Shown: in pieces, positions 1 to 64,000 of the stretch
Layout of the letters: every line of letters begins with the position of its first letter
Position numbering within the stretch: position 1 is the stretch's first letter
Source of the DNA: Macrostomum lignano
Lineage: Eukaryota
Length of the DNA: 64,000 nucleotides
Direction of reading: 5' to 3'
Assembly: GCA_002269645.1 (NCBI GenBank)
Contig: NIVC01000646.1
Span: 416,616-480,615 of the forward strand
The notes under the pieces: model-generated
The model's database searches: none
What the model saw: only the letters and a program-made list of their open reading frames with translations
What the model was told of the DNA's origin: nothing
Made by a program: the position numbers and the translations under genes

Positions 1-274
1 CAAGATAAATGCTACAGATCAAGAAAAGCGTACCCTACTGTGCCTAGTCTATCTTATTATAGCTCGTACAAAGATTGTGATTTATTTGCAAAATTTTCTC
101 ACATACTGCAGTCTCAGTTCCGAGCTCTTTGCGCGATCGCAAGGTAACCGAGAAAGGATTCCCCACCCTTTCACTCGCCCTGTCGCTCTCTCCCTCACTC
201 TCCTGTATATTCACCTTCGTTTCCTTTCCATCTCATCGCTACCACTCACCTCTACATATCACTCCCTATCACTT

Positions 275-1160
275 CATCGCATCTCACCCTCTTCCTCTCA
301 TCCCACTCGCATCTCACTCCTCTTCCTCTCATCCCACTCGCTCTCACTCCTCTTCCTCTCATCCCACTCGCATCTCAACCCTCTTCCTCTCATCCCACTC
401 GCATCTCAACCCTCTTCCTCTCATCCCACTCGCATCTCAACCCTCTTCCTCTCATCCCACTCGCATCTCAACCCCTTCCTCTCATCCCACTCGCATCTCA
501 ACCCTCTTCCTCTCATCCCACTCGCATCTCACCCCTCTTCCTCTCCTCCCACTCGCATCTCAACCCTCTTTCTCTCATCCCACTCGCATCTCAACCCTCA
601 TCCTCTCATCCCACTCGCATCTCAACCCTCTTCCTCTCCTCCCACTCGCATCTCAACCCTCTTCCTCTCATCCCACTCGCATCTCACCCTTCTTCCTCTC
701 ATCCTACTCGCATCTCAACCCTCTTCCTCTCATCCCACTCGCATCTCAACCCTTTCCTCTCATCCCACTCGCATCTCAACCCTCTTCCTCTCATCCCACT
801 CGCATCTCAACCCTCATCCTCTCATCCCACTCGCATCTCACCCCTCTTCCTCTCCTCCACTCGCATCTCAACCCTCTTCCTCTCATCCCACTCGCATCTC
901 ACCCTTCTTCCTCTCATCCTACTCGCATCTCAACCCTCTTCCTCTCATCCCACTCGCATCTCAACCCTCTTCCTCTCATCCCACTCGCATCTCAACCCTC
1001 TTCCTCTCATCCCACTCGCATCTCAACCCTCTTCCTCTCATCTCACTCGCATCTCAACCCTCTTCCTCTCATCCCACTCGCATCTCACCCTTCTTCCTCT
1101 CATCCCACTCGCATCTCACCCTTCTTCCTCTCATCCCACTCGCATCTCACCCCTCCCGCT
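275..1160. repeat. 31-bp pyrimidine-rich minisatellite (RIMBP intron)
   Basis: Unit TCCCACTCGCATCTCAACCCTCTTCCTCTCA. Confidence 0.95.
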
Positions 1161-1271
1161 CAACACTCTCCCTCTCACCCCTCTCCCTCTCACTCCTTTC
1201 CCTCTCATCCCGTCAGATTCATTTCAGAGTTTCTTCCTGCCTCAAAGGAGCAACAACGCTCGGGCACTCAC

Positions 1272-4200
1272 TATTCGGCACGGCATGTCTTGAAGAAGAA
1301 GCTCTGCTGCCGCCGGCACTGGCAGATGCAGCAACGCCAAGCCCGCTCGCAGCAGAGTTCCCATCGTTAATCTCCAAGTCTGCTCCTAGAAGAGCATCCG
1401 ATACGCTGCCGCCTTCGGAGACTCGGTCGGCAGTGGATGCCAGGTGTCTCAGCTGTTCGTATTTCTGCTTTTTCTTGGACGCCTCAAGCTCCAGCATCAG
1501 CTCCTCGTGGCGCAGCGACTGCAGCTCAGATTTTTTCTCCAGTTCGCGAAGTCGAGCCTTGAGCGTTAATGGTCAATATTCGTATCTTTTCGATCGATAT
1601 TCATATCTGATTGATTGATACCCATATCTTATCGATCGATATTCATATCTGATTGATTGATACCCATATCTTATCGATCGATATTCATATCTGATTGATT
1701 GATACCCATATCTTATCGATCGATATTTATATCTGATTGATTGATACCCATATCTTATCGATCGATATTTATATCTGATTGATCGATATTCATATCTTAT
1801 CGATCGATATTTATATATTATTGATCGATACCCATATCTTATCGATCGATATTGGTATATTATTTATCGATATCCATTCGATATTTACGTATAACTGATT
1901 GATCAATATTTTCATGGCTGATTGATCGAAGTTCTAAATTTGTCAAAAGAATTCATGATCAAAACTTGTATTTTCTATATAATTTTCTATTGCAGTTTTA
2001 CAATATAATCACTATAATTAATTATTTATAGTTTAAAACAGTTTTAAAACGCGCTCAAACTACTGATCGCTTCTATTAGTAGTATAAAACGATTTCGATT
2101 CCACAAGCAAACCAATTCTATTCGATGCACTCAGGAGATAAATACCGCTCGAAAAGTGTAAAATCCAAAAGCCTAATAAACATTTTATTTACAAATTTAA
2201 CTGAATTCAATCCCCAATATCTCAGATTATCGCTGGCGCATAAACCAACCCCAGCTCCCTAACCCCATGCCATGGATGAAGGGAGAGAGAGGCTGGGTGA
2301 TCAACGGGGAGCAAGAAGATATCAGTCGACCCGCATCCGCCGTCCCAATGCAAAAAAGCGGCACTGGGATAAAAAAACTCCCCATTTCCCAATTTCGATT
2401 TCCCATTCTCAACGATGAATGCATGCTGAAGCAAATCTGAGCCCTTGTCAGGGACCTCGCAGTGGATTGGGCGGGAGCGAAGAATCGGATAGAAAAAACC
2501 GTCGCTTCGCTCAAGGACCTCTGTATAGTTGAAACCTGGACTGGAAACAAGCTTATGCCATTTTCTGGCTAATATATTCAGTGCAGCACCTTTCAAGGAC
2601 AAATGAGGATTATGGCATATATAAGAGTCCATAAGTAGTCCTTGAAAGCCACCGCCAGGTTTCCAGTCCAGATTCTATTATAAAAAAGTTTTTTTATATT
2701 TCTACTCACCCGCAATGCGTCCACCGTCTCCTCACCGCCTGCGCCACCTGCCGAGCTCTGAAATATAAAATATTACAACAGGGGTTGTATGCTGCTACTA
2801 TCAAGGGAAATAGTAAACGGCTACTATTTTTAAAAACTCGATGACTTCGGACTGCTCACAGCCCACATCACTGGAAGCTTTATCCGGCCTTCTGGGGTCC
2901 TTTGAAACTTCACAATGGCAATCCGGCCCGCTCAGGCTTTGTGTCTCTGCTCAGCTCTCTTCTTTCTTCTTTCCCCTTTTCTCTCCACTCCTCCCTCTTC
3001 TCTCCACTCCCCCCTTTTCTCTCCACTCCCCCCTCTCCCCTCTTCTCTCCACTCTCCTCTCCTTTCTCCTCTCTTCTCTCCACCCTCTCCTCCTCTCTCC
3101 ACCCTCTCCTCCTCTCTCCACCCTCTCCTCTTCTCTCCACCCTCTCCTCCTCTCTCCACCCTCTCCTCCTCTCTCCACCCTCTCCTCCTCTCTCCACCCT
3201 CTCCTCTTCTCTCCACCCTCTCCTCCTCTCTCCACCCTCTCCTCTTCTCTCCACCTCTCCTCTTCTCTCCACCTCTCCTCTTCTCTCCACCCTCTCCTCT
3301 TCTCTCCACCCTCTCCTCCTCTCTCCACCCTCTCCTCCTCTCTCCACCCTCTCCTCCTCTCTCCACCCTCTCCTCCTCTCTCCACCCTCTCCTCCTCTCT
3401 CCACCCTCTCCTCCTCTCTCCACCCTCTCCTCCTCTCTCAACCCTCTCCTCTTCTCTCCACCCTCTCCTCCTCTCTCCACCCTCTCCTCCTCTCTCCACC
3501 CTCTCCTCCTCTCTCCACCCTCTCCTCCTCTCTCAACCCTCTCCTCTTCTCTCCACCCTCTCCTCCTCTCTCCACCCTCTCCTCTTCTCTCCACCCTCTC
3601 CTCCTCTCTCAACCCTCTCCTCTTCTCTCCACCCTCTCCTCTTCTCTCCACCCTCTCCTTTTCTCTCCACCCTCTCCTCTTCTCTCCACCCTCTCCTCCT
3701 CTCTCCACCCTCTCCTCTTCTCTCCACCCTCCCCTCCTCTCTACTTTATTCCCCCTTCTTTTCTTCCTCCCCTCTTCTCTCTTCTCTGCCCTCTATCCTC
3801 TTATCTTCGTTCTCACATCTCCCTCATCTCAACTCACATCTCATCTAACCTATCTCAGCTTTCAACTATCCTCTTTCCTCTCTTTTCTCTCCTCTATTCT
3901 ATGTTCTCTCCTCTCTCATCTGGCCGCAGGGCCATGAGCTGGATTCTTCATCTAGCCCTTGAGGTGAAAACTTTGCCCCTCTCTCCCTGCATTAGAGCTT
4001 ATAGAAAAGTACAAACAGCTAGTAGACTCCGTACAGCAGGGTTTTGTATATGATAAAAGTACAACCCATTAAACTGTTAAAAAAGCGCTGGTTGAAAACG
4101 AACGGCCTGCATCGCATCATTCGCCTCCATTCCGTTCTTACGAGTATCTCTCTGCCGCTCTGCGGCTATCTTGGCTACCGGAGTTTTATCGCCTCGAGTC

Positions 4201-7200
4201 CCTGTGCTGCCAGTTCAATCAATAACTGCTTAGGCTCGCCCAGCCGGTTATAACATATAGCTGGCTGCCCCAGCGTTCTGAGTAAGAAACTCAACTCTCG
4301 CTCTCCCGTGGATCATCCATCTCGAGTTCTGAGCACTAGAGAGCAAACTAAACTGCCTTTGGCCCCGCTGGAGAGAGTTCCCCTGGCCCGACTGCGCACT
4401 GTAGCTAAACTGGGACAGGACAGGCAGAGACTTAGCAAAGAAATGGAGCAGCTGCTTTCCTTAGTGCTCACGTCGAGTTTCAAAATTTGGGCTTGCAACA
4501 CGCAGCGAGAAACTTAGTACTCGTACACGAGAAAAAATAAGACTTGTTTGCCAGTTCAAATTTTGCTTTTGGCAAGTAATGATTAGATGGAGAAGATTGA
4601 ATGGAAAAGCCAGATGGAAGCTAGTGCGTGTTGTCCAGGCTTGAAAATGTCTCTGAGGAGGGAAGCGAACTCGGAGTTACCGCCCCAATTCGAGAGAGTG
4701 AATTTTAAATTAGCAACCCGGCTGCAGAGTAAATTAGGTCGCGAAGAGGAAGACACGGGGCAAAGTTCGCCTTCCATCCAAGGATTAGTACAACTAGTAA
4801 CCATCTTTGCACTGTATTTGAGAAAAATACAGTTTGAAACTATTCACCGTTTTTGTGAAAAGGCTTCCACTTGACTTCTCTTCGATTAGTCGGCGCAGTC
4901 TGGCCTGTTCGCCGTCCAGTTCGCGCTTCTTCTCCAGGGATTCCCGCATATGCTAAAAATAGATTGATTTCAAGGTCGCGATGCTAAAAATAGATTAATT
5001 TCAAGGTCGCGATGCTAAAAATAGGTTGACTTCAAGGTCGCGATGCTAAAAATAGATTAATTTCAAGGTCGCGATGCTAAAAATAGGTTGACTTCAAGGT
5101 CGCGATGCTAAAAATAGATTAATTTCAAGGTCGCGATGCTAAAAATAGGTTGAATTCAAGGTCGCGATGCTAAAAATAGATTAATTTCAAGGTCGCGATG
5201 CTAAAAATAGATTACCGTATATTCAAGGTCGCCTTGTTAAAAATAGATGATATGTCCTGACAGATGCTAAAAATAAGTTCTGTTATCAATAATTTCAATA
5301 ATTACAAATATTTCCTGTTATGCAATATATATTCGCTAACAATGTACTATTGACGAAATATTTGCAACCTCTGTACCTTCATAATGAGCTCATTGGATGC
5401 CATTTGACACCGCATCAGTTCCATATCTCTGCGACTTTGTTGCAGGTCTCGATCGGTGGAAATTAGAGCATCCTCAAGCCGCTTGGTGGATTGAATTACC
5501 TGAGGTTGGGAGTTTGTGGGGTAGCTACTTCATTAATGCGACCTACTTTCATCCAGGCACAATAGCAATTAGTTTTGTCCATTACCCACCAGTTGCTCCC
5601 CAATGTACATTCAACCGATGTACAAATTGCATCACGTGACTGCTTTCCCACCGTTATTATCCTTATCTTTGCATTGGGCGCGAAATAAGCCATTATTAAA
5701 CTCAGCCACATACTACACAATCTGCCACTGCTCACCTCATCGGAATGCTGCAGCTGAGTCTGCAGATCTGAATACTTGATTGACAGGGCCGTGTTGTCCT
5801 CGTGTAGGGCGTTCAGCTGCTTTTCCTGCGGTTGTTTAGAACTCAACTCATTATCATCAATTAACTATATGAGTATCACGGGCGAGATTAAAATGAAACT
5901 GCGATTAAAATCTATACATTTAATTACTGCAGCAGGTCCATTCATTTTTCACTGACTGAAGGCCCACAAATTTCAGTTAAACCATCATCGCTTTCTCACC
6001 AGCAGAGCGTTCTTGGTTGTGCATTCGTTGAGATGTACTCTTAGCTGCTCAAGTTCGTTGGACTTGGCCGCAACTGCGCTTTCCTAGAAAAAAGATGGAG
6101 CGTGAAATTGGGTGGGTCACTTCTCCTCTGATATTCCCATCCATCTAATTCATCCCATCATTTCTCCTCTGATATCCCCACCCATCTAATTCACCCCTCA
6201 TTTCCCCTCTGATATCCCCACCCATCTAATTCATCCCCTCATTTCCCCTCTGATATCCCCACCCATCTAATTCATCCCCTCATTTCCCCTCTGATGTTCC
6301 CACCCATCTCATTCATCCCCTCATTTCCCCTCTGATATCCCCACCCATCTAATTCATCCCCTCATTTCCCCTCTGATATCCCCGCCCATCTCGTTTACCC
6401 CCTCACTTCTTGAGCTATTCCCAAAGTTTTTGCTCCCCACCCGTCCTCACCAGCTGAGGCACTCGGACACCTGGCGCCGCAGCGAAGCCAGCTCAGCTGC
6501 CTGCTCTCGACGGATCTGCTCAAGCCGTTTTGCCTCGGCGGCAAGCAGGATAAGTCGCTCCCGATGAGCTGGCTCGATCGGTGATGCGGCAGCGGCGGCG
6601 GCTCCTGCCTGTTTCTGCAGCTGCTGCTCCTAGAAGGATGAACGACAGATTCTAAGAAAGTTGCAGTCAAAAAAGTTTTTCTTTCAGCTATTCGAGGAAC
6701 AACTAAGGCGGGGAACAGAGAAGACAGGGGAGCGGGGGGACAGCAGGGGAAATGAAGAAACGGAACGGGGCCGACGAGGACTCCAGAAGAGAAAGTGGAG
6801 AGAGAGAGAAAGAAGACTCGAAAATGAGCCCTGGCCATCGCGTTCTGCCTCTCTCCCCACATCTCAACTGCCAATCTCCAATCAGAGAGCTCGGCAATTC
6901 CCCATCCTTAGCCCTCGCAGATCCCTAAGCTCAAAGGGGAACCCGGGGTGCCGAGTCGAGTGCACTTTCCTATGAAAGAGCGCCGCATTGTAGCACGGGT
7001 TGCTGTTGAGCAAGATTTATGCACTAGTATTCATGCCTATCTAATGTGTGCAAACTGTACTGAATATCTGAAAACAGAGCCATAAATAACCTACAATTAA
7101 AAGCAAACCTCCTTTAATAATCTCCTATTTTATCTCAACTTTAAAACTAACCATTCGAAATTGGTAGATTCCCATTTGATCAGTTGCCACAAAAAATCCC

Positions 7201-10181
7201 CTATCAGTCTAAATCAGATCCCCTCTCACCCGGTTCCAGGCCAGCTGCCTCTCCAGCATCAGTCGATCCCGCTCGGCTGTCCTGAGCATACTCTGCAGCG
7301 TCTCCGAGTCCAAACTCCGAGTTGACTGCGAATTTGAGAACAGGAGCCTTGCTCAGTTGAGCACTGATTTGAGCTGAGCCAAGTGCACTGCAAACAAACT
7401 GCTCAGGTCGCATGGATTTTTGCTGACAAAACATTGAGAGCATTATTATGCGTACTAAATTAGCTAATTCCCTTCCAACTGACTCAGCGAGCTTACACTC
7501 ACCCTGAGCTGAGCCTCCCTGGCATTGTACAGCAGTCTGAGCGACTCCAGCTCGCGCTCCTTGTCTGCCAATTGTTGACGATACTCCGCAGCGGCTGCGC
7601 GACTCTGTAAGTAAAATTAATTAATGCCACATTTATCCTACTTGAAGTAGAAATATCGACAAATTAATTTTCTTTAATTTGAAGCAGCTGCGCGACTCTG
7701 TACATAGTAATTATTTTAGTATATGGATTTTTTGACGCTTTTATCCTACTTACAGTAGAAATATCAGAAAACTAATTCTGTTTTTAAATACGAGCACGAA
7801 CCGATTCTTGCTCGACGATGCTTCGCTCTTGTTGCACTTTGATTTTCTCTTCTAGACGACGAGCGATTGCGGCCAGCTCAGCGTTGCGCTTCTTCAGCCC
7901 GCGAATTCGCTCTTCAGTCTCTGGTGCCTGCTCGCAGCGCTGAGTCTGGGTTTCAGGGGGGGGGGTTGAGTCTGAGTTCACTGGGTTGTGTCTGAGCTCA
8001 CTGGGTTGAGTCTGAGTTCACTGGGTTGTGTCTGAGAGCTGACTGGGTTGTGTCTGAGAGCTGACTGGGTTGTGTCTGAGAGCTGACTGGGTTGAGTCTG
8101 AGTTCACTGGGTTGTGTCTGAGAGCTGACTGGGTTGAGTCTGAGTTCACTGGGTTGTGTCTGAGAGCTGACTGGGTTGTGTCTGAGAGCTGACTGGGTTG
8201 TGTCTGAGAGCTGACTGGGTTGTGTCTGAGAGCTGACTGGGTTGTGTCTGTGTTCACTGGGTTGAGTCTGAGTTCACTGGGTTGTGTCTGAGAGCTGACT
8301 GGGTTGTGTCTGTGTTCACTGGGTTGAGTCTGAGTTCACTGGGTTGAGTCTGAGTTCACTGGGTTGAGTCTGAGTTCACTGGGTTGTGTCTGAGAGCTGA
8401 CTGGGTTGTGTCTGAGAGCTGACTGGGTTGTGTCTGAGAGCTGACTGGGTTGTGTCTGAGAGCTGACTGGGTTGAGTCTGAGTTCACTGGGTTGTGTCTG
8501 AGAGCTGACTGGGTTGAGTCTGAGTTCACTGGGTTGTGTCTGAGAGCTGACTGGGTTGTGTCTGAGAGCTGACTGGGTTGTGTCTGAGAGCTGACTGGGT
8601 TGTGTCTGAGAGCTGACTGGGTTGTGTCTGAGAGCTGACTGGGTTGTGTCTAGAGCTGACTGGGTTGTGTCTGAGCAAACTGTGCTGTGTGGTGTCAAAG
8701 GCGCACAAAAGTGCTCACGCCAAAGTGTCTTACAAGTTGCTGGTTCTCAACTCTCAGCTGTGCCACGGTCTCATCGAGCTGTCGCTGCTGGGCAGCATCG
8801 CTGCTGTGTTGTGGCTGGTCTATGGTTGAGTCGGCATTGAGGGCCTGCGAGTTCCAGTTTTGGGTCCACAATTTTCTAACTATCTAGCTCTTTAAAAATT
8901 CTGAAGTAAATGTACAACAATTAAGACATTAAATTGGTCATTGGCTGCTAAAAACGGAAGCGAATAAATTAAAGCTTGAAAAAGATGGGATAAATTTAGC
9001 AGTTCTACGCGTATAAGATTATTCATTAAATCGTGCCGATTGAAAGTGTTTGCGATGACCCTCCCATACCTTTGACAATCAGACTGATTGCGTAAACTGA
9101 AAATGGGTGGGTGTTCGATTTTTGGGTTGTAATTGTATGTTAATAACTTGCGTCACGCAAATAAAAAAGTGACTTGATATACGTTCCGAGGAAGAGAGGA
9201 GCAGAGAGATGGAAGAGAGGAGCAGAGAGAAGGAAAAGAGGAGCAGAGAGATGGAAGAGAGGAGCAGAGAGATGGAAGAGAGGAGCAGAGAGATGGAAGA
9301 GAGGAGCAGAGAGATGGAAGAGAGGAGCAGAGAGATGGAAGAGAGGAGCAGAGAGATGGAAGAGAGGAGCAGAGAGATGGAAGAGAGGAACAGAGAGATG
9401 GAAGAGAGGAGCAGAGAGATGGAAGAGAGGAGCAGAGAGATGGAAGAGAGGAGCAGAGAGATGGAAGAGAGGAGCAGAGAGATGGAAGAGAGGAGCAGAG
9501 AGATGGAAGAGAGGAGCAGATAGATGGAAGAGAGGAGCAGAGAGATGGAAGAGAGGAGCAGAGAGATGGAAGAGAGGAGCAGAGAGATGGAAGAGAGGAG
9601 CAGAGAGATGGAAGAGAGGAGCAGAGAGATGAAGAGAGGAGCAGAGAGATGGAAGAGAGGAGCAGAGAGATGGAAGAGAGGAGCAGAGAGATGGAAGAGA
9701 GGAGCAGAGAGATGGAAGAGAGGAGCAGAGAGATGGAAGAGAGGAGCAGAGAGATGGAAGAGAGGAGCAGATAGATGGAAGAGAGGAGCAGAGAGATGGA
9801 AGAGAGGAGCAGAGAGATGGAAGAGAGGAGCAGAGAGATGGAAGAGAGGAGCAGAGGGAAGGAAGCAAAAGCAAGTAAGATGATTTCTGGCAGCCTCACC
9901 TGGCTATCGCCGCTATCCAGCCGGTCCTGCAACTCTCGACAGACCTGGCGAAGCGCTGCTAACTCGCGCTGGAGCCTCGCCGCCAACTGCGCGCCCGGCG
10001 CTCCCTGCGCCCTGATGCTGCGCCGCTGCAGCTCCAGCGCCTGCCGGACAGCCTCGTCGCGATCGCGCTTAGCGCGGGCTCGAGCTGCCGCCAATTCCGC
10101 ATCGCGGGCCAGCAGCGCCTCGCGGAGCTGGGCGAGCTCAGCCGATTCAGTCGGCTGTTGTTGCTGTGCTTGCTTCTGCTC
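1272..10181 (-). CDS. RIMBP: RIMS-binding protein (RIMBP2/TSPOAP1/RIMBP3 family), N-terminal coiled-coil exons: 9900-10181, 8734-8844, 7802-7945, 7503-7604, 7230-7325, 6471-6629, 6000-6083, 5736-5825, 4848-4952, 2710-2757, 1272-1557. First exon not resolved; gene continues past the left edge.
   Basis: Motifs RDRDEAVRQALELQR, RIRGLKKRNAELAAIARRLEEK, HMRESLEKKRELDGEQARL and ARLRELEKKSELQSLRHEEL resemble RIMBP coiled-coil segments. GT-AG boundaries with compatible phases. Boundaries at 10181, 8734, 7945 and 4848 are less certain. Confidence 0.78.
1575..1870. repeat. 42-bp GATC/CGATCG-rich minisatellite
   Basis: Period 42 (1591 to 1633). Confidence 0.9.
2955..3915. repeat. 18-bp TC-rich minisatellite and low-complexity tract
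   Basis: Unit CTCTCCACCCTCTCCTC(C/T). Confidence 0.95.
4951..5230. repeat. 31-bp minisatellite containing a splice acceptor
   Basis: Unit ATGCTAAAAATAGATTAATTTCAAGGTCGCG, about 9 copies. Confidence 0.95.
6120..6392. repeat. 41-bp minisatellite
   Basis: Unit ATTTCCCCTCTGATATCCCCACCCATCTAATTCATCCCCTC. Confidence 0.95.
7960..8675. repeat. Mixed 20/22-bp minisatellite
   Basis: Units CTGGGTTGAGTCTGAGTTCA and CTGGGTTGTGTCTGAGAGCTGA. Confidence 0.95.
9190..9857. repeat. 21-bp purine minisatellite
   Basis: Unit GAGAGGAGCAGAGAGATGGAA. Confidence 0.95.
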
Positions 10182-12039
10182 CTGGTCAGTTATAACCAGA
10201 GTTAATTGTAGCAGCGAATACACCGTGTTGATAGCTACATGTAAATGTGAAAAAATATTCTGCCCACATATTTTTTCTGTTTATGTAACTATCTTACTAC
10301 CAGAGTTTTTTCATGCATGGTATTTTTGACGTAATCGTTCAATATTACTACGAGCTAATGATACTACATTTATAGTAATGCCAAATTAATGCAAGTCAAA
10401 TGGTATGATAAAAATACATTAAGTATATTCATTTGAGCTACACATGACAATTAATCGTTTGTCGTTTAAACTGCATAATTACAATTTTTAGTATACGCAT
10501 TTTAAATATTTTCAATTAAGTTTTCAAAATGTCTGGTTGTCTGTTTGTTAGTATAAAAAATATTTATCTAAACTATTAAAAATTAAAAATTAATATAAAT
10601 ATTAATAAATAATAAATTCTATACTGTTGTTTACCAAGCTATGCCAAAACAACCATCTCTTGACAGGAAAAAACGACAACCATTAATAAGTTATAAATTT
10701 AATTATCAGAAAATATTCTCACCATATATATAATATCAAAACAATCTGCTTGCAAAGCAAAGCATTGCTGATATTTCGAAAAAAATCTCTTTATAAGTAA
10801 AAGATTTTCCTTTTGAAGCAAGACTTCTTAGAAACTATAGTCATTATTTTTGTCAGAACTAACAAAACCAAAATGTTTTATGTCACGACTAATAACGAAA
10901 CCGAGTATAAGTTATTGAAAAGATGAAAATAATCTATTCATTAACACAAAGTCAAATGCCAAAACCAAGCTTTTCGACAAATTGTTCATATTAAAACTTG
11001 TGCTTAAGAAATGAATATTTTAGCATTTTTTTCGTGTTTCAGACTTTTTAAACAATTGTTGCAAAATTTTTAGCATAATGAAGCAAAATTTGTTTTAAAC
11101 AGACTGTGTAACGATACAAGCGAACAGTAGCACGTAAAACACTTCGCATCATTAATTTTAATTCTAATTCTAATAGATTCGTATACTGTATATTCAGTAG
11201 AAGCATAACTGAAGGTACTCTGGATTCTTTACAAATGTTTAACAGAAGGTTTTTTATTAGATACGAGTACTATAAACATGTGCTAATGTGCATGTTCATA
11301 ACTGAATTTACAACCGCATTTATTCAAGTTGCACTGCCTCTATTATATCAAATTTCCATTTACTGAACGAATTTGCAATCGCAAACAACACTTAGTCGAA
11401 AGGCGCATTCACGCGATCATGGATCACGCGCTAGGCAAAATTGTCTTGCAGCACTCATGTGGACTGTCTGTTTAAACAGGCGGGTTTCAGATGACAGCTA
11501 GTAATAGATGACTGTGACGGATCGCAGGTCTGTTCGCCCCCTAAACACTGAGCAATTCGAATGGCAATAATAAGAAAAAATGCAGAAATATCTATTATAT
11601 TGAGATTATCATGCGCTCCTTGGTTTCAGTTGGGAAAGAAACAAAATTACATTTGATACTATACCCAAGGCACAGCTCGACCGTATATTTCATTCTGTTT
11701 GCCTTTGGGTTAGAGTTATTTCTGCTTAAATTGCTTTAGATGTGTTCGTGTTGACAACAGCAGCAGCTATAGCATCGATTTGTTATTTCCTTTTTACCAT
11801 GCAAAGATTCCGGATCGGGAACTGACCGGTGAATTAATTAATTGTTTCCGCAATTTTGACTTCATGCGCCTGGATGGAAATTATAATAAAATAACGCTCA
11901 ATCTCAAATTATCACATAATGAAAAGTATATTAGTATATTAAAAGTATCACATAATGACATAAGTATCATAAAAAGTGCGAATAAAGATGCTGACACAAG
12001 GGATAAAGTGGGTGATGACACAAGTGACAAAGGGATTGC

Positions 12040-12360
12040 AGTGACACAATAGACCAGGGGAGTGCAGTGACACAACAGACCAGGGGAGTGCAGTGACACA
12101 ACAGACCAGGGGAGTGCAGTGACACAACAGACCAGGGGAGTGCAGTGACACAACAGACCAGGGGAGTGCAGTGACACAACAGACCAGGGGAGTGCAGTGA
12201 CACAACAGACCAGGGGAGTGCAGTGACACAACAGACCAGGGGAGTGCAGTGACACAACAGACCAGGGGAGTGCAGTGACACAACAGACCAGGGGAGTGCA
12301 GTGACACAACAGACCAGGGGAGTGCAGTGACACAACAGACCAGGGGAGTGCAGTGACACA
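12040..12360. repeat. 26-bp minisatellite
   Basis: Unit CAGTGACACAACAGACCAGGGGAGTG, about 12 copies. Confidence 0.95.
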
Positions 12361-12789
12361 AGGTCTTAGCCCGAAACAATGCCAAGCAGCATAAACGATG
12401 TCTATAGCCGTACATGAGGCCTATATTTACTATATATCAGCAAATTCTGGTCCAACTCCGCAGCCATAGCAAAAGCAGAGACAGAGAAATGAAAAATGGG
12501 CACAAAGTGGCGTGGAAAATGGCTAATTGAACTGGCATGTCTCCGTTGCTGCATGGCGCCTTTCTCATGTTTCCAAGCAGACCCGTCGTCTTGTTCTTGT
12601 CTGTGCTGTAAGCTGCGTTTCTAAAATAGGGGCGCGTGACGCAAACGATAGCTATAGCTATAGAGACTGGGACCGCGATCTGGAAACAGATCTTGGTGGG
12701 CGGGACCGCTCGTGGACAACTAACTGATGGATCCTTGAACTGGAAGCAAAAATGTCAGATAATAAGGGTCAATTTCCTCTTTGAAGGGG

Positions 12790-14470
12790 AAAATTGGGGG
12801 GCAATTTGGAAGAGAGGACAATCTAGGAGGCAATCTGGGGGGCAATCTGGGGGCAATATGGGGGCAATATGGGGGCAATCTGGGGGCAATCTGGGGGCAA
12901 TTTGGGAGAGGGACAATCTAGGAGGCAATCAGGGGGGGAAATCTGGGGGCAATCTGGGGGCAATCTGGGGGGGGCAATCTGGGGGCAATCTGGGGGCAAT
13001 CTGGGGGGGGGGCAATCTGGGGGGGGCAATCTGGGGGGCAATCTAGGGGGGGCAATCTGGGGGGGGCAATCTGGGGGGCAATCTGGGGGGCAATCTGGGG
13101 GGCAATCTGGGGGCAATCTGGGGGCAATCTGGGGGCAATCTGGGGGGGGCAATCTGGGGGGGGCAATCTGGGGGTTCAATCTGGGGGCAATCTGGGGGCA
13201 ATCTGGGGGGGCAATCTGGGGGGCAATCTGGGGGGGCAATCTGGGGGCAATCTAGGGGCAATCTGGGGGGGGCAATCTGGGGGGGCAATCTGGGGGGGCA
13301 ATCTGGGGGGCAATCTGGGGGGGCAATCTGGGGGGGCAATCTGGGGGCAATCTGGGGGCAATCTGGGGGCAATCTGGGGGCAATCTGGGGGCAATCTGGG
13401 GGCAATCTGGGGCTATCTGGGGGCTATCTGGGGGCAATCTGGGGGCAATCTGGGTGGCAATCTGGGGGCAATCTGGGGGGGGCAATCTGGGGGCAATCTG
13501 GGGGGGGCAATCTGAGGGCAATCTGGGTGGCAATCTGGGGGCTATCTGGGGGGGCAATCTGAATCTGGGGGGGGGCAATCTGGGGCAATCTAGGGGCAAT
13601 CTGGGGGCAATCTGGGGGGCAATCTAGGGGCAATCTGGGGGCAATCTGGGGGGGGGCAATCTGGGGGCAATCTGGGGCGCAATCTGGGGGGCAATCTGGG
13701 GGGGCAATCTGGAGGCGCAATCTGGGGGCAATCTGGGGGCAATATGGGGGCAATATGGGGGCAATCTGGGGGCAATTTGGGAGAGGGACAATCTAGGAGG
13801 CAATCAGGGGGGGATCTCGGGGCAATCTGGGGGGCAATCTGGGGGCAATCTGGGGGAAATCTGGGGGCAATCTGGGGGGGCAATCTGGGGGGGGCAATCT
13901 GGGGGGGGCAATCTGGGGGCAATCTGGGGCAATCTGGGGGGGCAATCTGGGGGGCAATCTGGGGGGGCAATCTGGGGGGCAATCTGGGGGCAATCTGGGG
14001 GCAATCTGGGGGCAATCTGCATGGGGGGCAATCTGGGGGGCAATCTGGGGGGCAATCTGGGGGGGCAATCTGGGGGGGCAATCTGGGGGGCAATCTGGGG
14101 GGCAATCTGGGGGCAATCTGGGGGCAATCTGGGGGCAATCTGGGGGGGCAATCTGGGGGGGGCAATCAGGGGGGGCAATCTGGGGGCAATCTGGGGGCAA
14201 TCTGGGGGGCAATCTGGGGGGCAATCTGGGGGGGCAATCTGGGGGGGCAATCTGGGGGCAATCTGTGGGCAATCTGGCGGCAATCTGGGGGTGGCAATCT
14301 GGGGGGGGCAATCTGGGGGGGGCAATCTGGGGGGGCAATCTGGGGGGCAATCTGGGGGCAATCTGGGGGCAATCTGGGGGCAATCTGGGGGGCAATCTGG
14401 GGGCAATCTGGGGGCAATCTGGGGGCAATCTGGGGCAATCTGGGGGCAATCTGGGGGGCACTCTGGGGAC
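12790..14470. repeat. G-run array (G4-8 CAATCT)n
   Basis: CAATCT alternates with G tracts of variable length over ~1.7 kb. Confidence 0.95.
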
Positions 14471-15206
14471 AATGTTAGAATTTCAGAACTTCCTGTGGCC
14501 CGCAATAACTATAGCTTATATTTCTGTTCAACATACTCTGCAAAATAATTTAACACAGAAAATCTGTTCTTCTACTCAGCAGTTCGAATCGAACTTGTTG
14601 TGGTTGAAAATTGCGGTTTGCACAATTATTAAAAGAAAGAACAACACGAAACGAATTGAGTGCATTCGAACTAACTAGATATGAAAAATGGAGCAGCATT
14701 ATCAAGAAGTCTAGTAACACCGAAGTTGTAGTGCAAAGTGGGTGATGCTCAATACAATAAAATTGGCCAAGCCAAGTTGTTCAAGCCATTAGGACCATGC
14801 TATGAAGTCGGTAATATTTTGGCCCAGTACTCCTGTACCTCACCGGAAATGAATCATGAATTACACCGCTGTCTAACAGTCAAGGATAAGCAACAGAAAA
14901 TAAATGTTTGATTGAGTGCAACATTTCGGCACAAAGTGCCACTGCAAACAGGTGAGTATAGTAGGAAGGTTGAGAAATTTGTCAGTTTAATGAGTACAAC
15001 GAACACACATGGAAAAAGCAAGATCGTTAACATATTCGATACATAAATCGTCACAGTAAAAGGAAACAGTTATAAATTTGTGGCAAAATGTTGCGGAATT
15101 GAAAGAGGTGCAAAAAAAAGAGTATTGCTTTCATTCTATCAGCGTAGTTAAAAAATGACCTTAAAGCAAGTGGCTCAAACCGCGAAGAGAGTAGGTGGAG
15201 GAGTGC

Positions 15207-15385
15207 GGCGTGGGGTGGGTGCAATGTGCAGGGATAGCAAAGCATGACTGTCCATCCACCAACTCTCCCAGCCAATCGGGGCCAACCAGCAATTAAACGG
15301 CGTGGGGTGGGTGCAGTGTGCAGGGATAGAAAAGCAAGGCTGTCTACCAACTCTTCCAGCCAATCAGAGCCGACCAGTACGCTCG
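15207..15385. repeat. Two-copy 92-bp direct duplication downstream of the FGF stop
   Basis: GGCGTGGGGTGGGTGCA...CAGCCAATC at 15207 and 15299. Confidence 0.8.
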
Positions 15386-15596
15386 TAATTAAAATGGCGT
15401 GAGGTCGGTGCTGGGGCGAGGCAAAAAGCAATGACCTATTGCCGAGCGCTGCATCTGAGGCTATTTAAGGCAAACAAGGACCAAAAAGGCACAACACAAT
15501 CCTATCAGCAAAATCCAAAGGGAATGAAAATAACTAGACTAGCCAAAATAGATACTTTAAATAGAACTAATTTCCGAATGAGTGAATCCAGTTCCT

Positions 15597-16865
15597 TCAT
15601 TCGCAGCCAATATAGTTGTAAAACTTAGGAAAAGATTTCCATTGTCTCCGCAATTTCTTCAACTGTGGCATTGTCAGAAGCCGCCGTCTCGCCCGCCTTG
15701 TCCGCTGGCACCTGCCGCCGGTCCTGGCTTCCAGCCGCAGCTTGCCGGCCCTGGCGTGCCGCACCGCCAGGGCGAAACTCACCGAGTCGTCCAGCCGGGC
15801 CAACCGCAAAGATTCTTCCACCTCGACCGCGGGCCGCCCGGCCGACTGCAGCCGCCAGCGCTCGCTCTTCTCCGTCCGGTGGCGCAGCAGTGCCTCGCGA
15901 ATTTTCGATCGCGACGCCAGGCTGATGTTCAGCGTCGAGCGCAGCGTCGCTACGAGGCTGCCGCCGCCGCCGCCGCCGTTAGATCGCAGCAGCCGCAGCA
16001 GCTCCTTTCGAGTCTGGCGACGCCTTCGCCGGCGCGCCCGCCGAGCCCGGTAGCCGCCAGCCGCCAGAGCCGGACAGACGCGCTCGGCCAGCAGGCTGGC
16101 CACCCTCGCCGACTCGAAGGCGAGCGTCAGCAGGTCGCGCCGGCAGTGAAGCTTCCGGCTACGCCGCAGACGACGCCGGAACACGCAGCCGCGGCGGCCC
16201 GTTCCAGCGTCGTCCAGAAAGGCCAGCGCGAGGTCCTTGTTGAAGTAGCGGTTCGCCAGCCTGACGGCCCGGTCTCCGGCTCGGGCGCGGAGTTTGGCGC
16301 GCAGCTGGCGCAGCTGGCGCCGAACCCGTCTGGTGAGCGCCGCTTTCTCCAGCGCGTGCGCCTCCGCGGCCGCCTTGGCAGCCGAGCAGCGCGCGTCAAC
16401 GTTGGCGCCGCCAGCGGCCTCGCTCTCTCTGAGACGCCGTCGAGTGGCCGAGTTCAGCGACTCGGTCTCCAAGCGCACCAGGCGGCCGGCGCCGATTTCC
16501 ACCTGTTCAGTCGGCCTCGTCTCGTTCCGGCGCGTCTTGTCCATCACAGTCCAGCGGAGACCGTCGGCGTCCACTTTGCGTCGCTCTTCCACCAGGAATA
16601 CGACTGACTTGGAGCGGCCGCGCAGCTCGCGCCCGTTCTGCGGATGGCTGTCGCTGATGCCGAGGTACCAGCGGCTTGCCGCCTTACGACTGCGCGTCCC
16701 ATTGCCGCCTCCTTTGACGGTAGCGTCCGGCAGGATGGCCCGGTAGAAGGTGGCCACGGTGAAGCGGCTGCTGGCGGGGCGGTGGCTCCGGTCTGGCAGT
16801 GGCAGGTCGGGCAGCAGCCGGCCGCGCCACAGGCAGTCCTCGGGCAGGCGGCCGGACTCGACTTT
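15597..16865 (-). CDS. FGF-like exon 3 (rest of core and basic tail)
   Basis: Part of ORF 15597..16907 after acceptor ccccgttgcag. GC-rich third codon positions continue nearly to the TGA stop. Confidence 0.85.
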   Translation of the reverse strand, partial: KVESGRLPEDCLWRGRLLPDLPLPDRSHRPASSRFTVATFYRAILPDATVKGGGNGTRSRKAASRWYLGISDSHPQNGRELRGRSKSVVFLVEERRKVDADGLRWTVMDKTRRNETRPTEQVEIGAGRLVRLETESLNSATRRRLRESEAAGGANVDARCSAAKAAAEAHALEKAALTRRVRRQLRQLRAKLRARAGDRAVRLANRYFNKDLALAFLDDAGTGRRGCVFRRRLRRSRKLHCRRDLLTLAFESARVASLLAERVCPALAAGGYRARRARRRRRRQTRKELLRLLRSNGGGGGGSLVATLRSTLNISLASRSKIREALLRHRTEKSERWRLQSAGRPAVEVEESLRLARLDDSVSFALAVRHARAGKLRLEARTGGRCQRTRRARRRLLTMPQLKKLRRQWKSFPKFYNYIGCE

Positions 16866-19800
16866 CTGCAACGGGGATTGGGGAGGTGGCCTTAACTGTA
16901 GATACATGTATAAGGTGCCTTATCTACGGAGTTTCTCTTGGATACAACTGCTTAGCAACGGGGCTTCCCTTAGATACACTTCTTACAAACAGGGACTAGT
17001 TTCGATGACGCAGATGTTGCAGCAGATTTTTAATAGGCATCTAAATAGAGGAACTGCGACATGATTGGCAAACTGCCAAATAACAGAGTGGTGCCAATTT
17101 TCTCATTGTCTGACGCCATCCTCAATTAGCCGCATCAATAAAAATGTTTAGAAATCGAATCCATAATCTACAAGTGTATAGCTGAATCCTCATACCGTTA
17201 TTGATGCCCAATTGATCAATTATGAATTATGAATTATGAATATGTTAGAAAATTATTGATTGTAAAGAAATTTAAATAGAGAACTTTTTTTGATTGATAA
17301 TTCTATGAAACTTTAAAACTTACATGACAAAGATACACTCGGACTGGCGTGAATGCAGTGCAGCCTATCCCTCTGCTGAGAGAGCCAGAATTGGGGTTGG
17401 GCGTGGATTGAACCTCCCGCTAAGAGAGACAGAATTGGGGTGGGCTTGGATGGAACCTCCCGCTAAGAGAGCCGGAATGGGGGTGGGCGTGGTTGAACCC
17501 TCCGCAGGAGAGCCGGAATTTGGGTGGGCGTGGATTGAACCTCCCGCTAAGAGAGCCAGAATTGGGGTGGGCGTGGATTGAATTTCCCGCTGAGAGAGCC
17601 AGAATTGGGGTGGGCGTTGATTGAACCTCCCGCTGAGAGAGCCGGAATTGGGGTGGGCGTGGTTGAACCCTCCGCAGGGACAGCCGGAATTGGGGTGGGC
17701 GTGGTTGAACCCCCCGCAGTGAGAGACAGAATTGGGGTGGGCGTGGATTGAACTTCCCGCTAAGAGAGATAGAATTGGGGTGGGCGTGGTTGAACCCCCC
17801 CCCCCGCAGGGAGAGCCAGAATGGAGTGAGGCGGATGGTAGTTAATGTACAAAGTTAATTACCGTGGTGTAGACATCCGCCAAGTTGTTCATGCAGATGT
17901 AGTGTTTCCCAAAATGGCTTTTGATTAAAAACTTAAATTCGCCTCTGTCCGAGGCCTTGTCGCCCGGCAGTTGTAGAGGCTGACCAGTGTTAAAGTTTAA
18001 CACCATCTGGACATTTAGCACTGGAAAATGTGAAATACGGGTTCAAGATTGCCGACTGTAAAAATCCGAAATTAAACTCATCGTTTTCAAAATGAATTAC
18101 TCAACTTTTTGTAGGCGGAAAAGCCTCGTTGAACTTCTCTACTACTTCGCATTTTGTTTAAGTTGGCAGCGTGCCAAAATGAGAGGAAGAATCTCCCCCC
18201 AAATATATCCTGAGTGGAGAATCCGCATAGGGTAGCAGGAGCGGAATGCGTGGGCGGTGGAGCCCTTGTGACTCAATACCCAATTGTGCATTCAATGGGA
18301 GCAGAACTGGACCAAGCAGTGTGAGGGGAGACAAAAGTAGTGCAGGCTAGAAACCAATTGGCTCGCTTCCAAGTTGGGATTAAAACCTGCATGAAGCTGG
18401 GATGATGTTCGCTCCTCTGCTACAAGTTGGCAGGCTGCCAGAACACGGGTAAATTTGTCTGAAAAATTGCCAGACAAAATAGAATACGGGTGGCAACGTA
18501 AATCTCTACTGCAGGCATTTTTATAGGCAGTCGGAAATTAATAATTAATCATTGCCGGCCTCAGCACGCATTTCCCATTCAATTTGATCAACAATATATA
18601 GAGTTGCGATTCCAAAAATTGTCGGCCACGTCGACTGCCGATATGTGGCGCAGAAAACTTTCTTATGGAGCTATTCGACTTGGTGTGCTGTTTGTGATGC
18701 TGTTTGTGGTGCTGTTTGTGGTGCTGTTTGTGATGCTGTTTGTGGTGCTGTTTGTGGTGCTGTTTGTGGTGCTGTTTGCGATACTGTTTGTGGTGCTGTT
18801 TGTGATGCTGTTTGTGGTGCTGTTTGTGATGCTGTTTGTGATGCTGTTTGTGGTGCTGTTTTTGATGCTGTTTGTGGTGCTGTTTGTGGTGCTGTTTGTG
18901 GTGCTGTTTGTGGTGCTGTTTGTGGTGCTGTTTGTGGTGCTGTTTGTGGTGCTGTTTGTGGTGCTGTTTGTGATGCTGTTTGTGGTGCTGTTTGTGATGC
19001 TGTTTGTGGTGCTGTTTGTGGTGCTGTTTGTGGTGCTGTTTGTGGTGCTGTTTGTGATGCTGTTTGTGGTGCTGTTTGTGATGCTGTTTGTGGTGCTGTT
19101 TGTGATGCTGTTTGTGATGCTGTTTGTGATGCTGTTTGTGGTGCTGTTTGTGGTGCTGTTTGTGGTGCTGTTTGTGATGCTGTTTGTGGTGCTGTTTGTG
19201 ATGCTGTTTGTGGTGCTGTTTGTGATGCTTTTTGTGGTGCTGTTTGTGATGCTGTTTGTGATGCTGTTTGTGATGCTGTTTGTGATGCTGTTTGTGGTGC
19301 TGTTTGTGGTGCTGTTTGTGGTGCTGTTTGTGGTGCTGTTTGTGGTGCTGTTTGTGGTGCTGTTTGTGGTGCTGTTGGTATTGCTAAAAATTGGGGCTGT
19401 TGCGGGGTGCCCAGTGGGCACTGCACAGTGTTGCAGAAGCTGGAGCACTCGAAGAGTTCAAGGCAGACAACTAATTGGGGTGAGCACTGACAGTCTGACA
19501 GACAGACAGACAGAAACTTGACAAGCTATAAAAACTCAAATATCTCGCTGACAGTTTCAAAGGGCCTTTCCAATGCACAGACACATAAAAACAAATATTT
19601 CTGTAGCTTCAAAAATCTTATTCGAATTTCAATAAATTTCAGACATTTGTTGAACTTTGAATCTGAAATTTACTGAGAGACTGTGAAAGAACTTTTGCCA
19701 AGTGCAGAGAAACTGAAGGAAGCTGAAAATCTGTACAGCAGTTCACTGTTCGTCATCAAAACAGCGATTGGTGAAGTTGAAATATGCTTATTGGACACTG

Positions 19801-21170
19801 CCTCAGCTTACGCAACTGAAAAATCTCACACTGCAACTCACACTGCAACTCGCACTGCAACTTGCACAGCATCTCACACTGCAACTCACACTGCAACTCG
19901 CACTGCAACTCACACTGCAACTCGCACTGCAACTCACACTGCAACTCACACTGCAACTCGCACTTCGCAACTCGCACTGCAACTCACACTGCAACTCACA
20001 CTGCAACTCACACTGCAACTCACACTGCAACTCACACTGCAACTCACACTGCAACTCACACTGCAACTCACACTGCAACTCACACTGCAACTCACACTGC
20101 AACTCGCACTGCAACTCACACTGCAACTCACACTGCAACTCACACTGCAACTCGCACTTCGCAACTCGCACTTCGCAACTCGCACTGCAACTCACACTGC
20201 AACTCACACTGCAACTCACACTGCAACTCACACTGCAACTCGCACTGCAACTCACACTGCAACTCACACTGCAACTCGCACTTCGCAACTCACACTGCAA
20301 CTCACACTGCAACTCACACTGCAACTCACACTGCAACTCACACTGCAACTCACACTGCAACTCACACTGCAACTCGCACTGCAACTCACACTGCAACTCA
20401 CACTGCAACTCGCACTGCAACTCGCACTTCGCAACTCACACTGCAACTCACACTGCAACTCACACTGCAACTCACACTGCAACTCACACTGCAACTCATA
20501 CTGCAACTCACACTGCAACTCATACTGCAACTCACACTGCAACTCGCACTTCGCAACTCACACTGCAACTCACACTGCAACTCACACTGCAACTCACACT
20601 GCAACTCACACTGCAACTCACACTGCATCTCACACTGCAACTCACACTGCATCTCACACTGCATCTCACACTGCAACTCACACTGCAACTTGCACTGCAA
20701 CTCACACTGCAACTTGCACTGCAACTCACACTGCAACTTGCACTGCAACTCACACTGCATCTCACACTGCATCTCACACTGCATCTCACACAGCAACTCT
20801 TACTGCAACTCACACTGATGAAGACACAGAAAGTACAGAAGGACCAAAGAAAGTTCACCGCCTCACCTGTCTCAGCCGTCCAGCCCTGAAACCGTTCGCT
20901 GCGCAGCCGACCCACCGAGCTCACGACCAGCGCCTCGCGCCTCTTAAAGTCGGCGCTATCGAAACCGCTGTTGCTCAGCGTCTCCATGGCCGCCTCGCCG
21001 ATGCTGAACCCAACTCGATGCGGACTGGCGCTTCGCCGTATCAGTTTGGCGCCGCCGGCGCTAGTAGGCGCTAATTCTAGCGCCTGCATTGCCGGTCTGG
21101 CGCCAGTGGATTTGATAGAAATTAAAATTATTAGAAGCAAAAGACTGCAAGGGTTCGGACCCGCCAGCAT
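15597..21170 (-). CDS. FGF8/17/18: Secreted fibroblast growth factor, FGF8/17/18-like, 3 exons (20867-21170, 17863-18020, 15597-16865), 576 aa, with long Arg-rich C-terminal extension
   Basis: Exons join in frame: 304+158+1269=1731 nt, intron phases 1 and 0. Donors ACAG|GTGAGG and ACG|GTAATT; acceptors ttttccag| and cgttgcag|. Signal peptide MLAGPNPCSLLLLIILISIKSTGA. Core motifs IKSHFGKHYICMN, EDCLW, RWYLGI and VVFL match FGF8-family YICMN / KDCVF / WYMAF / VHFM. Intron positions and phases match the FGF core. Confidence 0.82.
17379..17825. repeat. 44-bp minisatellite in FGF intron 2
   Basis: Unit contains GAATTGGGGTGGGCGTGG; about 10 copies. Confidence 0.92.
17863..18020 (-). CDS. FGF-like exon 2 (VLNVQMVL...FLIKSHFGKHYICMNNLADVYTT)
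   Basis: Absent from the ORF track. 158 nt, phase 1 in and phase 0 out, contains YICMN. Confidence 0.85.
18682..19377. repeat. 12-bp minisatellite in FGF intron 1
   Basis: (G[G/A]TGCTGTTTGT)n. Confidence 0.95.
19826..20815. repeat. 12-bp minisatellite in FGF intron 1
   Basis: (ACTGCAACTCAC)n. Confidence 0.95.
20867..21170 (-). CDS. FGF-like exon 1 (signal peptide and first strands)
   Basis: ATG at 21170, hydrophobic LLLLIILISI, consensus donor at 20866, phase 1. Confidence 0.75.
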
Positions 21171-21199
21171 AGTGTCTGCGGAGATTGCTTTTTAAATTC

Positions 21200-21345
21200 C
21201 AACTTTGATAGAAAATTTGAGTCCCGAATCTGGGCTGCAAAACTTCAATGTGTCTCCGCTTTTTCGCCGAAAACTGCCCCCGTTTTATTTGCCGTCATGC
21301 CGTGGCGCGCGCCGGCTTCTGATTGGCTGGCCAGGGGTCCAAGCC
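21200..21345 (-). promoter_or_regulatory. Candidate FGF promoter
   Basis: CpG-rich patch (ggcgcgcgcc) and CCAAT box (plus-strand gattggc, ~21321) about 150 bp upstream of the ATG. Confidence 0.4.
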
Positions 21346-21429
21346 ACTGCTCTCAAAGCGCTTCCACTTTGCAGATTACTTATAGTAGGAATGAGTGGAC
21401 TGCTGCTGTCCGATTGCGCCTTCTATCGC

Positions 21430-21735
21430 AATCATAAATAATAATTGCTTACACCACCTGCCCCAATTGGGCCAGATGTGCAACCGACAGCTCAGCCGCA
21501 GCTATTGCGCGGCGCATCTGAAGGCTGCGTACGGCTGTTCAGTCCAAGGACGGGGGAGTCGCCACAAACACCCTCAATTACCCCAGCTGGCACCCATTTT
21601 ACACCTGGGTGAACTGAAGCAATGCAGAGTTAAGTGTCTTGCTCGAGGACACAAATTGTTCCGGTGGGATCTGGACTCAAACCCCCGAACCTTCAAGTTG
21701 TCAGTCCGATGCTCCAACCACTGATCTAAAACCCT
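21430..21735 (-). mobile_element. tRNA-derived CORE-like SINE, copy 1
   Basis: Clearly similar to 52163-52469. Degenerate A/B boxes; central GTGTCCTCGAGCAAGACACTTAACTC...TGTAAAATGGG resembles the MIR/CORE domain. Confidence 0.8.
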
Positions 21736-22155
21736 CAACCTGAGATACCCCTCAGTCTGAACTATAGTTGAAGCCAAATCAATCAGAACCGAAGACGTAC
21801 ACGCAGAAACTGATATTAGCTAAGTGGCGAGCTAGAAAATTAAACCAGTTCTAAAATCTATTCATGAAATCAATTCATGGTTTGTATATTTTGTATTTAA
21901 TCTACCAATATTTAGATAAAATGGCTAATTGCATTTACGCTTGGTCACTTGTCAAACAAATTCAAGACTCAAGTGCCATTGTAAACAGTACTTTAAAAAA
22001 CAAAAATAATCGAAGACTAATTATAAAAATATATAGACTAAGAAAGCTCTGCTTTTGTAATAAGACACTTCTAAAAATGGATTAAAATGGTGCTGCGATT
22101 GTGGCGCAGGTTCGCAGAGTGGTTGTCAGCACGACCACCTACTGCGCTACAGTAG

Positions 22156-23600
22156 GTAATTAGTGGGGCCGAAACCTGTTCTCAGCAATTATCAGAAGTA
22201 ATTAGTGGGGCCGAAACCTGTTCTCAGCAATTATCAGAAGTAATTAGTGGGGCCGAACCTGTTCTCAGCAGTTATCAGAAGTAATTAGTGGGGCCGAACC
22301 TGTTCTCAGCAATTATCAGAAGTAATTAGTGGGGCCGAAACCTGTTCTCAGCAATTATCAGAAGTAATTAGTGGGGCCGAACCTGTTCTCAGCAGTTATC
22401 AGAAGTAATTAGTGGGGCCGAACCTGTTCTCAGCAATTATCAGAAGTAATTAGTGGGGCCGAACCTGTTCTCAGCAATTATCAGAGGTAATTTGTGAGGC
22501 CGAAACCTGTTCTCAGCAATTATCAGAGGTAATTAGTGGGGCCGAAACCTGTTCTCAGCAATTATCAGAGGTAATTAGTGGGGTCAAAACCTGTTCTCAG
22601 CAGTTATCAGAAGTAATTAGTGGGGCCGAACCTGTTCTCAGCAATTATCAGAGGTAATTAGTGGGGTCAAAACCTGTTCTCAGCAATTATCAGAAGTAAT
22701 TAGTGGGGCCGAAACCTGTTCTCAGCAATTATCAGAGGTAATTAGTGGGGCCGAAACCTGTTCTCAGCAATTATCAGAGGTAATTAGTGGGGCCGAAACC
22801 TGTTCTCAGCAATTATCAGAAGTAACTAGTGGGGCCGAAACCTGTTCTCAGCAATTATCAGAAGTAATTAGTGGGGCCGAAACCTGTTCTCAGCAATTAT
22901 CAGAGGTAATTAGTGGGGCCGAAACCTGTTCTCAGCAATTATCAGAAGTAATTAGTGGGGCCGAAACCTGTTCTCAGCAATTATCAGAAGTAATTAGTGG
23001 GGCCTGTTCTCAGCAATTATCAGAGGTAATTAGTGGGGCCGAAACCTGTTCTCAGCAATTATCAGAAGTAATTAGTGGGGCCGAAACCTGTTCTCAGCAA
23101 TTATCAGAGGTAATTAGTGGGGTCGAAACCTGTTCTCAGCAATTATCAGAGGTAATTAGTGGGGCCGAAACCTGTTCTCAGCAATTATCAGAAGTAATTA
23201 GTGGGGCCGAAACCTGTTCTCAGCAATTATCAGAGGTAATTAGTGGGGTCGAAACCTGTTCTCAGCAATTATCAGAGGTAATTAGTGGGGCCGAAACCTG
23301 TTCTCAGCAATTATCAGAAGTAATTAGTGGGGCCGAAACCTGTTCTCAGCAATTATCAGAGGTAATTAGTGGGGTCGAAACCTGTTCTCAGCAATTATCA
23401 GAGGTAATTAGTGGGGCCGAAACCTGTTCTCAGCAGTTATCAGAAGTAATTAGTGGGGCCGAAACCTGTTCTCAGCAGTTATCAGAAGTAATTAGTGGGG
23501 CCGAAACCTGTTCTCAGCAGTTATCAGAAGTAATTGGTGGGGCCGAACCTGTTCTCAGCAGTTATCAGAAGTAAATAGTGTGGCCGAAACCCATCAACAA
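22156..23600. repeat. 42-bp homogeneous minisatellite between METTL7 and FGF
   Basis: Unit GTAATTAGTGGGGCCGAAACCTGTTCTCAGCAATTATCAGAA, about 34 copies, no spacers. Confidence 0.95.
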
Positions 23601-23720
23601 TTATCAATAGTAATTCGCAGGGCAGACACACCAGGTGCCTCCATATTTGTGCAGCCAATTGCAATACACGGCACACCTTCATAATGGCTAATTCCATATT
23701 CCATAGGTTGAGCCACTCAG

Positions 23721-24715
23721 CTACTTGACCGCAAAGCCCTCCAGCTGCTCCTGCACCAGCAGCGCATGCAGCGGCATGTCCCAGTTGCGCCCGTAGTTCA
23801 ACTGGCTGAAGCCGGCGCCGTCGAGACTGGCCTCCGGCTTGTTCAGCAGGCGGCAGTCACAGAACAGCAGCGACCAGGCGGGCTGGCAGAGCCACTGGAC
23901 CAGTCGAGCCCAACGCCGAGTAGAGGCTACGTGCTCCAGAAAGATAAACACGCCGTTCTGCGGGATTGTCGATATCGCGCATAGAAACCAGCATGGAAAC
24001 CGCATAGCAACCAGTATGAAACGGCACCGAAACCAAGCAAAAAAACCACATAGCAACCAGTATAGAAGTCGCATAACAACCAGCATAAAAACCGCATAGC
24101 TACCGGCATAGAAACTGCATAACAACCAGCATAGAAACCGCAAAGAAACCGCATAGCAACCAGCATAGAAACCGCATGGCAACAGGGAGAGAGAGCACGC
24201 ACTGGCTTGAGCACGCGGGCAATCTCCCCCAACACTCGGTCGGTGTCCCGCACGGAGCACAGCACAAACGTGCCCACAACAGCGTCGAAAGATTCGTCGG
24301 GAAAAGCGTCGACCAGATCTTCGGCGCCGCGGACTAGGTGCCGCTCCAGCCGAATGCTCGGCCACCTGGCGACCTCGGACAGCAGGTAGGGCCGGGTTGC
24401 CAGACAGGGGTCCACAACGGACAGGAAGATGCGGCCGCGAAACGCGGCCGTCATGAAGGCGAAGTTCGCCCCGGACCCGCCGCCAACCTCCAGAACGCGG
24501 ATGAAGCGGCGCCCGGAGAATCTGTCGCCGAGGCAGGCGAACAGCTTCCGCTTCCGGTCCCAGCAGAGAGCGTTGTAAGCCCGGGAAATTCGGTCCATCA
24601 GGTGGGCGTACACCTCGGCGCGGTGGCGGCTGTACAGCAGGACCACGGCGCCGAGGAGGAACACCGCGGCGGCGATGGTTGATGATACAAGCGAGCAGTC
24701 AGACAGGTGCAACAT
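23721..24715 (-). CDS. METTL7: METTL7/TMT1-like SAM-dependent thiol methyltransferase, exons 24203-24715 and 23721-23957, 249 aa
   Basis: N-terminal membrane anchor; LEVGGGSGANF (motif I); DESFDAVVGTFVLCSV; VLKP|NGVFIFLEHV across a phase-0 intron. Confidence 0.92.
23985..24180. repeat. Degenerate ~23-bp repeat filling the METTL7 coding intron
   Basis: CATAGCAACCAGCATAGAAACCG-like units. Confidence 0.8.
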
Positions 24716-24744
24716 TGTGCTCAGGACCTTGCGGGTTGTTAGAG

Positions 24745-26257
24745 TGGGGGGTCAGGGTGCTGGAGTAGGGGTCAGAGTGTTGGAGTGGGGTCAGGGTGTT
24801 GCAGTGGGGTCAGGGTGTTGCAGTGGGGTCAGGGTGTTGGAGTGGGGGTTAGGGTGCTGGAGTGGGGGTTAGGGTGTTGGAGTGGGGTCAGGGTGTTGGT
24901 GGGGTCAGGGTGCTGGAGTAGGGGTCAGGGTGTTGGAGTGGGGTCAGGGTGCTGGAGTAGGGGTCAGGGTGTTGGAGTGGGGTCAGGGTGCTGGAGTAGG
25001 GGTCAGGGTGTTGGAGTGGGGTCAGGGTGCTGGAGTAGGGGTCAGGGTGTTGGAGTGGGGTCAGGGTATTGGAGTGGGGTCAGGGTGCTGGAGTAGGGGT
25101 CAGGGTGTTGGAGTGGGGTCAGGGTGCTGGAGTAGGGGTCAGGGTGTTGGAGTGGGGTCAGGGTATTGGAGTGGGGTCAGGGTGCTGGAATAGGGGTCAG
25201 GGTGTTGGATGTTGGTGGGGTCAGGGTGCTGGAATAGGGGTCAGGGTGTTGGAGTGGGGTCAGGGTGCTGGAGTAGGGGTCAGGGTGTTGGAGTGGGGTC
25301 AGGGTATTGGAGTGGGGTCAGGGTGCTGGAGTAGGGGTCAGGGTGTTGGAGTGGGGTCAGGGTGCTGGAGTAGGGGTCAGGGTGTTGGAGTGGGGTCAGG
25401 GTATTGGAGTGGGGTCAGGGTGCTGGAATAGGGGTCAGGGTGTTGGATGTTGGTGGGGTCAGGGTGCTGGAATAGGGGTCAGGGTGTTGGAGTGGGGTCA
25501 GGGTGCTGGAGTGGGGTCAGGGGGCTGGAATAGGGGTCAGGGTGTTGGAGTGGGGTCAGGGTGCTGGAGTAGGGGTCAGGGTGTTGGAGTAGGGGTCAGG
25601 GTGTTGGAGTGGGGTCAGGGTATTGGAGTGGGGTCAGGGTGCTGGAATAGGGGTCAGGGTGTTGGAGTGGGGTCAGGGTGCTGGAGTAGGGGTCAGGGTG
25701 TTGGAGTGGGGTCAGGGTATTGGAGTGGGGTCAGGGTGCTGGAATAGGGGTCAGGGTGTTGGATGTTGGTGGGGTCAGGGTGCTGGAATAGGGGTCAGGG
25801 TGTTGGAGTGGGGTCAGGGTGCTGGAGTGGGGTCAGGGGGCTGGAATGGGGGTCAGGGTGTTGGAGTGGGGTCAGGGTGCTGGAGTAGGGGTCAGGGTGT
25901 TGGAGTAGGGGTCAGGGTGTTGGAGTGGGGTCAGGGTATTGGAGTGGGGTCAGGGTGCTGGAATAGGGGTCAGGGTGTTGGATGTTGGTGGGGTCAGGGT
26001 GCTGGAGTAGGGGTCAGGGTGTTGGAGTGGGGTCAGGGTGCTGGAGTAGGGGTCAGGGTGTTGGAGTGGGGTCAGGGTATTGGAGTGGGGTCAGGGTGCT
26101 GGAATAGGGGTCAGGGTGTTGGATGTTGGTGGGGTCAGGGTGCTGGAATAGGGGTCAGGGTGTTGGAGTGGGGTCAGGGGGCTGGAATGGGAGTCAGGGT
26201 GTTGGAGTGGGGTCAGGGTGCTGGAGTAGGGGTCAGGGTGCTGGAGTGGGGGTCAGG
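24745..26257. repeat. G-rich ~20-bp minisatellite with higher-order blocks
   Basis: GGGGTCAGGGTG(T/C)TGGAGT units; variant GGATGTTGGT recurs at 140-320 bp intervals. Confidence 0.95.
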
Positions 26258-26313
26258 GATCAATTGAGAAAATTAGAACAAGTGCGCTGTAACTTCAGGT
26301 GCGACTCACTTAC

Positions 26314-26400
26314 CCACTAAGCCTCAAACTGAATGGCGGATTGGCGCCCAGTTTTGAGTAGATTTCCTCCGCAAAGCGCCAAAATTGAAGAGTTGCAAGT
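26314..26400 (-). other. Probable non-coding 5'UTR exon of METTL7 (upstream end unknown)
   Basis: Consensus donor TGG|GTAAGT at 26313 pairs with a branch-like CTAAC and an AAG acceptor at 24728, 12 nt before the ATG. Confidence 0.5.
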
Positions 26401-26887
26401 AGAAATATTTATATACAGGCTACCCCCCCCACCCAGGCTCTCTCAATCATCGCCAATGTTCAGCTTGATCCAACTGCGGTTTCCAAGAGGGCGTTGCCAC
26501 ACTATAAGCCATGGGGCGTCACCGGAAGAAAGGCGCGCCTGCATGACGGTGATGAAGGATTAGGGACGGCTAACCTGAGGGCTCGTTAAAGTGCTCTCCG
26601 GTGGCATCCAGCCACCCACACAAATAATCCTTGCACGCGGGATAAAAGCGGCAATCAAACAAACACGGATACCGCAGCTGAGTCAAGTCCGCTTCCGCAT
26701 CTGATAGGCTTGCCAGCCTGGCCTTCAATTATAGCTCATGACAGATGAGGCTGGCAAAGCTTTTTATTGCACATCTGAGCAGTAGAATGAATGGCTCATT
26801 GTACTTGCGATTCACGGGATTACACCCTAGCAACCAGTTAGAGATCGCCGCTACAAAGAGAAAAGCAAAGAAATCAAACTGTTGCAG

Positions 26888-28215
26888 AGGTGGGTCAGCT
26901 CATGATTCACACTGGGTCAATCGGGAGAGAGGTGGGTCAGCTCATGATTCACACTGGGTCAATCTCGGAGAGGTGGGTCAGCTCATGATTCAAACTGGGT
27001 CAATCTCGGAGAGAGGTGGGTCAGCTCATGATTCAAACTGGGTCAATCTCGGAGAGGTGGGTCAGCTCTTGATTCACACTGGGTCAATCTCGGAGAGAGG
27101 TGGGTCAGCTCATGATTCAAACTGGGTATATCGGGAGAGAGGTGGGTCAGCTCATGATTCACACTGGGTCAATCTCGGAGAGAGGTATGTCAGCTCATGA
27201 TTCAAACCGGGTCAATCTCGGAGAGAGGTGGGTCAGCTCATGATTCAAACTGGGTCAATCTCGGAGAGGTGGGTCAGCTCATGATTCAGACTGGGTCATT
27301 CTCGGAGAGAGGTGGGTCAGCTCATGATTCACACTGGGTCAATCTCGGAGAGAGGTGGGTCAGCTCATGATTCACACTGGGTCAATCTCGGAGAGAGGTA
27401 GTGTCAGCTAATGATTCAGACTGGGTCAATCTCGGAGAGAGGTGGGTCAGCTCATGATTCACACTGGGTCAATCTCGGAGAGGTGGGTCAGCTCATGATT
27501 CACACTGGGTCAATCTCGGAGAGAGGTGGGTCAGCTCATGATTCAGACTGGGTCAATCTCGGAGAGAAAGGGGTCAGCTCATGATTCACACTGGGTCAAT
27601 CTCGAAGAGAGGTGGGTCAGCTCATGATTCACACTGAGTCAATCTCGAAGAGATTGGGGGGTCAGCTCATGATTCAAGCTGGGTAAATCGGGAGAGAGGT
27701 GGGTCAGCTCATGATTCACACTGGCTCAATCTCGGAGAGAGGTGCGTCAGCTCATGATTCACACTGGGTAAGTCGGGAGAGAAGTGGGTCAGCTCATGAT
27801 TCACACTGGGTAAATCGGGAGAGAGGTGGGTCAGCTCATGATTCACACTGGGTCAATCTCGGAGAGAGGCGGGTCAGCTCATGATTCACACTGGGTCAAT
27901 CTCGGAGAGAGGTAGTGTCAGCTAATGATTCAGACTGGGTCAATCTCGGAGAGAGGTGGGTCAGCTCATGATTCAAACTGGGTCAATCTCGGAGAGAGGT
28001 GGGTCAGCTCATGATTCAAACTGGGTCAATCGGGAGAGAAGTGGGTCAGCTCATGATTCACACTGGGTCAATCTCGGAGAGGTGGGTCAGCTCATGATTC
28101 ACACTGGGTCAATCTCGGAGAGAGGTGGGTCAGCTCATGATTCAAACTGGCTCAATCTCGGAGAGAGGCGGGTCAGCTCATGATTCAAACTGGGTCAATC
28201 GGGAGAGAAGTGGGT
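26888..28215. repeat. 39-43-bp minisatellite
   Basis: Unit GAGAGGTGGGTCAGCTCATGATTCACACTGGGTCAATCTCGGA. Confidence 0.95.
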
Positions 28216-28885
28216 CAAGAAAAATCGGATTAGATAAAAAGAAAATAACGAGCAGAAAATGCGTGAAAACAAAGATTTCCAAATACAAACTGGTCCTCCA
28301 AAAACCAAAATAAAAATTATAATACTCCCTCTATTTAGCAAGACCGCAATACGCTACTTATAATTTATTGCAAAGTAGCAATTTAAGGACATAAAATAAG
28401 CCAGAGAGACAGATGCACAAATCAAATAAATTGAATAATATGCAACAAATAAAAGTTGACTCGAATCGATAACATAATATCCAAAAACAGATAAGCCAAC
28501 ATGTCACCCGCGGAAGAAAACAACAAAGTGAATCACGAGACGGCGCAAAAATCAGTTAATAAAATCAGCGCATTAATAAATTAAGGAAGGCTAAGCTTTT
28601 GCTGCGATAAAAATCGAATATTCGACTATGGATTAGTAAATATGATGACAACTAATGTCATCATCAAAAATACTATTGTGCGAGCGAAATTAATTATGAC
28701 ACGCCACTCTATACGCTCAGACACTTAACTACAATCACGTGTGGCATGAAAAGGATAGATACGATTGTAGACAGAATCGATATTCATACATTTATAGAAT
28801 ATTACATATTAATACATATATCGGTTGAGACGGACCGATGGGCTAAGAAGACAGACAGGCACACTAAACTGCCACTAAGAAAGAA

Positions 28886-28954
<69 letters not shown>

Positions 28955-28975
28955 CACAGACAGACAGACAGACAC

Positions 28976-29017
<42 letters not shown>

Positions 29018-29045
29018 GGACAGACAGACAGACAGACGGACAGGA
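28886..29045. repeat. (CAGA)n microsatellite
   Basis: Direct reading. Confidence 0.95.
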
Positions 29046-29059
29046 AGAGACCAGATCAG

Positions 29060-30085
29060 GTAGGGATCATCACAACAGGGATCATCGAAGAACATCAGGG
29101 ATCATCAAAGAACATTAGTGATCATCAGTGATCATTAGGGAACATTAGGGAGCATTAGGGATCATCAGTGATCATCAAGGATCATCAGTGATCATCAGGG
29201 ATCATCAAGGATTATCGAAAAACATCAGGGATCGTCAAGGATCATCAAAGAACATCAGGAATCACCAGTGATCATCAGTGATCATCAGGGATCATCAGTA
29301 ATCATCAGGGATCATCAGTGATCATCAGGGATCATCAGTAATCATCAGTGATCATCAGTGATCATCAAAGATCATAAGGGATCATCAGGGATCATTAGTG
29401 ATCATCAGGGATCATCAGTGATTATCAAGGATCATCAGTGATCATCAGTGATCATCAATGATCATCAAGGATCATCAGTGATCATCAATGATCATCAGGG
29501 ATCATCAGTGATCATCAATGATCATCAGGGATCATCAGTGATCATCAATGATCATCAAGGATCATCAGTGATCATCAATGATCATCAGGGATCATCAGTG
29601 ATCATCAATGATCATCAGGGATCATCAGTGATCATCAATGATCATCAAGGATCATCAGTGATCATCAATGATCATCAAGGATCATCAGTGATCATCAATG
29701 ATCATCAAGGATCATCAGTGATCATCAATGATCATTAGGGATCATCAGTGATCATCAATGATCATCAGGGATCATCAGTGATCATCAATGATCATCAGGG
29801 ATCATCAGTGATCATCAATGATCATCAGGGATCATCAGTGATCATCAATGATCATCAAGGATCATCAGTGATCATCAATGATCATCAGGGATCATCAGTG
29901 ATCATCAATGATCATCAAGGATCATCAGTGATCATCAATGATCATCAAGGATCATCAGTGATCATCAATGATCATCAGGGATCATCAGTGATCATCAATG
30001 ATCATCAAGGATCATCAGTGATCATCAATGATCATCAAGGATTATCAGTGATCATCAGTGATCATCAGTGATCATCAGGGATCGT
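29060..30085. repeat. 10-bp GATCATCA(GT/AT/GG/AG) satellite with 30-bp higher-order unit
   Basis: Degenerate at the left, regular 30-mers at the right. Confidence 0.95.
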
Positions 30086-30107
30086 CACACAGCAGTCCAG
30101 CCGCTGA

Positions 30108-31801
30108 TTAAAGGCCTACAAATATGGAATGAGTGACAGCAGACGCGGGCTGTTCGGCAGCAAAGTCCAGGCTGTCGTAACCGGTTCGGCGCTGATGCTG
30201 GCAGCTGTGGCTGAGCCGCAAGAAGCCCCAATAGCGACAGTTGCCGGGGCCGCTGCAAAAATAAGATTGAGCTGCATTGCTAAATCAAGTAAAAATTTGA
30301 GAACATTTTGACGGCATTGTCCAGAATAAGCATCGGGTCACTACGGTGGATGACAGACAAATTTTGTGCAGCGAACACACAGAAACTGAAGCTTCTAAGT
30401 AGGCCATACGAATTTTCGGAGACAATTGTTAACTACCAGTATGATACAGTCATGCAGCTTGCACCTTATAAGTAATTTTGTTTTAAAAATAAGTACTCTT
30501 ATTATTGTTACCTTTAACGCTTCTTTAGTGTTAATGTGCGTTTCTGTGAATAACAGAAGACAATGCAAAACAAAGTTGATGAGTTGAGCCACGTATGCTA
30601 ATTATGCACAATACTTCGTGTACATTGTATATACATGTACATTATGCACAATAGTTCATGTACACTGTATATGCATGTACATTATGCACAATATTTCATG
30701 TACACTGTATATGCATGTACATTATGCACAATAGTTCATGTACACTGTATATACATGTACATTATGCAAAATAGGTCATGTACACTGTATATGCATGTAC
30801 ATTATGCACAATAGTTCATGTACACTGTATATACATGTACATTATGCAAAATAGGTCATGTACACTGTATATGCATGTAAATTATGCACAATAGTTCATG
30901 TACAATGTATATGCATGTACATTATGCACAATAGTTCATGTACAATGTATATGCATGTACATTATGCACAATAGTTTGTGTACATTGTATATGCATGTAC
31001 ATTATGCACAATAGTTCATGTACAATGTATATGCATGTACATTATGCACAATAGTTTGTGTACATTGTATATGCATGTACATTATGCACAATAGTTCATG
31101 TACAATGTATATGCATGTACATTATGCACAATAGTTCATGTACAATGTATATGCATGTACATTATGCACAATAGTTCATGTACAATGTATATGCATGTAC
31201 ATTATGCACAATATTTCATGCACACAGCAAACATGTACACTATGTACACTAAGTAAATTTCGCAAGTTTTTACATGCTTACAGCGAATAATAAATAAACA
31301 AAAAAAGCTTCTGCAATCTTCAGGTGCAAACAAAGCAAGAGGGTACACATGAAGGTCCTGCAAGTCAATTCGGATAGAAATGCAAGCTATAATAAATCAA
31401 GCTTCGTGTCTATGGCCCAAAAAGGGGATCTACTACGTTCGTAGAGCAACCAATTAGAGAATTTTGGCGTGTCTTTCGGGTACAAAGACACGGCATACCC
31501 ACCTGGCAGTTTTACAGCTAGGCAATTTGAATTCGCGCGTCAATACCAGACAGATTGGCAGGCTGCCAAGATCGTAATAGGCGGTGAAGTGAAACAGGAT
31601 ATTGGCGTAAACTACGGCGTATTCCGCAACGGCAAAGTAGGTGTACACTGGAATGAAGGGGTTTCAACAGAGCGGTGAAACAATGCGCAATGCAGAACAC
31701 TACTATGAGTAGCTAAATCCACAGTGAAAGCTCTTAAACTATTAACATGGATCGAATATCCTGTTAAAGGCAGACAGACAGACTGACAGAAAGACAGACA
31801 T

Positions 31802-31898
<97 letters not shown>

Positions 31899-32449
31899 GC
31901 ACTATGACTATTTCTGTGTGAAAAAGCTACTTAACAAACTATCGATCAAGTCGTGCTTGCATTGAACTCACTCATGTCCTCGCAGTAGGCCTGGTGCCTG
32001 GCGTAAAAGTACACGGCTAGAAGGATGCTGGCGCAATAGGCAGAGAGCAGCAGCAGTTTGGCCAGAAAGCACTGAAACGGTTAAATATACAGTAAAAACG
32101 TTGCTTTTTTAACTATATGTAAATTAAAAACAGGAAGGCACTAAACGGCCTACTCACCCTAGTAGTGAATAAGACGCGCTGGGTGCCGGCTATAAACTTG
32201 GACCGGATTCGCGAGGCAACCCACAGATGCAGCAGCATGTAGGCGAATGAGGAGAGCAGGAAGGTGATAAAGCAGTTCCGGTGAACGGCTGCGGGAATTG
32301 GTGAACGGCTTCCTTTGTTGAACAGGATATTAGCAGAAAAGGGACTGACATCATGAATATGGTAGGCAAATGACAGACAGGGGAATTTAATATGCAAACA
32401 GTCAGACAGGCACAGAAAGACAGACAGACAGACAGACTGAGACAGATTT

Positions 32450-32488
<39 letters not shown>

Positions 32489-32491
32489 CTA

Positions 32492-32543
<52 letters not shown>

Positions 32544-33489
32544 TGACTGAGACAGACTTACAGACAGACAGACAGACAGACAGGCAGACAGACAGACAGA
32601 CAGACAGACAGACTGACAGGCAGACAGACAGACAGACAGACAGACAGCCAGCCACACGGACGCCCACCATAGTTATCAGTAGAGGCAATCACGGAGAGGC
32701 CCAGCAGCGAGGCCAGCTCCAGACAGCCCAGCCCAAAGTGGGCCCCCGGGATGAGGCTGGCAGCCCCGCAGCTGTCCGACACCCGCCAAGTTGCTGACAG
32801 CCGCGCCGCGATCTCCTGACGGTAGGCGGCCGCCACCAGCAGGCGGAGGGCGCAGCTGACGGCGATGCTGACGGACCAGATCCGCTTCTCCAGGCTGCGC
32901 TGCCCCACCGCTGCGCTGATTGACGGCAGTCGGTTGACGTTCTGCAATAGACAGCGGATGTCCAGCCTGTCTGATCTCAGCCTATCTAATCTCAGCCTAT
33001 CTGATCTCAGCCTGTCTGATCTCAGCCTGTCTGATCTCAGCCTGTCTGATCTCAGCCTGTCTGCTCCCAACCTATCTGATCTCAGTCTGTCTGATCTCAG
33101 CTTGTCTAATCTCAGCCTGTCTGCTCCCAACCTATCTAATCTCAGTCTGTCTGATCTCAGCTTATATAATCTCAGCCTGTCTAATCTCAGATTGATAGAC
33201 CAAGACTGAAAGACAAAGATAGCCATGCTGAGATTGACAGGCTTATCTCGTCCGAGCGATCTAATTGTTTTCCTTCGATTCCCTGTCTATATATTATTTT
33301 ATGGATCTCATCTCAGCTGGTGACTATGGCCATTTATAGTTATTAAACTCCGCTGCTTACTCTGCAGTGCGTAGCCAGCGCACCCTCCCCGCGGTAGTGC
33401 ACCGCAATGCATACGCAGGCTAGCAGGGCCGCAGCAGGCAGAGCGGAGGCAAACAGGGCCAGAGGTCGCATCCAGCTGCCGCTGCTCAT
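30108..33489 (-). CDS. PGAP2: PGAP2 (Frag1/DRAM/Sfk1 family, GPI-anchor remodelling): exons 33361-33489, 32668-32941, 32158-32288, 31972-32071, 31503-31647, 30108-30252 (307 aa). Read-through to the stop at 31454 gives 275 aa.
   Basis: ATHCR|NVNRLPSISAAVG, VHRNCFITF, YFYARHQAYCE and YTYFAVAEYAVVYANILFHFTAYYDL align to PGAP2 THCGVPNYLPSVS / IHENAF / YFRHNMYCE / YTIFAILEY...FHMTAWWDF. All phases consistent. Confidence 0.9.
30595..31245. repeat. 40-bp minisatellite in the last PGAP2 intron
   Basis: Unit ATTATGCACAATAGTTCATGTACAATGTATATGCATGTAC. Confidence 0.95.
31770..31897. repeat. (CAGA)n in PGAP2 intron
   Basis: Direct reading. Confidence 0.95.
32400..32650. repeat. (CAGA)n in PGAP2 intron
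   Basis: Direct reading. Confidence 0.95.
32965..33195. repeat. 15-bp repeat in the first PGAP2 coding intron
   Basis: CTCAGCCTGTCTGAT units. Confidence 0.9.
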
Positions 33490-33572
33490 GTTAAGTAACT
33501 CTCTGCTGCGCACTGCAGTTACAGGCGGGCCAGAAATGCCGATAAACAGCGGCTGTCTTAGCCGTAAAACTC

Positions 33573-34915
33573 AAGGATGTGCTGCGAGAGTGTGACGTAC
33601 TCAAGGATGTGCTGCAGAGTGTGACGTACTCAAGGATGTGCTGCAGAGAGTGTGAAGTACTCAAGGATGTGCTTCATAGAATGTGACGTACTCAAGGATG
33701 TTGCAGAGAGTGTGACGTACTCAGGATGTGCTTCATAGAGTGTGACGTACTCAAGGATGTTGCAGAGAGTGTGACGTACTCAAGGATGTGCTGCAGAGTG
33801 TGACGTACTCAAGGATGTGCTGCAGAGAGTGTGAAGTACTCAAGGATGTGCTGCCGAGAGTGTGAAGTACTCAAGGATGTATTTCAGAGTGTGACGTACT
33901 CAAGGATGTTGCAGAGAGTGACGTACTCAAGGATGTGCTGCAGAGTGTGACGTACTCAAGGATGTGCTGCAGAGAGTGTGAAGTACTCAAGGATGTATTT
34001 CAGAGAGTGTGACGTACTCAAGGATGTTGCAGAGAGTGACGTACTCAAGGATGTGCTGCAGAGTGTGAAGTACTCAAGGATGTGCTGCAGAGAGTGTGAA
34101 GTACTCAAGGATGTGCTGCCGAGAGTGTGAAGTACTCAAGGATGTATTTCAGAGAGTGTGAAGTACTCAAGGATGTGCTGCAGAGAGTGTGAAGTACTCT
34201 AGGATGTGCTGCAGAGAGTGTGAAGTACTCAAGGATGTGCTGCCGAGAGTGTGAAGTACTCAAGGATGTATTTCAGAGAGTGTGAAGTACTCAAGGATGT
34301 ATTTCAGAGAGTGTGAAGTACTCAAGGGTGTGCTTCATAGAATGTGACCTACTCAAGGATGTATTACAGAGAGTGTGACGTACTCAAGGATGTATTTCAG
34401 AGAGTGTGACGTACTCAAGGATGTATTTCAGAGAGTGTGACGTACTCAAGGATGTTGCAGAGTGTGACGTACTCAAGGATGTGCTGCAGAGAGTGTGAAG
34501 TACTCTAGGATGTGCTGCAGAGAGTGTGAAGTACTCAAGGATGTGCTTCATAGAATGTGACCTATTCAAGGATGTATTACAGAGAGTGTGACGTACTCAG
34601 GATGTGCTTCATAGAGTGTGACGTACTCAAGGATGTTGCAGAGAGTGTGACGAACTCAAGGATGTGCTGCAGAGTGTGACGTACTCAAGGATGTGCTGCA
34701 GAGTGTGACGTACTCAAGGATGTGCTGCAGAGTGTGACGTACTCAAAGATGTATTACAGAGGATGTGACGTACTCAAAGATGTATTACAGAGGGTGTGAC
34801 GTACTCAAAGATGTATTACAGAGGGTGTGACGTACTCAAAGATGTATTACAGAGGGTCTGACGTACTCAAAGATGTATTGCAGAGTGTGACGTACTCAAG
34901 GATGTGCTGCAGGGA
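33573..34915. repeat. ~29-31-bp minisatellite upstream of the PGAP2 ATG
   Basis: GTGTGACGTACTCAAGGATGTGCTGCAGA(GA) units. Confidence 0.95.
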
Positions 34916-37052
34916 GTATGCTGTGTGCTCAAGAATGTGAACATGAACTGGTAACAGACTCTAATTGTGAGCACCTTATTACACAAGCATACTACTTAGG
35001 CTTGGTGTTTCAACAGCATATGATGCACAATTGAGAAACGGCACTGAGTAGAGGTAGAAAATCCACATTAACGCGGGTTGAGCACTCAGGCAAAGAGCTG
35101 CTCTCACTTAAATAACAGCTTTATGAAATATTATATTGATATAATTGATACACTGTTGATCCACTAGCTTGTTTATTGCAGAGACCAAAAAATTCAGCTA
35201 TCATTCAGTTTTCACTGAACCGCGCATTTCAAAGTCAAATAATACACTGTAAAGTCGCATATACTACTAAGATAGTAGGGTAATAAACGCATGCGAGTGA
35301 CCGAATGAGTACGCACGCGGCGGTCCTGTGTGTACTGATGCTTACTAGTAGAAAATGATAAAATATGAAAAAAACCTGGAATTTCACAACCTGCACAGTT
35401 TGATCCGACCCGTACATTATTGCGCAAAAATACCAATTACAAGAATACTTGAATGTATAGCTCGTAAGTCCATACGCTTAACACTACTAAATAGCTATTA
35501 GTAGCAATGAAAGCAGAAACTGTGCGAAATTGTAATAAGAATAAGAAATTCATCTTCATCTAAAATATGACAAGCATAACACAAACAACAAGCAACGGAT
35601 GAACAAAGGAAAGCATTGATTTTATGAAGAGTTCAGGACTTAGGTTGAATTTTAGCTAGTAAAAAATATAGAACGCCTCATAGTAAAAAAGCACGCGTTT
35701 GATTACAAAAATGGCGTGCCAAAGGTACTCAAAACTACAATGAATATTTGGTCCTCTGCAACTCGCACAAGTGAGACAGAGGTAGGCAGAGCCAATTATT
35801 CATTAGACCTAATGACGCAGCTCTGAGTTGGTAATAATTCTTCTTTGGAAAAGTAAAAAAAATATCAAGACATATAGAGTATATACGGCATACGGGAAAT
35901 GAAAAACATTACGAAGACTAAAGCACTGCTAGAGCCTGCAGTGGATTTTTATACTATAAAATCATGCCCGCCAGTGTAAAAGGTAGCAATGCGAGAAAGC
36001 AGCTGACTCTGAGAATGCGCGCGACTTTCATGACAAGTAGGACAGACAGGTAGAGACAGAGGCTGGGGAATACGAAGACAGACAGAGGACACATTTGAGG
36101 GGGGGGGAAGAGCTCAGCGGTAACCGCATCTGACTCTCGCACTTCAACACAGGTAAAATAAGAAAGAAGTGACTCTAGAGGACTCTAAAACGACAATATC
36201 AAAAATTTAAATTTGAGGTATTTTATTGTACGGCTCGTAGTCTACTTGAGTTAGTAGAAAGTTAAGCGCTAACCACAGATTCTAGAATGACTGGATGAGC
36301 CACTCAGGCATATATACTTAGCAAAACAGCTTTCTACTTTCAGTTCAGTAGCAAAGAAGAATACATAAGCTATTTTTATAAGAAGGCAGCTGAACTAACT
36401 TTGATAAGTTTAGAAGCCCAAAGCTTGCAGGCGTAAACGACTTGCTAATTGGTTCAGCAGTAATGTACATTAGCCAGTCCACTGAAATGTACATGGCAGC
36501 TTTAGGCTGGAATTCAGAGGAAGGCAATAAAAATTGGGGCGGGTGGGGGGTAGTGTGGAATGGCGCGGCTGGGGGTGCAGGATGGGGTTTAAGAGCCAAT
36601 GAATGAGACTTGGCTTTAAAAATAGATTAAAATGCTTCTGTTTAATTTACTACTGAACTGAAAGTAGCTTACACGCAAATGTGCTGAGTGGCCCATCTAA
36701 TTTTTTCAAGTATCCGTGGCGCTAACACAATGACTTTTTTTACGATTCTGCAACCCACGCAATGCGCTCGTGACTCAAGGGTTTCCTCTCCGTCGCATCG
36801 CAGTCGTTTAAGTCGTTAAAAAATCACGAGAGTCACCCCAGACTCGCTAGAGTCACGCTAGTGGGTTGCTTCAAATAACTTTTTTGCGATTTTGGTCACG
36901 GTGAATTTTTCAACGGGCATGAGGGTCAGCCCCCAAGGCACAGAGTGTACATGCCTGACGATTGGAAATTCGCAAGGGCCGCTGTACACCCACACCCTGC
37001 GTGAGCGAGTGTATGCTCAGGAGTCAGTGGAATTGCCTCAGCGTTGGTTGCG

Positions 37053-37178
<126 letters not shown>

Positions 37179-37586
37179 AGAAGTCAGAAGACACAGCAGT
37201 GAAAAGCGATACAAAGCAGATAAAAAAGAACTCATTAAATACGCATCAACATTAGCTGAAAAGAAGAAATTAATCTAGCAACAGATTTACTTATTTTCGA
37301 ATCAGTAAGTATTGGACCAGCAAGTCAAACAAAGCTACTGCAAGTAGCCCAAAAGCGATATGCAAATAAAAGAATTCAATTTCTACGCTTGTACATTGAT
37401 CAAAAGCATTTCGCTTTTTTTAGATACAATTTTGCACGTTTGCCTGGATGATTAAAAACATGCACTATATGACAAGTTTGAATGATATAGACAGGACAGC
37501 TGATCAACATCTCTCGCATACAGTGAGTGAGAGAGAGACAAATGCCGCGCACAAAACCAGAAGGACATGCAGAGCCGGACAGCTGA

Positions 37587-38289
37587 TCAAATCCGACTCT
37601 CGATCTCTTCAAGCGGCGGCGGCTCGTGCGCCGGGAACTGGTCGTGATAGGTCAGGGGTTCGATTCCAGTAGCCGGGGCAGCGGAGGTCGACGCAGCGGA
37701 GTCTGCGGCGGGAGCGACAATGATGGTTGGAGGCGGCGTGTGCATCGGCTGCTGCTGCTGGCCATAGTCGGCGATCTCCCCGCCAACTAAGAACGTGGAG
37801 GCGGCATTCGGACTATAGTTGTTATTGTTGCCATGGTAACTGTGCGAGCCGCTGTATGACGCCGTCTCGTCGTTATTAGCAGCGGCCGCTCTTGCAGCTC
37901 TGGCCGCCTCCCACTGGCTGAGGGCGCGAAGGGGGAAGCCGGCCAGGCCCGACAGCGCCAGCAGGGCGCCGGCTGCGTAGAAGGAGGCCGCCAGGCCCGG
38001 CCCGCCCACCGGCCCCAGAGCCGCCGCCGGCGCCCAGCCATTGGCGAAGGCGGCTGTCAAAGGTGGCCCGACGACCAGGCCGGCGCCTTGGATCAGCAGG
38101 AGGAGGCCGAAGGCGTTGGTCAGGCGGTCCAAGCCCATCAGGTCCACCACCAGAATGGTGCGTAGGGAGGTCCATGCGGCTGCGGCGGCGGGTGGGGCAA
38201 TGGATGAGCGGCTACACAGACAGACAGACAGAGAGACAGACAGACAGACAGACAGACAGCCAGACAGACAGACAGACAGACAGACACTA

Positions 38290-38354
<65 letters not shown>

Positions 38355-38377
38355 CAGATAGACAGACACACAGACAC

Positions 38378-38464
<87 letters not shown>

Positions 38465-38467
38465 CTA

Positions 38468-38503
<36 letters not shown>

Positions 38504-38561
38504 TGAGACAGACACACAGACAGACAGACAGACACACAGACAGACAGACAGACAGACAGTC

Positions 38562-38625
<64 letters not shown>

Positions 38626-38789
38626 TGAGACAGACACACAGACAGACAGACAGACAGACAGACAGAAAGACAGACAGACAGACAGACTGACAGACAGACA
38701 GACAGACACAGATAGACAGACACACAGACAGACAGACAGACAGACAGGCAGACAGACAGACAGACAGACAGACAGACTGAGACAGACAC

Positions 38790-38844
<55 letters not shown>

Positions 38845-38898
38845 CAAACAGACACAAACAGACACAAACAGACAGACAGACAGCCGGACAGACAGCCG

Positions 38899-38934
<36 letters not shown>

Positions 38935-41900
38935 CAGACAGACAGACAGACAGACACAGACAGACAGACAGACAGACAGACACAGACAGACAGACAGACA
39001 CAGACAGACAGACAGACACAGACAGACATACAGACAAACGCACAGACAGACACTCACAGGTGAAGACTCCATAGCAACAGGCGCAGACAGCCAGCGAGGT
39101 GAAGCTGTCGAACAGGGGCACGGCAGCGGTGGCCAGCCCGGCGCCAATGAGGGTGAGGTTGTTGACCCACAGACAGTCGGACCAGGACCGATCGCCAGCC
39201 CAGGCTAGAGACGAAATGGGCAGCGTGAGGCGGCATTGAGCACAGAAGCAAATACAAGTAACTAAAAGTACATAAGGACACGAAAACAAGCGCATGCTTA
39301 AAGTTTAAAAATAAACCTGAGGAGCTAATGACTCACTTAATTACTTATACTGGAGTAGAGGGCGGGCACTGTAAGTTGCGCAGCACAAGCATGGTTAAAA
39401 TCTATTTATTTATCATCAAGCAAGTTATCAAGTTAAATTTATTAAGCGCTTCGTACAGCTTTTACTAAGAATAAGCAGTGTTTGGCATTAATAATATCAA
39501 TAGAAATTCCGGTTAAGAAAGTTTTCATTCATTTGCAATTATATTTTTTCATGAATTTTGGATAAATTGAAATCTAAATAACATACACAACAGCGAAAGT
39601 TTTAAGACTTCTCGGAATATTAAATTAGATTCAAAAACAGCTTAGAATTGTTTAAAACTGTTAAACTGTTGATTTCTGCCTAAATCACAGGCCTCGCAGA
39701 CCTAAATGTTTGTTTCCTTGAAAGGCTTAAAATTTCCCGAAAAATAATAAAAAATCATGCGGGTTTAATGTCTTTTTAAATACTTTTCTAATAAAATAGA
39801 AAATATCCCTTCAATAAAAATGGAATCAATGATAATAAGTTATCCATATTGTTAGTAGTTAGTCCCAATGACAGACTAGAATGAATAGCTAGTTATGTCA
39901 CTCGTATTAATTGTTGTGAAAAAAATTACGAGTAAAGTGTCAACTCTATTTTCAGTAGTTTGTCTGCGCAATGTCACTTAAATTTAATGTGGCAGCTAAA
40001 ACTTCCGTTTCTGCCTTGGGGTTTGCCGCCTCAGGAGCATAGGGGGTCAAGCATTTAACAACAAGACTTGATGTACACAAGCGAACAGGACGGACGAAAC
40101 TCAGCCTAGGGGACAAGCCCAATCTAGAGGTCAAAGTCAGACGGGGACGAAACTCAGCCTAGGGGGGCAGGCCCAATCTAGCTCAACCAATAAGAGAGCA
40201 GTAAGGAAAGAGGTCAGAGTTAGACGAACGAAACTCAGCCTAGGGGGGCAGGCCTAATTTGGCCCAGCCAATGAGAGACCAGTAAAGAGAGAGGCCAAAG
40301 TCAGACGGGGACGAAACTCAGCCTTGGGGGCAGGCCCAATCTAGCTCAGCCAATGAGAGAGCAGTAAGGAGAAGGGAGAAGTCAGACACAATCGGGGCAA
40401 GAGGAAAGACTAACTGTTTATCGGGCTGGCTAGGCTGGGACGCCACACATTGCTCTCTTGCTTGCTCTGCACACGCACTGGATTTAGTGTTTTTCAAGTT
40501 TTCCCGCAATCTGCATTCTTTAATTCATATTTTTTTAAATTCCTGTTGTTGCAGTCAATAACTAAATGTGTAAATTTTAGAAACTTTCTAATTTACGAGC
40601 ATAAAAGAAAGATACTGCTCATTTTGCTACTGAAGAAAAAGTAGTTTTGCAAGTGACACATCTAGTTATTCCAGTATCTGTGGGCTCAATCAAGAGCCAG
40701 TTAATCGCAAACAACTACTGTATTTGGACACGCGCGAAATCCAGAAGCAGAAATCTAATTGATTTACTTACACGACTTCTTCTGAATAATGATAGCTAAA
40801 AAAGAAAGGTTAATAAAACATGTTGATAGATATTGTGCGCAATTTAATGTTTTAAAGTGCAGATAAACTTTGAACTTTTGATTTTTTTGCCAAAAAAGCA
40901 CAATTCATTTAAACATAGAAATCATATATTAATAATGGTTAAATAAATGTGTTGCATAACTATCTAATAACACGCTAGATAAATATAAAGTCATATTTAG
41001 TTAATACCTGTGAAAATACTACTGATGGATCTGTTCTAATCGTGAGTAGTAGTGAAGTGTGCATATCAAGCAACAACAGTATTATTTTAGATTACGCCTT
41101 TGAACATTAGAGCAAATTAAAAGTGAATAAGCTCAAATGAGTTTGCCTTCGCCAACAGAAGTCAAAGCAATTAGAAAAAAGCAGAAACGACTATGCACTA
41201 ATATATAATTGATTAATAAGTTCTAACCCTCACCAAATAGCATTCGGCCTGCGCTATTAGCGATCCCAGTCAGCACTAGCAGGTTGGTTGCCTCTGCTGA
41301 GCTTATTCCGCGTGTGATTGCGTAAGGCCGGATCAGGTGATAGAACTGCAGGTAGCCTGGATCAGGTAGCATTTTAAACATGCTGTTAAGGCTTCAGAAA
41401 GGCAGACATCCACCCACCTAGACCACTCTCAACCCACCTGAATCATTCTCAACCCACCTGAATCGCTCATAACCCACCTGAATCACTCATAACCAACCTG
41501 AAGCGCTCATAGCCCACCTGAATCGCTCATAACCCACCTGAATCGCTCATAACCCACCTAAATCGCTAATAACCCACCTGAATCGCTCATAACCCACCTG
41601 AATCGCTCATAACCCACCTGAATCGCTCATAACCCACCTGAATCGCTCAAAACCCACCTGAATTTCTCATAACCCACCTGAATCGCTCATAACCCACCTG
41701 AATCGCTCATAACCCACCTGAATCACTCATAACCAACCTGAAGCGCTCATAGCCCACCTGAATCGCTCATAACCCACCTGAATCGCTCATAACCCACCTA
41801 AATCGCTAATAACCCACCTGAATCGCTCATAACCCACCTGAATCGCTCATAACCCACCTGAATCGCTCATAACCCACCTGAATCGCTCAAAACCCACCTG

Positions 41901-44169
41901 AATTTCTCATAACCCACCTGAATCGCTCATAACCCACCTGAATCGCTCATAACCCACCTGAATCGCTCATAGCCCACCTGAATCACCATTACCTAACCAG
42001 GAATGGCTCAGCCATTAGACCCCGCACTCACCTAGCACAGTGAACACCGAGCCAAGCATCAGCAGGCAGAAGGTTGGCGATCGCAGCATCCCAGGTGACA
42101 GCATTTTGCGCAGCGCCGATCTGGCCGGAGCCGCTGGCCGCCCGGCGTCGACCGGCACCGTGGTGGCCGAGCGATAGAAATCTCGGCCACCGGCGCCACC
42201 GCCCCCGCCAGCAGCGCCGGGGGCCCGCGTGGCCCGACAGTACTCGGCAACGTGGCGCAGCGAGCCGGAATGGAATACGTCTTTGCGATTGAGCGGTCGG
42301 AGCACTTCCCGACGCAGCGAACGGCCGATAGCCTCGCGAACCTGCGGCAGCAATAAAGCATTTTAAATAAAACAGTCACTGTGGCTGTTTTGTTCAGGGT
42401 CACCATGCTACCGTTTACTGTGACTGTTTTGTTAAGGGTCTCAATGCTACCGTTCACTGTGACTGTTTTGTTCAGGGTCACCATGTTACCGTTCACTGTG
42501 ACTGTTTTGTTCAGGGTCACCATGTTACCGTTCACTGTGACTGTTTTGTTCAGGGTCTCCATGCTACCATTCACTGTCAAATATGGCCTAGGTACCCTCT
42601 AGATAGCTAGAGCGCCCACCTCCTCGGTGATTTCAGTCGAGCCGCTCAGCAGAGCCATCGCAGCCCCGTTGATTGCCGCCGGCCCGCCAGCTGCCGAAGT
42701 TGCCGTGCCGGCTAGAGACGTGCCCGACGCAAAATTCGATTGATCAGGCGTCGGAACTTCGGAATTGAGCGCCGTGTGCGGCTGCAGCGGCGCGCCGACC
42801 AGATGCGGCTGATTCGCTGCCGGATCATTGCTGCTGACGCCGCCGACTGCTAGAGAAGTTTGGCTTTGGGCGAAGTCGCCGACGCCTGCGCCGCCGCTAA
42901 TGCCTCCGCTCACGCCGCTGACGCCGCCGCCTCCGCCTCTGACGGTAGCAGCCAGCTGAGACAGGCTGCCCTTGGCTGTGGCGGCCGCCTCGGCCAGGAA
43001 GCTGTGCCTGCTAGTTAAACGACGCGATCCTGCGCCGGAAGCAGCCGCAGCCGCTGTCGCAGCAGAATAGCCGGGCGTTTTCCTGCGCAGAACATTCTCG
43101 GCTATGCGGTGGATCGCCTCCATGCTGAGCATTGGCCGGTCATCAAAGTCTGGGGGCGGCGGCTCCACCCGATTAGCCGTAGTGATGATCCAGCCGTTTA
43201 GGGAGCCCTGCGTTGGTTAGTGAGAGATTAGGGCTGCCTCTGCGCACCGGTTTTATGGGGAATCTAAGGACGGGCTAGTGGGGAATTTAAGCATTGGCTA
43301 GTGGGGAATCTGAGCATTGGATAGTGGGGAATCTGAGCATTGGCTAGTGGGGAATCTGAGCATTGGATAGTGGGGAATCTGAGCATTGGCTAGTGGGGAA
43401 TCTGAGCATTGGATAGTGGGGAATCTGAGCATTGGCTAGTGGGGAATCTGAGCATTGGCTTATGGGGAATCTGAGGACTGGCTAGTGGGGTATCTGAGCA
43501 CTGGCTACTGGGGAATTTGGGCACTGGCTAGTGGGGAATCTGAGGACTGGCTAGTGGGGAATCTGAGCACTGGCTACTGGGAATCTGAGGACTGACTCAT
43601 GGGAAATCTGAGGATTGGCTAGAGAGGAATCTGAGGACTGGCTTATGGGGAATTTCAGGACTGGCTCATGGGTAATCTGAGGACCGGTTCTAATTGCTAA
43701 AATTTAAATTTTAAGGCCGCGCACAAAAAGTCGCCCACCGCTCACCTGGCTAATATTTCTCTCACGCTTCTTATTCTCCACCAGCTTCCGCATGATGTTC
43801 CCCTTGACGCGCGGCTCGCCGCGGGCCAGCCGGCGCAGCTCCCGCTTAGCCAGGATGTCGTAGTAGCGATCCAGCGGCATCAGCAGGGAGCCGGCGACAA
43901 CGCAGTTGAACAGCACACCGGCCAGCACCATGAGGGCGCCTCGCCAGGTCAGCTGGTCGACCAGCTGATCGGTGGCCAGGGCTACGGCGGCCGTGCCGAC
44001 GCCACTGCCGCAGACGCCGATGCCGGTGGCGATGGCTCGTCGACGCTCGAACCAGAAGCCGACAGTGACTACGGCTGGCAGGTAGACTAGGCCTAGGCTG
44101 GCGCCTGCGGGCGGAGCCGGGGTGGACGGCTACAGACACTGAGACAGACAGCCAGACAGACAGCCAGAC

Positions 44170-44226
<57 letters not shown>

Positions 44227-44317
44227 CACAGACATACAGACAGACAGACAGACACACACACAGACAGACACACAGACAGACAGACATACAGACAGACAGA
44301 CAGACAGGCAGACAGGC

Positions 44318-44354
<37 letters not shown>

Positions 44355-44453
44355 GGCAGACAGGCAGACAGACAGACAGACAGGCAGGCAGGCAGCCAGC
44401 CAGACAGACAGACAGACAGACAGACAGACAGGCAGGCAGGCAGCCAGCCAGCC

Positions 44454-44510
<57 letters not shown>

Positions 44511-47500
44511 GGCAGACGCGAGCAGAGTACAGCTTGTATGCTGGGAATTCGAAGTCAACAAAAAGAGGACAAATCAGCTATTTATAGACAATATCTGGTT
44601 TGAAAAGCAGGGGCATAAGCAATCCAATGTTTTTATCATGGCTGGCGCAGTCTATGCTGTAATACAATACTTCAGTATATATGGCAGTTTTTTATTCACT
44701 CTAGCGAGCCTCCCACATCTGTTTGTGACGGGAGGTTTGCTATCAAATTGCACAGCCGGCGCATAAATACGAGGTTTAGCGGCAGCTATGCCAGCCCAAA
44801 TGGATGAACTAGTTTAGTACAAACCATGAGCTACCAATGTGAAATACTGGCGAGTGTTAAACTAATGTGTAAATTTATTTCCTATTCTATGGGAGCTGAT
44901 TAAAATTGCGTACATTTGATAATTTTTGTAGTCTACCCAGCTAGCTGCGTATGGGACAGCTCTGAGCAAAATAGTTATAGAAAATGAACACAATGCATTT
45001 CTCTCAGGAGACTCCGCCCATGTGATGGAGGGTGAAGAGGGAAGAGGAGATGGAGGGTGAAGAGTTGAGAGGAGATGGAGGGTGAAGAAGGGAGAGGAGA
45101 TGGAGGGTGAAGAGTTGAGAGGAGATGGAGGGTGAAGAGTTGAGAGGAGATGGAGGGTGAAGAGTTGAGAGCAGATGGAGGGTGAAGAGTTGAGAGGAGA
45201 TGGAGGGTGAAGAGTTGAGAGGAGATGGAGGGTGAAGAGTTGAGAGGAGATGGAGGGTGAAGAGTTGAGAGGAGATGGAGGGTGAAGAGTTGAGAGGAGA
45301 TGGAGGGTGAAGAAGGGAGAGGAGATGGAGGGTGAAGAGTTGAGAGCAGATGGAGGGTGAAGAGTTGAGAGGAGATGGAGGGTGAAGAGTTGAGAGGAGA
45401 TGGAGGGTGAAGAGTTGAGAGGAGATGGAGGGTGAAGAGTTGAGAGGAGATGGAGGGTGAAGAGTTGAGAGGAGATGGAGGGTGAAGAGGGGAGAGGAGA
45501 TGGAGGGTGAAGAATTGAGGGGAGATGGAGGGTGAAGAGTTGAGAGGAGATGGAGGGTGAAGAGTTGAGAGGAGATGGAGGGTGAAGAGTTGAGAGGAGA
45601 TGGAGGGTGAAGAGTTGAGAGCAGATGGAGGGTGAAGAGTTGAGAGGAGATGGAGGGTGAAGAGTTGAGAGGAGATGGAGGGTGAAGAGTTGAGAGGAGA
45701 TGGAGGGTGAAGAGTTGAGAGGAGATGGAGGGTGAAGAGTTGAGAGGAGATGGAGGGTGAAGAGTTGAGAGGAGATGGAGGGTGAAGAGTTGAGAGGAGA
45801 TGGAGGGTGAAGAGTTGAGAGGAGATGGAGGGTGAAGAGTTGAGAGGAGATGGAGGGTGAAGAAGGGAGAGGAGATGGAGGGTGAAGAGTTGAGAGCAGA
45901 TGGAGGGTGAAGAGTTGAGAGGAGATGGAGGGTGAAGAGTTGAGAGGAGATGGAGGGTGAAGAGTTGAGAGGAGATGCAGGGTGAAGAGTTGAGAGGAGA
46001 TGGAGGGTGAAGAGTTGAGAGGAGATGGAGGGTGAAGAGGGGAGAGGAGATGGAGGGTGAAGAATTGAGGGGGTGGAGGGTGACGAGGGGAGAGAAGATG
46101 GAGGGTGAGGAGGTGAGAGGAGATGGAGGGTGAAGAGGGGGAGGAGATAGATGTTGAAGAGTTGAGAGGAGATGAAGGGTGAAGAGGGGGGAGGTGATGG
46201 AGGGTGAAGAGTTGAGAGGAGATGGAGGGTGAAGGAGGGTGAAGAGGGGAGGAGATGGAGGGTGAAGAGGGGGGAGGTGATGGAGGGTGAAGAGTTGAGA
46301 GGAGATGGAGGGTGAAAAGGGGGGTGATGGAGGGTGAAGAGTTGAGAGGAGATGGAGGGTGAAAAGGGGGGAGGTGATGGAGGGTGAAGAGTTGAGAGGA
46401 GATGGAGGGTGAAGGAGGGTGAAGAGGGGAGGAGATGGAGGGTGAAGAGGGGGTGATGGAGGGTGAAGAATGGAGAGATGGAGGGTGAAGAATTGGGAGG
46501 GGAGAGGAGATGGAGGGTGAAGAATGGAGGGAAGGAGAGTAGATATAAGTAGAGCAAAGAGAAGGGTGAGAAAAATTATATTTCAACTGAACAGAAGGAC
46601 ACAGGTAATAAATTTATTTTCCTACAAGCGTCCAACAGAGAGTTGCTAAACATAAATTTTCATCTTTTATCTTATGCAAATTTGGATTAATTTTCAGTTA
46701 ACAAAAACGCGAAACGACAGGATGGCACACAAAAAGATGCGGGAGAAGCAGATAGCAACACACAGAAGCCATTTGACAGTCGGGCAATTAATTAATTAGG
46801 CTTAAATAGCTAGTTCCGACATGGCAGTCACTGAGAGAGGAGGAGGAGAATGAAAAGAGAACGGCACATGGGAAATCGAACCAACGCACGTAATGGGACT
46901 GAACACAATTAAAAGTACATTACGAGTAGCATAGTAGAAAAGAGAATTTTACACTGTTAAATCTAGCCTAGTAGGCTGGTGCCATAATATATAATCTAAA
47001 CTACTAACAGTAGGCTTTAATTCACTTTTATAAACTGTACGCGTACGTCCTAAAAAGTGCACTAGCACTGAAAGCAGACAGAACTGGGAACAGGCGCTTA
47101 AGATAAGAACTAAGCGTACTAGGGTTCCGAACTGTTTTGCTTCAGTTACCTATTTATATGTGACAGGATACCGGTGAAACATAATGGCACATTCATGTGA
47201 GTTGGAGTGGCTCATTCATGTAAACCAGAGCGACACATTCACGCGAACCAGAGTGACACATTTATGTGAGTCAGAGTGACATATTTATGTGAGTCAGAGT
47301 GACATATTTATGTGAGTCAGAGTGACACATTTATGTGAACAAGAGTGACGCATCAAAGTGAGTGACAGATCTAAATGAACCAGAGTGACAGATTTACTAG
47401 AACCTGAGTGACAGATCTACATGAACCAGAGTGACAGATTTACTAGAACCTGAGTGACAGATTTACTAGAATCAGAGTGACAGACCTACAGGAACCAGAG

Positions 47501-49104
47501 TGACAGATTTACTAGAATCAGAGTGACAGACCTACATGAACCAGAGTGACAGATTTACTAGAACCTGAGTGACAGATCTACATGATCCAGAGTGACAGAT
47601 TTACTAGAACCTGAGTGACAGATTTACTAGAATCAGAGTGACAGACCTACATGAACCAGAGTGACAGATTTACTAGAACTTGAGTGACAGATCCACATAA
47701 ATAAGTGACAGATATCAGTCAACAGTACACATGACGAGCGACTCACCGCCAAGGACGCCGAACACGAACACGAATGCATAATAGTTGGTGACAAAGGAGG
47801 CCCCGCAGAAGACGGCAGCGGAGGCCGCGGCGCCCAGCATAATGATGGGCCGGCAGCCGAATGTGTTGGCCAAGGCGGAGCTCGTGGGGCCTGGGGCAGG
47901 GTCGGTGGGAGAGGCTTTTTGATATGCACTGCAACCATTAGCTTATGGACATGACCGGAGCAATACTCGTAAGAAGTAATCATACAGTTATTATATTCTC
48001 GCAATAATTATTGACCATCTGAGAATGCAAAGTAAATAGTAATAGTAAATAATACAGAAATAAAGATCGGGGCGATTATCATTGTTTTGTACATATAGTG
48101 ACACATCAACAAAGACAGACAGACAGACAGGCAGGCAGATAGACAGGCAGGCAGGCAGGCAGACAGACAGACACTAAGACAGACAGACGGACACTAACAC
48201 AGACACTAAGACAGACAGACACTAAGACAGACAGACGGACACTAACACAGACACTAAGACAGACACTAAGAGAGACACTAAGGCAGACACTAAGACAGAC
48301 ACTAAGACAGACACTAAGACAGACACTAAGACAGACACTAAGACAGACACTAAGACAGACACTAAGACAGACACTAAGAGAGACACTAAGACAGACACTA
48401 AGAGAGACACTAAGACAGACACTAAGAGAGACACTAAGACAGACACTAAGAGAGACACTAAGACAGAGAGACACTAAGACAGACACTAAGAGCGACACTA
48501 AGACAGAGAGACGGACACTAACACAGACACTAAGACAGACACTAAGACAGACACTAAGAGAGACACTAAGACAGACACTAAGAGAGACACTAAGACAGAG
48601 AGACGGACACTAAGACAGACACTAAGACAGACACTAAGAGAGACACTAAGACAGAGAGACACTAAGACAGACACTAAGAGCGACACTAAGACAGAGAGAC
48701 GGACACTAACACAGACACTAAGACAGACACTAAGACAGACACTAAGAGAGACACTAAGACAGACACTAAGAGAGACACTAAGACAGAGAGACGGACACTA
48801 AGACAGACACTAAGACAGACACTAAGAGAGACACTAAGACAGAGAGACACTAAGACAGACACTAAGAGCGACACTAAGACAGAGAGACGGACACTAACAC
48901 AGACACTAAGACAGACACTAAGACAGACACTAAGAGAGACACTAAGACAGACACTAAGAGAGACACTAAGACAGAGAGACGGACACTAACACAGACACTA
49001 AGATAGACACTAACACAGACACTAAGACAGACACTAAGACAGACACTAAGACAGACACTAAGACAGACAGACACTAAGACAGACACTAAGACAGACAGAC
49101 ACTA

Positions 49105-49141
<37 letters not shown>

Positions 49142-51027
49142 CTAAGACAGAGAGAGACACTAAGACAGACAGACAGACACTAACACAGACACTAAGACAG
49201 ACACTAAAACAGACACTAAGATAGACACTAAGACAGACACTAAGACAGACACTAAGAGAGACACAGACAGACATGCAGTCAGCCAGACAACAAAGTAGGC
49301 AAAAAGTTAACCGAAAAAACACAGCCATTCGGGCATGCCATAAACAGACAGCAGCAGCAATAGCAGGCTATTTATCAAGAGTTCAGTTAAAGAGGCGCAG
49401 CTTATCAACACACATTTGTCAGCACATACGACTCGATAATAAATACGAATAGTGTAATTATGTGGTATCGAAGGGCGCGGGGCCGATCCGGCCAGATGAA
49501 AACCCCGCTACTTAGATAAGCAGCAAAACACACGGCTGCATTGGTTCTGTCAATACGAATACGAGCATTTCTAGTTGACCTCGACTGAACTTTTTTAGCT
49601 CGTACAGGCAAAATCAGGCATCAAGTTTATGCAATAGAAATTTATACAGCGACAACAACCCGGCCTAAAATAGAAACATATCAGCATTCAAATTTCTGCG
49701 ATCATAAAGAAGAAAGCGGCTGCTTTTACTCGTACTATTGCCTTATGTTTCGAATGCGGGCTCCACAGGAATGGCGGGTTAATGGCGGAATGTAGCGAAA
49801 AAAAATTACGCTTTGGGCCGGATCCAGTGCAGGCTTTTCTCGCTTCTATCGCTTTTTTAACTTTTGCTCGGAACTTTATCACCGTGTTGAAGCCGAGGAG
49901 ATGACCCGGATTCGAGCCCAGCTATCTGTGTTGGGCTTTACAAATCTATTTATGAACTTTACAATTCATAAGACTGATGGCGGGGGGAGCAGCTGGTCAC
50001 GCCACTCTCGACCATGAGGACTAACTAGCTGACTAACTGACTGACTAACTGACTAAATGACTAACTGACTAAATGACTGACTAACTAACTAAATGACTAA
50101 CTAACTGACTAACTGACTAACTAACTAAATGACTGACTAACTGACTAACTGACTGACTAACTGACTAACTGACTGACTAACTAACTGACTAACTAGCTAG
50201 CTGACTAACTGACTGACTGACTAACTGACTAACTGACTAACTAACTAAATGACTAACTAACTGACTAACTGACTGACTAACTGACTGACTAACTAGCTAG
50301 CTGACTAACTGACTAACTGACTAACTGACTGACTAACTAACTAACTGACTAACTAACTGACTAACTAACTAAATGACTGACTAAATGACTAACTGACTGA
50401 CTAACTGACTGACTAACTAGCTAACTGACTAACTGACTGACTAACTAACTAACTGACTAACTAACTGACTAACTAGCTAACTGACTAACTAACTAACTAA
50501 CTGACTGACTAACTAACTAACTGACTAACTAACTAACTAACTGACTAACTGACTGACTGACTAACTAACTAACTGACTAACTAACTAACTAACTAACTGA
50601 CTAACTAACTAACTAACTAACTGACTAACTGACTGACTAACTAACTGACTAACTAGCTAGCTGACTAACTGACTGACTGACTAACTGACTGACTAACTAG
50701 CTAACTGACTAACTAACTAACTGACTAACTGACTGACTAACTAACTGACTAACTAGCTAACTGACTAACTAGCTAGCTGACTAACTGACTGACTGACTAA
50801 CTAACTGACTGACTAACTAACTGACTAACTGACTGACTAACTAACTAACTAGCTAGCTGACTAACTGACTAACTAACTAACTAATTAACTAACTAACTGA
50901 CTAACTAACTAACTAACTAACTAACTGACTAACTAACTGACTGACTAACTAACTGACTAACTAACTAACTGACTAACTGACTGACTAACTAACTGACTAA
51001 CTGACTAACTGACTAACTAGCTAGCTG

Positions 51028-51074
<47 letters not shown>

Positions 51075-51131
51075 GACTAACTAACTAACTAACTAACTAA
51101 CTGACTAACTAGCTGACTGACTAACTAAAGG

Positions 51132-51166
<35 letters not shown>

Positions 51167-51167
51167 G

Positions 51168-51198
<31 letters not shown>

Positions 51199-51750
51199 GA
51201 CTGACTAACTAACTAACTAACTAACTGACTAACTAACTAACTGACTAGATAACTGACTAACTGAGTAATTAACTAACTAACTAGCTAAAAATCTAACCAA
51301 CAGTACTAGCTATTTAACTAACAATTTAACTAATGATTAAGGAGCTAATGAACTCCAATTGAACTCACCAAACAGCATGTAGACGCCAAACACGGTGCTG
51401 CCGATCAGAGACAGCTCTGCCGGCCCCCTGCCAGCAAAGGATTCGCTAATCCGGTCGCGAGCTACGCTAAAAAACGAATAGCAAAAGCCGTCAACAAGGC
51501 CGTGGCAGAGGAATGCGCCAAGCACAATGAACCAAGCGTAGCCCTTGTCCGGCGGGCTGGGAGGCCCGGCCGCGTCCACACCAGCCGGTGGCAGCGACGC
51601 TGTCGCCTGGGGAGGATTGGGATTCGGCGAAGTAAAATAACTGTAGGATTCTGCCGCTGACTGCGGCGGCTGCTGATGCTGAGGGTCTGGTGGTTCGGCA
51701 ACCACCTGGCCAGCAGCTGCAGGCGGCTGCTGCTGCTGCGGATTCGTCAT
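37587..51750 (-). CDS. SLC16: SLC16/monocarboxylate-transporter family MFS protein: exons 51369-51750, 47747-47890, 43746-44104, 42620-43207, 42032-42341, 41234-41356, 39058-39204, 37587-38179 (2646 nt, 881 aa)
   Basis: [11 protein letters not shown] (MCT motif 1), [56 protein letters not shown]. Long central loop. All seven introns are GT-AG with matching phases. Confidence 0.93.
38215..39050. repeat. (CAGA)n filling the last SLC16 intron
   Basis: Direct reading. Confidence 0.95.
40085..40375. repeat. Four-copy 53-83-bp repeat with CCAAT-like motifs
   Basis: GACGAAACTCAGCCTAGGGG recurs four times. Confidence 0.8.
41415..41985. repeat. 20-bp minisatellite (sense strand ...TTCAGGTGGGT...)
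   Basis: Unit ACCCACCTGAATCGCTCATA, about 28 copies. Confidence 0.95.
42375..42580. repeat. 39-bp repeat, about 5 copies, filling an SLC16 intron
   Basis: Period 39 (42378 to 42417). Confidence 0.9.
43255..43690. repeat. 23-bp minisatellite
   Basis: CTAGTGGGGAATCTGAGCATTGG units. Confidence 0.9.
44135..44515. repeat. (CAGA)n just upstream of an SLC16 acceptor
   Basis: Direct reading. Confidence 0.95.
45022..46540. repeat. 25-bp purine minisatellite
   Basis: Unit GATGGAGGGTGAAGAGTTGAGAGGA. Confidence 0.95.
47230..47715. repeat. ~23-bp minisatellite
   Basis: CAGAGTGACAGATTTACTAGAAC-like units. Confidence 0.9.
48110..49275. repeat. (CAGA)n grading into 12-bp GACACTAAGACA with 188-bp higher-order copies
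   Basis: Identical ORFs at 48498 and 48686 show the 188-bp period. Confidence 0.92.
50018..51335. repeat. (ACTA/ACTG)n compound tetranucleotide array
   Basis: Direct reading; starts about 30 nt after the SLC16 exon 1 donor. Confidence 0.95.
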
Positions 51751-52162
51751 GATCGAGAAGTTCAGCAGCTCTGAGTCTTATTTTTGCAGAATTTAAAACT
51801 GAAAAATTTAATTTAAAAAGAACTTATTTAGCGAATAAACTTGGGCCAAAAAGAATCATGAACTCATTTAGTAATGTTCTATTTTTAGAAACCTGACGAG
51901 TACTGGCCTAAGTACTTGCAACTTAAAATTAGTATTAAGTAAGTACAACAATAGTCCACTGTCTCGACAAGTTGAAATAGACTATAAATAGAATCATATT
52001 GTCATATTCTTTATGTACAGTGACAATACATATCCAAGAAAAGTCTGCTCACTTCTATATCTAGTGTGCTGTGTGCTGTGTTTGACACAATGCACACTAC
52101 ATAGTATGTTCTCTTAAAATTGCACAATACCTAAATTAGTTTTCCATTATGCAACATATACT

Positions 52163-52469
52163 AATCATAATAATTGATTACTGATTACACCTGCCCTATT
52201 GGGCACATGTGCAACCGACCGCTCAGCCGCAGCTATTGCGCGGCGCATCTGAAGGCTATGTACGGCTGTTCAGTCCAAGAACTGGGGGGTCGCCACACAC
52301 CCTTAATTACCCCATTGAATGCTGGCACCCATTTTACAGCTAGATGAACTGAAGCAATGCAGAGTTGAGTGTCTTGCTCAAGGACACAAATTGTTCCAGT
52401 GGGATTGGGAATCGAACCCACAACCTTCAAGTTGTGAGTCCGACGCTCTAACCACTAGGCTACAACCCC
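52163..52469 (-). mobile_element. tRNA-derived CORE-like SINE, copy 2
   Basis: A box TAGCCTAGTGG (52452-52462), B box GGTTCGATTCC (52408-52418), CORE-like segment ~52328-52387, AT-rich tail. Confidence 0.85.
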
Positions 52470-54157
52470 CAATGGCTATAGCTGCTTATAGATAAATTAC
52501 AGTATAATAATTACCTATGATAGCTATAGATATGCCAATAGAAGACTGCACTTATGGCTATAACTAGGAAAAATAATATGAATAATTTAGTAAGAAGCCA
52601 TAGCCTTGACTAGTTTTTTGCAACAATAAATGTGCCATGGCCTATGAGATTCTAAATTTGCATCTTGAATTTGGAGTTTAAGATGCCAATTTAATATCTA
52701 GTTTATTTATTTAAATGAAAAAGTCAAGCACCACTTGATAATAAATATAAAAGCAATGTTAGAATTAGTTAACAAATAAAAAATAACTATCTTAACCATC
52801 TTATTATTAGGTGTATCAAAGTAAATTATATAAAATAGTCTAGCACTAAAGTCTATTGTTTAATACAATAACAATTACACATTGCTATTGCAATATAGAT
52901 TACTTTTAGGTTAGGTTTTTAAGTATCAAAATTGTAGTACATTTGGTATGCCAGGTCTTAATTTAGGATGCTAAAGAAAAAACGATTTATAGAATACTAA
53001 CTAATATCATTTGATTTAAAAGAAACTAATATTATATAATAAAATAAACTTAGCTAATCCAACTAACCAAATATATATCCTACAAGTATAAGCTATAAGT
53101 TTGATTGCTGACTTAAACTATTCTATTTTTTGATAATATTAGATTTCTTAAACTTTAAAGTATTTAGAATGTTTTTATTTTCTAATTGTTATTTGCTTTT
53201 ACCAAAAATTACAATAATTAGATACCTTATATATCAATATATATAAGATAAAAAAACTAAAAAATTGACAATATCATATTGAGTAAATTCAGTCTTAGAC
53301 ATAATTCTAATACTCTGATATTCTAATACTATTAGCAATACATTCTGGGTATTGGAGTATTAGAAGCTAATACTTTTATGATAGTATCAGACTTTGGTAA
53401 CTTCCAATACATTTCAAATTTTCCTGATAGTCTGATAGTCCAATATTTTTTTAAATTTTGAGCCTGCAAACAATCAAAATTTGTTAAAATGAATGAAATA
53501 GTTGCATAATTTTATAGAAAGTAATGATAAATCCTTCACTTTTAGGTAATGACTCTGAAATAGTTATTACTTTCAACCTTAAAACCAGTTTTTAGAACTT
53601 TTAAAAATTGCCTGTGCCATATATACTTTTTCAATTAGTAATTAGTAAGTATCATCAAAATGATATTATTTATTCAATTATCATGCTGCAAGTATTGCAA
53701 CATTGTCACTATCAGCCACTGATTGCCAATTAAGTCTACAATTTCTACAATTTAGTATATACACAAGTACTACACTAGTAATAGAACCAATTTAGTGAAT
53801 GATGCATACATGTAAACACTTAGCAATAAATAAATAAATGCACTATTTTGGGTGCATATATTGGGTAAGGCCAAGTTGAGTAAAGGGAATTAAAGAGAAG
53901 TGACATGATTTACTTGGGTTTACATATGTAAAGAATAGAATGGCAAGGTGTTGCCCAATCAGAGATTTTAAAGTCTATACCTTGGCTTAGAGCATTTGGT
54001 CTGGCTAGCTGACTAAATGTACATGTAAATGCACCCAACCCAAAAAAACAAGACCGAGATTAAGCATGCAAGTGCATCAATTGCAGACTGACAGGCTGCC
54101 ACACTATACTAACAGTATAACAGTACTAATATATATAAAGAAAAATAACTACAGAGG

Positions 54158-54164
54158 CTAATAA

Positions 54165-54203
<39 letters not shown>

Positions 54204-54868
54204 GTTACGCCCCACGCCAGCCACGGGAGTGGCCAAGAGGGGGGAGCGTCAAATCGCGCGTTTCAGAGCCAGGTCTCTAATGTGCTTCACACCGGCCGTC
54301 TGGCTGGGTGCTCGCGCATCTTCAAAAAGGCGGTCGACGTAGCGGGCTGATCGTCCCTGACCACGCCTGCGCGGTCCCTGCGGGGTCCACAGCAGGACGT
54401 CCTGCAGCGGCTCTGGGCAGTAGGCTTCGGCCCGGATGACATGTCCGGCAAGCCGCAGGCGCCGCTGACTCAGCAGGGCAGAAGGCCGCGTCAGGCCTGT
54501 GCGTTTGTACAGGGACTCGGTTGTCTCGCTGCCAGGGCCGCGGCGGGCGCCGAAAGCGGCGCGGACTAGGGCCGCATGCGCCGCGTCGAGCTGCGCCTCA
54601 AGCGCCCCGGTCAGCGTCCAGGTCTCAGCATTGTACAGCAGGGCGGTCTCAACAACCGCCTGGAACAGCTGGGACCTGGCGCCGTCGGACAGGGCCTCGG
54701 AGAGCAGCACCGCCCGCACAGATCGGAAGGCAGCCCAGGCCTTGCCGCGCCGTCTCGCTAGGTCGTCACCGACGTCCGGCACCAGTCCGCCGAGGTAGAC
54801 GAACTGAAGGCACTTCGGGAGCGCCGTCTAATTGTTGTTCTAATGTTGTTCTAATGTTCTAATAAGTA
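54158..54868 (-). mobile_element. 5'-truncated RTE-type non-LTR retrotransposon with (TTA)n tail and 10-bp TSD
   Basis: Intact C-terminal ORF piece (FVYLGG...LLYNAETWTL...RRLRLAGHVIR...RRRGQGR), short 3'UTR, (TAA)n at 54168-54203, CTAATAAGTA at 54158-54167 and 54859-54868. Confidence 0.88.
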
Positions 54869-56689
54869 GTTAATGATTAACTATAATGGTAACTATTGGT
54901 TTTCATTTGTTAATTTTATTTTTTTTATTGAAGGCTTTATCATTAAAAACAGTGCTAAGCTTGCTTCATTCACCCGAAAAACAAAGGAAAAGGTCTAAGA
55001 AGCTTGAATTATATGCATTTTTTGTTAAGCAATTCTTTTTGTAAGACAGGGTATTAGAATAGAATATTGGAATTGGGGTATCACTGATACTCAAATTTGG
55101 GTATTGGACTTTCAGGTATTGGTAATACTTTTTTTAGAAAGGGTATTGGAGTATTGGCTTTCACTGATACTTTTTTTAGCATTGTGCCCAACAGTGAGTA
55201 AACTTGCTTTGAGAAAATAAACATTTCTAATAAAATACACAACCTTAATTATAGGATTAAACCTTTAGGGCTAAGTGGCAAATCATGTTGCAATCAAAAT
55301 CTAAAGTGCACTTAAATATAGTTCCTATGTTAGATATCTTCTCCCTATATCCATACCTATAACCTTCTGTTCCAATATATGCCTTGCATTTTTTTCTATG
55401 TGGGCTTTATAAATGATATTGAAGAAATTTTGATAACTAATACTTAAACAAGTTATAAAAATAGACAAGTCTAGCAAAATACAAAGAATATTAATTGGGC
55501 AATTTCTTTAGGCTTTGAATACATTTTAGCCAAACTTAACTCTGTACCCCAAAAAGGTATACAATTAATTTTTCTTTGAAGATTGACAAGTATTCTCCTT
55601 TTGTGCTTCATTTGTTTCTTTTGCTTATAAATTGTTTTGTTCAACCCAAATAATGCAAATAATGCAGAAGCTACACTTGTTATTTGTAGAAATTTTATTG
55701 GAAGCTTATTTTTTCATTTAAATATTTTGTTTGTGCAGGATGAGTACATGCAGTAAGAGTGTGACTAGTAGTGCTAGTCACTACTAGAACAAGTGCAAAG
55801 TTACTTTTAACATTGCAAATAATATCTTCTACTTTGACTATTTAAATGCACATTTAAATTGGGCAACAAACAATTTTGGCAATAGAAATTTACCATGGAC
55901 AAATTTAGCAAAAGCAAATTTGGCAATAATCTAGGCAAATTTGGCAACAAGTCTTTTTAGGTCTAATTTATTGATCTAACCAAGGTTTTAGTCAGATATA
56001 CTTTCATAAGCTATCTGTCAAATAGTCTAATTAACCCCTATCCCTTTTGTTAACAATACAACAAATATATAACTTAAACTTAAGTATAAGGTATGCATTG
56101 TTAGCTAGCTAAGTGTACTGTAGAAAAATTAAAATTAAAATAGAATAACTGTCAATTGATACTACTGCTATACATGTATATATATTCAGATTTTCCTTGG
56201 CAAAGAAGTGCCTTAAGATTATAGCCACTTAACTCCTGCATGACCTTTGATAGAAAAAATGTACTTGATTGAAATAGACATTGAAATAAAGAATGAACTA
56301 ATATTTCTTGGCTTTATTACCTAAAAACGATATAAAAATAAAATGCATATAATAATAGTTATAATACACAATTGACTTATATTTCAAATTTTATACTGAA
56401 AATTTAGAAATGATACTTTTAAAAACAATTTATTTATAAACAAAGGCTTGATGTTCTCAACCCTATAAATATAATCATTCTAGCAAAGTTTTGGTTTTAA
56501 CTTTTATTAGTATTTTTTTAAATATATGCTACAGAAATAATTTTGAGTATTATATAGTCACAAGACCAACTCCTCCATTGGAAAAGAAGGGGTTAGAACT
56601 CCCATTGCCAGAATTCCATTCCCTGAAATCTATCAGCTGAATCCCAAGACCAGAACTTTAAACAGAACCAAAATAGAACTTTACTAAAA

Positions 56690-56910
56690 TTCTATCTGTA
56701 AAACAGAAATTTATCAAAATCTCATCCATGAAATAGAACTTTATCAAAATCCTATTTGTGAAATAGAAATTTATCAAAATCCTATCCATAAACTAGAACT
56801 TTATCAAAATTCTATCTGTCAAATAGAAATCCCCTCCATGAAACAGAGCACTATCAAAATCCTTTCCATGAAACAGAACTTTATCAAATGCTCTTCATGA
56901 AACTGAATTC
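56690..56910. repeat. Degenerate ~30-bp repeat
   Basis: AAATAGAACTTTATCAAAATCCTATCCATG-like units. Confidence 0.75.
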
Positions 56911-59412
56911 TATCAAAATCTTCTCTGTTAAACAATATCTAACAATATTATCTCCGTCAATCAATACTAATAAATTGAAATTGAAATCAGTGGTTAGGGT
57001 TAGGGTTAGGGATACATAGAGCAACCTATTAAAAGGTGCCGAAAATAAAAAAATTGAACCAATTGATGGCATAATCTATTTCTCTGTCAGTCAGTATCAG
57101 TATTCATTAAAGCTAACAAAATGGTTACACAATCTAAATCAACCCTCTAATACATAGCAACCAACCCCCTTCCAATACACAGCGGCAGTTAGAAGTTGAA
57201 CCCCCCCCAACATTTATCTATTACATCTTGCAAAAGTGAGTATAATCTTTGCAGAAAGTTAAAAGTATGGAAATAGTATTTTGAACGATGTGCTTTCTAT
57301 TTTCATATTTAAAGCAAACAACTGATATCTCTAAACTCAGTGTTGCAGGAACTTTCTAGCAATATAAGTCTCTCTCTTCTCAAAGTTTAAAACTTGAGGA
57401 GTAGTTAGTATTATTTGAAATTTTCAAATTTTAAAGCATTGAAGTATTGAGTATACATTCATTTGCAAGCCTATATTATAGTAAAAGGCTTGCAAGTTTA
57501 TTCATTGAATTTAACTGCATAAGCCATAACTAATACACATTGAAAGGCGCCAATAAAAAAAGCAATTGAATCTTGACACAGTTGTAAATCATTGCGTTTC
57601 TTGCCCACTACCCCACAAATTATGCATAGTTAGCCAATGTGCATTTGAGTGAAGTCTATAAATTTAGCAATTGTCTATACAGTTGGCCAGTTAGCTAAGG
57701 TCAGAATGTACACACACAGCCACTGAGAATGCCGCCACCCCTCCACTAGAGATATAATACACTGCCATTCTGCCAAGATAGGAAAAAGTTGTGACACAAT
57801 CACTTAAAATTATTGCAAATATTTAGTTCTGAGTAGAAAAAGTGGCCAAAGAAGGTTACAAAAAGTGTTTTCTACTTTTTTTAACAGACTTAACTTTTTT
57901 AGTTTTCAACATTAAGTAAAGTAGCCTACTTGTTGAGTAGGAAAATTCTGCATTGATATATAAGTCCCGCATTTGAATTGCTAGCCATCTAGGAGATACA
58001 CATTAAACCCAGCCAGTTGATTGATCTACTTAGCACTTTAGATATAAGTATATAAGATAGAATAATAATAATGCACAATATATTTAGTAATCTAAAACAC
58101 AATTTAGGTCAAAGAGCTACATAATCCAGTAGTAACTAAAAGAGCTAGTAGAGCATAAAACTGCATATTGTCAAATAGTATGGTGCTTAACTGCTCTAAA
58201 CTAACAGAAAGTGTGCCATCATATAAATGTGGTGCCAGCATTTTAATTTTTGAACAATAGTTTTAAATATTCCTAGCCAATGCGCTTAGCCAGTGTGCTA
58301 ATAATAAGCCTGATAAGGTCATGACCTGAGTCCTGACCGTGACGGCTGACCAGACCACAATTTGTGTTCTAGCGAAGCGATATAGAGACTATCACTAGAC
58401 TCTAGAGACTAAAAAAGCTACTATTGATACTATTCATCTATTGAGAGTATAATAGATTTGTTTCAAGTTTATTGACACTTTAATTACCTTGAATTTTACT
58501 GTCACAGCTACAATTATAAATCTGAAAGTACTCTCCACCATCTCCACCAGATATCCAGGCACCAAAAAGTTTCTACGAAAGAGCGAAAATTTGAACTATA
58601 ATCGTAAGCAAAACGTTCTTCTGTATATCAGAAGTTTTCACCTTATTTAGATAAAATGTTATAATTTTTACAGCGCTTGAGAATTAAAAAACTATATTCG
58701 TCTTAGTTGCAGTTCTTGTTCTTTTATTTTGTTTTATTGATTTACGAGTGTTACAAAAATTCAGAAAGACTAGAATAGATTAGAAACTAGACGCAAAGAG
58801 ATTAAAACCCGAAAAGACGGGTTACAGAATCCTAGCGTGCACGCGTTCACGAAACAGCTCATAGGGGCAGAGTGCAGTGTCACTCGGGGTCAGATCAAGG
58901 TCGCTGCGGTCGTCAGTCATAGTCTGGATCAGCATGGCAGCGTACCACGGCCTTGGCCGCGTCGAGGCCGTTCTTGCGGTGGATGAAGCAGCGCCTAGTT
59001 TCACTCATAGCTAACGATTCAATGAATGAAGCCGCTTAATTTTATTTTTAAAGGATCAAGACTGATTTAAATCTTTCTTATTGCTTCACCAAATATAAAA
59101 TATATGCCAAACGACGACATCAACTCAAGGAAAACTAAAGCAAATATGCTCAACTACCTGCATTTTTCGTGGGTCATGTGGGGTCAGACAAAAGGTTTTG
59201 CACATTTTCGCCATGCATTTCCTAAATACTGAGGAACAATCAGCTTTTAGCTAACTAGTCCAACCAGGTGAGGATCCAGAAAATTTTGAATGGGGGCAAG
59301 ACTATACTAATTAAGGTATGCTTTCGATAACGTTTTATATAAATATAAAATAGCCCATGTAAAAGTTTAAGAAATCAAACGCAAAGGGGGCGCCCTCCCC
59401 CCTAAATCCCGT

Positions 59413-59556
59413 ACTGAGTCAAAATACTTGTCCACGTATGTTTTTGTCCACTGAGTCAAAATACTTGTCCACGTATGTTTTTGTCCACTGAGTCAAAATA
59501 CTTGTCCACGTATGTTTTTGTCCACTGAGTCAAAATACTTGTCCGCGTATGTTTTT
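59413..59556. repeat. 37-bp repeat, 4 copies, each with TGAGTCA
   Basis: Period 37 (59413 to 59450). Confidence 0.9.
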
Positions 59557-60217
59557 AAGTTTAATGGTTTTGCTTCGTTATTTTCCATGCACACGATCCC
59601 ATAGAAACGAACAAGCAGAGCTAGGCTTACATGTACGTACATGTACTTGAAGGTGAACGATAAGCATGTGATGAGGACGCACTTTTTTCAAATTTCACGC
59701 TCACAGCAGGCTATGGGCGTTTTTCTCCCTCTTTTGCAATTTTTCTAGAATTCATACTAGTAGGACTTCTGTAGCTATATTAATCTGCCATACTTGTAAC
59801 ACAGGCGCGGTTTTTTAGCTGCTTTTGGGTCATAAATCATTGCGTCTGACTGACAGCCACCTGCGCCTCACTCAATGCGGAGGCTGGCGCCAATCAATGC
59901 GGAGGATGGTCTGAGAGGTGGCTTTTTTCTCATCATTTCAACAGGCCATCAAGATTTATGAGGTCAGGGCCTATTGTTCGTGTTCACTCAAGCGTGTGAC
60001 AGCTTTGACAGCTATGCGTTTTACCCCTAAAAGTATGTTGAGATTAGCGATTAGCAATTTCTCTTTATTATCTTTACTTTCTACTCAATAAGAGCTTTCT
60101 AATGTATATTTTTTCATTAATTTTTGTCATTTCTACGCGAAAGGTCATAAATCATTATGTAGCGATTTTGAGTGATTTATGACCGCACCTGTCGTATTTT
60201 TATGGCCCCGAGGAAAC

Positions 60218-62034
60218 GGGTCTACGACAATTGACTGCCACAATTTGACTGCCGAGCAATTTGACTGCCGACAAAATGACTGCCGACAATTTGACTGCCG
60301 ACAATATGACTGCGGCAATTTGACTGCCGACAATATGACTGCGGCAATTTGACTGCCGACAATATGACTGCGGCAATTTGACTGCCGAGCAATTGACTGC
60401 CAGCGAAATGACTGCCGGAAAAATGATGCTCCTAAAGTTTAGCACTCTGTCAACCCTTTTAAGTCCATGCATGTAGTGAAATATTGTATTTACGAGCTAG
60501 AATGATGCAGAACAGAACACATAACCTTTATACAACAAGCTGTAACAGCTGTTGAAACCCGCGGATTTTGAACAGTGGGAAATGGGAATTCCAATCTTAG
60601 GAACTATTTTGCATATATTCTAAAATCTGAAGTTAAACTCAAGCAAAAACTTTTATTATTAGAGTTAAACATAACATAGATTACATTCGTGTAAAATTAG
60701 GATTGGAGGCAAACTATTGATATTGTTGGCTGGGGTGCGGCGCAGAATGTCAGAAAAACTCTGGCCTCTACTTCTGCCTCTCGATCCCTATGTCCCTTGC
60801 ATCCTTTGAACCTTCTATCTTCTCTTCTGTTTTCTCACTTCTCTCTCGTCTCTGCTCTCTCATCTCCCCTCTCTCATCTGTCATCTTTACTCTCTTATAC
60901 TGGTATGTTCTCTCACCTCTCTCCTCTGTACTCTTCTCTTTCCCCTCTTTTGACTCCTCTCTTTCCTTTCTCCTTTCTTGCCTTTTCTTTTCTTCTCTTC
61001 TTTCTTCTATAGTCTCTCCCTCTCTTGTCTTTTCTCTTCTCTCTCTGCGCTCTCCTCTCTCCTCTCATATATCGTGTTCACTCTCTGACTCTCATCTTTG
61101 CTCTCTCATCCCCCTCTCATCTTTACTCTTCACTCCTGTGTACCTGTCACTTCACTCTTTCCCCTCTTCTGACTCCTCTCTTTCCTTAGTCCTCTTCTTT
61201 TCCCTCTTCTATACTCTCTCCCCTTTATTCACTTCTCTCGTCTCTCTGCACTCTGCTCTCTCCGCCTTCATCTCTCATCTCTCATCTCTCCTTTCATCTC
61301 TCTCATCTCTACAATCTCTCCTTTCCCCTGTCTTCTTTTTCAACTTCTCTCTTATCTCTCTCCTCTTTTGCATAACGAGAATGCGCCTAGCAAGCTTTGC
61401 CGCTGTCATTTTGTCGGCAGTCAAATTGCTCGGCAGTCAAATTGCCGCAGTCATTTTGTCGGCAGTCATTTTGTTGGCAGTCATTTTGTCGGCAGTCATT
61501 TTGTTGGCAGTCATTTTGACGGCAGTCAAATTGTCGGCAGTCATTTTGTCGGCAGTCATTTTGTCCGCAGTCATTTTGTCCGCAGTCATTTTGTTCGCAG
61601 TCATATTGTCGGCAGTCAAATTGCCGCAGTCATATTGTCGGCAGTCAAATTTCCGCAGTCATTTTGTCGGCAGTCATTTTGTTGGCAGTCATTTTGTCCG
61701 CAGTCAAATTGTCGGCAGTCATTTTGTCGGCAGTCATTTTGTCCGCAGTCATTTTGTCCGCAGTCATTTTGTCCGCAGTCATTTTGTCCGCAGTCATTTT
61801 GTTCGCAGTCATTTTGTCGGCAGTCATTTTGTCCGCAGTCATTTTGTCCGCAGTCATTTTGTCCGCAGTCATTTTGTCCGCAGTCATTTTGTTCGCAGTC
61901 ATTTTGTCGGCAGTCATTTTGTCCGCAGTCATTTTGTCCGCAGTCATTTTGTCCGCAGTCATTTTGTCCGCAGTCATTTTGTTCGCAGTCATTTTGTCGG
62001 CAGTCAAATTGTGGCAGTCAATTGTCGTGCATCC
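60218..62034. mobile_element. Non-autonomous foldback/MULE-like element with tandem-repeat TIRs
   Basis: Left arm (GACTGCCGACAA..)n at 60218-60420 and right arm (GGCAGTCATTTTGTC)n at 61392-62034 are inverted. Both ends share ACGACAATTGACTGCCACAATTTGACTGCCG. 9-bp flanks CGAGGAAAC / CGAGGGAAC. Confidence 0.78.
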
Positions 62035-62054
62035 CGAGGGAACTGATAGGATCT

Positions 62055-62200
62055 CTTGGTCACGTGAGTTTGGGTGGCAACAAGCTCAGCCAATCAGAAA
62101 ATTCGACGTGCGGTATAACAAATCGGCTCAGCCAATCAGAATCGAGGTGTTCCATAATAACAAATTGCGGTCCAGTTGGCGGCTATAAAAACCGGCGTTT
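62055..62200 (+). promoter_or_regulatory. Pol II promoter-like module (E-box, two CCAAT boxes, TATA)
   Basis: CACGTG at 62061; GCTCAGCCAATCAGAA twice, 42 bp apart (CCAAT at 62090 and 62132); TATAAAA at 62184. Confidence 0.5.
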
Positions 62201-62930
62201 TTTGGCCCGCTCGGACTTCAATTTGGCCGGTCACCTGTCACCTGACACCCGGCTGCTACACGCGACCGTCGTCTCTTAATCCCCGGATCGCGACTCCCCC
62301 CATCATCATCAAGGACGAATCCCCCGGTCGTCAGCAGCGAATATCAAGGTTAAAGATCATCACCTGCTAGCTATCTGCCAAGAGTGTGACGGCATCATCC
62401 CGAGTCTACAGCTGCGAAGCACTAAGCCGATTCGGTCACTGTGGATTACCTGGTCTCCGGCTGTTGAGTTTTTGATTGGTTGGGTGAGAGGCTGCCTAGA
62501 CTTGCTTGATTGGGTGATCCCTTATCTGTCCCCTATTTCAGTAGCTGAATTAGGCGCACACTTTTGCTCAATTCGTTCAACAGTGCTGTTATCGAGGCAG
62601 AAATGACTTAATAATACTGTTAGTAGTCTAAAACTCCAATTCAATCTGAGGTGTGACCTGATTTAAGAAGAAGGTTAAATCTGACAGTTATTTTTATCGG
62701 TTTTATTTCTTCGCTCGCCGATGGCTCAGATGAGAAGAGAAGCTAGTAGGCGCCGGTCACAGTGGACCAATGGCAAGATGGTTCTCAGTCGATCAATCTA
62801 TCAAATCAGTGAGCAAAATTGCCAATAGTGCAAAATCGGCGCTAGAGATGTACTCTGTGCACTCTAGGTCCGCCAAGCGGCTCGGGTAATGAATCATGCG
62901 GTCTCTGATGTTCGAGTTAGCCTATCATCT

Positions 62931-63843
62931 GGGGCCCGTGCTATAGAATACTCTTAACTCCTAAATCCTTAAGAGTGTCCTAACTCCTAGCTCCTAGCTG
63001 GCTTTTCTGTGCTATAGAATCAAGAGTAAATTTTAAGAGCTAGGAGGCTCCTTAAGGACGTTAGGATACTCCTTGGTGAATTTAGGAGACCTCATTAAGG
63101 TTTGTCGCGTGCTATAGAATAAGGAGCGGAGCGTAGGAGCTAGGAGCTAGGAATTGCCGTTTAGGAGTGAGTTTTAGGAGTGCGTGTCCTATAGAAGGAG
63201 CGAAACTCATTTCTAGCTCCTAACTCCTAGTTAAGACTTCAAGGGCCAAATTTCACTCTTAGGTTATAGTAGGATCGTGTGATTCGTTTCTTTTTTCATG
63301 TTTTCGGACAGTGAGCTAGGCTCGGACGATGAGGGAGCTAATGATCGACGACCCAGACAATTTAAGCAGAGGATTAACTTTTTTGAAGAATATAATACTG
63401 TGTCACGATTTCGGCTCAATGAGAATCAACTCTTGGCGACATTCAAGGATGACCTCTCTCCACATTTCAGTCTTGAGTGCTTTTGTTATTGTTGGCGAAA
63501 AGGCACCGAAAAGTACGTCCTTTCGAGCCGCAATCGCTTTAACAAACGCAACTTTTTGGTTTGCTTGCATTGTTTGAATTCACGAATTGCTCCTATAATT
63601 ACTCCTTAAGGTGCGTACATTTAGGAGTTTAATATAGCACGCAGATTGGCAGACTCCTTAGCCAATTGCCTTACACTCCTTAGACTCCTCCTCACTCCTA
63701 TGCTGCACTCCTTAAAACAACTCCTAGCTCCTAACTCTTGATTCTTGAACTCTATAGCACACAAAATCGATTCGCTCCTTGCTAGGAGCACTCCTGACTC
63801 CTAACTCCTTACTCTTTGCTCTTAAATCTATAGCATGGGCCCC
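62931..63843 (+). mobile_element. PIF/Harbinger non-autonomous deletion derivative
   Basis: 17-bp TIRs GGGGCCCGTGCTATAGA / TCTATAGCATGGGCCCC (16/17 match). Internal ATG ORF at 63298 begins RRPRQFKQRINFFEEY..SRFRL, like a Harbinger transposase N-terminus. Repeated subterminal motifs. Confidence 0.75.
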
Positions 63844-64000
63844 AGCGCTAGGAGAGGCTGGTTGGCGCGTTGAAGGCCAAAAGTACATTTCTCGTATTTA
63901 GCAATGTAATAGTACATGTAGCCACCCCATAGTCTCGCCACTGCAAGAATCCCCTCTGTACCTGCATGGCCAATGCGATCTAGTCCCAGCAGTGTCCCTT

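What the first reader, a model, noticed from the sequence alone, without database searches (positions are those of the whole stretch)
15597..21170. Hidden, highly divergent secreted FGF8/17/18-like ligand
Seen: a signal-peptide exon, an unlisted 158-nt exon and a large terminal exon splice into one 576-aa frame. Known: YICMN, xDCxF/W, WY(M/V)A and a final VxF are FGF beta-trefoil hallmarks. FGF8 has a phase-1 intron before the LIVET strand and a phase-0 intron between the YICMN segment and the DC segment; both are reproduced here. Inference: this is a real FGF. Flatworm FGF ligands have been hard to detect even though their receptors are known. Automated annotation would probably keep only the Arg-rich exon as a hypothetical protein.
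Basis: partly seen in the sequence, partly recalled or inferred. Interest (0 to 1): 0.9.

Follow-up and report, generated by a model that had tools for sequence, protein, structure and literature searches.

The report
Divergent FGF-like secreted protein gene
The three-exon gene is real and conserved in the flatworm Macrostomum lignano, and it probably encodes a very divergent, secreted FGF8-like growth factor with a long arginine-rich tail, but FGF membership rests on several weak concordant clues, not on a threshold-passing profile hit or a predicted fold.

Summary
On the minus strand, 21170-20867, 18020-17863 and 16865-15597 join through GT..AG introns (phases 1 and 0) into one 576-aa frame with an N-terminal signal-like segment.

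A scan of 1.84 billion proteins found one relative: Macrostomum lignano PAA71187.1 ("hypothetical protein", 607 aa). It has the same architecture, and its first two introns sit at exactly homologous positions and phases.

The FGF reading is partly supported.
- Pfam FGF is the only credible family hit for both proteins, but below threshold (17.5 and 12.6 bits; cut-off 24).
- hhalign against an FGF alignment gives 65-72% probability (E 3-6e-5) over 39-43 columns (strands β5-β8). The score is about 8 SD above shuffled controls.
- The only PDB sequence hit of the M. lignano core is FGF8b (E 0.56).
- The phase-0 intron lies 8 codons after the "MN" of YICMN, as I recall it does in FGF2 and FGF8.
- The Cys pair matching FGF18 C109/C127 is conserved.

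Against:
- Both AlphaFold runs failed (pLDDT 33-34), so the fold is untested.
- The equivalent of the receptor-binding Glu (FGF2 E96) is Gly.
- Intron 1 matches only if an 18-20-aa loop insertion is assumed.

Verdict: a real gene, probably (~0.65-0.75) an FGF-derived secreted ligand.

The parts
21283..21326 (-). Possible core promoter: CCAATCAG (21326-21319) and AAATAAAA (21290-21283), about 150 and 115 nt upstream of the ATG.
   Evidence: Direct reading of the sequence and pattern search. Suggestive only, not tested.
20867..21170 (-). Coding exon 1 (304 nt, aa 1-101 plus 1 nt). It holds the signal-like peptide MLAGPNPCSLLLLIILISIKSTGA (21170-21099) and a divergent N-terminal region where FGF strands β1-β3 would lie.
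   Evidence: This is the only strongly hydrophobic segment of the protein. It aligns with exon 1 of the M. lignano gene.
18021..20866 (-). Intron 1 (2846 nt, phase 1, GT..AG). It is filled with two 12-nt satellite arrays (19825-20817 and 18685-19376).
   Evidence: The homologous phase-1 intron in M. lignano is 12.6 kb.
17863..18020 (-). Coding exon 2 (158 nt, aa 102-154). It holds the candidate β4 (LNVQMVL), an 18-aa extra loop, β5 (FKFLIKS), β6 (HYICMN, 17901-17887) and β7 (DVYTT).
   Evidence: It is 46% identical to the M. lignano 164-nt exon 2. The Pfam FGF and hhalign matches start here.
16866..17862 (-). Intron 2 (997 nt, phase 0, GT..AG) with a 43-nt tandem array (17375-17800). It lies 8 codons after the N of YICMN.
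   Evidence: M. lignano has the same position and phase. The position matches the FGF2 S94|K95 and FGF8 LIAK|SNG intron, which I cite from memory. PMC11733497 confirms that two core introns are ancestral in FGF genes.
16578..16865 (-). First part of exon 3: the rest of the FGF-like core (aa 155-250). It holds EDCLW (16841-16827), a roughly 30-aa insertion, a conserved N-glycosylation sequon NGT (16703-16695; the coordinates reported, 16703-16692, are for the four-residue match NGTR), RWYLGI (16673-16656) and VVFLV (16604-16590).
   Evidence: A weak second match to my FGF HMM is colinear with the first (aa 213-245 against profile positions 103-135).
15597..16577 (-). Rest of exon 3: a 326-aa arginine-rich tail (21% Arg). 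It has conserved Cys residues, a conserved NIS sequon, nine R-x-[KR]-R furin-like sites, the conserved C-terminus FPKFYNYIGCE, and the TGA stop at 15599-15597.
   Evidence: It aligns with the tail of the M. lignano protein (RQLRQLR, LN[IV]SL, FPxFY..C). It has no Pfam or PDB match.

Best explanation
The locus is an intact three-exon gene for a 576-aa secreted protein. The N-terminal ~250 aa are most likely a highly divergent FGF-type β-trefoil domain, closest to the FGF8/17/18 type. The remaining ~325 aa are a conserved, cysteine-containing, arginine-rich tail.

Proposed mechanism:
- Shown: a signal-like peptide, conserved N-glycosylation sequons and a conserved core Cys pair. These are what support the next, inferred, step.
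- Inferred: the protein enters the secretory pathway.
- Inferred: the FGF-like core engages an FGF receptor or FGFR-like protein.
- Inferred: the basic tail binds heparan sulphate or matrix and restricts range. Alternatively it is removed at its many R-x-[KR]-R sites. As I recall, this is how Drosophila Pyramus and Thisbe are processed.
For: **The gene is real**
- The frame is open across canonical splice sites.
- A full-length homologue exists in M. lignano, with introns at homologous residues and phases.
- An independent M. lignano entry (P0003) also joins exons 2 and 3.

**FGF link**
- Pfam FGF is the only credible Pfam hit (one other at E 6.5) for the window protein (E 0.004, 17.5 bits) and the sole hit for the M. 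lignano protein (E 0.14). Both match the same profile region, 46-70/76.
- hhalign against a 10-FGF alignment gives probability 65-72% and E 3-6e-5.
- The local rerun of the same comparison scored 32.4, against 12.7 ± 2.3 (maximum 21) for 150 column shuffles.
- A weak second segment covering WYLG...VVFL is colinear with the first.
- The only PDB sequence hit at E ≤ 10 for the M. lignano core is FGF8b, 2fdb_M.
- In anchored motif scoring, the M. lignano core scores best against FGF8, FGF17 and FGF18.
- There are two introns inside the putative core, as in the ancestral FGF gene (PMC11733497). Phases are 1 and 0. Intron 2 is exactly 8 codons after ...MN, as in FGF2 and FGF8 (gene structures from memory).
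- Cys144 and Cys165 are invariant and correspond to the FGF8/17/18-specific pair, C109/C127 in FGF18 (the FGF18 sequence was checked; that these two Cys form a disulphide in FGF18 is from memory).
- The signal-like segment is the only hydrophobic stretch, and there are three conserved N-x-S/T sequons.
Against: - Both Pfam scores are below the gathering cut-off of 24 bits, and only 25-35 residues match.
- Two-sequence profiles found no FGF among PDB sequences.
- phmmer against 1.84 billion representatives found no canonical FGF.
- Both AlphaFold2 runs gave pLDDT 33-34, so no β-trefoil has been shown.
- Foldseek on those models was not significant.
- Several residues invariant in my FGF alignment are not kept. 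The FGF8 E109 / FGF2 E96 equivalent is Gly, and G92 is Ala in the window protein.
- The core needs insertions of about 18 and about 30 aa.
- The N-terminal third does not align detectably.
- No expression data were available.
Confidence: 0.62

Rival explanations
1. It is a lineage-specific secreted, arginine-rich protein of macrostomid flatworms with no FGF ancestry. The roughly 40-residue resemblance (IKx..YICMN..DCxW) and the intron phases would be coincidence.
For: - The Pfam hits are sub-threshold.
- No FGF was found by the phmmer or profile searches.
- Only 39-43 of about 125 core columns align.
- The key invariant Glu is absent.
- The fold is not demonstrated.
Against: - FGF is the single family recovered by three searches that were not restricted to FGF: Pfam with 24,736 models, and PDB sequences for the M. 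lignano core.
- The hhalign score is about 8 SD above shuffles.
- The intron 2 position and phase are identical to the FGF core intron.
- The downstream WY[LV]G and xxF[LH] motifs are colinear.
- The Cys pair is conserved and a signal peptide is present.
- These are partly independent lines that all point the same way.
Confidence: 0.2
2. It is FGF-derived but no longer an FGFR ligand. The core would have been re-used, for example as a heparan-sulphate or matrix-binding protein. Another possibility is a protein whose Arg-rich tail targets it to the nucleus or nucleolus, as I recall for FGF3 or the FHFs.
For: - The receptor-contact Glu (FGF2 E96 equivalent) is replaced by Gly in both species.
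- There are large loop insertions.
- More than half of the protein is a conserved basic tail with its own conserved Cys residues and motifs, which suggests the tail has a function of its own.
Against: - A signal-like peptide and conserved N-glycosylation sequons argue for the secretory route.
- As I recall, long basic tails coexist with genuine FGFR ligand function in Drosophila Pyramus, Thisbe and Branchless.
- There are no data on binding either way.
Confidence: 0.15
3. It is a mis-modelled or dead locus: a GC-rich chance ORF joined to unrelated fragments, or a pseudogene.
For: - Exon 3 is 69% GC, and the opposite strand also carries a 341-aa ORF.
- No transcript evidence was available.
Against: - There is protein-level conservation over all three exons with a distant homologue.
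- Splice positions are conserved.
- There are no frameshifts or stops.
- The GC pattern by codon position looks coding.
Confidence: 0.03

Closest known systems
Macrostomum lignano PAA71187.1 / PAA64592.1 (BOX15_Mlig028597g1 / Mlig024534g2, UniRef A0A267FDE8), annotated as a hypothetical protein
   Same: - The architecture is the same: signal peptide, core with YICMN / LPEDCLWRG / RWYLG, Arg-rich tail, and a C-terminal FPxFY..C motif.
- Identity is 46% in the core and 28% overall.
- The first two introns are at homologous residues with phases 1 and 0.
- It gives the same sub-threshold Pfam FGF hit.
   Different: - It is too divergent to be the same gene in the same strain.
- It has one extra phase-0 intron in the tail and a 12.6-kb first intron.
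- Its GC3 is 0.61, against 0.82 for exon 3 of the window gene (window CDS by exon: 0.65/0.64/0.82).
- Its 10-kb flanks show no synteny with the window.
- Whether the two are orthologues in different species or old paralogues is not resolved.
Vertebrate FGF8/17/18 subfamily (FGF8b PDB 2FDB, FGF18 PDB 4CJM)
   Same: - The β5-β8 block is shared (V/I-K/R-G..Y-I/L-C-M-N..G..L/V...D/E-C-x-F/W).
- The subfamily-specific Cys pair is present.
- WY[VLM][GA][FI] and the final xxF are present.
- A secretion signal is present.
- There are two core introns with phases 1 and 0, and intron 2 is at the identical codon distance from ...MN.
   Different: - The match does not reach the Pfam threshold.
- The N-terminal third is unalignable.
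- There are insertions of about 18-20 aa after β4 and about 30 aa after β8.
- The invariant Glu after DCxF is Gly.
- It has a 326-aa basic tail, where the vertebrate proteins have a short C-terminus.
Drosophila Pyramus / Thisbe (FGF8-like) and Branchless (from my own knowledge, not tested here)
   Same: An N-terminal secreted FGF domain is followed by a very long, poorly conserved C-terminal tail. That tail is thought to be cleaved or to modulate range and activity.
   Different: The flatworm tail is Arg-rich, has conserved Cys residues and is conserved between the two flatworm sequences.
Planarian Djfgf (Dugesia japonica; Auwal et al. 2020, cited in PMC8662385 and bioRxiv 10.1101/2024.11.26.625069)
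   Same: It is a flatworm FGF ligand candidate, reported to influence neoblast proliferation, ERK signalling and anterior-posterior patterning.
   Different: Djfgf was recognisable as an FGF, whereas this gene family is annotated only as hypothetical.

Membership tests
FGF family (Pfam PF00167) | The profile HMM score reaches the curated gathering threshold (24 bits). | tested here: not met
   The window protein scores 14.0 bits full length and 17.5 bits for the aa 49-256 fragment (E 0.004). The M. lignano homologue scores 12.6 bits (E 0.14). Only profile positions 46-70/76 are matched. FGF is nevertheless the only credible Pfam hit for the window protein (one other at E 6.5) and the sole hit for the M. 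lignano protein.
FGF family | A 12-stranded β-trefoil fold. | tested here: inconclusive
   AlphaFold2 with 2- and 3-sequence alignments gave pLDDT 32.9 and 34.0. Foldseek hits were not significant: FGF1 chains were top for the M. lignano model at E ≥ 1.2 and TM ≤ 0.21, and the window model gave only noise.
FGF family | The conserved central core motif block (β5-β8: G-x-V-x-I-K-G...Y-L-A-M-N...G-x-L...[DE]-C-x-F). | tested here: met
   hhalign gave probability 65-72% and E 3-6e-5 over 39-43 columns. A local rerun of hhalign on the same two alignments scored 32.4, against 12.7 ± 2.3 for shuffles. Y, M, N and C are identical, and F is replaced by W.
FGF family | C-terminal core motifs (N-x-Y-N-T-Y, W-[YF]-[VI]-[AG]-L, G-x-x-x-x-G, x-F-L-P). 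| tested here: inconclusive
   RWYLGI and VVFLV are colinear with the first match, with a weak HMM segment (0.4 bits). The N-x-Y motif is not clearly present. The glycine pattern is partial.
FGF family | The ancestral gene structure: two introns inside the core (ici1 and ici2). | tested here: met
   There are two introns within the putative core in both the window gene and the M. lignano gene. PMC11733497 states that two core introns are ancestral.
FGF family | The exact position and phase of the core introns: phase 1 before β4, a 104-nt middle exon, and phase 0 eight codons after ...MN. | tested here: inconclusive
   Intron 2 has the identical distance and phase. Intron 1 has the same phase, but the middle exon is 158 nt (164 nt in M. 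lignano) rather than 104, so an 18-20-codon insertion is needed. The reference positions in FGF2 and FGF8 come from memory and were not verified with data here.
FGF family (secreted paracrine type) | An N-terminal signal peptide. | tested here: met
   A hydrophobic h-region (SLLLLIILISI) is followed by a T-G-A c-region. It is the only hydrophobic 19-mer in the protein, and the same holds for the M. lignano protein. No dedicated signal-peptide predictor was available.
FGF family | Receptor-contact residues (the FGF2 E96 equivalent after DCxF, and the N102-type Asn). | tested here: not met
   At the column of the invariant Glu (FGF8 E109), both flatworm proteins have Gly (CLWRG). The Asn of N-x-Y cannot be placed.
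FGF family | Binds and activates an FGF receptor. | not testable with these tools
   This needs biochemistry or genetics.
FGF8/17/18 subfamily | The subfamily Cys in β6 (Y-[IL]-C-M-N), paired with the D/E-C Cys. | tested here: met
   Cys144 and Cys165 (Cys142 and Cys163 in M. lignano) are invariant. They correspond to FGF18 C109/C127 in the sequence verified. That these two Cys form a disulphide in FGF18 is from memory.
FGF8/17/18 subfamily | Phylogenetic grouping with FGF8/17/18, Pyr/Ths and EGL-17. | tested here: inconclusive
   Too few columns align for a tree. The sole PDB hit of the M. lignano core is FGF8b (E 0.56), and its motif scores are highest with FGF8/17/18. The window protein does not discriminate between subfamilies.

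The most novel reading that the evidence does not exclude
Macrostomid flatworms carry a genuine but extremely divergent FGF8-type ligand with a conserved arginine-rich C-terminal domain. It has gone unnoticed as a "hypothetical protein". It would be a physiological ligand for flatworm FGFR or FGFR-like (nou-darake-type) receptors. Its sequence would also give a bridge profile for finding the "missing" FGF ligands of other flatworms, including the parasites reported to lack canonical FGFs.
Probability: 0.35. Interest if true: 0.7.

Novelty: new variant of a known kind. Interest (0 to 1): 0.5.

Why it matters
FGF receptors and FGFR-like genes (nou-darake) are central to work on flatworm stem cells, brain development and axis patterning. 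The ligands have been hard to find. A 2019 study stated that no canonical FGF ligand had been identified in free-living flatworm, trematode or cestode genomes (PMC6426264). One planarian FGF followed in 2020.

A conserved, secreted FGF-like gene in Macrostomum, a transgenic-capable regeneration model, would give a concrete candidate ligand for RNAi, in situ hybridisation and receptor-binding tests. It would also show how far an FGF core can drift: loop insertions, loss of the canonical Glu, and a 326-aa basic tail. A two-species seed could then be grown into a profile for re-searching other flatworm genomes.

If the FGF link fails, this is still a conserved secreted basic protein family of unknown function. 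That would be of modest interest.

Tried and rejected
- **The search for homologous proteins.** Three calls timed out. Two returned nothing and did not even recover the M. lignano protein that is in the collection.
- **The look-up of encoding contigs.** The 436-aa exon-3 ORF is not on record.
- **Metagenome scan** with the two-sequence alignment gave no relative.
- **Two-sequence profiles against PDB sequences** gave no FGF. The window fragment alone gave only noise hits to TbpB.
- **AlphaFold2**, once on the window core and once on the M. lignano core, was uninformative both times. Foldseek on those models was not significant.
- **Global hhalign** gave an alternative, low-confidence placement of β1-β4 (47). 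I did not rely on it.
- **Synteny and shared repeats** between the window and the M. lignano locus: none found beyond microsatellites. The organism of the window therefore stays undetermined.
- **The tail** has no Pfam or PDB match.
- **The Djfgf paper** is not held, so no comparison with the planarian FGF was possible.
- **Rejected idea:** the 341-aa ORF on the plus strand (15582-16607) as a gene. It is the antisense shadow of the GC-rich exon 3.
Full report
**1. The observation**

Reading the minus strand and splicing 21170-20867, 18020-17863 and 16865-15597 gives 1731 nt. That is 576 codons plus TGA, with no internal stop.
- Both introns start with GT and end with AG, in good context. Their phases are 1 and 0.
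- The ATG at 21170 is preceded by an in-frame stop 8 codons upstream.
- Exon 2 is a short open stretch between stops. The other two frames are closed, and the GC content by codon position looks coding.
- The mechanical ORF list contains only exon 1 (run on into a satellite) and the 436-aa exon-3 ORF. The 158-nt exon is indeed "unlisted".
The third is WYLG, not WY(M/V)A.

**2. Independent support for the gene model**

phmmer with aa 49-293 against 1.84 billion representative proteins returned exactly one protein at E ≤ 0.001 (P0001, E 2.4e-19). It is 46% identical from the first residue of exon 2 to about aa 240.
- P0001 is PAA71187.1, "hypothetical protein BOX15_Mlig028597g1" of Macrostomum lignano. 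A near-identical copy (PAA64592.1) and a 499-aa MetaClust entry that starts inside exon 2 also exist.
- Full-length BLASTP gives 28% identity over 554 aa, E 6e-34. The order of parts is the same: signal peptide, core, Arg-rich tail with RQLRQLR and LN[IV]SL, and the C-terminal FPxFY..C.
- I recovered the M. lignano locus (L001) and solved its exon structure so that it reproduces the protein exactly. The exons are 292, 164, 864 and 504 nt, with intron phases 1, 0 and 0.
- The first two introns fall at the homologous residues. These are N|A|LEIQMVL against T|V|LNVQMVL, and FVHTV|MKQDG against DVYTT|KVESG.

The three-exon model is therefore conserved across a large evolutionary distance. I regard it as real (about 0.95), although I could not inspect any RNA data.

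**3. Is it an FGF? Sequence evidence**

- Pfam (24,736 models, E ≤ 10) returns FGF PF00167 as the only credible hit for the window protein; the full-length scan also lists DUF7739 at E 6.5, which is noise. The score is 17.5 bits, E 0.004, for the aa 49-256 fragment and 14 bits for the full length. The match covers aa 133-157 against profile positions 46-70 and crosses the exon 2/3 junction.
- For the M. lignano protein FGF is the sole hit (12.6 bits, E 0.14, profile 46-76). Both scores are below the 24-bit gathering score.
- I built a 10-sequence FGF alignment. FGF8b, FGF18, FGF9 and a consensus FGF were checked against PDB output.
- hhalign of the two-flatworm profile against it gives probability 65% (E 5.9e-5, 43 columns) and, for the trimmed core, 72.5% (E 3.2e-5, 39 columns). 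The alignment runs IKS-HFGKHYICMNNLADVYTT-KVESGRLPEDCLWRGRLLP against IKGxESxxYLAMNKKGKLYGS----xxECxFxExxLEN. This is strands β5 to β8.
- In 150 column shuffles the hhalign score was 12.7 ± 2.3 (maximum 21.0), against 32.4 for the real profile in that local rerun.
- A small HMM of the FGF alignment also finds a second, very weak but colinear segment: SRKAASRWYLGISDSHPQNGRELRGRSKSVVFL against sakyee-wyvalkkkGrpkkgsktrkeqkavhFl.
- phmmer of the M. lignano core against all 177,635 distinct PDB sequences at E ≤ 10 returns a single chain, human FGF8b 2fdb_M. At E 0.56 it is not significant on its own.
- Against the link: the window fragment and the two-sequence profiles found no FGF in the PDB, and no canonical FGF appeared in the 1.84-billion-protein scan.

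**4. Gene-structure evidence**

A 2024 study states that all amphioxus Fgf genes keep two introns inside the core FGF domain, and infers that these are ancestral (PMC11733497). The window gene and the M. lignano gene each have exactly two introns within the putative core.

From memory, the FGF2 introns split codon 60 (phase 1) and separate codons 94/95 (phase 0). The middle exon is 104 nt, and FGF8 is split as ...PFA(K)|LIVET... and ...LIAK|SNGKGKDC. I could not check this against data here.

Counting without gaps from the invariant ...MN, the phase-0 intron lies after 8 residues in each case:
- FGF2: EDGRLLAS|K
- FGF8: KKGKLIAK|S
- window protein: NLADVYTT|K
- M. lignano protein: SEGFVHTV|M

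Position and phase are the same in all four. hhalign independently aligns T|K with K|S.

Intron 1 has the FGF phase (1). It is followed by a β4-like strand (LNVQMVL / LEIQMVL; compare LEIRAVE and LIVETDT). However, it lies 40 or 42 residues upstream of the Tyr of YICMN, rather than 22. The middle exon is 158 or 164 nt rather than 104. Homology of intron 1 therefore needs an 18-20-residue insertion between β4 and β5.

The low-confidence AlphaFold secondary structure is compatible with that reading. It places strands on ALEIQMVL, FLIRG, RYICM and VHTVM, with a loop between the first two. I give this little weight.

**5. Other features**

- The only strongly hydrophobic segment in either protein is the N-terminus (MLAGPNPCSLLLLIILISIKSTGA|RP), which fits a signal peptide.
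- The core has exactly two Cys (144 and 165; 142 and 163 in M. lignano). They sit at the columns of FGF18 C109 and C127. The β6 Cys is peculiar to FGF8/17/18 among the FGFs I aligned.
- Three N-x-S/T sequons are at comparable positions in both proteins.
- The 326-aa tail is 21% Arg. It has nine R-x-[KR]-R sites, and its Cys residues are conserved between the two species. It matches nothing in Pfam or the PDB.
- Anchored motif scoring puts the M. lignano protein closest to FGF8, FGF17 and FGF18 (77, 77 and 67, against 30-59 for the others). The window protein does not discriminate.

**6. What speaks against membership**

- The curated Pfam threshold is not met.
- Only about a third of the trefoil aligns with confidence.
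- The residue at the invariant Glu column (FGF8 E109, FGF2 E96) is Gly in both flatworm proteins. G92 is Ala in the window protein. The N-x-Y-N-T-Y motif is not recognisable.
- Both structure predictions were useless because the alignment has only two divergent sequences (pLDDT 32.9 and 34.0).
- Foldseek on the M. lignano model lists FGF1 chains first, but at E ≥ 1.2 and TM ≤ 0.21. The window model gives unrelated noise.
- The fold is therefore untested.

**7. Synthesis**

Four partly independent lines point to FGF, and to no other family:
- unbiased profile searches;
- profile-profile similarity well above shuffled controls;
- core intron number, phase and position;
- a secretion signal together with the FGF8-type Cys pair and colinear C-terminal motifs.

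I estimate about 0.75 that the core descends from an FGF. I estimate about 0.6 that the protein still works as a secreted ligand of FGFR-type receptors.

Its architecture, an N-terminal FGF-like domain followed by a very long basic tail, resembles what I recall of Drosophila Pyramus, Thisbe and Branchless. By analogy I propose that the tail tethers the protein to heparan sulphate or is removed by furin-type proteases. This is inference only.

Because a formal defining test (the Pfam cut-off) failed and the fold is unknown, I describe it as an FGF-like variant rather than file it as an FGF family member.

**8. Context and novelty**

- The window is eukaryotic. About 38% of it is tandem arrays, including arrays inside both introns.
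- The organism is not identified. The nearest protein is from M. lignano, but there is no shared interspersed repeat or synteny with the M. lignano locus, and GC3 differs (0.82 for exon 3 of the window gene against 0.61 for the M. lignano CDS). The source is therefore either another macrostomid-like species or an old paralogue.
- Literature: in 2019 no canonical FGF ligand had been found in flatworm genomes (PMC6426264). Djfgf of Dugesia japonica was described in 2020 (cited). I found no paper in the held library describing a Macrostomum FGF ligand.
- The finding is therefore a plausible, testable candidate rather than a categorical novelty.

Noticed in passing
window 1-64000 (e.g. 12819-14468, 22156-23591, 24748-26258, 26886-28217, 45024-46500): The density of tandem repeats is extreme. 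About 38 distinct arrays with TRF score of at least 200 cover about 24.6 kb (38%) of the window, with periods from 4 to about 190 nt. Both introns of the gene are largely satellite (12-nt and 43-nt units).
   Followed up: partly
window 23930-24751 (-): The open frame has a clear SAM-dependent methyltransferase domain (Pfam Methyltransf_11, 40 bits, E 5.7e-10; motif LEVGGGSG). It is probably an exon of the neighbouring gene, upstream of the FGF-like gene on the same strand.
   Followed up: partly
window 43707-44129 (-); possibly also 51340-51777 (-) and 42602-43216 (-): There is an exon with a Major Facilitator Superfamily match (MFS_1, 34 bits). By eye it looks like a monocarboxylate-transporter-type gene spread over about 10 kb. 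The other ORFs gave no Pfam hit.
   Followed up: partly
window 52398-52470 (-): A tRNA-Val (anticodon CAC) gene was found by both ARAGORN and Rfam (38.6 bits).
   Followed up: no
window 54252-54827 (-): This 192-aa open frame carries a motif (LFQAVVETALLYNAETWTL) that reminds me of the C-terminal part of LINE reverse transcriptases. It gave no Pfam hit, so this is only an impression.
   Followed up: no
window 15582-16607 (+): A 341-aa ORF lies antisense to exon 3. It is a by-product of the 69% GC, stop-poor coding sequence on the other strand, not a gene.
   Followed up: yes
L001 10001-24944 (M. lignano NIVC01001181.1): The M. lignano homologue has a 12.6-kb first intron and an extra phase-0 intron in the tail (after aa 440) that the window gene lacks. 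Its record carries no Pfam annotation at all.
   Followed up: yes
window 15600-16577 (-) and P0001 aa 255-607: The Arg-rich tail is not mere low complexity. Four or five Cys residues, RQLRQLR, an LN[IV]SL sequon and the terminal FPxFY..C are conserved between the two species. This suggests an undescribed C-terminal domain.
   Followed up: partly
tool behaviour: the search for homologous proteins did not return the M. lignano protein even when queried with its own sequence, although listing of cluster members shows it is in the collection.
   Followed up: no

What the first reader, a model, noticed from the sequence alone, without database searches (positions are those of the whole stretch)
15597..16575. 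~325-aa, ~21% arginine tail on the FGF
After the core ends (VVFLVEERRK) the frame continues about 325 aa. I counted 69 Arg by hand, in clusters such as RRRLRRSRK, RARRARRRRRR and RTRRARRR, plus a poly-Gly hinge. Vertebrate FGF8-family tails are short. Drosophila Pyramus/Thisbe have long processed tails and C. elegans LET-756 has nuclear-targeting sequence. Inference: the tail may tether the ligand to heparan sulfate, be released by furin (many R-x-x-R sites), or act as a nuclear or nucleic-acid-binding moiety.
Basis: partly seen in the sequence, partly recalled or inferred. Interest (0 to 1): 0.72.

Follow-up and report, generated by a model that had tools for sequence, protein, structure and literature searches.

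The report
Conserved basic tail on flatworm FGF-like ligand
The 325-residue, 21% arginine tail is real coding sequence: it ends a three-exon gene for a secreted, very divergent FGF-like protein, and an unnamed protein of the flatworm Macrostomum lignano keeps the same tail, so it is a conserved domain whose function is still unknown.

Summary
Observation confirmed. The frame runs 325 codons past VVFLVEERRK (16574..15600, minus strand) with 69 Arg (21.2%), the named Arg clusters and a Gly6.

The tail is coding. It is stop-free in only 0.3% of dinucleotide shuffles. GC3 is 0.62-0.93 in one frame throughout. Codon usage fits only that frame.

Arginine richness itself is mostly composition. Shuffles give 17.5±1.9% Arg, and the gene is 69% G+C.

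An exhaustive HMMER search found one relative, M. lignano PAA71187.1 (607 aa, "hypothetical protein"), at E=9e-24. It is collinear through core and tail to the last motif (FPxFY..C). The tail alone scores z=11.6 against shuffles (z=6.8 with K/R masked). Three cysteines, one N-x-S sequon and three multibasic clusters are shared, and net charge is about +50 in both. Intron positions and phases match.

This gave a full model: exon 1 (21170-20867, with a predicted signal peptide), exon 2 (18020-17863) and exon 3 (16865-15597), 576 aa.

FGF identity is plausible but below threshold. Pfam gives 14-18 bits against a cut-off of 24. hhalign gives 86% over β5-β12. The M. lignano core against FGF8 gives z=10.8.

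The function of the tail is inferred, not shown. Matrix retention and/or convertase processing is the most likely reading.

The parts
21322..21326 (-). CCAAT box (within CCAGCCAATCAG) about 155 nt 5' of the start codon. A possible promoter element.
   Evidence: Read directly from the sequence. Not tested.
20867..21170 (-). Exon 1 (coding part): ATG, predicted signal peptide MLAGPNPCSLLLLIILISIKS, then about 80 aa. Ends at the donor ACAG|gtgagg, phase 1.
   Evidence: It is the best, though on its own non-significant, tblastn match of M. lignano residues 29-88 in the window (E=0.62). The phase matches exon 2 and the M. lignano exon 1/2 junction. The aligned RRS..G..G.A..L motif is.
18021..20866 (-). 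Intron 1 (2846 nt), mostly 12-nt minisatellites.
17863..18020 (-). Exon 2: (V)LNVQMVLNFNTGQ...EFKFLIKSHFGKHYICMNNLADVYTT. Acceptor ttttccag|TG (phase 1), donor ACG|gtaatt (phase 0). Holds the best FGF-like stretch (YICMN).
   Evidence: tblastn with the M. lignano protein starts exactly at the acceptor; same junctions in M. lignano.
16866..17862 (-). Intron 2 (997 nt), containing a 43-nt minisatellite.
16575..16865 (-). Exon 3, first part: the last third of the FGF-like core (KVESGRLPEDCLWRG...SRWYLGI...VVFLVEERRK). It has two loop insertions and a shared N-G-T/N-S-T sequon. Acceptor ttgcag|AAA, phase 0.
15600..16574 (-). The tail: 325 aa, 69 Arg, net charge +52, six Cys (three conserved), no internal repeat.
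16275..16349 (-). Basic block 1 (tail 76-100, EKAALTRRVRRQLRQLRAKLRARAG). RQLRQLR is identical in M. lignano, and both species have an R-x-[KR]-R here.
16137..16199 (-). Basic block 2 (tail 126-146, GRRGCVFRRRLRRSRKLHCRR). It is largely specific to the window and ends at conserved Cys144.
15984..16052 (-). Basic block 3 (tail 175-197, YRARRARRRRRRQTRKELLRLLR). M. lignano has a multibasic cluster at the same place.
15960..15977 (-). Gly6, encoded by (GGC)6. It lies where the M. lignano gene has a 341-344-nt intron.
15921..15929 (-). N-I-S sequon (tail 216-218), aligned with N-V-S in M. lignano.
15681..15737 (-). Basic block 4 (tail 280-298, RLEARTGGRCQRTRRARRR), aligned with RVRRRRQRRQRRQRRLRHR in M. 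lignano.
15600..15635 (-). Conserved C-terminal motif SFPKFYNYIGCE (M. lignano DFPSFYFDLRCNE). It lies in the A+T-richer last 20 codons.
15597..15599 (-). Stop codon TGA.

Best explanation
The tail is the conserved C-terminal domain of a secreted, highly divergent FGF-like protein. It is known so far only from this genome and from the flatworm Macrostomum lignano.

The gene has three coding exons. The last exon encodes the final third of the FGF-like β-trefoil and, without interruption, the whole tail.

The tail is not compositional junk. Its order of hydrophobic, cysteine and basic residues is kept between the two species. Predictions make it mostly α-helical, and it carries about +50 net charge concentrated in four blocks.

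Most likely mechanism (inferred, not shown):
1. The pre-protein enters the secretory pathway through its signal peptide.
2. The polybasic helical tail binds sulfated glycosaminoglycans or other polyanions of the cell surface and matrix. This keeps the ligand near its source.
3. Proprotein convertases can cut at the conserved multibasic clusters to free a smaller, diffusible FGF-like core.

This is the logic shown experimentally for Drosophila Thisbe, Pyramus and Branchless.

The very high arginine share, as opposed to lysine, is a by-product of the 69% G+C, CpG-rich composition of this gene.

The confidence given covers the whole statement, including the inferred mechanism. That the tail is a real, conserved coding domain I hold at about 0.9.
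For: Shown here:
- Coding: the tail is stop-free in 0.3% of dinucleotide shuffles. GC3 is 0.62-0.93 in one frame from the core through the tail. The codon-usage log-likelihood, trained on homology-supported exons of the same window, is positive only in this frame, for both core and tail.
- Not repeat-derived: there is no internal repeat and no second copy in the window.
- Homologue: there is one hit among 1.84 billion representatives, E=9e-24, aligned over query residues 1-442 of 474. It is M. lignano PAA71187.1/PAA64592.1.
- Tail conservation: the MAFFT alignment is collinear to the C-terminus. Tail against tail scores 149 against 51.6±8.4 for shuffles (z=11.6), with 30% identity, compared with 38% for the part before the tail.
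- Conservation beyond basic residues: in columns without K/R, 59 of 188 residues are identical against 17.3±3.8 by chance. With K/R masked, z=6.8.
- Shared features: Cys at alignment columns 68, 149 and 381; the NIS/NVS sequon; R-x-[KR]-R clusters in three common zones.
- Charge: net +52 here and +50 in M. lignano. M. lignano has GC3 0.61 and uses R 15% plus K 7%.
- Gene structure: identical intron positions and phases.
- Secretion: signal-peptide-like N-terminus in both proteins.
- FGF-like core.
- Helical prediction of the tail, at low confidence.

From the literature:
- Thisbe and Pyramus (748 and 766 aa) are secreted as cleaved N-terminal fragments. Their FGF domain alone signals, and the Thisbe C-terminus limits activity (PMC2923630).
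- Branchless is cut by Furin1 in the Golgi (PMC6504889).
Against: - No transcript, protein or binding data exist for either gene. The M. lignano model is an annotation only.
- There are only two species, so there is no dN/dS. The two M. lignano copies differ at 5 of 1824 coding bases, and the window against M. lignano is saturated.
- No conserved multibasic site lies directly after the core. The window has EERRK where M. lignano has PYRPA, so a clean 'core release' site is not evident.
- The conservation of hydrophobic residues and cysteines fits a folded domain with a specific partner at least as well as a mere polybasic tether.
- Both AlphaFold models are low confidence (pLDDT 37).
- FGF membership is below Pfam's threshold. 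The N-terminal third of the trefoil (β1-β4) is not recognisable, so the 'ligand' premise is itself uncertain.
- Exon 1 rests on a weak match (E=0.62) plus splice logic.
Confidence: 0.45

Rival explanations
1. The tail is an independently folded helical domain, stabilised by disulfides among its conserved cysteines. It has a specific partner, for example a co-receptor, the FGF-like core itself (as an inhibitory pro-domain), or a second copy (dimerisation). On this reading the positive charge is secondary.
For: - Non-basic positions are conserved: 31% identity against 9% by chance, and z=6.8 with K/R masked.
- Three aligned cysteines, plus a fourth pair five columns apart.
- A conserved terminal FPxFY..C motif.
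- Long predicted helices.
- The Thisbe C-terminus limits ligand activity (PMC2923630).
Against: - No Pfam or PDB relative of the tail, as a single sequence or as a two-sequence profile.
- Tail pLDDT is mostly below 60.
- A +50 net charge on a compact domain would be unusual without a polyanionic partner.
Confidence: 0.25
2. The tail is a nuclear or nucleolar targeting and nucleic-acid-binding module. On this reading the protein acts partly inside cells, as reported for C. elegans LET-756 and for FGF3 or high-molecular-weight FGF2 (recalled from my own knowledge).
For: - Runs such as RARRARRRRRRQTRK and RTRRARRR resemble nuclear or nucleolar localisation signals.
- Net charge +52.
- LET-756 is a 425-aa FGF with an extended C-terminus (PMC2923630 gives its size. 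Its nuclear targeting is from my own knowledge).
Against: - A strongly hydrophobic N-terminal signal sequence in both species.
- Shared N-glycosylation sequons in a core loop and in the tail.
- Conserved cysteines, which fit an oxidising, lumenal route.
Confidence: 0.1
3. The tail is non-functional read-through. On this view a G+C-rich stretch stays open by chance or by codon bias, the gene is decaying, and arginine richness simply mirrors CGN-rich DNA.
For: - Shuffled DNA of the same composition already gives 17.5% Arg.
- The complementary frame on the plus strand (15582-16607) is open too.
- An off-frame of the neighbouring methyltransferase exon (23724-24698) is also a 325-aa Arg-rich ORF.
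- The window's core is more divergent from FGFs than the M. lignano core: z of 1.5-3 against up to 10.8.
Against: - Only 0.3% of shuffles are stop-free.
- The codon signal is specific to one frame.
- Above all, the tail is collinear with and significantly similar to the M. lignano tail, right up to the residues next to the stop codon.
Confidence: 0.04
4. The protein is not an FGF at all. On this view it belongs to a flatworm-specific secreted family whose β-rich N-terminal part only resembles the FGF trefoil, so the tail should not be read in terms of FGF biology.
For: - Pfam scores are below the cut-off in both species.
- A two-sequence profile finds no FGF in the PDB.
- Foldseek gives nothing significant.
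- β1-β4 do not align.
Against: - hhalign gives 85.6%, E=5.6e-6, over FGF columns 46-124 with the YxxMN, EC.F and WY[LV][GA] landmarks in register.
- The M. lignano core against FGF8/17 gives z of 10-11, and BLASTP gives E=1e-5.
- A loop-trimmed construct reaches 28.4 bits to the end of the Pfam model (hand-edited).
- A phase-0 intron lies a few residues before the EC motif, where by my recollection FGF genes have their second intron.
Confidence: 0.2

Closest known systems
Macrostomum lignano hypothetical protein BOX15_Mlig028597g1 (PAA71187.1; near-identical copy PAA64592.1)
   Same: - The only detectable relative.
- Same architecture: signal peptide, N-terminal region of about 75 aa, FGF-like core, long basic tail.
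- Same intron positions and phases.
- 38% identity before the tail and 30% within it.
- Same cysteines, sequon, basic clusters and terminal motif.
   Different: - Its tail is 368 aa, with R 15% and K 7%, against R 21% and K 4% here.
- Its gene has GC3 0.61, against 0.81 here.
- It has an extra intron in the tail where the window has Gly6.
- It has 12 more residues after the terminal Cys.
- It is unannotated, with no Pfam domain on record.
Drosophila Thisbe and Pyramus (FGF8-like ligands of Heartless)
   Same: - An N-terminal signal peptide and an FGF domain, followed by a C-terminal extension of several hundred residues.
- The extension has multibasic, furin-type motifs and N-glycosylation sites.
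- The FGF domain is related to the FGF8 subfamily (PMC2923630).
   Different: - The fly tails are about 500 aa, low-complexity or repeat-rich and partly glycosylated (PMC2923630). They are not reported as Arg-rich helical domains.
- I did not compare the sequences directly. Neither fly protein came up in the searches.
- Cleavage is shown for the fly proteins and only inferred here.
Drosophila Branchless
   Same: A large FGF (770 aa) that is cut by Furin1 in the Golgi before release. The cleavage controls sorting and range (PMC6504889).
   Different: - The cleavage studied there removes an N-terminal part.
- It did not come up in the searches.
- No experimental data here.
C. elegans LET-756
   Same: An invertebrate FGF of intermediate length (425 aa) with an extended C-terminus (PMC2923630).
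   Different: - It is not known to be cleaved (PMC2923630).
- Its nuclear targeting is from my own knowledge and was not checked.
- The flatworm proteins have a clear signal peptide and lumenal-type features.
Vertebrate FGF8/17/18 and FGF23
   Same: - The core landmarks YICMN, DC[VL][FW] and W[YF][ML][AG] align.
- FGF23 is cut at an R-x-x-R site by subtilisin-like convertases (PMC2923630).
   Different: - The vertebrate proteins are about 200-250 aa with short tails.
- The flatworm core carries two loop insertions, and its N-terminal third is unrecognisable.
Basic C-terminal retention motifs of VEGF-A long isoforms and of PDGF (my own knowledge, not checked here)
   Same: A secreted growth factor whose basic C-terminal stretch binds heparan sulfate and limits diffusion, with proteolysis releasing a diffusible form.
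   Different: - Those motifs are tens of residues long, not 325.
- They belong to unrelated folds, and there is no homology.

Membership tests
FGF family (Pfam PF00167, β-trefoil growth factors) | The sequence reaches the Pfam gathering score (24 bits) for the FGF domain. | tested here: not met
   - Exons 2+3: 18.2 bits, E=2.7e-3.
- Full 576-aa model: 14.0 bits, E=0.053.
- M. lignano: 12.6 bits.
- Only profile positions 46-70/76 are matched.
- A construct with two loops cut out by hand reaches 28.4 bits over positions 47-124. That is an edited sequence, not a natural one.
FGF family (Pfam PF00167, β-trefoil growth factors) | Profile-profile similarity to bona fide FGF cores. | tested here: inconclusive
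   - hhalign of the two-species profile against six vertebrate FGF cores gives probability 85.6%, E=5.6e-6, 78 columns, FGF columns 46-124 only.
They were checked only by their Pfam scores of 145-160 bits.
- M. lignano core against FGF8 gives z=10.8 and against FGF17 z=10.3. The window core gives z of 1.5-3.0.
- BLASTP of M. lignano against FGF8 gives E=1e-5 over 59 residues.
FGF family (Pfam PF00167, β-trefoil growth factors) | A complete 12-strand β-trefoil fold. | tested here: inconclusive
   - AlphaFold2 with one or two sequences gives pLDDT 37, with β-strands but no confident fold.
- Foldseek against the PDB finds nothing at E<0.1. β-trefoils (IL-1, FGF1, lectins) appear only among the noise hits.
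- β1-β4 are not aligned by any method.
FGF family (Pfam PF00167, β-trefoil growth factors) | A sequence relative among solved FGF structures. | tested here: not met
   phmmer and a two-sequence profile against all PDB chains give no FGF at E up to 10.
FGF family (Pfam PF00167, β-trefoil growth factors) | A conserved intron before the E/D-C-x-F strand (the second intron of FGF genes). | tested here: inconclusive
   A phase-0 intron lies 9 codons before the Cys of PEDCLW, in both the window and M. lignano. That canonical FGF genes have their second intron at the equivalent place is from my own memory and was not checked with a tool.
FGF family (Pfam PF00167, β-trefoil growth factors) | Binds and activates an FGF receptor tyrosine kinase. 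| not testable with these tools
   This needs recombinant protein and a receptor assay.
FGF8 subfamily (FGF8/17/18, Thisbe/Pyramus) | Groups with FGF8/17/18 rather than with other FGFs. | tested here: inconclusive
   The M. lignano core scores higher against FGF8/17/18 (z=10.8, 10.3, 6.5) than against FGF1/2/9 (z=3.1-4.5). The window core shows no such preference. No phylogeny was made.
Long-tailed, convertase-processed invertebrate FGFs (Thisbe/Pyramus/Branchless type) | A signal peptide plus a C-terminal extension of several hundred residues with multibasic motifs. | tested here: met
   - Hydrophobic N-terminus MLAGPNPCSLLLLIILISIKS.
- A 325-aa tail.
- Nine overlapping R-x-[KR]-R motifs, against 3.6±1.8 in residue shuffles.
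- Three cluster zones are shared with M. lignano.
- No signal-peptide predictor was available, so the signal peptide is judged by eye.
Long-tailed, convertase-processed invertebrate FGFs (Thisbe/Pyramus/Branchless type) | The tail is homologous to the fly tails. | not tested
   The fly sequences were never fetched or compared directly. Indirectly, no relative other than M. lignano was found for the ORF, the spliced exon 2+3 model or the two-species profile, and the tail alone has no Pfam or PDB match.
Long-tailed, convertase-processed invertebrate FGFs (Thisbe/Pyramus/Branchless type) | The precursor is actually cleaved and the core is secreted. | not testable with these tools
   This needs tagged expression and western blots.

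The most novel reading that the evidence does not exclude
Macrostomorph flatworms have their own, so far unrecognised FGF-type ligand. Flatworm genomes were said in 2019 to lack canonical FGF ligands (PMC6426264). In this ligand a conserved, cysteine-containing, +50-charged helical domain of 325-370 residues has become an obligatory partner of the trefoil. That would make it a new growth-factor pro-domain or retention domain with no relative elsewhere. Its processing would set the range of FGF signalling in an animal that regenerates from stem cells.
Probability: 0.3. Interest if true: 0.7.

Novelty: new variant of a known kind. Interest (0 to 1): 0.55.

Why it matters
FGF receptors are well studied in flatworm stem cells and brains, but their own ligands have been elusive. 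A 2019 study stated that canonical FGF ligand genes had not been identified in free-living flatworm, trematode or cestode genome projects (PMC6426264). One planarian gene, Djfgf, was reported in 2020 (cited in PMC8662385).

This finding does three things:
- It gives a name to a "hypothetical protein" of the transgenic model M. lignano.
- It shows that the protein has a second-species counterpart.
- It shows that the long basic tail is as much a part of the conserved protein as the FGF-like core.

That makes a concrete question testable in a tractable animal: does a flatworm FGF-like ligand need a polybasic pro-domain for retention, processing or range?

It is also a caution for genome scans. 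In G+C-rich exons, 17-20% arginine comes free with the composition, so it is conservation, not arginine content, that carries the signal.

Tried and rejected
- ORF alone against Pfam, the PDB and the 5.8-billion-protein word-indexed search: nothing. The word index missed the 31%-identical M. lignano protein, which the exhaustive HMMER search then found.
- A profile of the window plus M. lignano against the same database found only M. lignano again.
- Tail profile against the PDB: nothing. Core profile against the PDB: no FGF.
- An early exon 1 candidate (MQVLIPTWKRANWF..., about 18392-18279) and a possible frameshifted 'PDG' reading just upstream of exon 2 (SAILNPYFTFSSAKCPDGVKL*): dropped. 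They added nothing to the Pfam score. The M. lignano gene structure pointed to the acceptor at 18020 and to exon 1 at 21170-20867.
- Pfam scan of all three minus-strand frames of the non-repeat parts of 17.9-22.2 kb: no extra FGF piece.
- dN/dS between the two M. lignano copies: only 5 differences in 1824 nt, so it is uninformative.
- Synteny between the window and the two M. lignano loci: only repeat-to-repeat hits.
- Species identification: a neighbouring methyltransferase exon found no relative above 49% identity. The window is therefore not M. lignano, and its species stays unknown.
- AlphaFold2 (single sequence, then two-sequence alignment) and Foldseek: low confidence, no usable fold.
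- Helical hydrophobic moment of the tail against shuffles: no difference, 0.68 against 0.67.
- The bacterial promoter/terminator scan is irrelevant for a eukaryote and found nothing.
Full report
**1. The observation**

The minus-strand ORF 15597..16907 is 436 aa. After VVFLVEERRK it runs for 325 more codons (16574..15600) to a TGA. There are 69 Arg (21.2%), mostly CGG and CGC codons. The clusters RRRLRRSRK, RARRARRRRRR and RTRRARRR and a Gly6 are all present.

**2. Chance or coding?**

- The tail DNA is 69% G+C with CpG not depleted.
- Dinucleotide shuffles of the tail carry 6.1 stops on average, and only 0.3% are open.
- GC3 stays at 0.75-0.93, falling to 0.62 only in the last 40-codon window. 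It exceeds GC1 and GC2 in one and the same frame, from the splice acceptor through the core and the whole tail.
- I trained a codon-usage log-likelihood on about 500 codons of homology-supported exons from the same window. It is positive only for this frame, at +0.16 bit/codon in the core and +0.12 in the tail. The other five frames are negative.
- The plus-strand ORF 15582-16607 is the exact complementary-codon frame. It is open because TTA, CTA and TCA are rare sense codons, and it scores negative.
- The tail has no internal repeat and no second copy in the window.

Arginine richness itself is a weak signal. The shuffles translate to 17.5±1.9% Arg, and every frame of the region gives 12-22%. 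An off-frame of the neighbouring methyltransferase exon is also a 325-aa Arg-rich ORF.

What does exceed a residue shuffle is the clustering. R-x-x-R occurs 24 times against 14.4, and R-x-[KR]-R 9 times against 3.6. Four blocks of +9 to +12 charge alternate with neutral, Ala/Leu-rich blocks. The net charge is +52.

**3. The gene**

- The G+C-rich block begins exactly at a good acceptor, cccgttgcag|AAAGTC at 16865, phase 0.
- About 1 kb upstream on the same strand lies ...EFKFLIKSHFGKHYICMNNLADVYTT, followed by ACG|gtaatt.
- Joining the two gives a sub-threshold Pfam FGF match across the junction: 18.2 bits, E=2.7e-3, against a cut-off of 24.
- The ORF alone has no Pfam, PDB or database match.

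**4. The decisive result**

An exhaustive phmmer search of 1.84 billion cluster representatives with the spliced exon 2+3 product returned a single hit, P0024. It had E=9.1e-24 and 31% identity, with query residues 1-442 aligned to residues 99-528 of a 607-aa protein.

P0024 is Macrostomum lignano PAA71187.1, "hypothetical protein BOX15_Mlig028597g1". It has a near-identical second copy, PAA64592.1. There is no Pfam domain on record for it.

The alignment is collinear through the core and through the entire tail. It reaches the last residues: SFPKFYNYIGCE* here against DFPSFYFDLRCNE... in M. lignano. So even the A+T-richer last 20 codons are conserved.

Tail against tail:
- The local score is 149, against 51.6±8.4 for composition-preserving shuffles (z=11.6).
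- Identity is 30% in the tail, against 38% for the part before the tail.
- The window tail against the M. lignano pre-tail, used as a control, gives z=-0.4.

The similarity is not only basic residues:
- In columns with no K/R on either side, 59 of 188 residues are identical, against 17.3±3.8 by chance.
- With K/R masked, z=6.8.

Shared features of the two tails:
- RQLRQLR, identical in both.
- Cysteines at alignment columns 68, 149 and 381, with a further pair five columns apart.
- An N-I-S / N-V-S sequon.
- R-x-[KR]-R clusters in three common zones.

The M. lignano tail has R 15.2% and K 7.1% with net charge +50 and GC3 0.61. The window tail has R 21.2% and K 4.3% with net charge +52 and GC3 0.81. 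The charge is the conserved quantity. The extra arginine tracks G+C content.

**5. Gene structure**

In M. lignano the coding exons cover residues 1-98, 98-153, 153-440 and 440-607. The first intron is phase 1 (AATG|gtgagc ... ttgcag|CT). The second is phase 0 (GTG|gtaaga ... atccag|ATG).

The window has the same two junctions in the same phases.

The M. lignano N-terminus led to exon 1 of the window at 21170-20867. Its features are:
- An ATG.
- A hydrophobic signal-type sequence, MLAGPNPCSLLLLIILISIKS.
- A weak but collinear match (RRS.S..G...G.A..L), with E=0.62 on its own.
- A consensus donor, ACAG|gtgagg, in phase 1.

The three exons give a 576-aa product with no frame problem.

The M. lignano tail has one more intron (341-344 nt, with in-frame stops). 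It sits at FEGGRK|PKV, exactly where the window has (GGC)6 = Gly6.

Both introns of the window gene are packed with minisatellites.

**6. Is it an FGF?**

Against:
- No natural sequence passes Pfam's threshold.
- A two-sequence profile finds no FGF in the PDB.
- The AlphaFold2 models are poor (pLDDT 37) and Foldseek finds nothing significant.
- The first third of the trefoil is not recognisable.

For:
- hhalign of the two-species profile against six vertebrate FGF cores gives 85.6% probability and E=5.6e-6 over FGF columns 46-124. The landmarks KFLIKS..YICMN, PEDCLW, FY and WYLGI...FL are in register. The two insertions fall in loops.
- With those loops removed by hand, Pfam gives 28.4 bits to the end of the model.
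- The less diverged M. lignano core scores z=10.8 against FGF8 and z=10.3 against FGF17, compared with 3-4.5 for FGF1, 2 and 9. BLASTP gives E=1e-5.
- The phase-0 intron sits a few codons before the EC strand. By my recollection that is where FGF genes have their second intron.

My reading is that this is a very divergent FGF-like protein, probably of the FGF8 type. I put the probability at about 0.75-0.8, and I do not consider membership proven.

**7. What the tail does**

Nothing here measures function. These features constrain it:
- Signal peptide in both species.
- Shared sequons in a core loop and in the tail.
- Conserved cysteines.
- About +50 net charge, concentrated in blocks.
- Multibasic clusters at shared places.
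- Helical prediction.
- No conserved cleavage site immediately after the core.

The best-supported model is a secretory pro-protein. Its polybasic helical tail holds it on sulfated matrix or cell surfaces, and convertases can trim it. This parallels Thisbe, Pyramus and Branchless, where cleavage, sufficiency of the FGF domain and an activity-limiting C-terminus were shown experimentally (PMC2923630, PMC6504889).

The main rival is a specifically folded interaction or pro-domain, and the two are not exclusive. A primarily nuclear role is less likely given the lumenal-type features. Non-coding read-through is effectively excluded by the conservation.

**8. Novelty**

A 2019 paper stated that canonical FGF ligand genes had not been identified in free-living flatworm, trematode or cestode genome projects (PMC6426264). 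A planarian gene, Djfgf, followed in 2020 (cited in PMC8662385; the paper itself is not held).

I found no paper on the M. lignano protein or on a basic FGF tail in flatworms. The library is incomplete, so this is not proof of absence.

I class the finding as a new variant of a known kind: a long-tailed invertebrate FGF-like ligand whose tail is a distinct, conserved, cysteine-bearing polybasic domain without relatives.

**9. Limits**

- Only two species are available.
- There is no expression evidence.
- The window's species is unknown. It is not M. lignano, because a neighbouring methyltransferase exon finds nothing above 49% identity.
- Exon 1 is supported only by weak similarity plus splice logic.

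Noticed in passing
window 17375-17800, 18685-19376, 19825-20817: Both introns of the FGF-like gene are largely minisatellites. There is a 43-nt unit x10 in intron 2. Intron 1 has two 12-nt arrays (x58 and x82), which give long spurious ORFs in several frames.
   Followed up: partly
window 12819-14468: About 138 copies of an 11-12-nt unit, CAATCTGGGGGG, lie 1.1 kb 3' of the gene. All frames on both strands are open across it.
   Followed up: no
window 15960-15977 and L001 24097-24440: The window's Gly6 is a (GGC)6 microsatellite. It sits exactly where the M. lignano orthologue has an extra 341-344-nt intron (FEGGRK|PKV). This suggests intron loss or gain at an indel-prone spot.
   Followed up: partly
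window 15206-15377 and about 15463 (+ strand); 21322-21326 (- strand): Two 88-92-nt direct repeats each carry CCAGCCAATC(A/G)G and are followed by TATTTAAGG. They lie just 3' of the gene and point antisense into exon 3. The same CCAGCCAATCAG lies about 155 nt 5' of the gene's ATG. This could be an antisense promoter or a dispersed element. The antisense ORF 15582-16607 has no coding signal.
   Followed up: partly
window 23930-24751 (-) and 23724-24698 (-): A class-I methyltransferase exon (PF08241, 41.9 bits; best database relative only 49% identical). Its downstream part runs into a 23-nt repeat that stays in frame. The +1 frame of the same exon is a 325-aa Arg-rich ORF, which is a useful control for composition-driven Arg-rich ORFs.
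   Followed up: partly
window 43707-44129 (-), also 42602-43216, 47718-47942, 51340-51777 (-): Exons of an MFS transporter. PF07690 scores 34 bits on the 43.7-kb exon, and the others are assigned by eye only. One exon carries a long Ala/Gly/Ser-rich low-complexity insert.
   Followed up: partly
window 52398-52470 (-), 52236-52454 (-), 21577-21819 (-): A tRNA-Val(CAC) gene (Rfam 38.6 bits; ARAGORN). There are also tRNA-derived SINE-like stretches whose translations read ...KV.GF.S....ICVLEQDT..., one of them inside intron 1's upstream flank.
   Followed up: no
window 54252-54827 (-): A G+C-rich 192-aa ORF in an A+T-rich region. By eye it looks like the C-terminal part of a LINE ORF2. There is no Pfam match at E<=0.01.
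   Followed up: partly
L001 and L002 (M. lignano NIVC01001181.1 and NIVC01001737.1): The two M. lignano copies differ at only 5 of 1824 coding bases and at about 0.8% of intron positions. This fits the recent genome duplication reported for this species (PMC5704211). Intron 1 is 12.6 kb in one copy and 17.5 kb in the other.
   Followed up: partly
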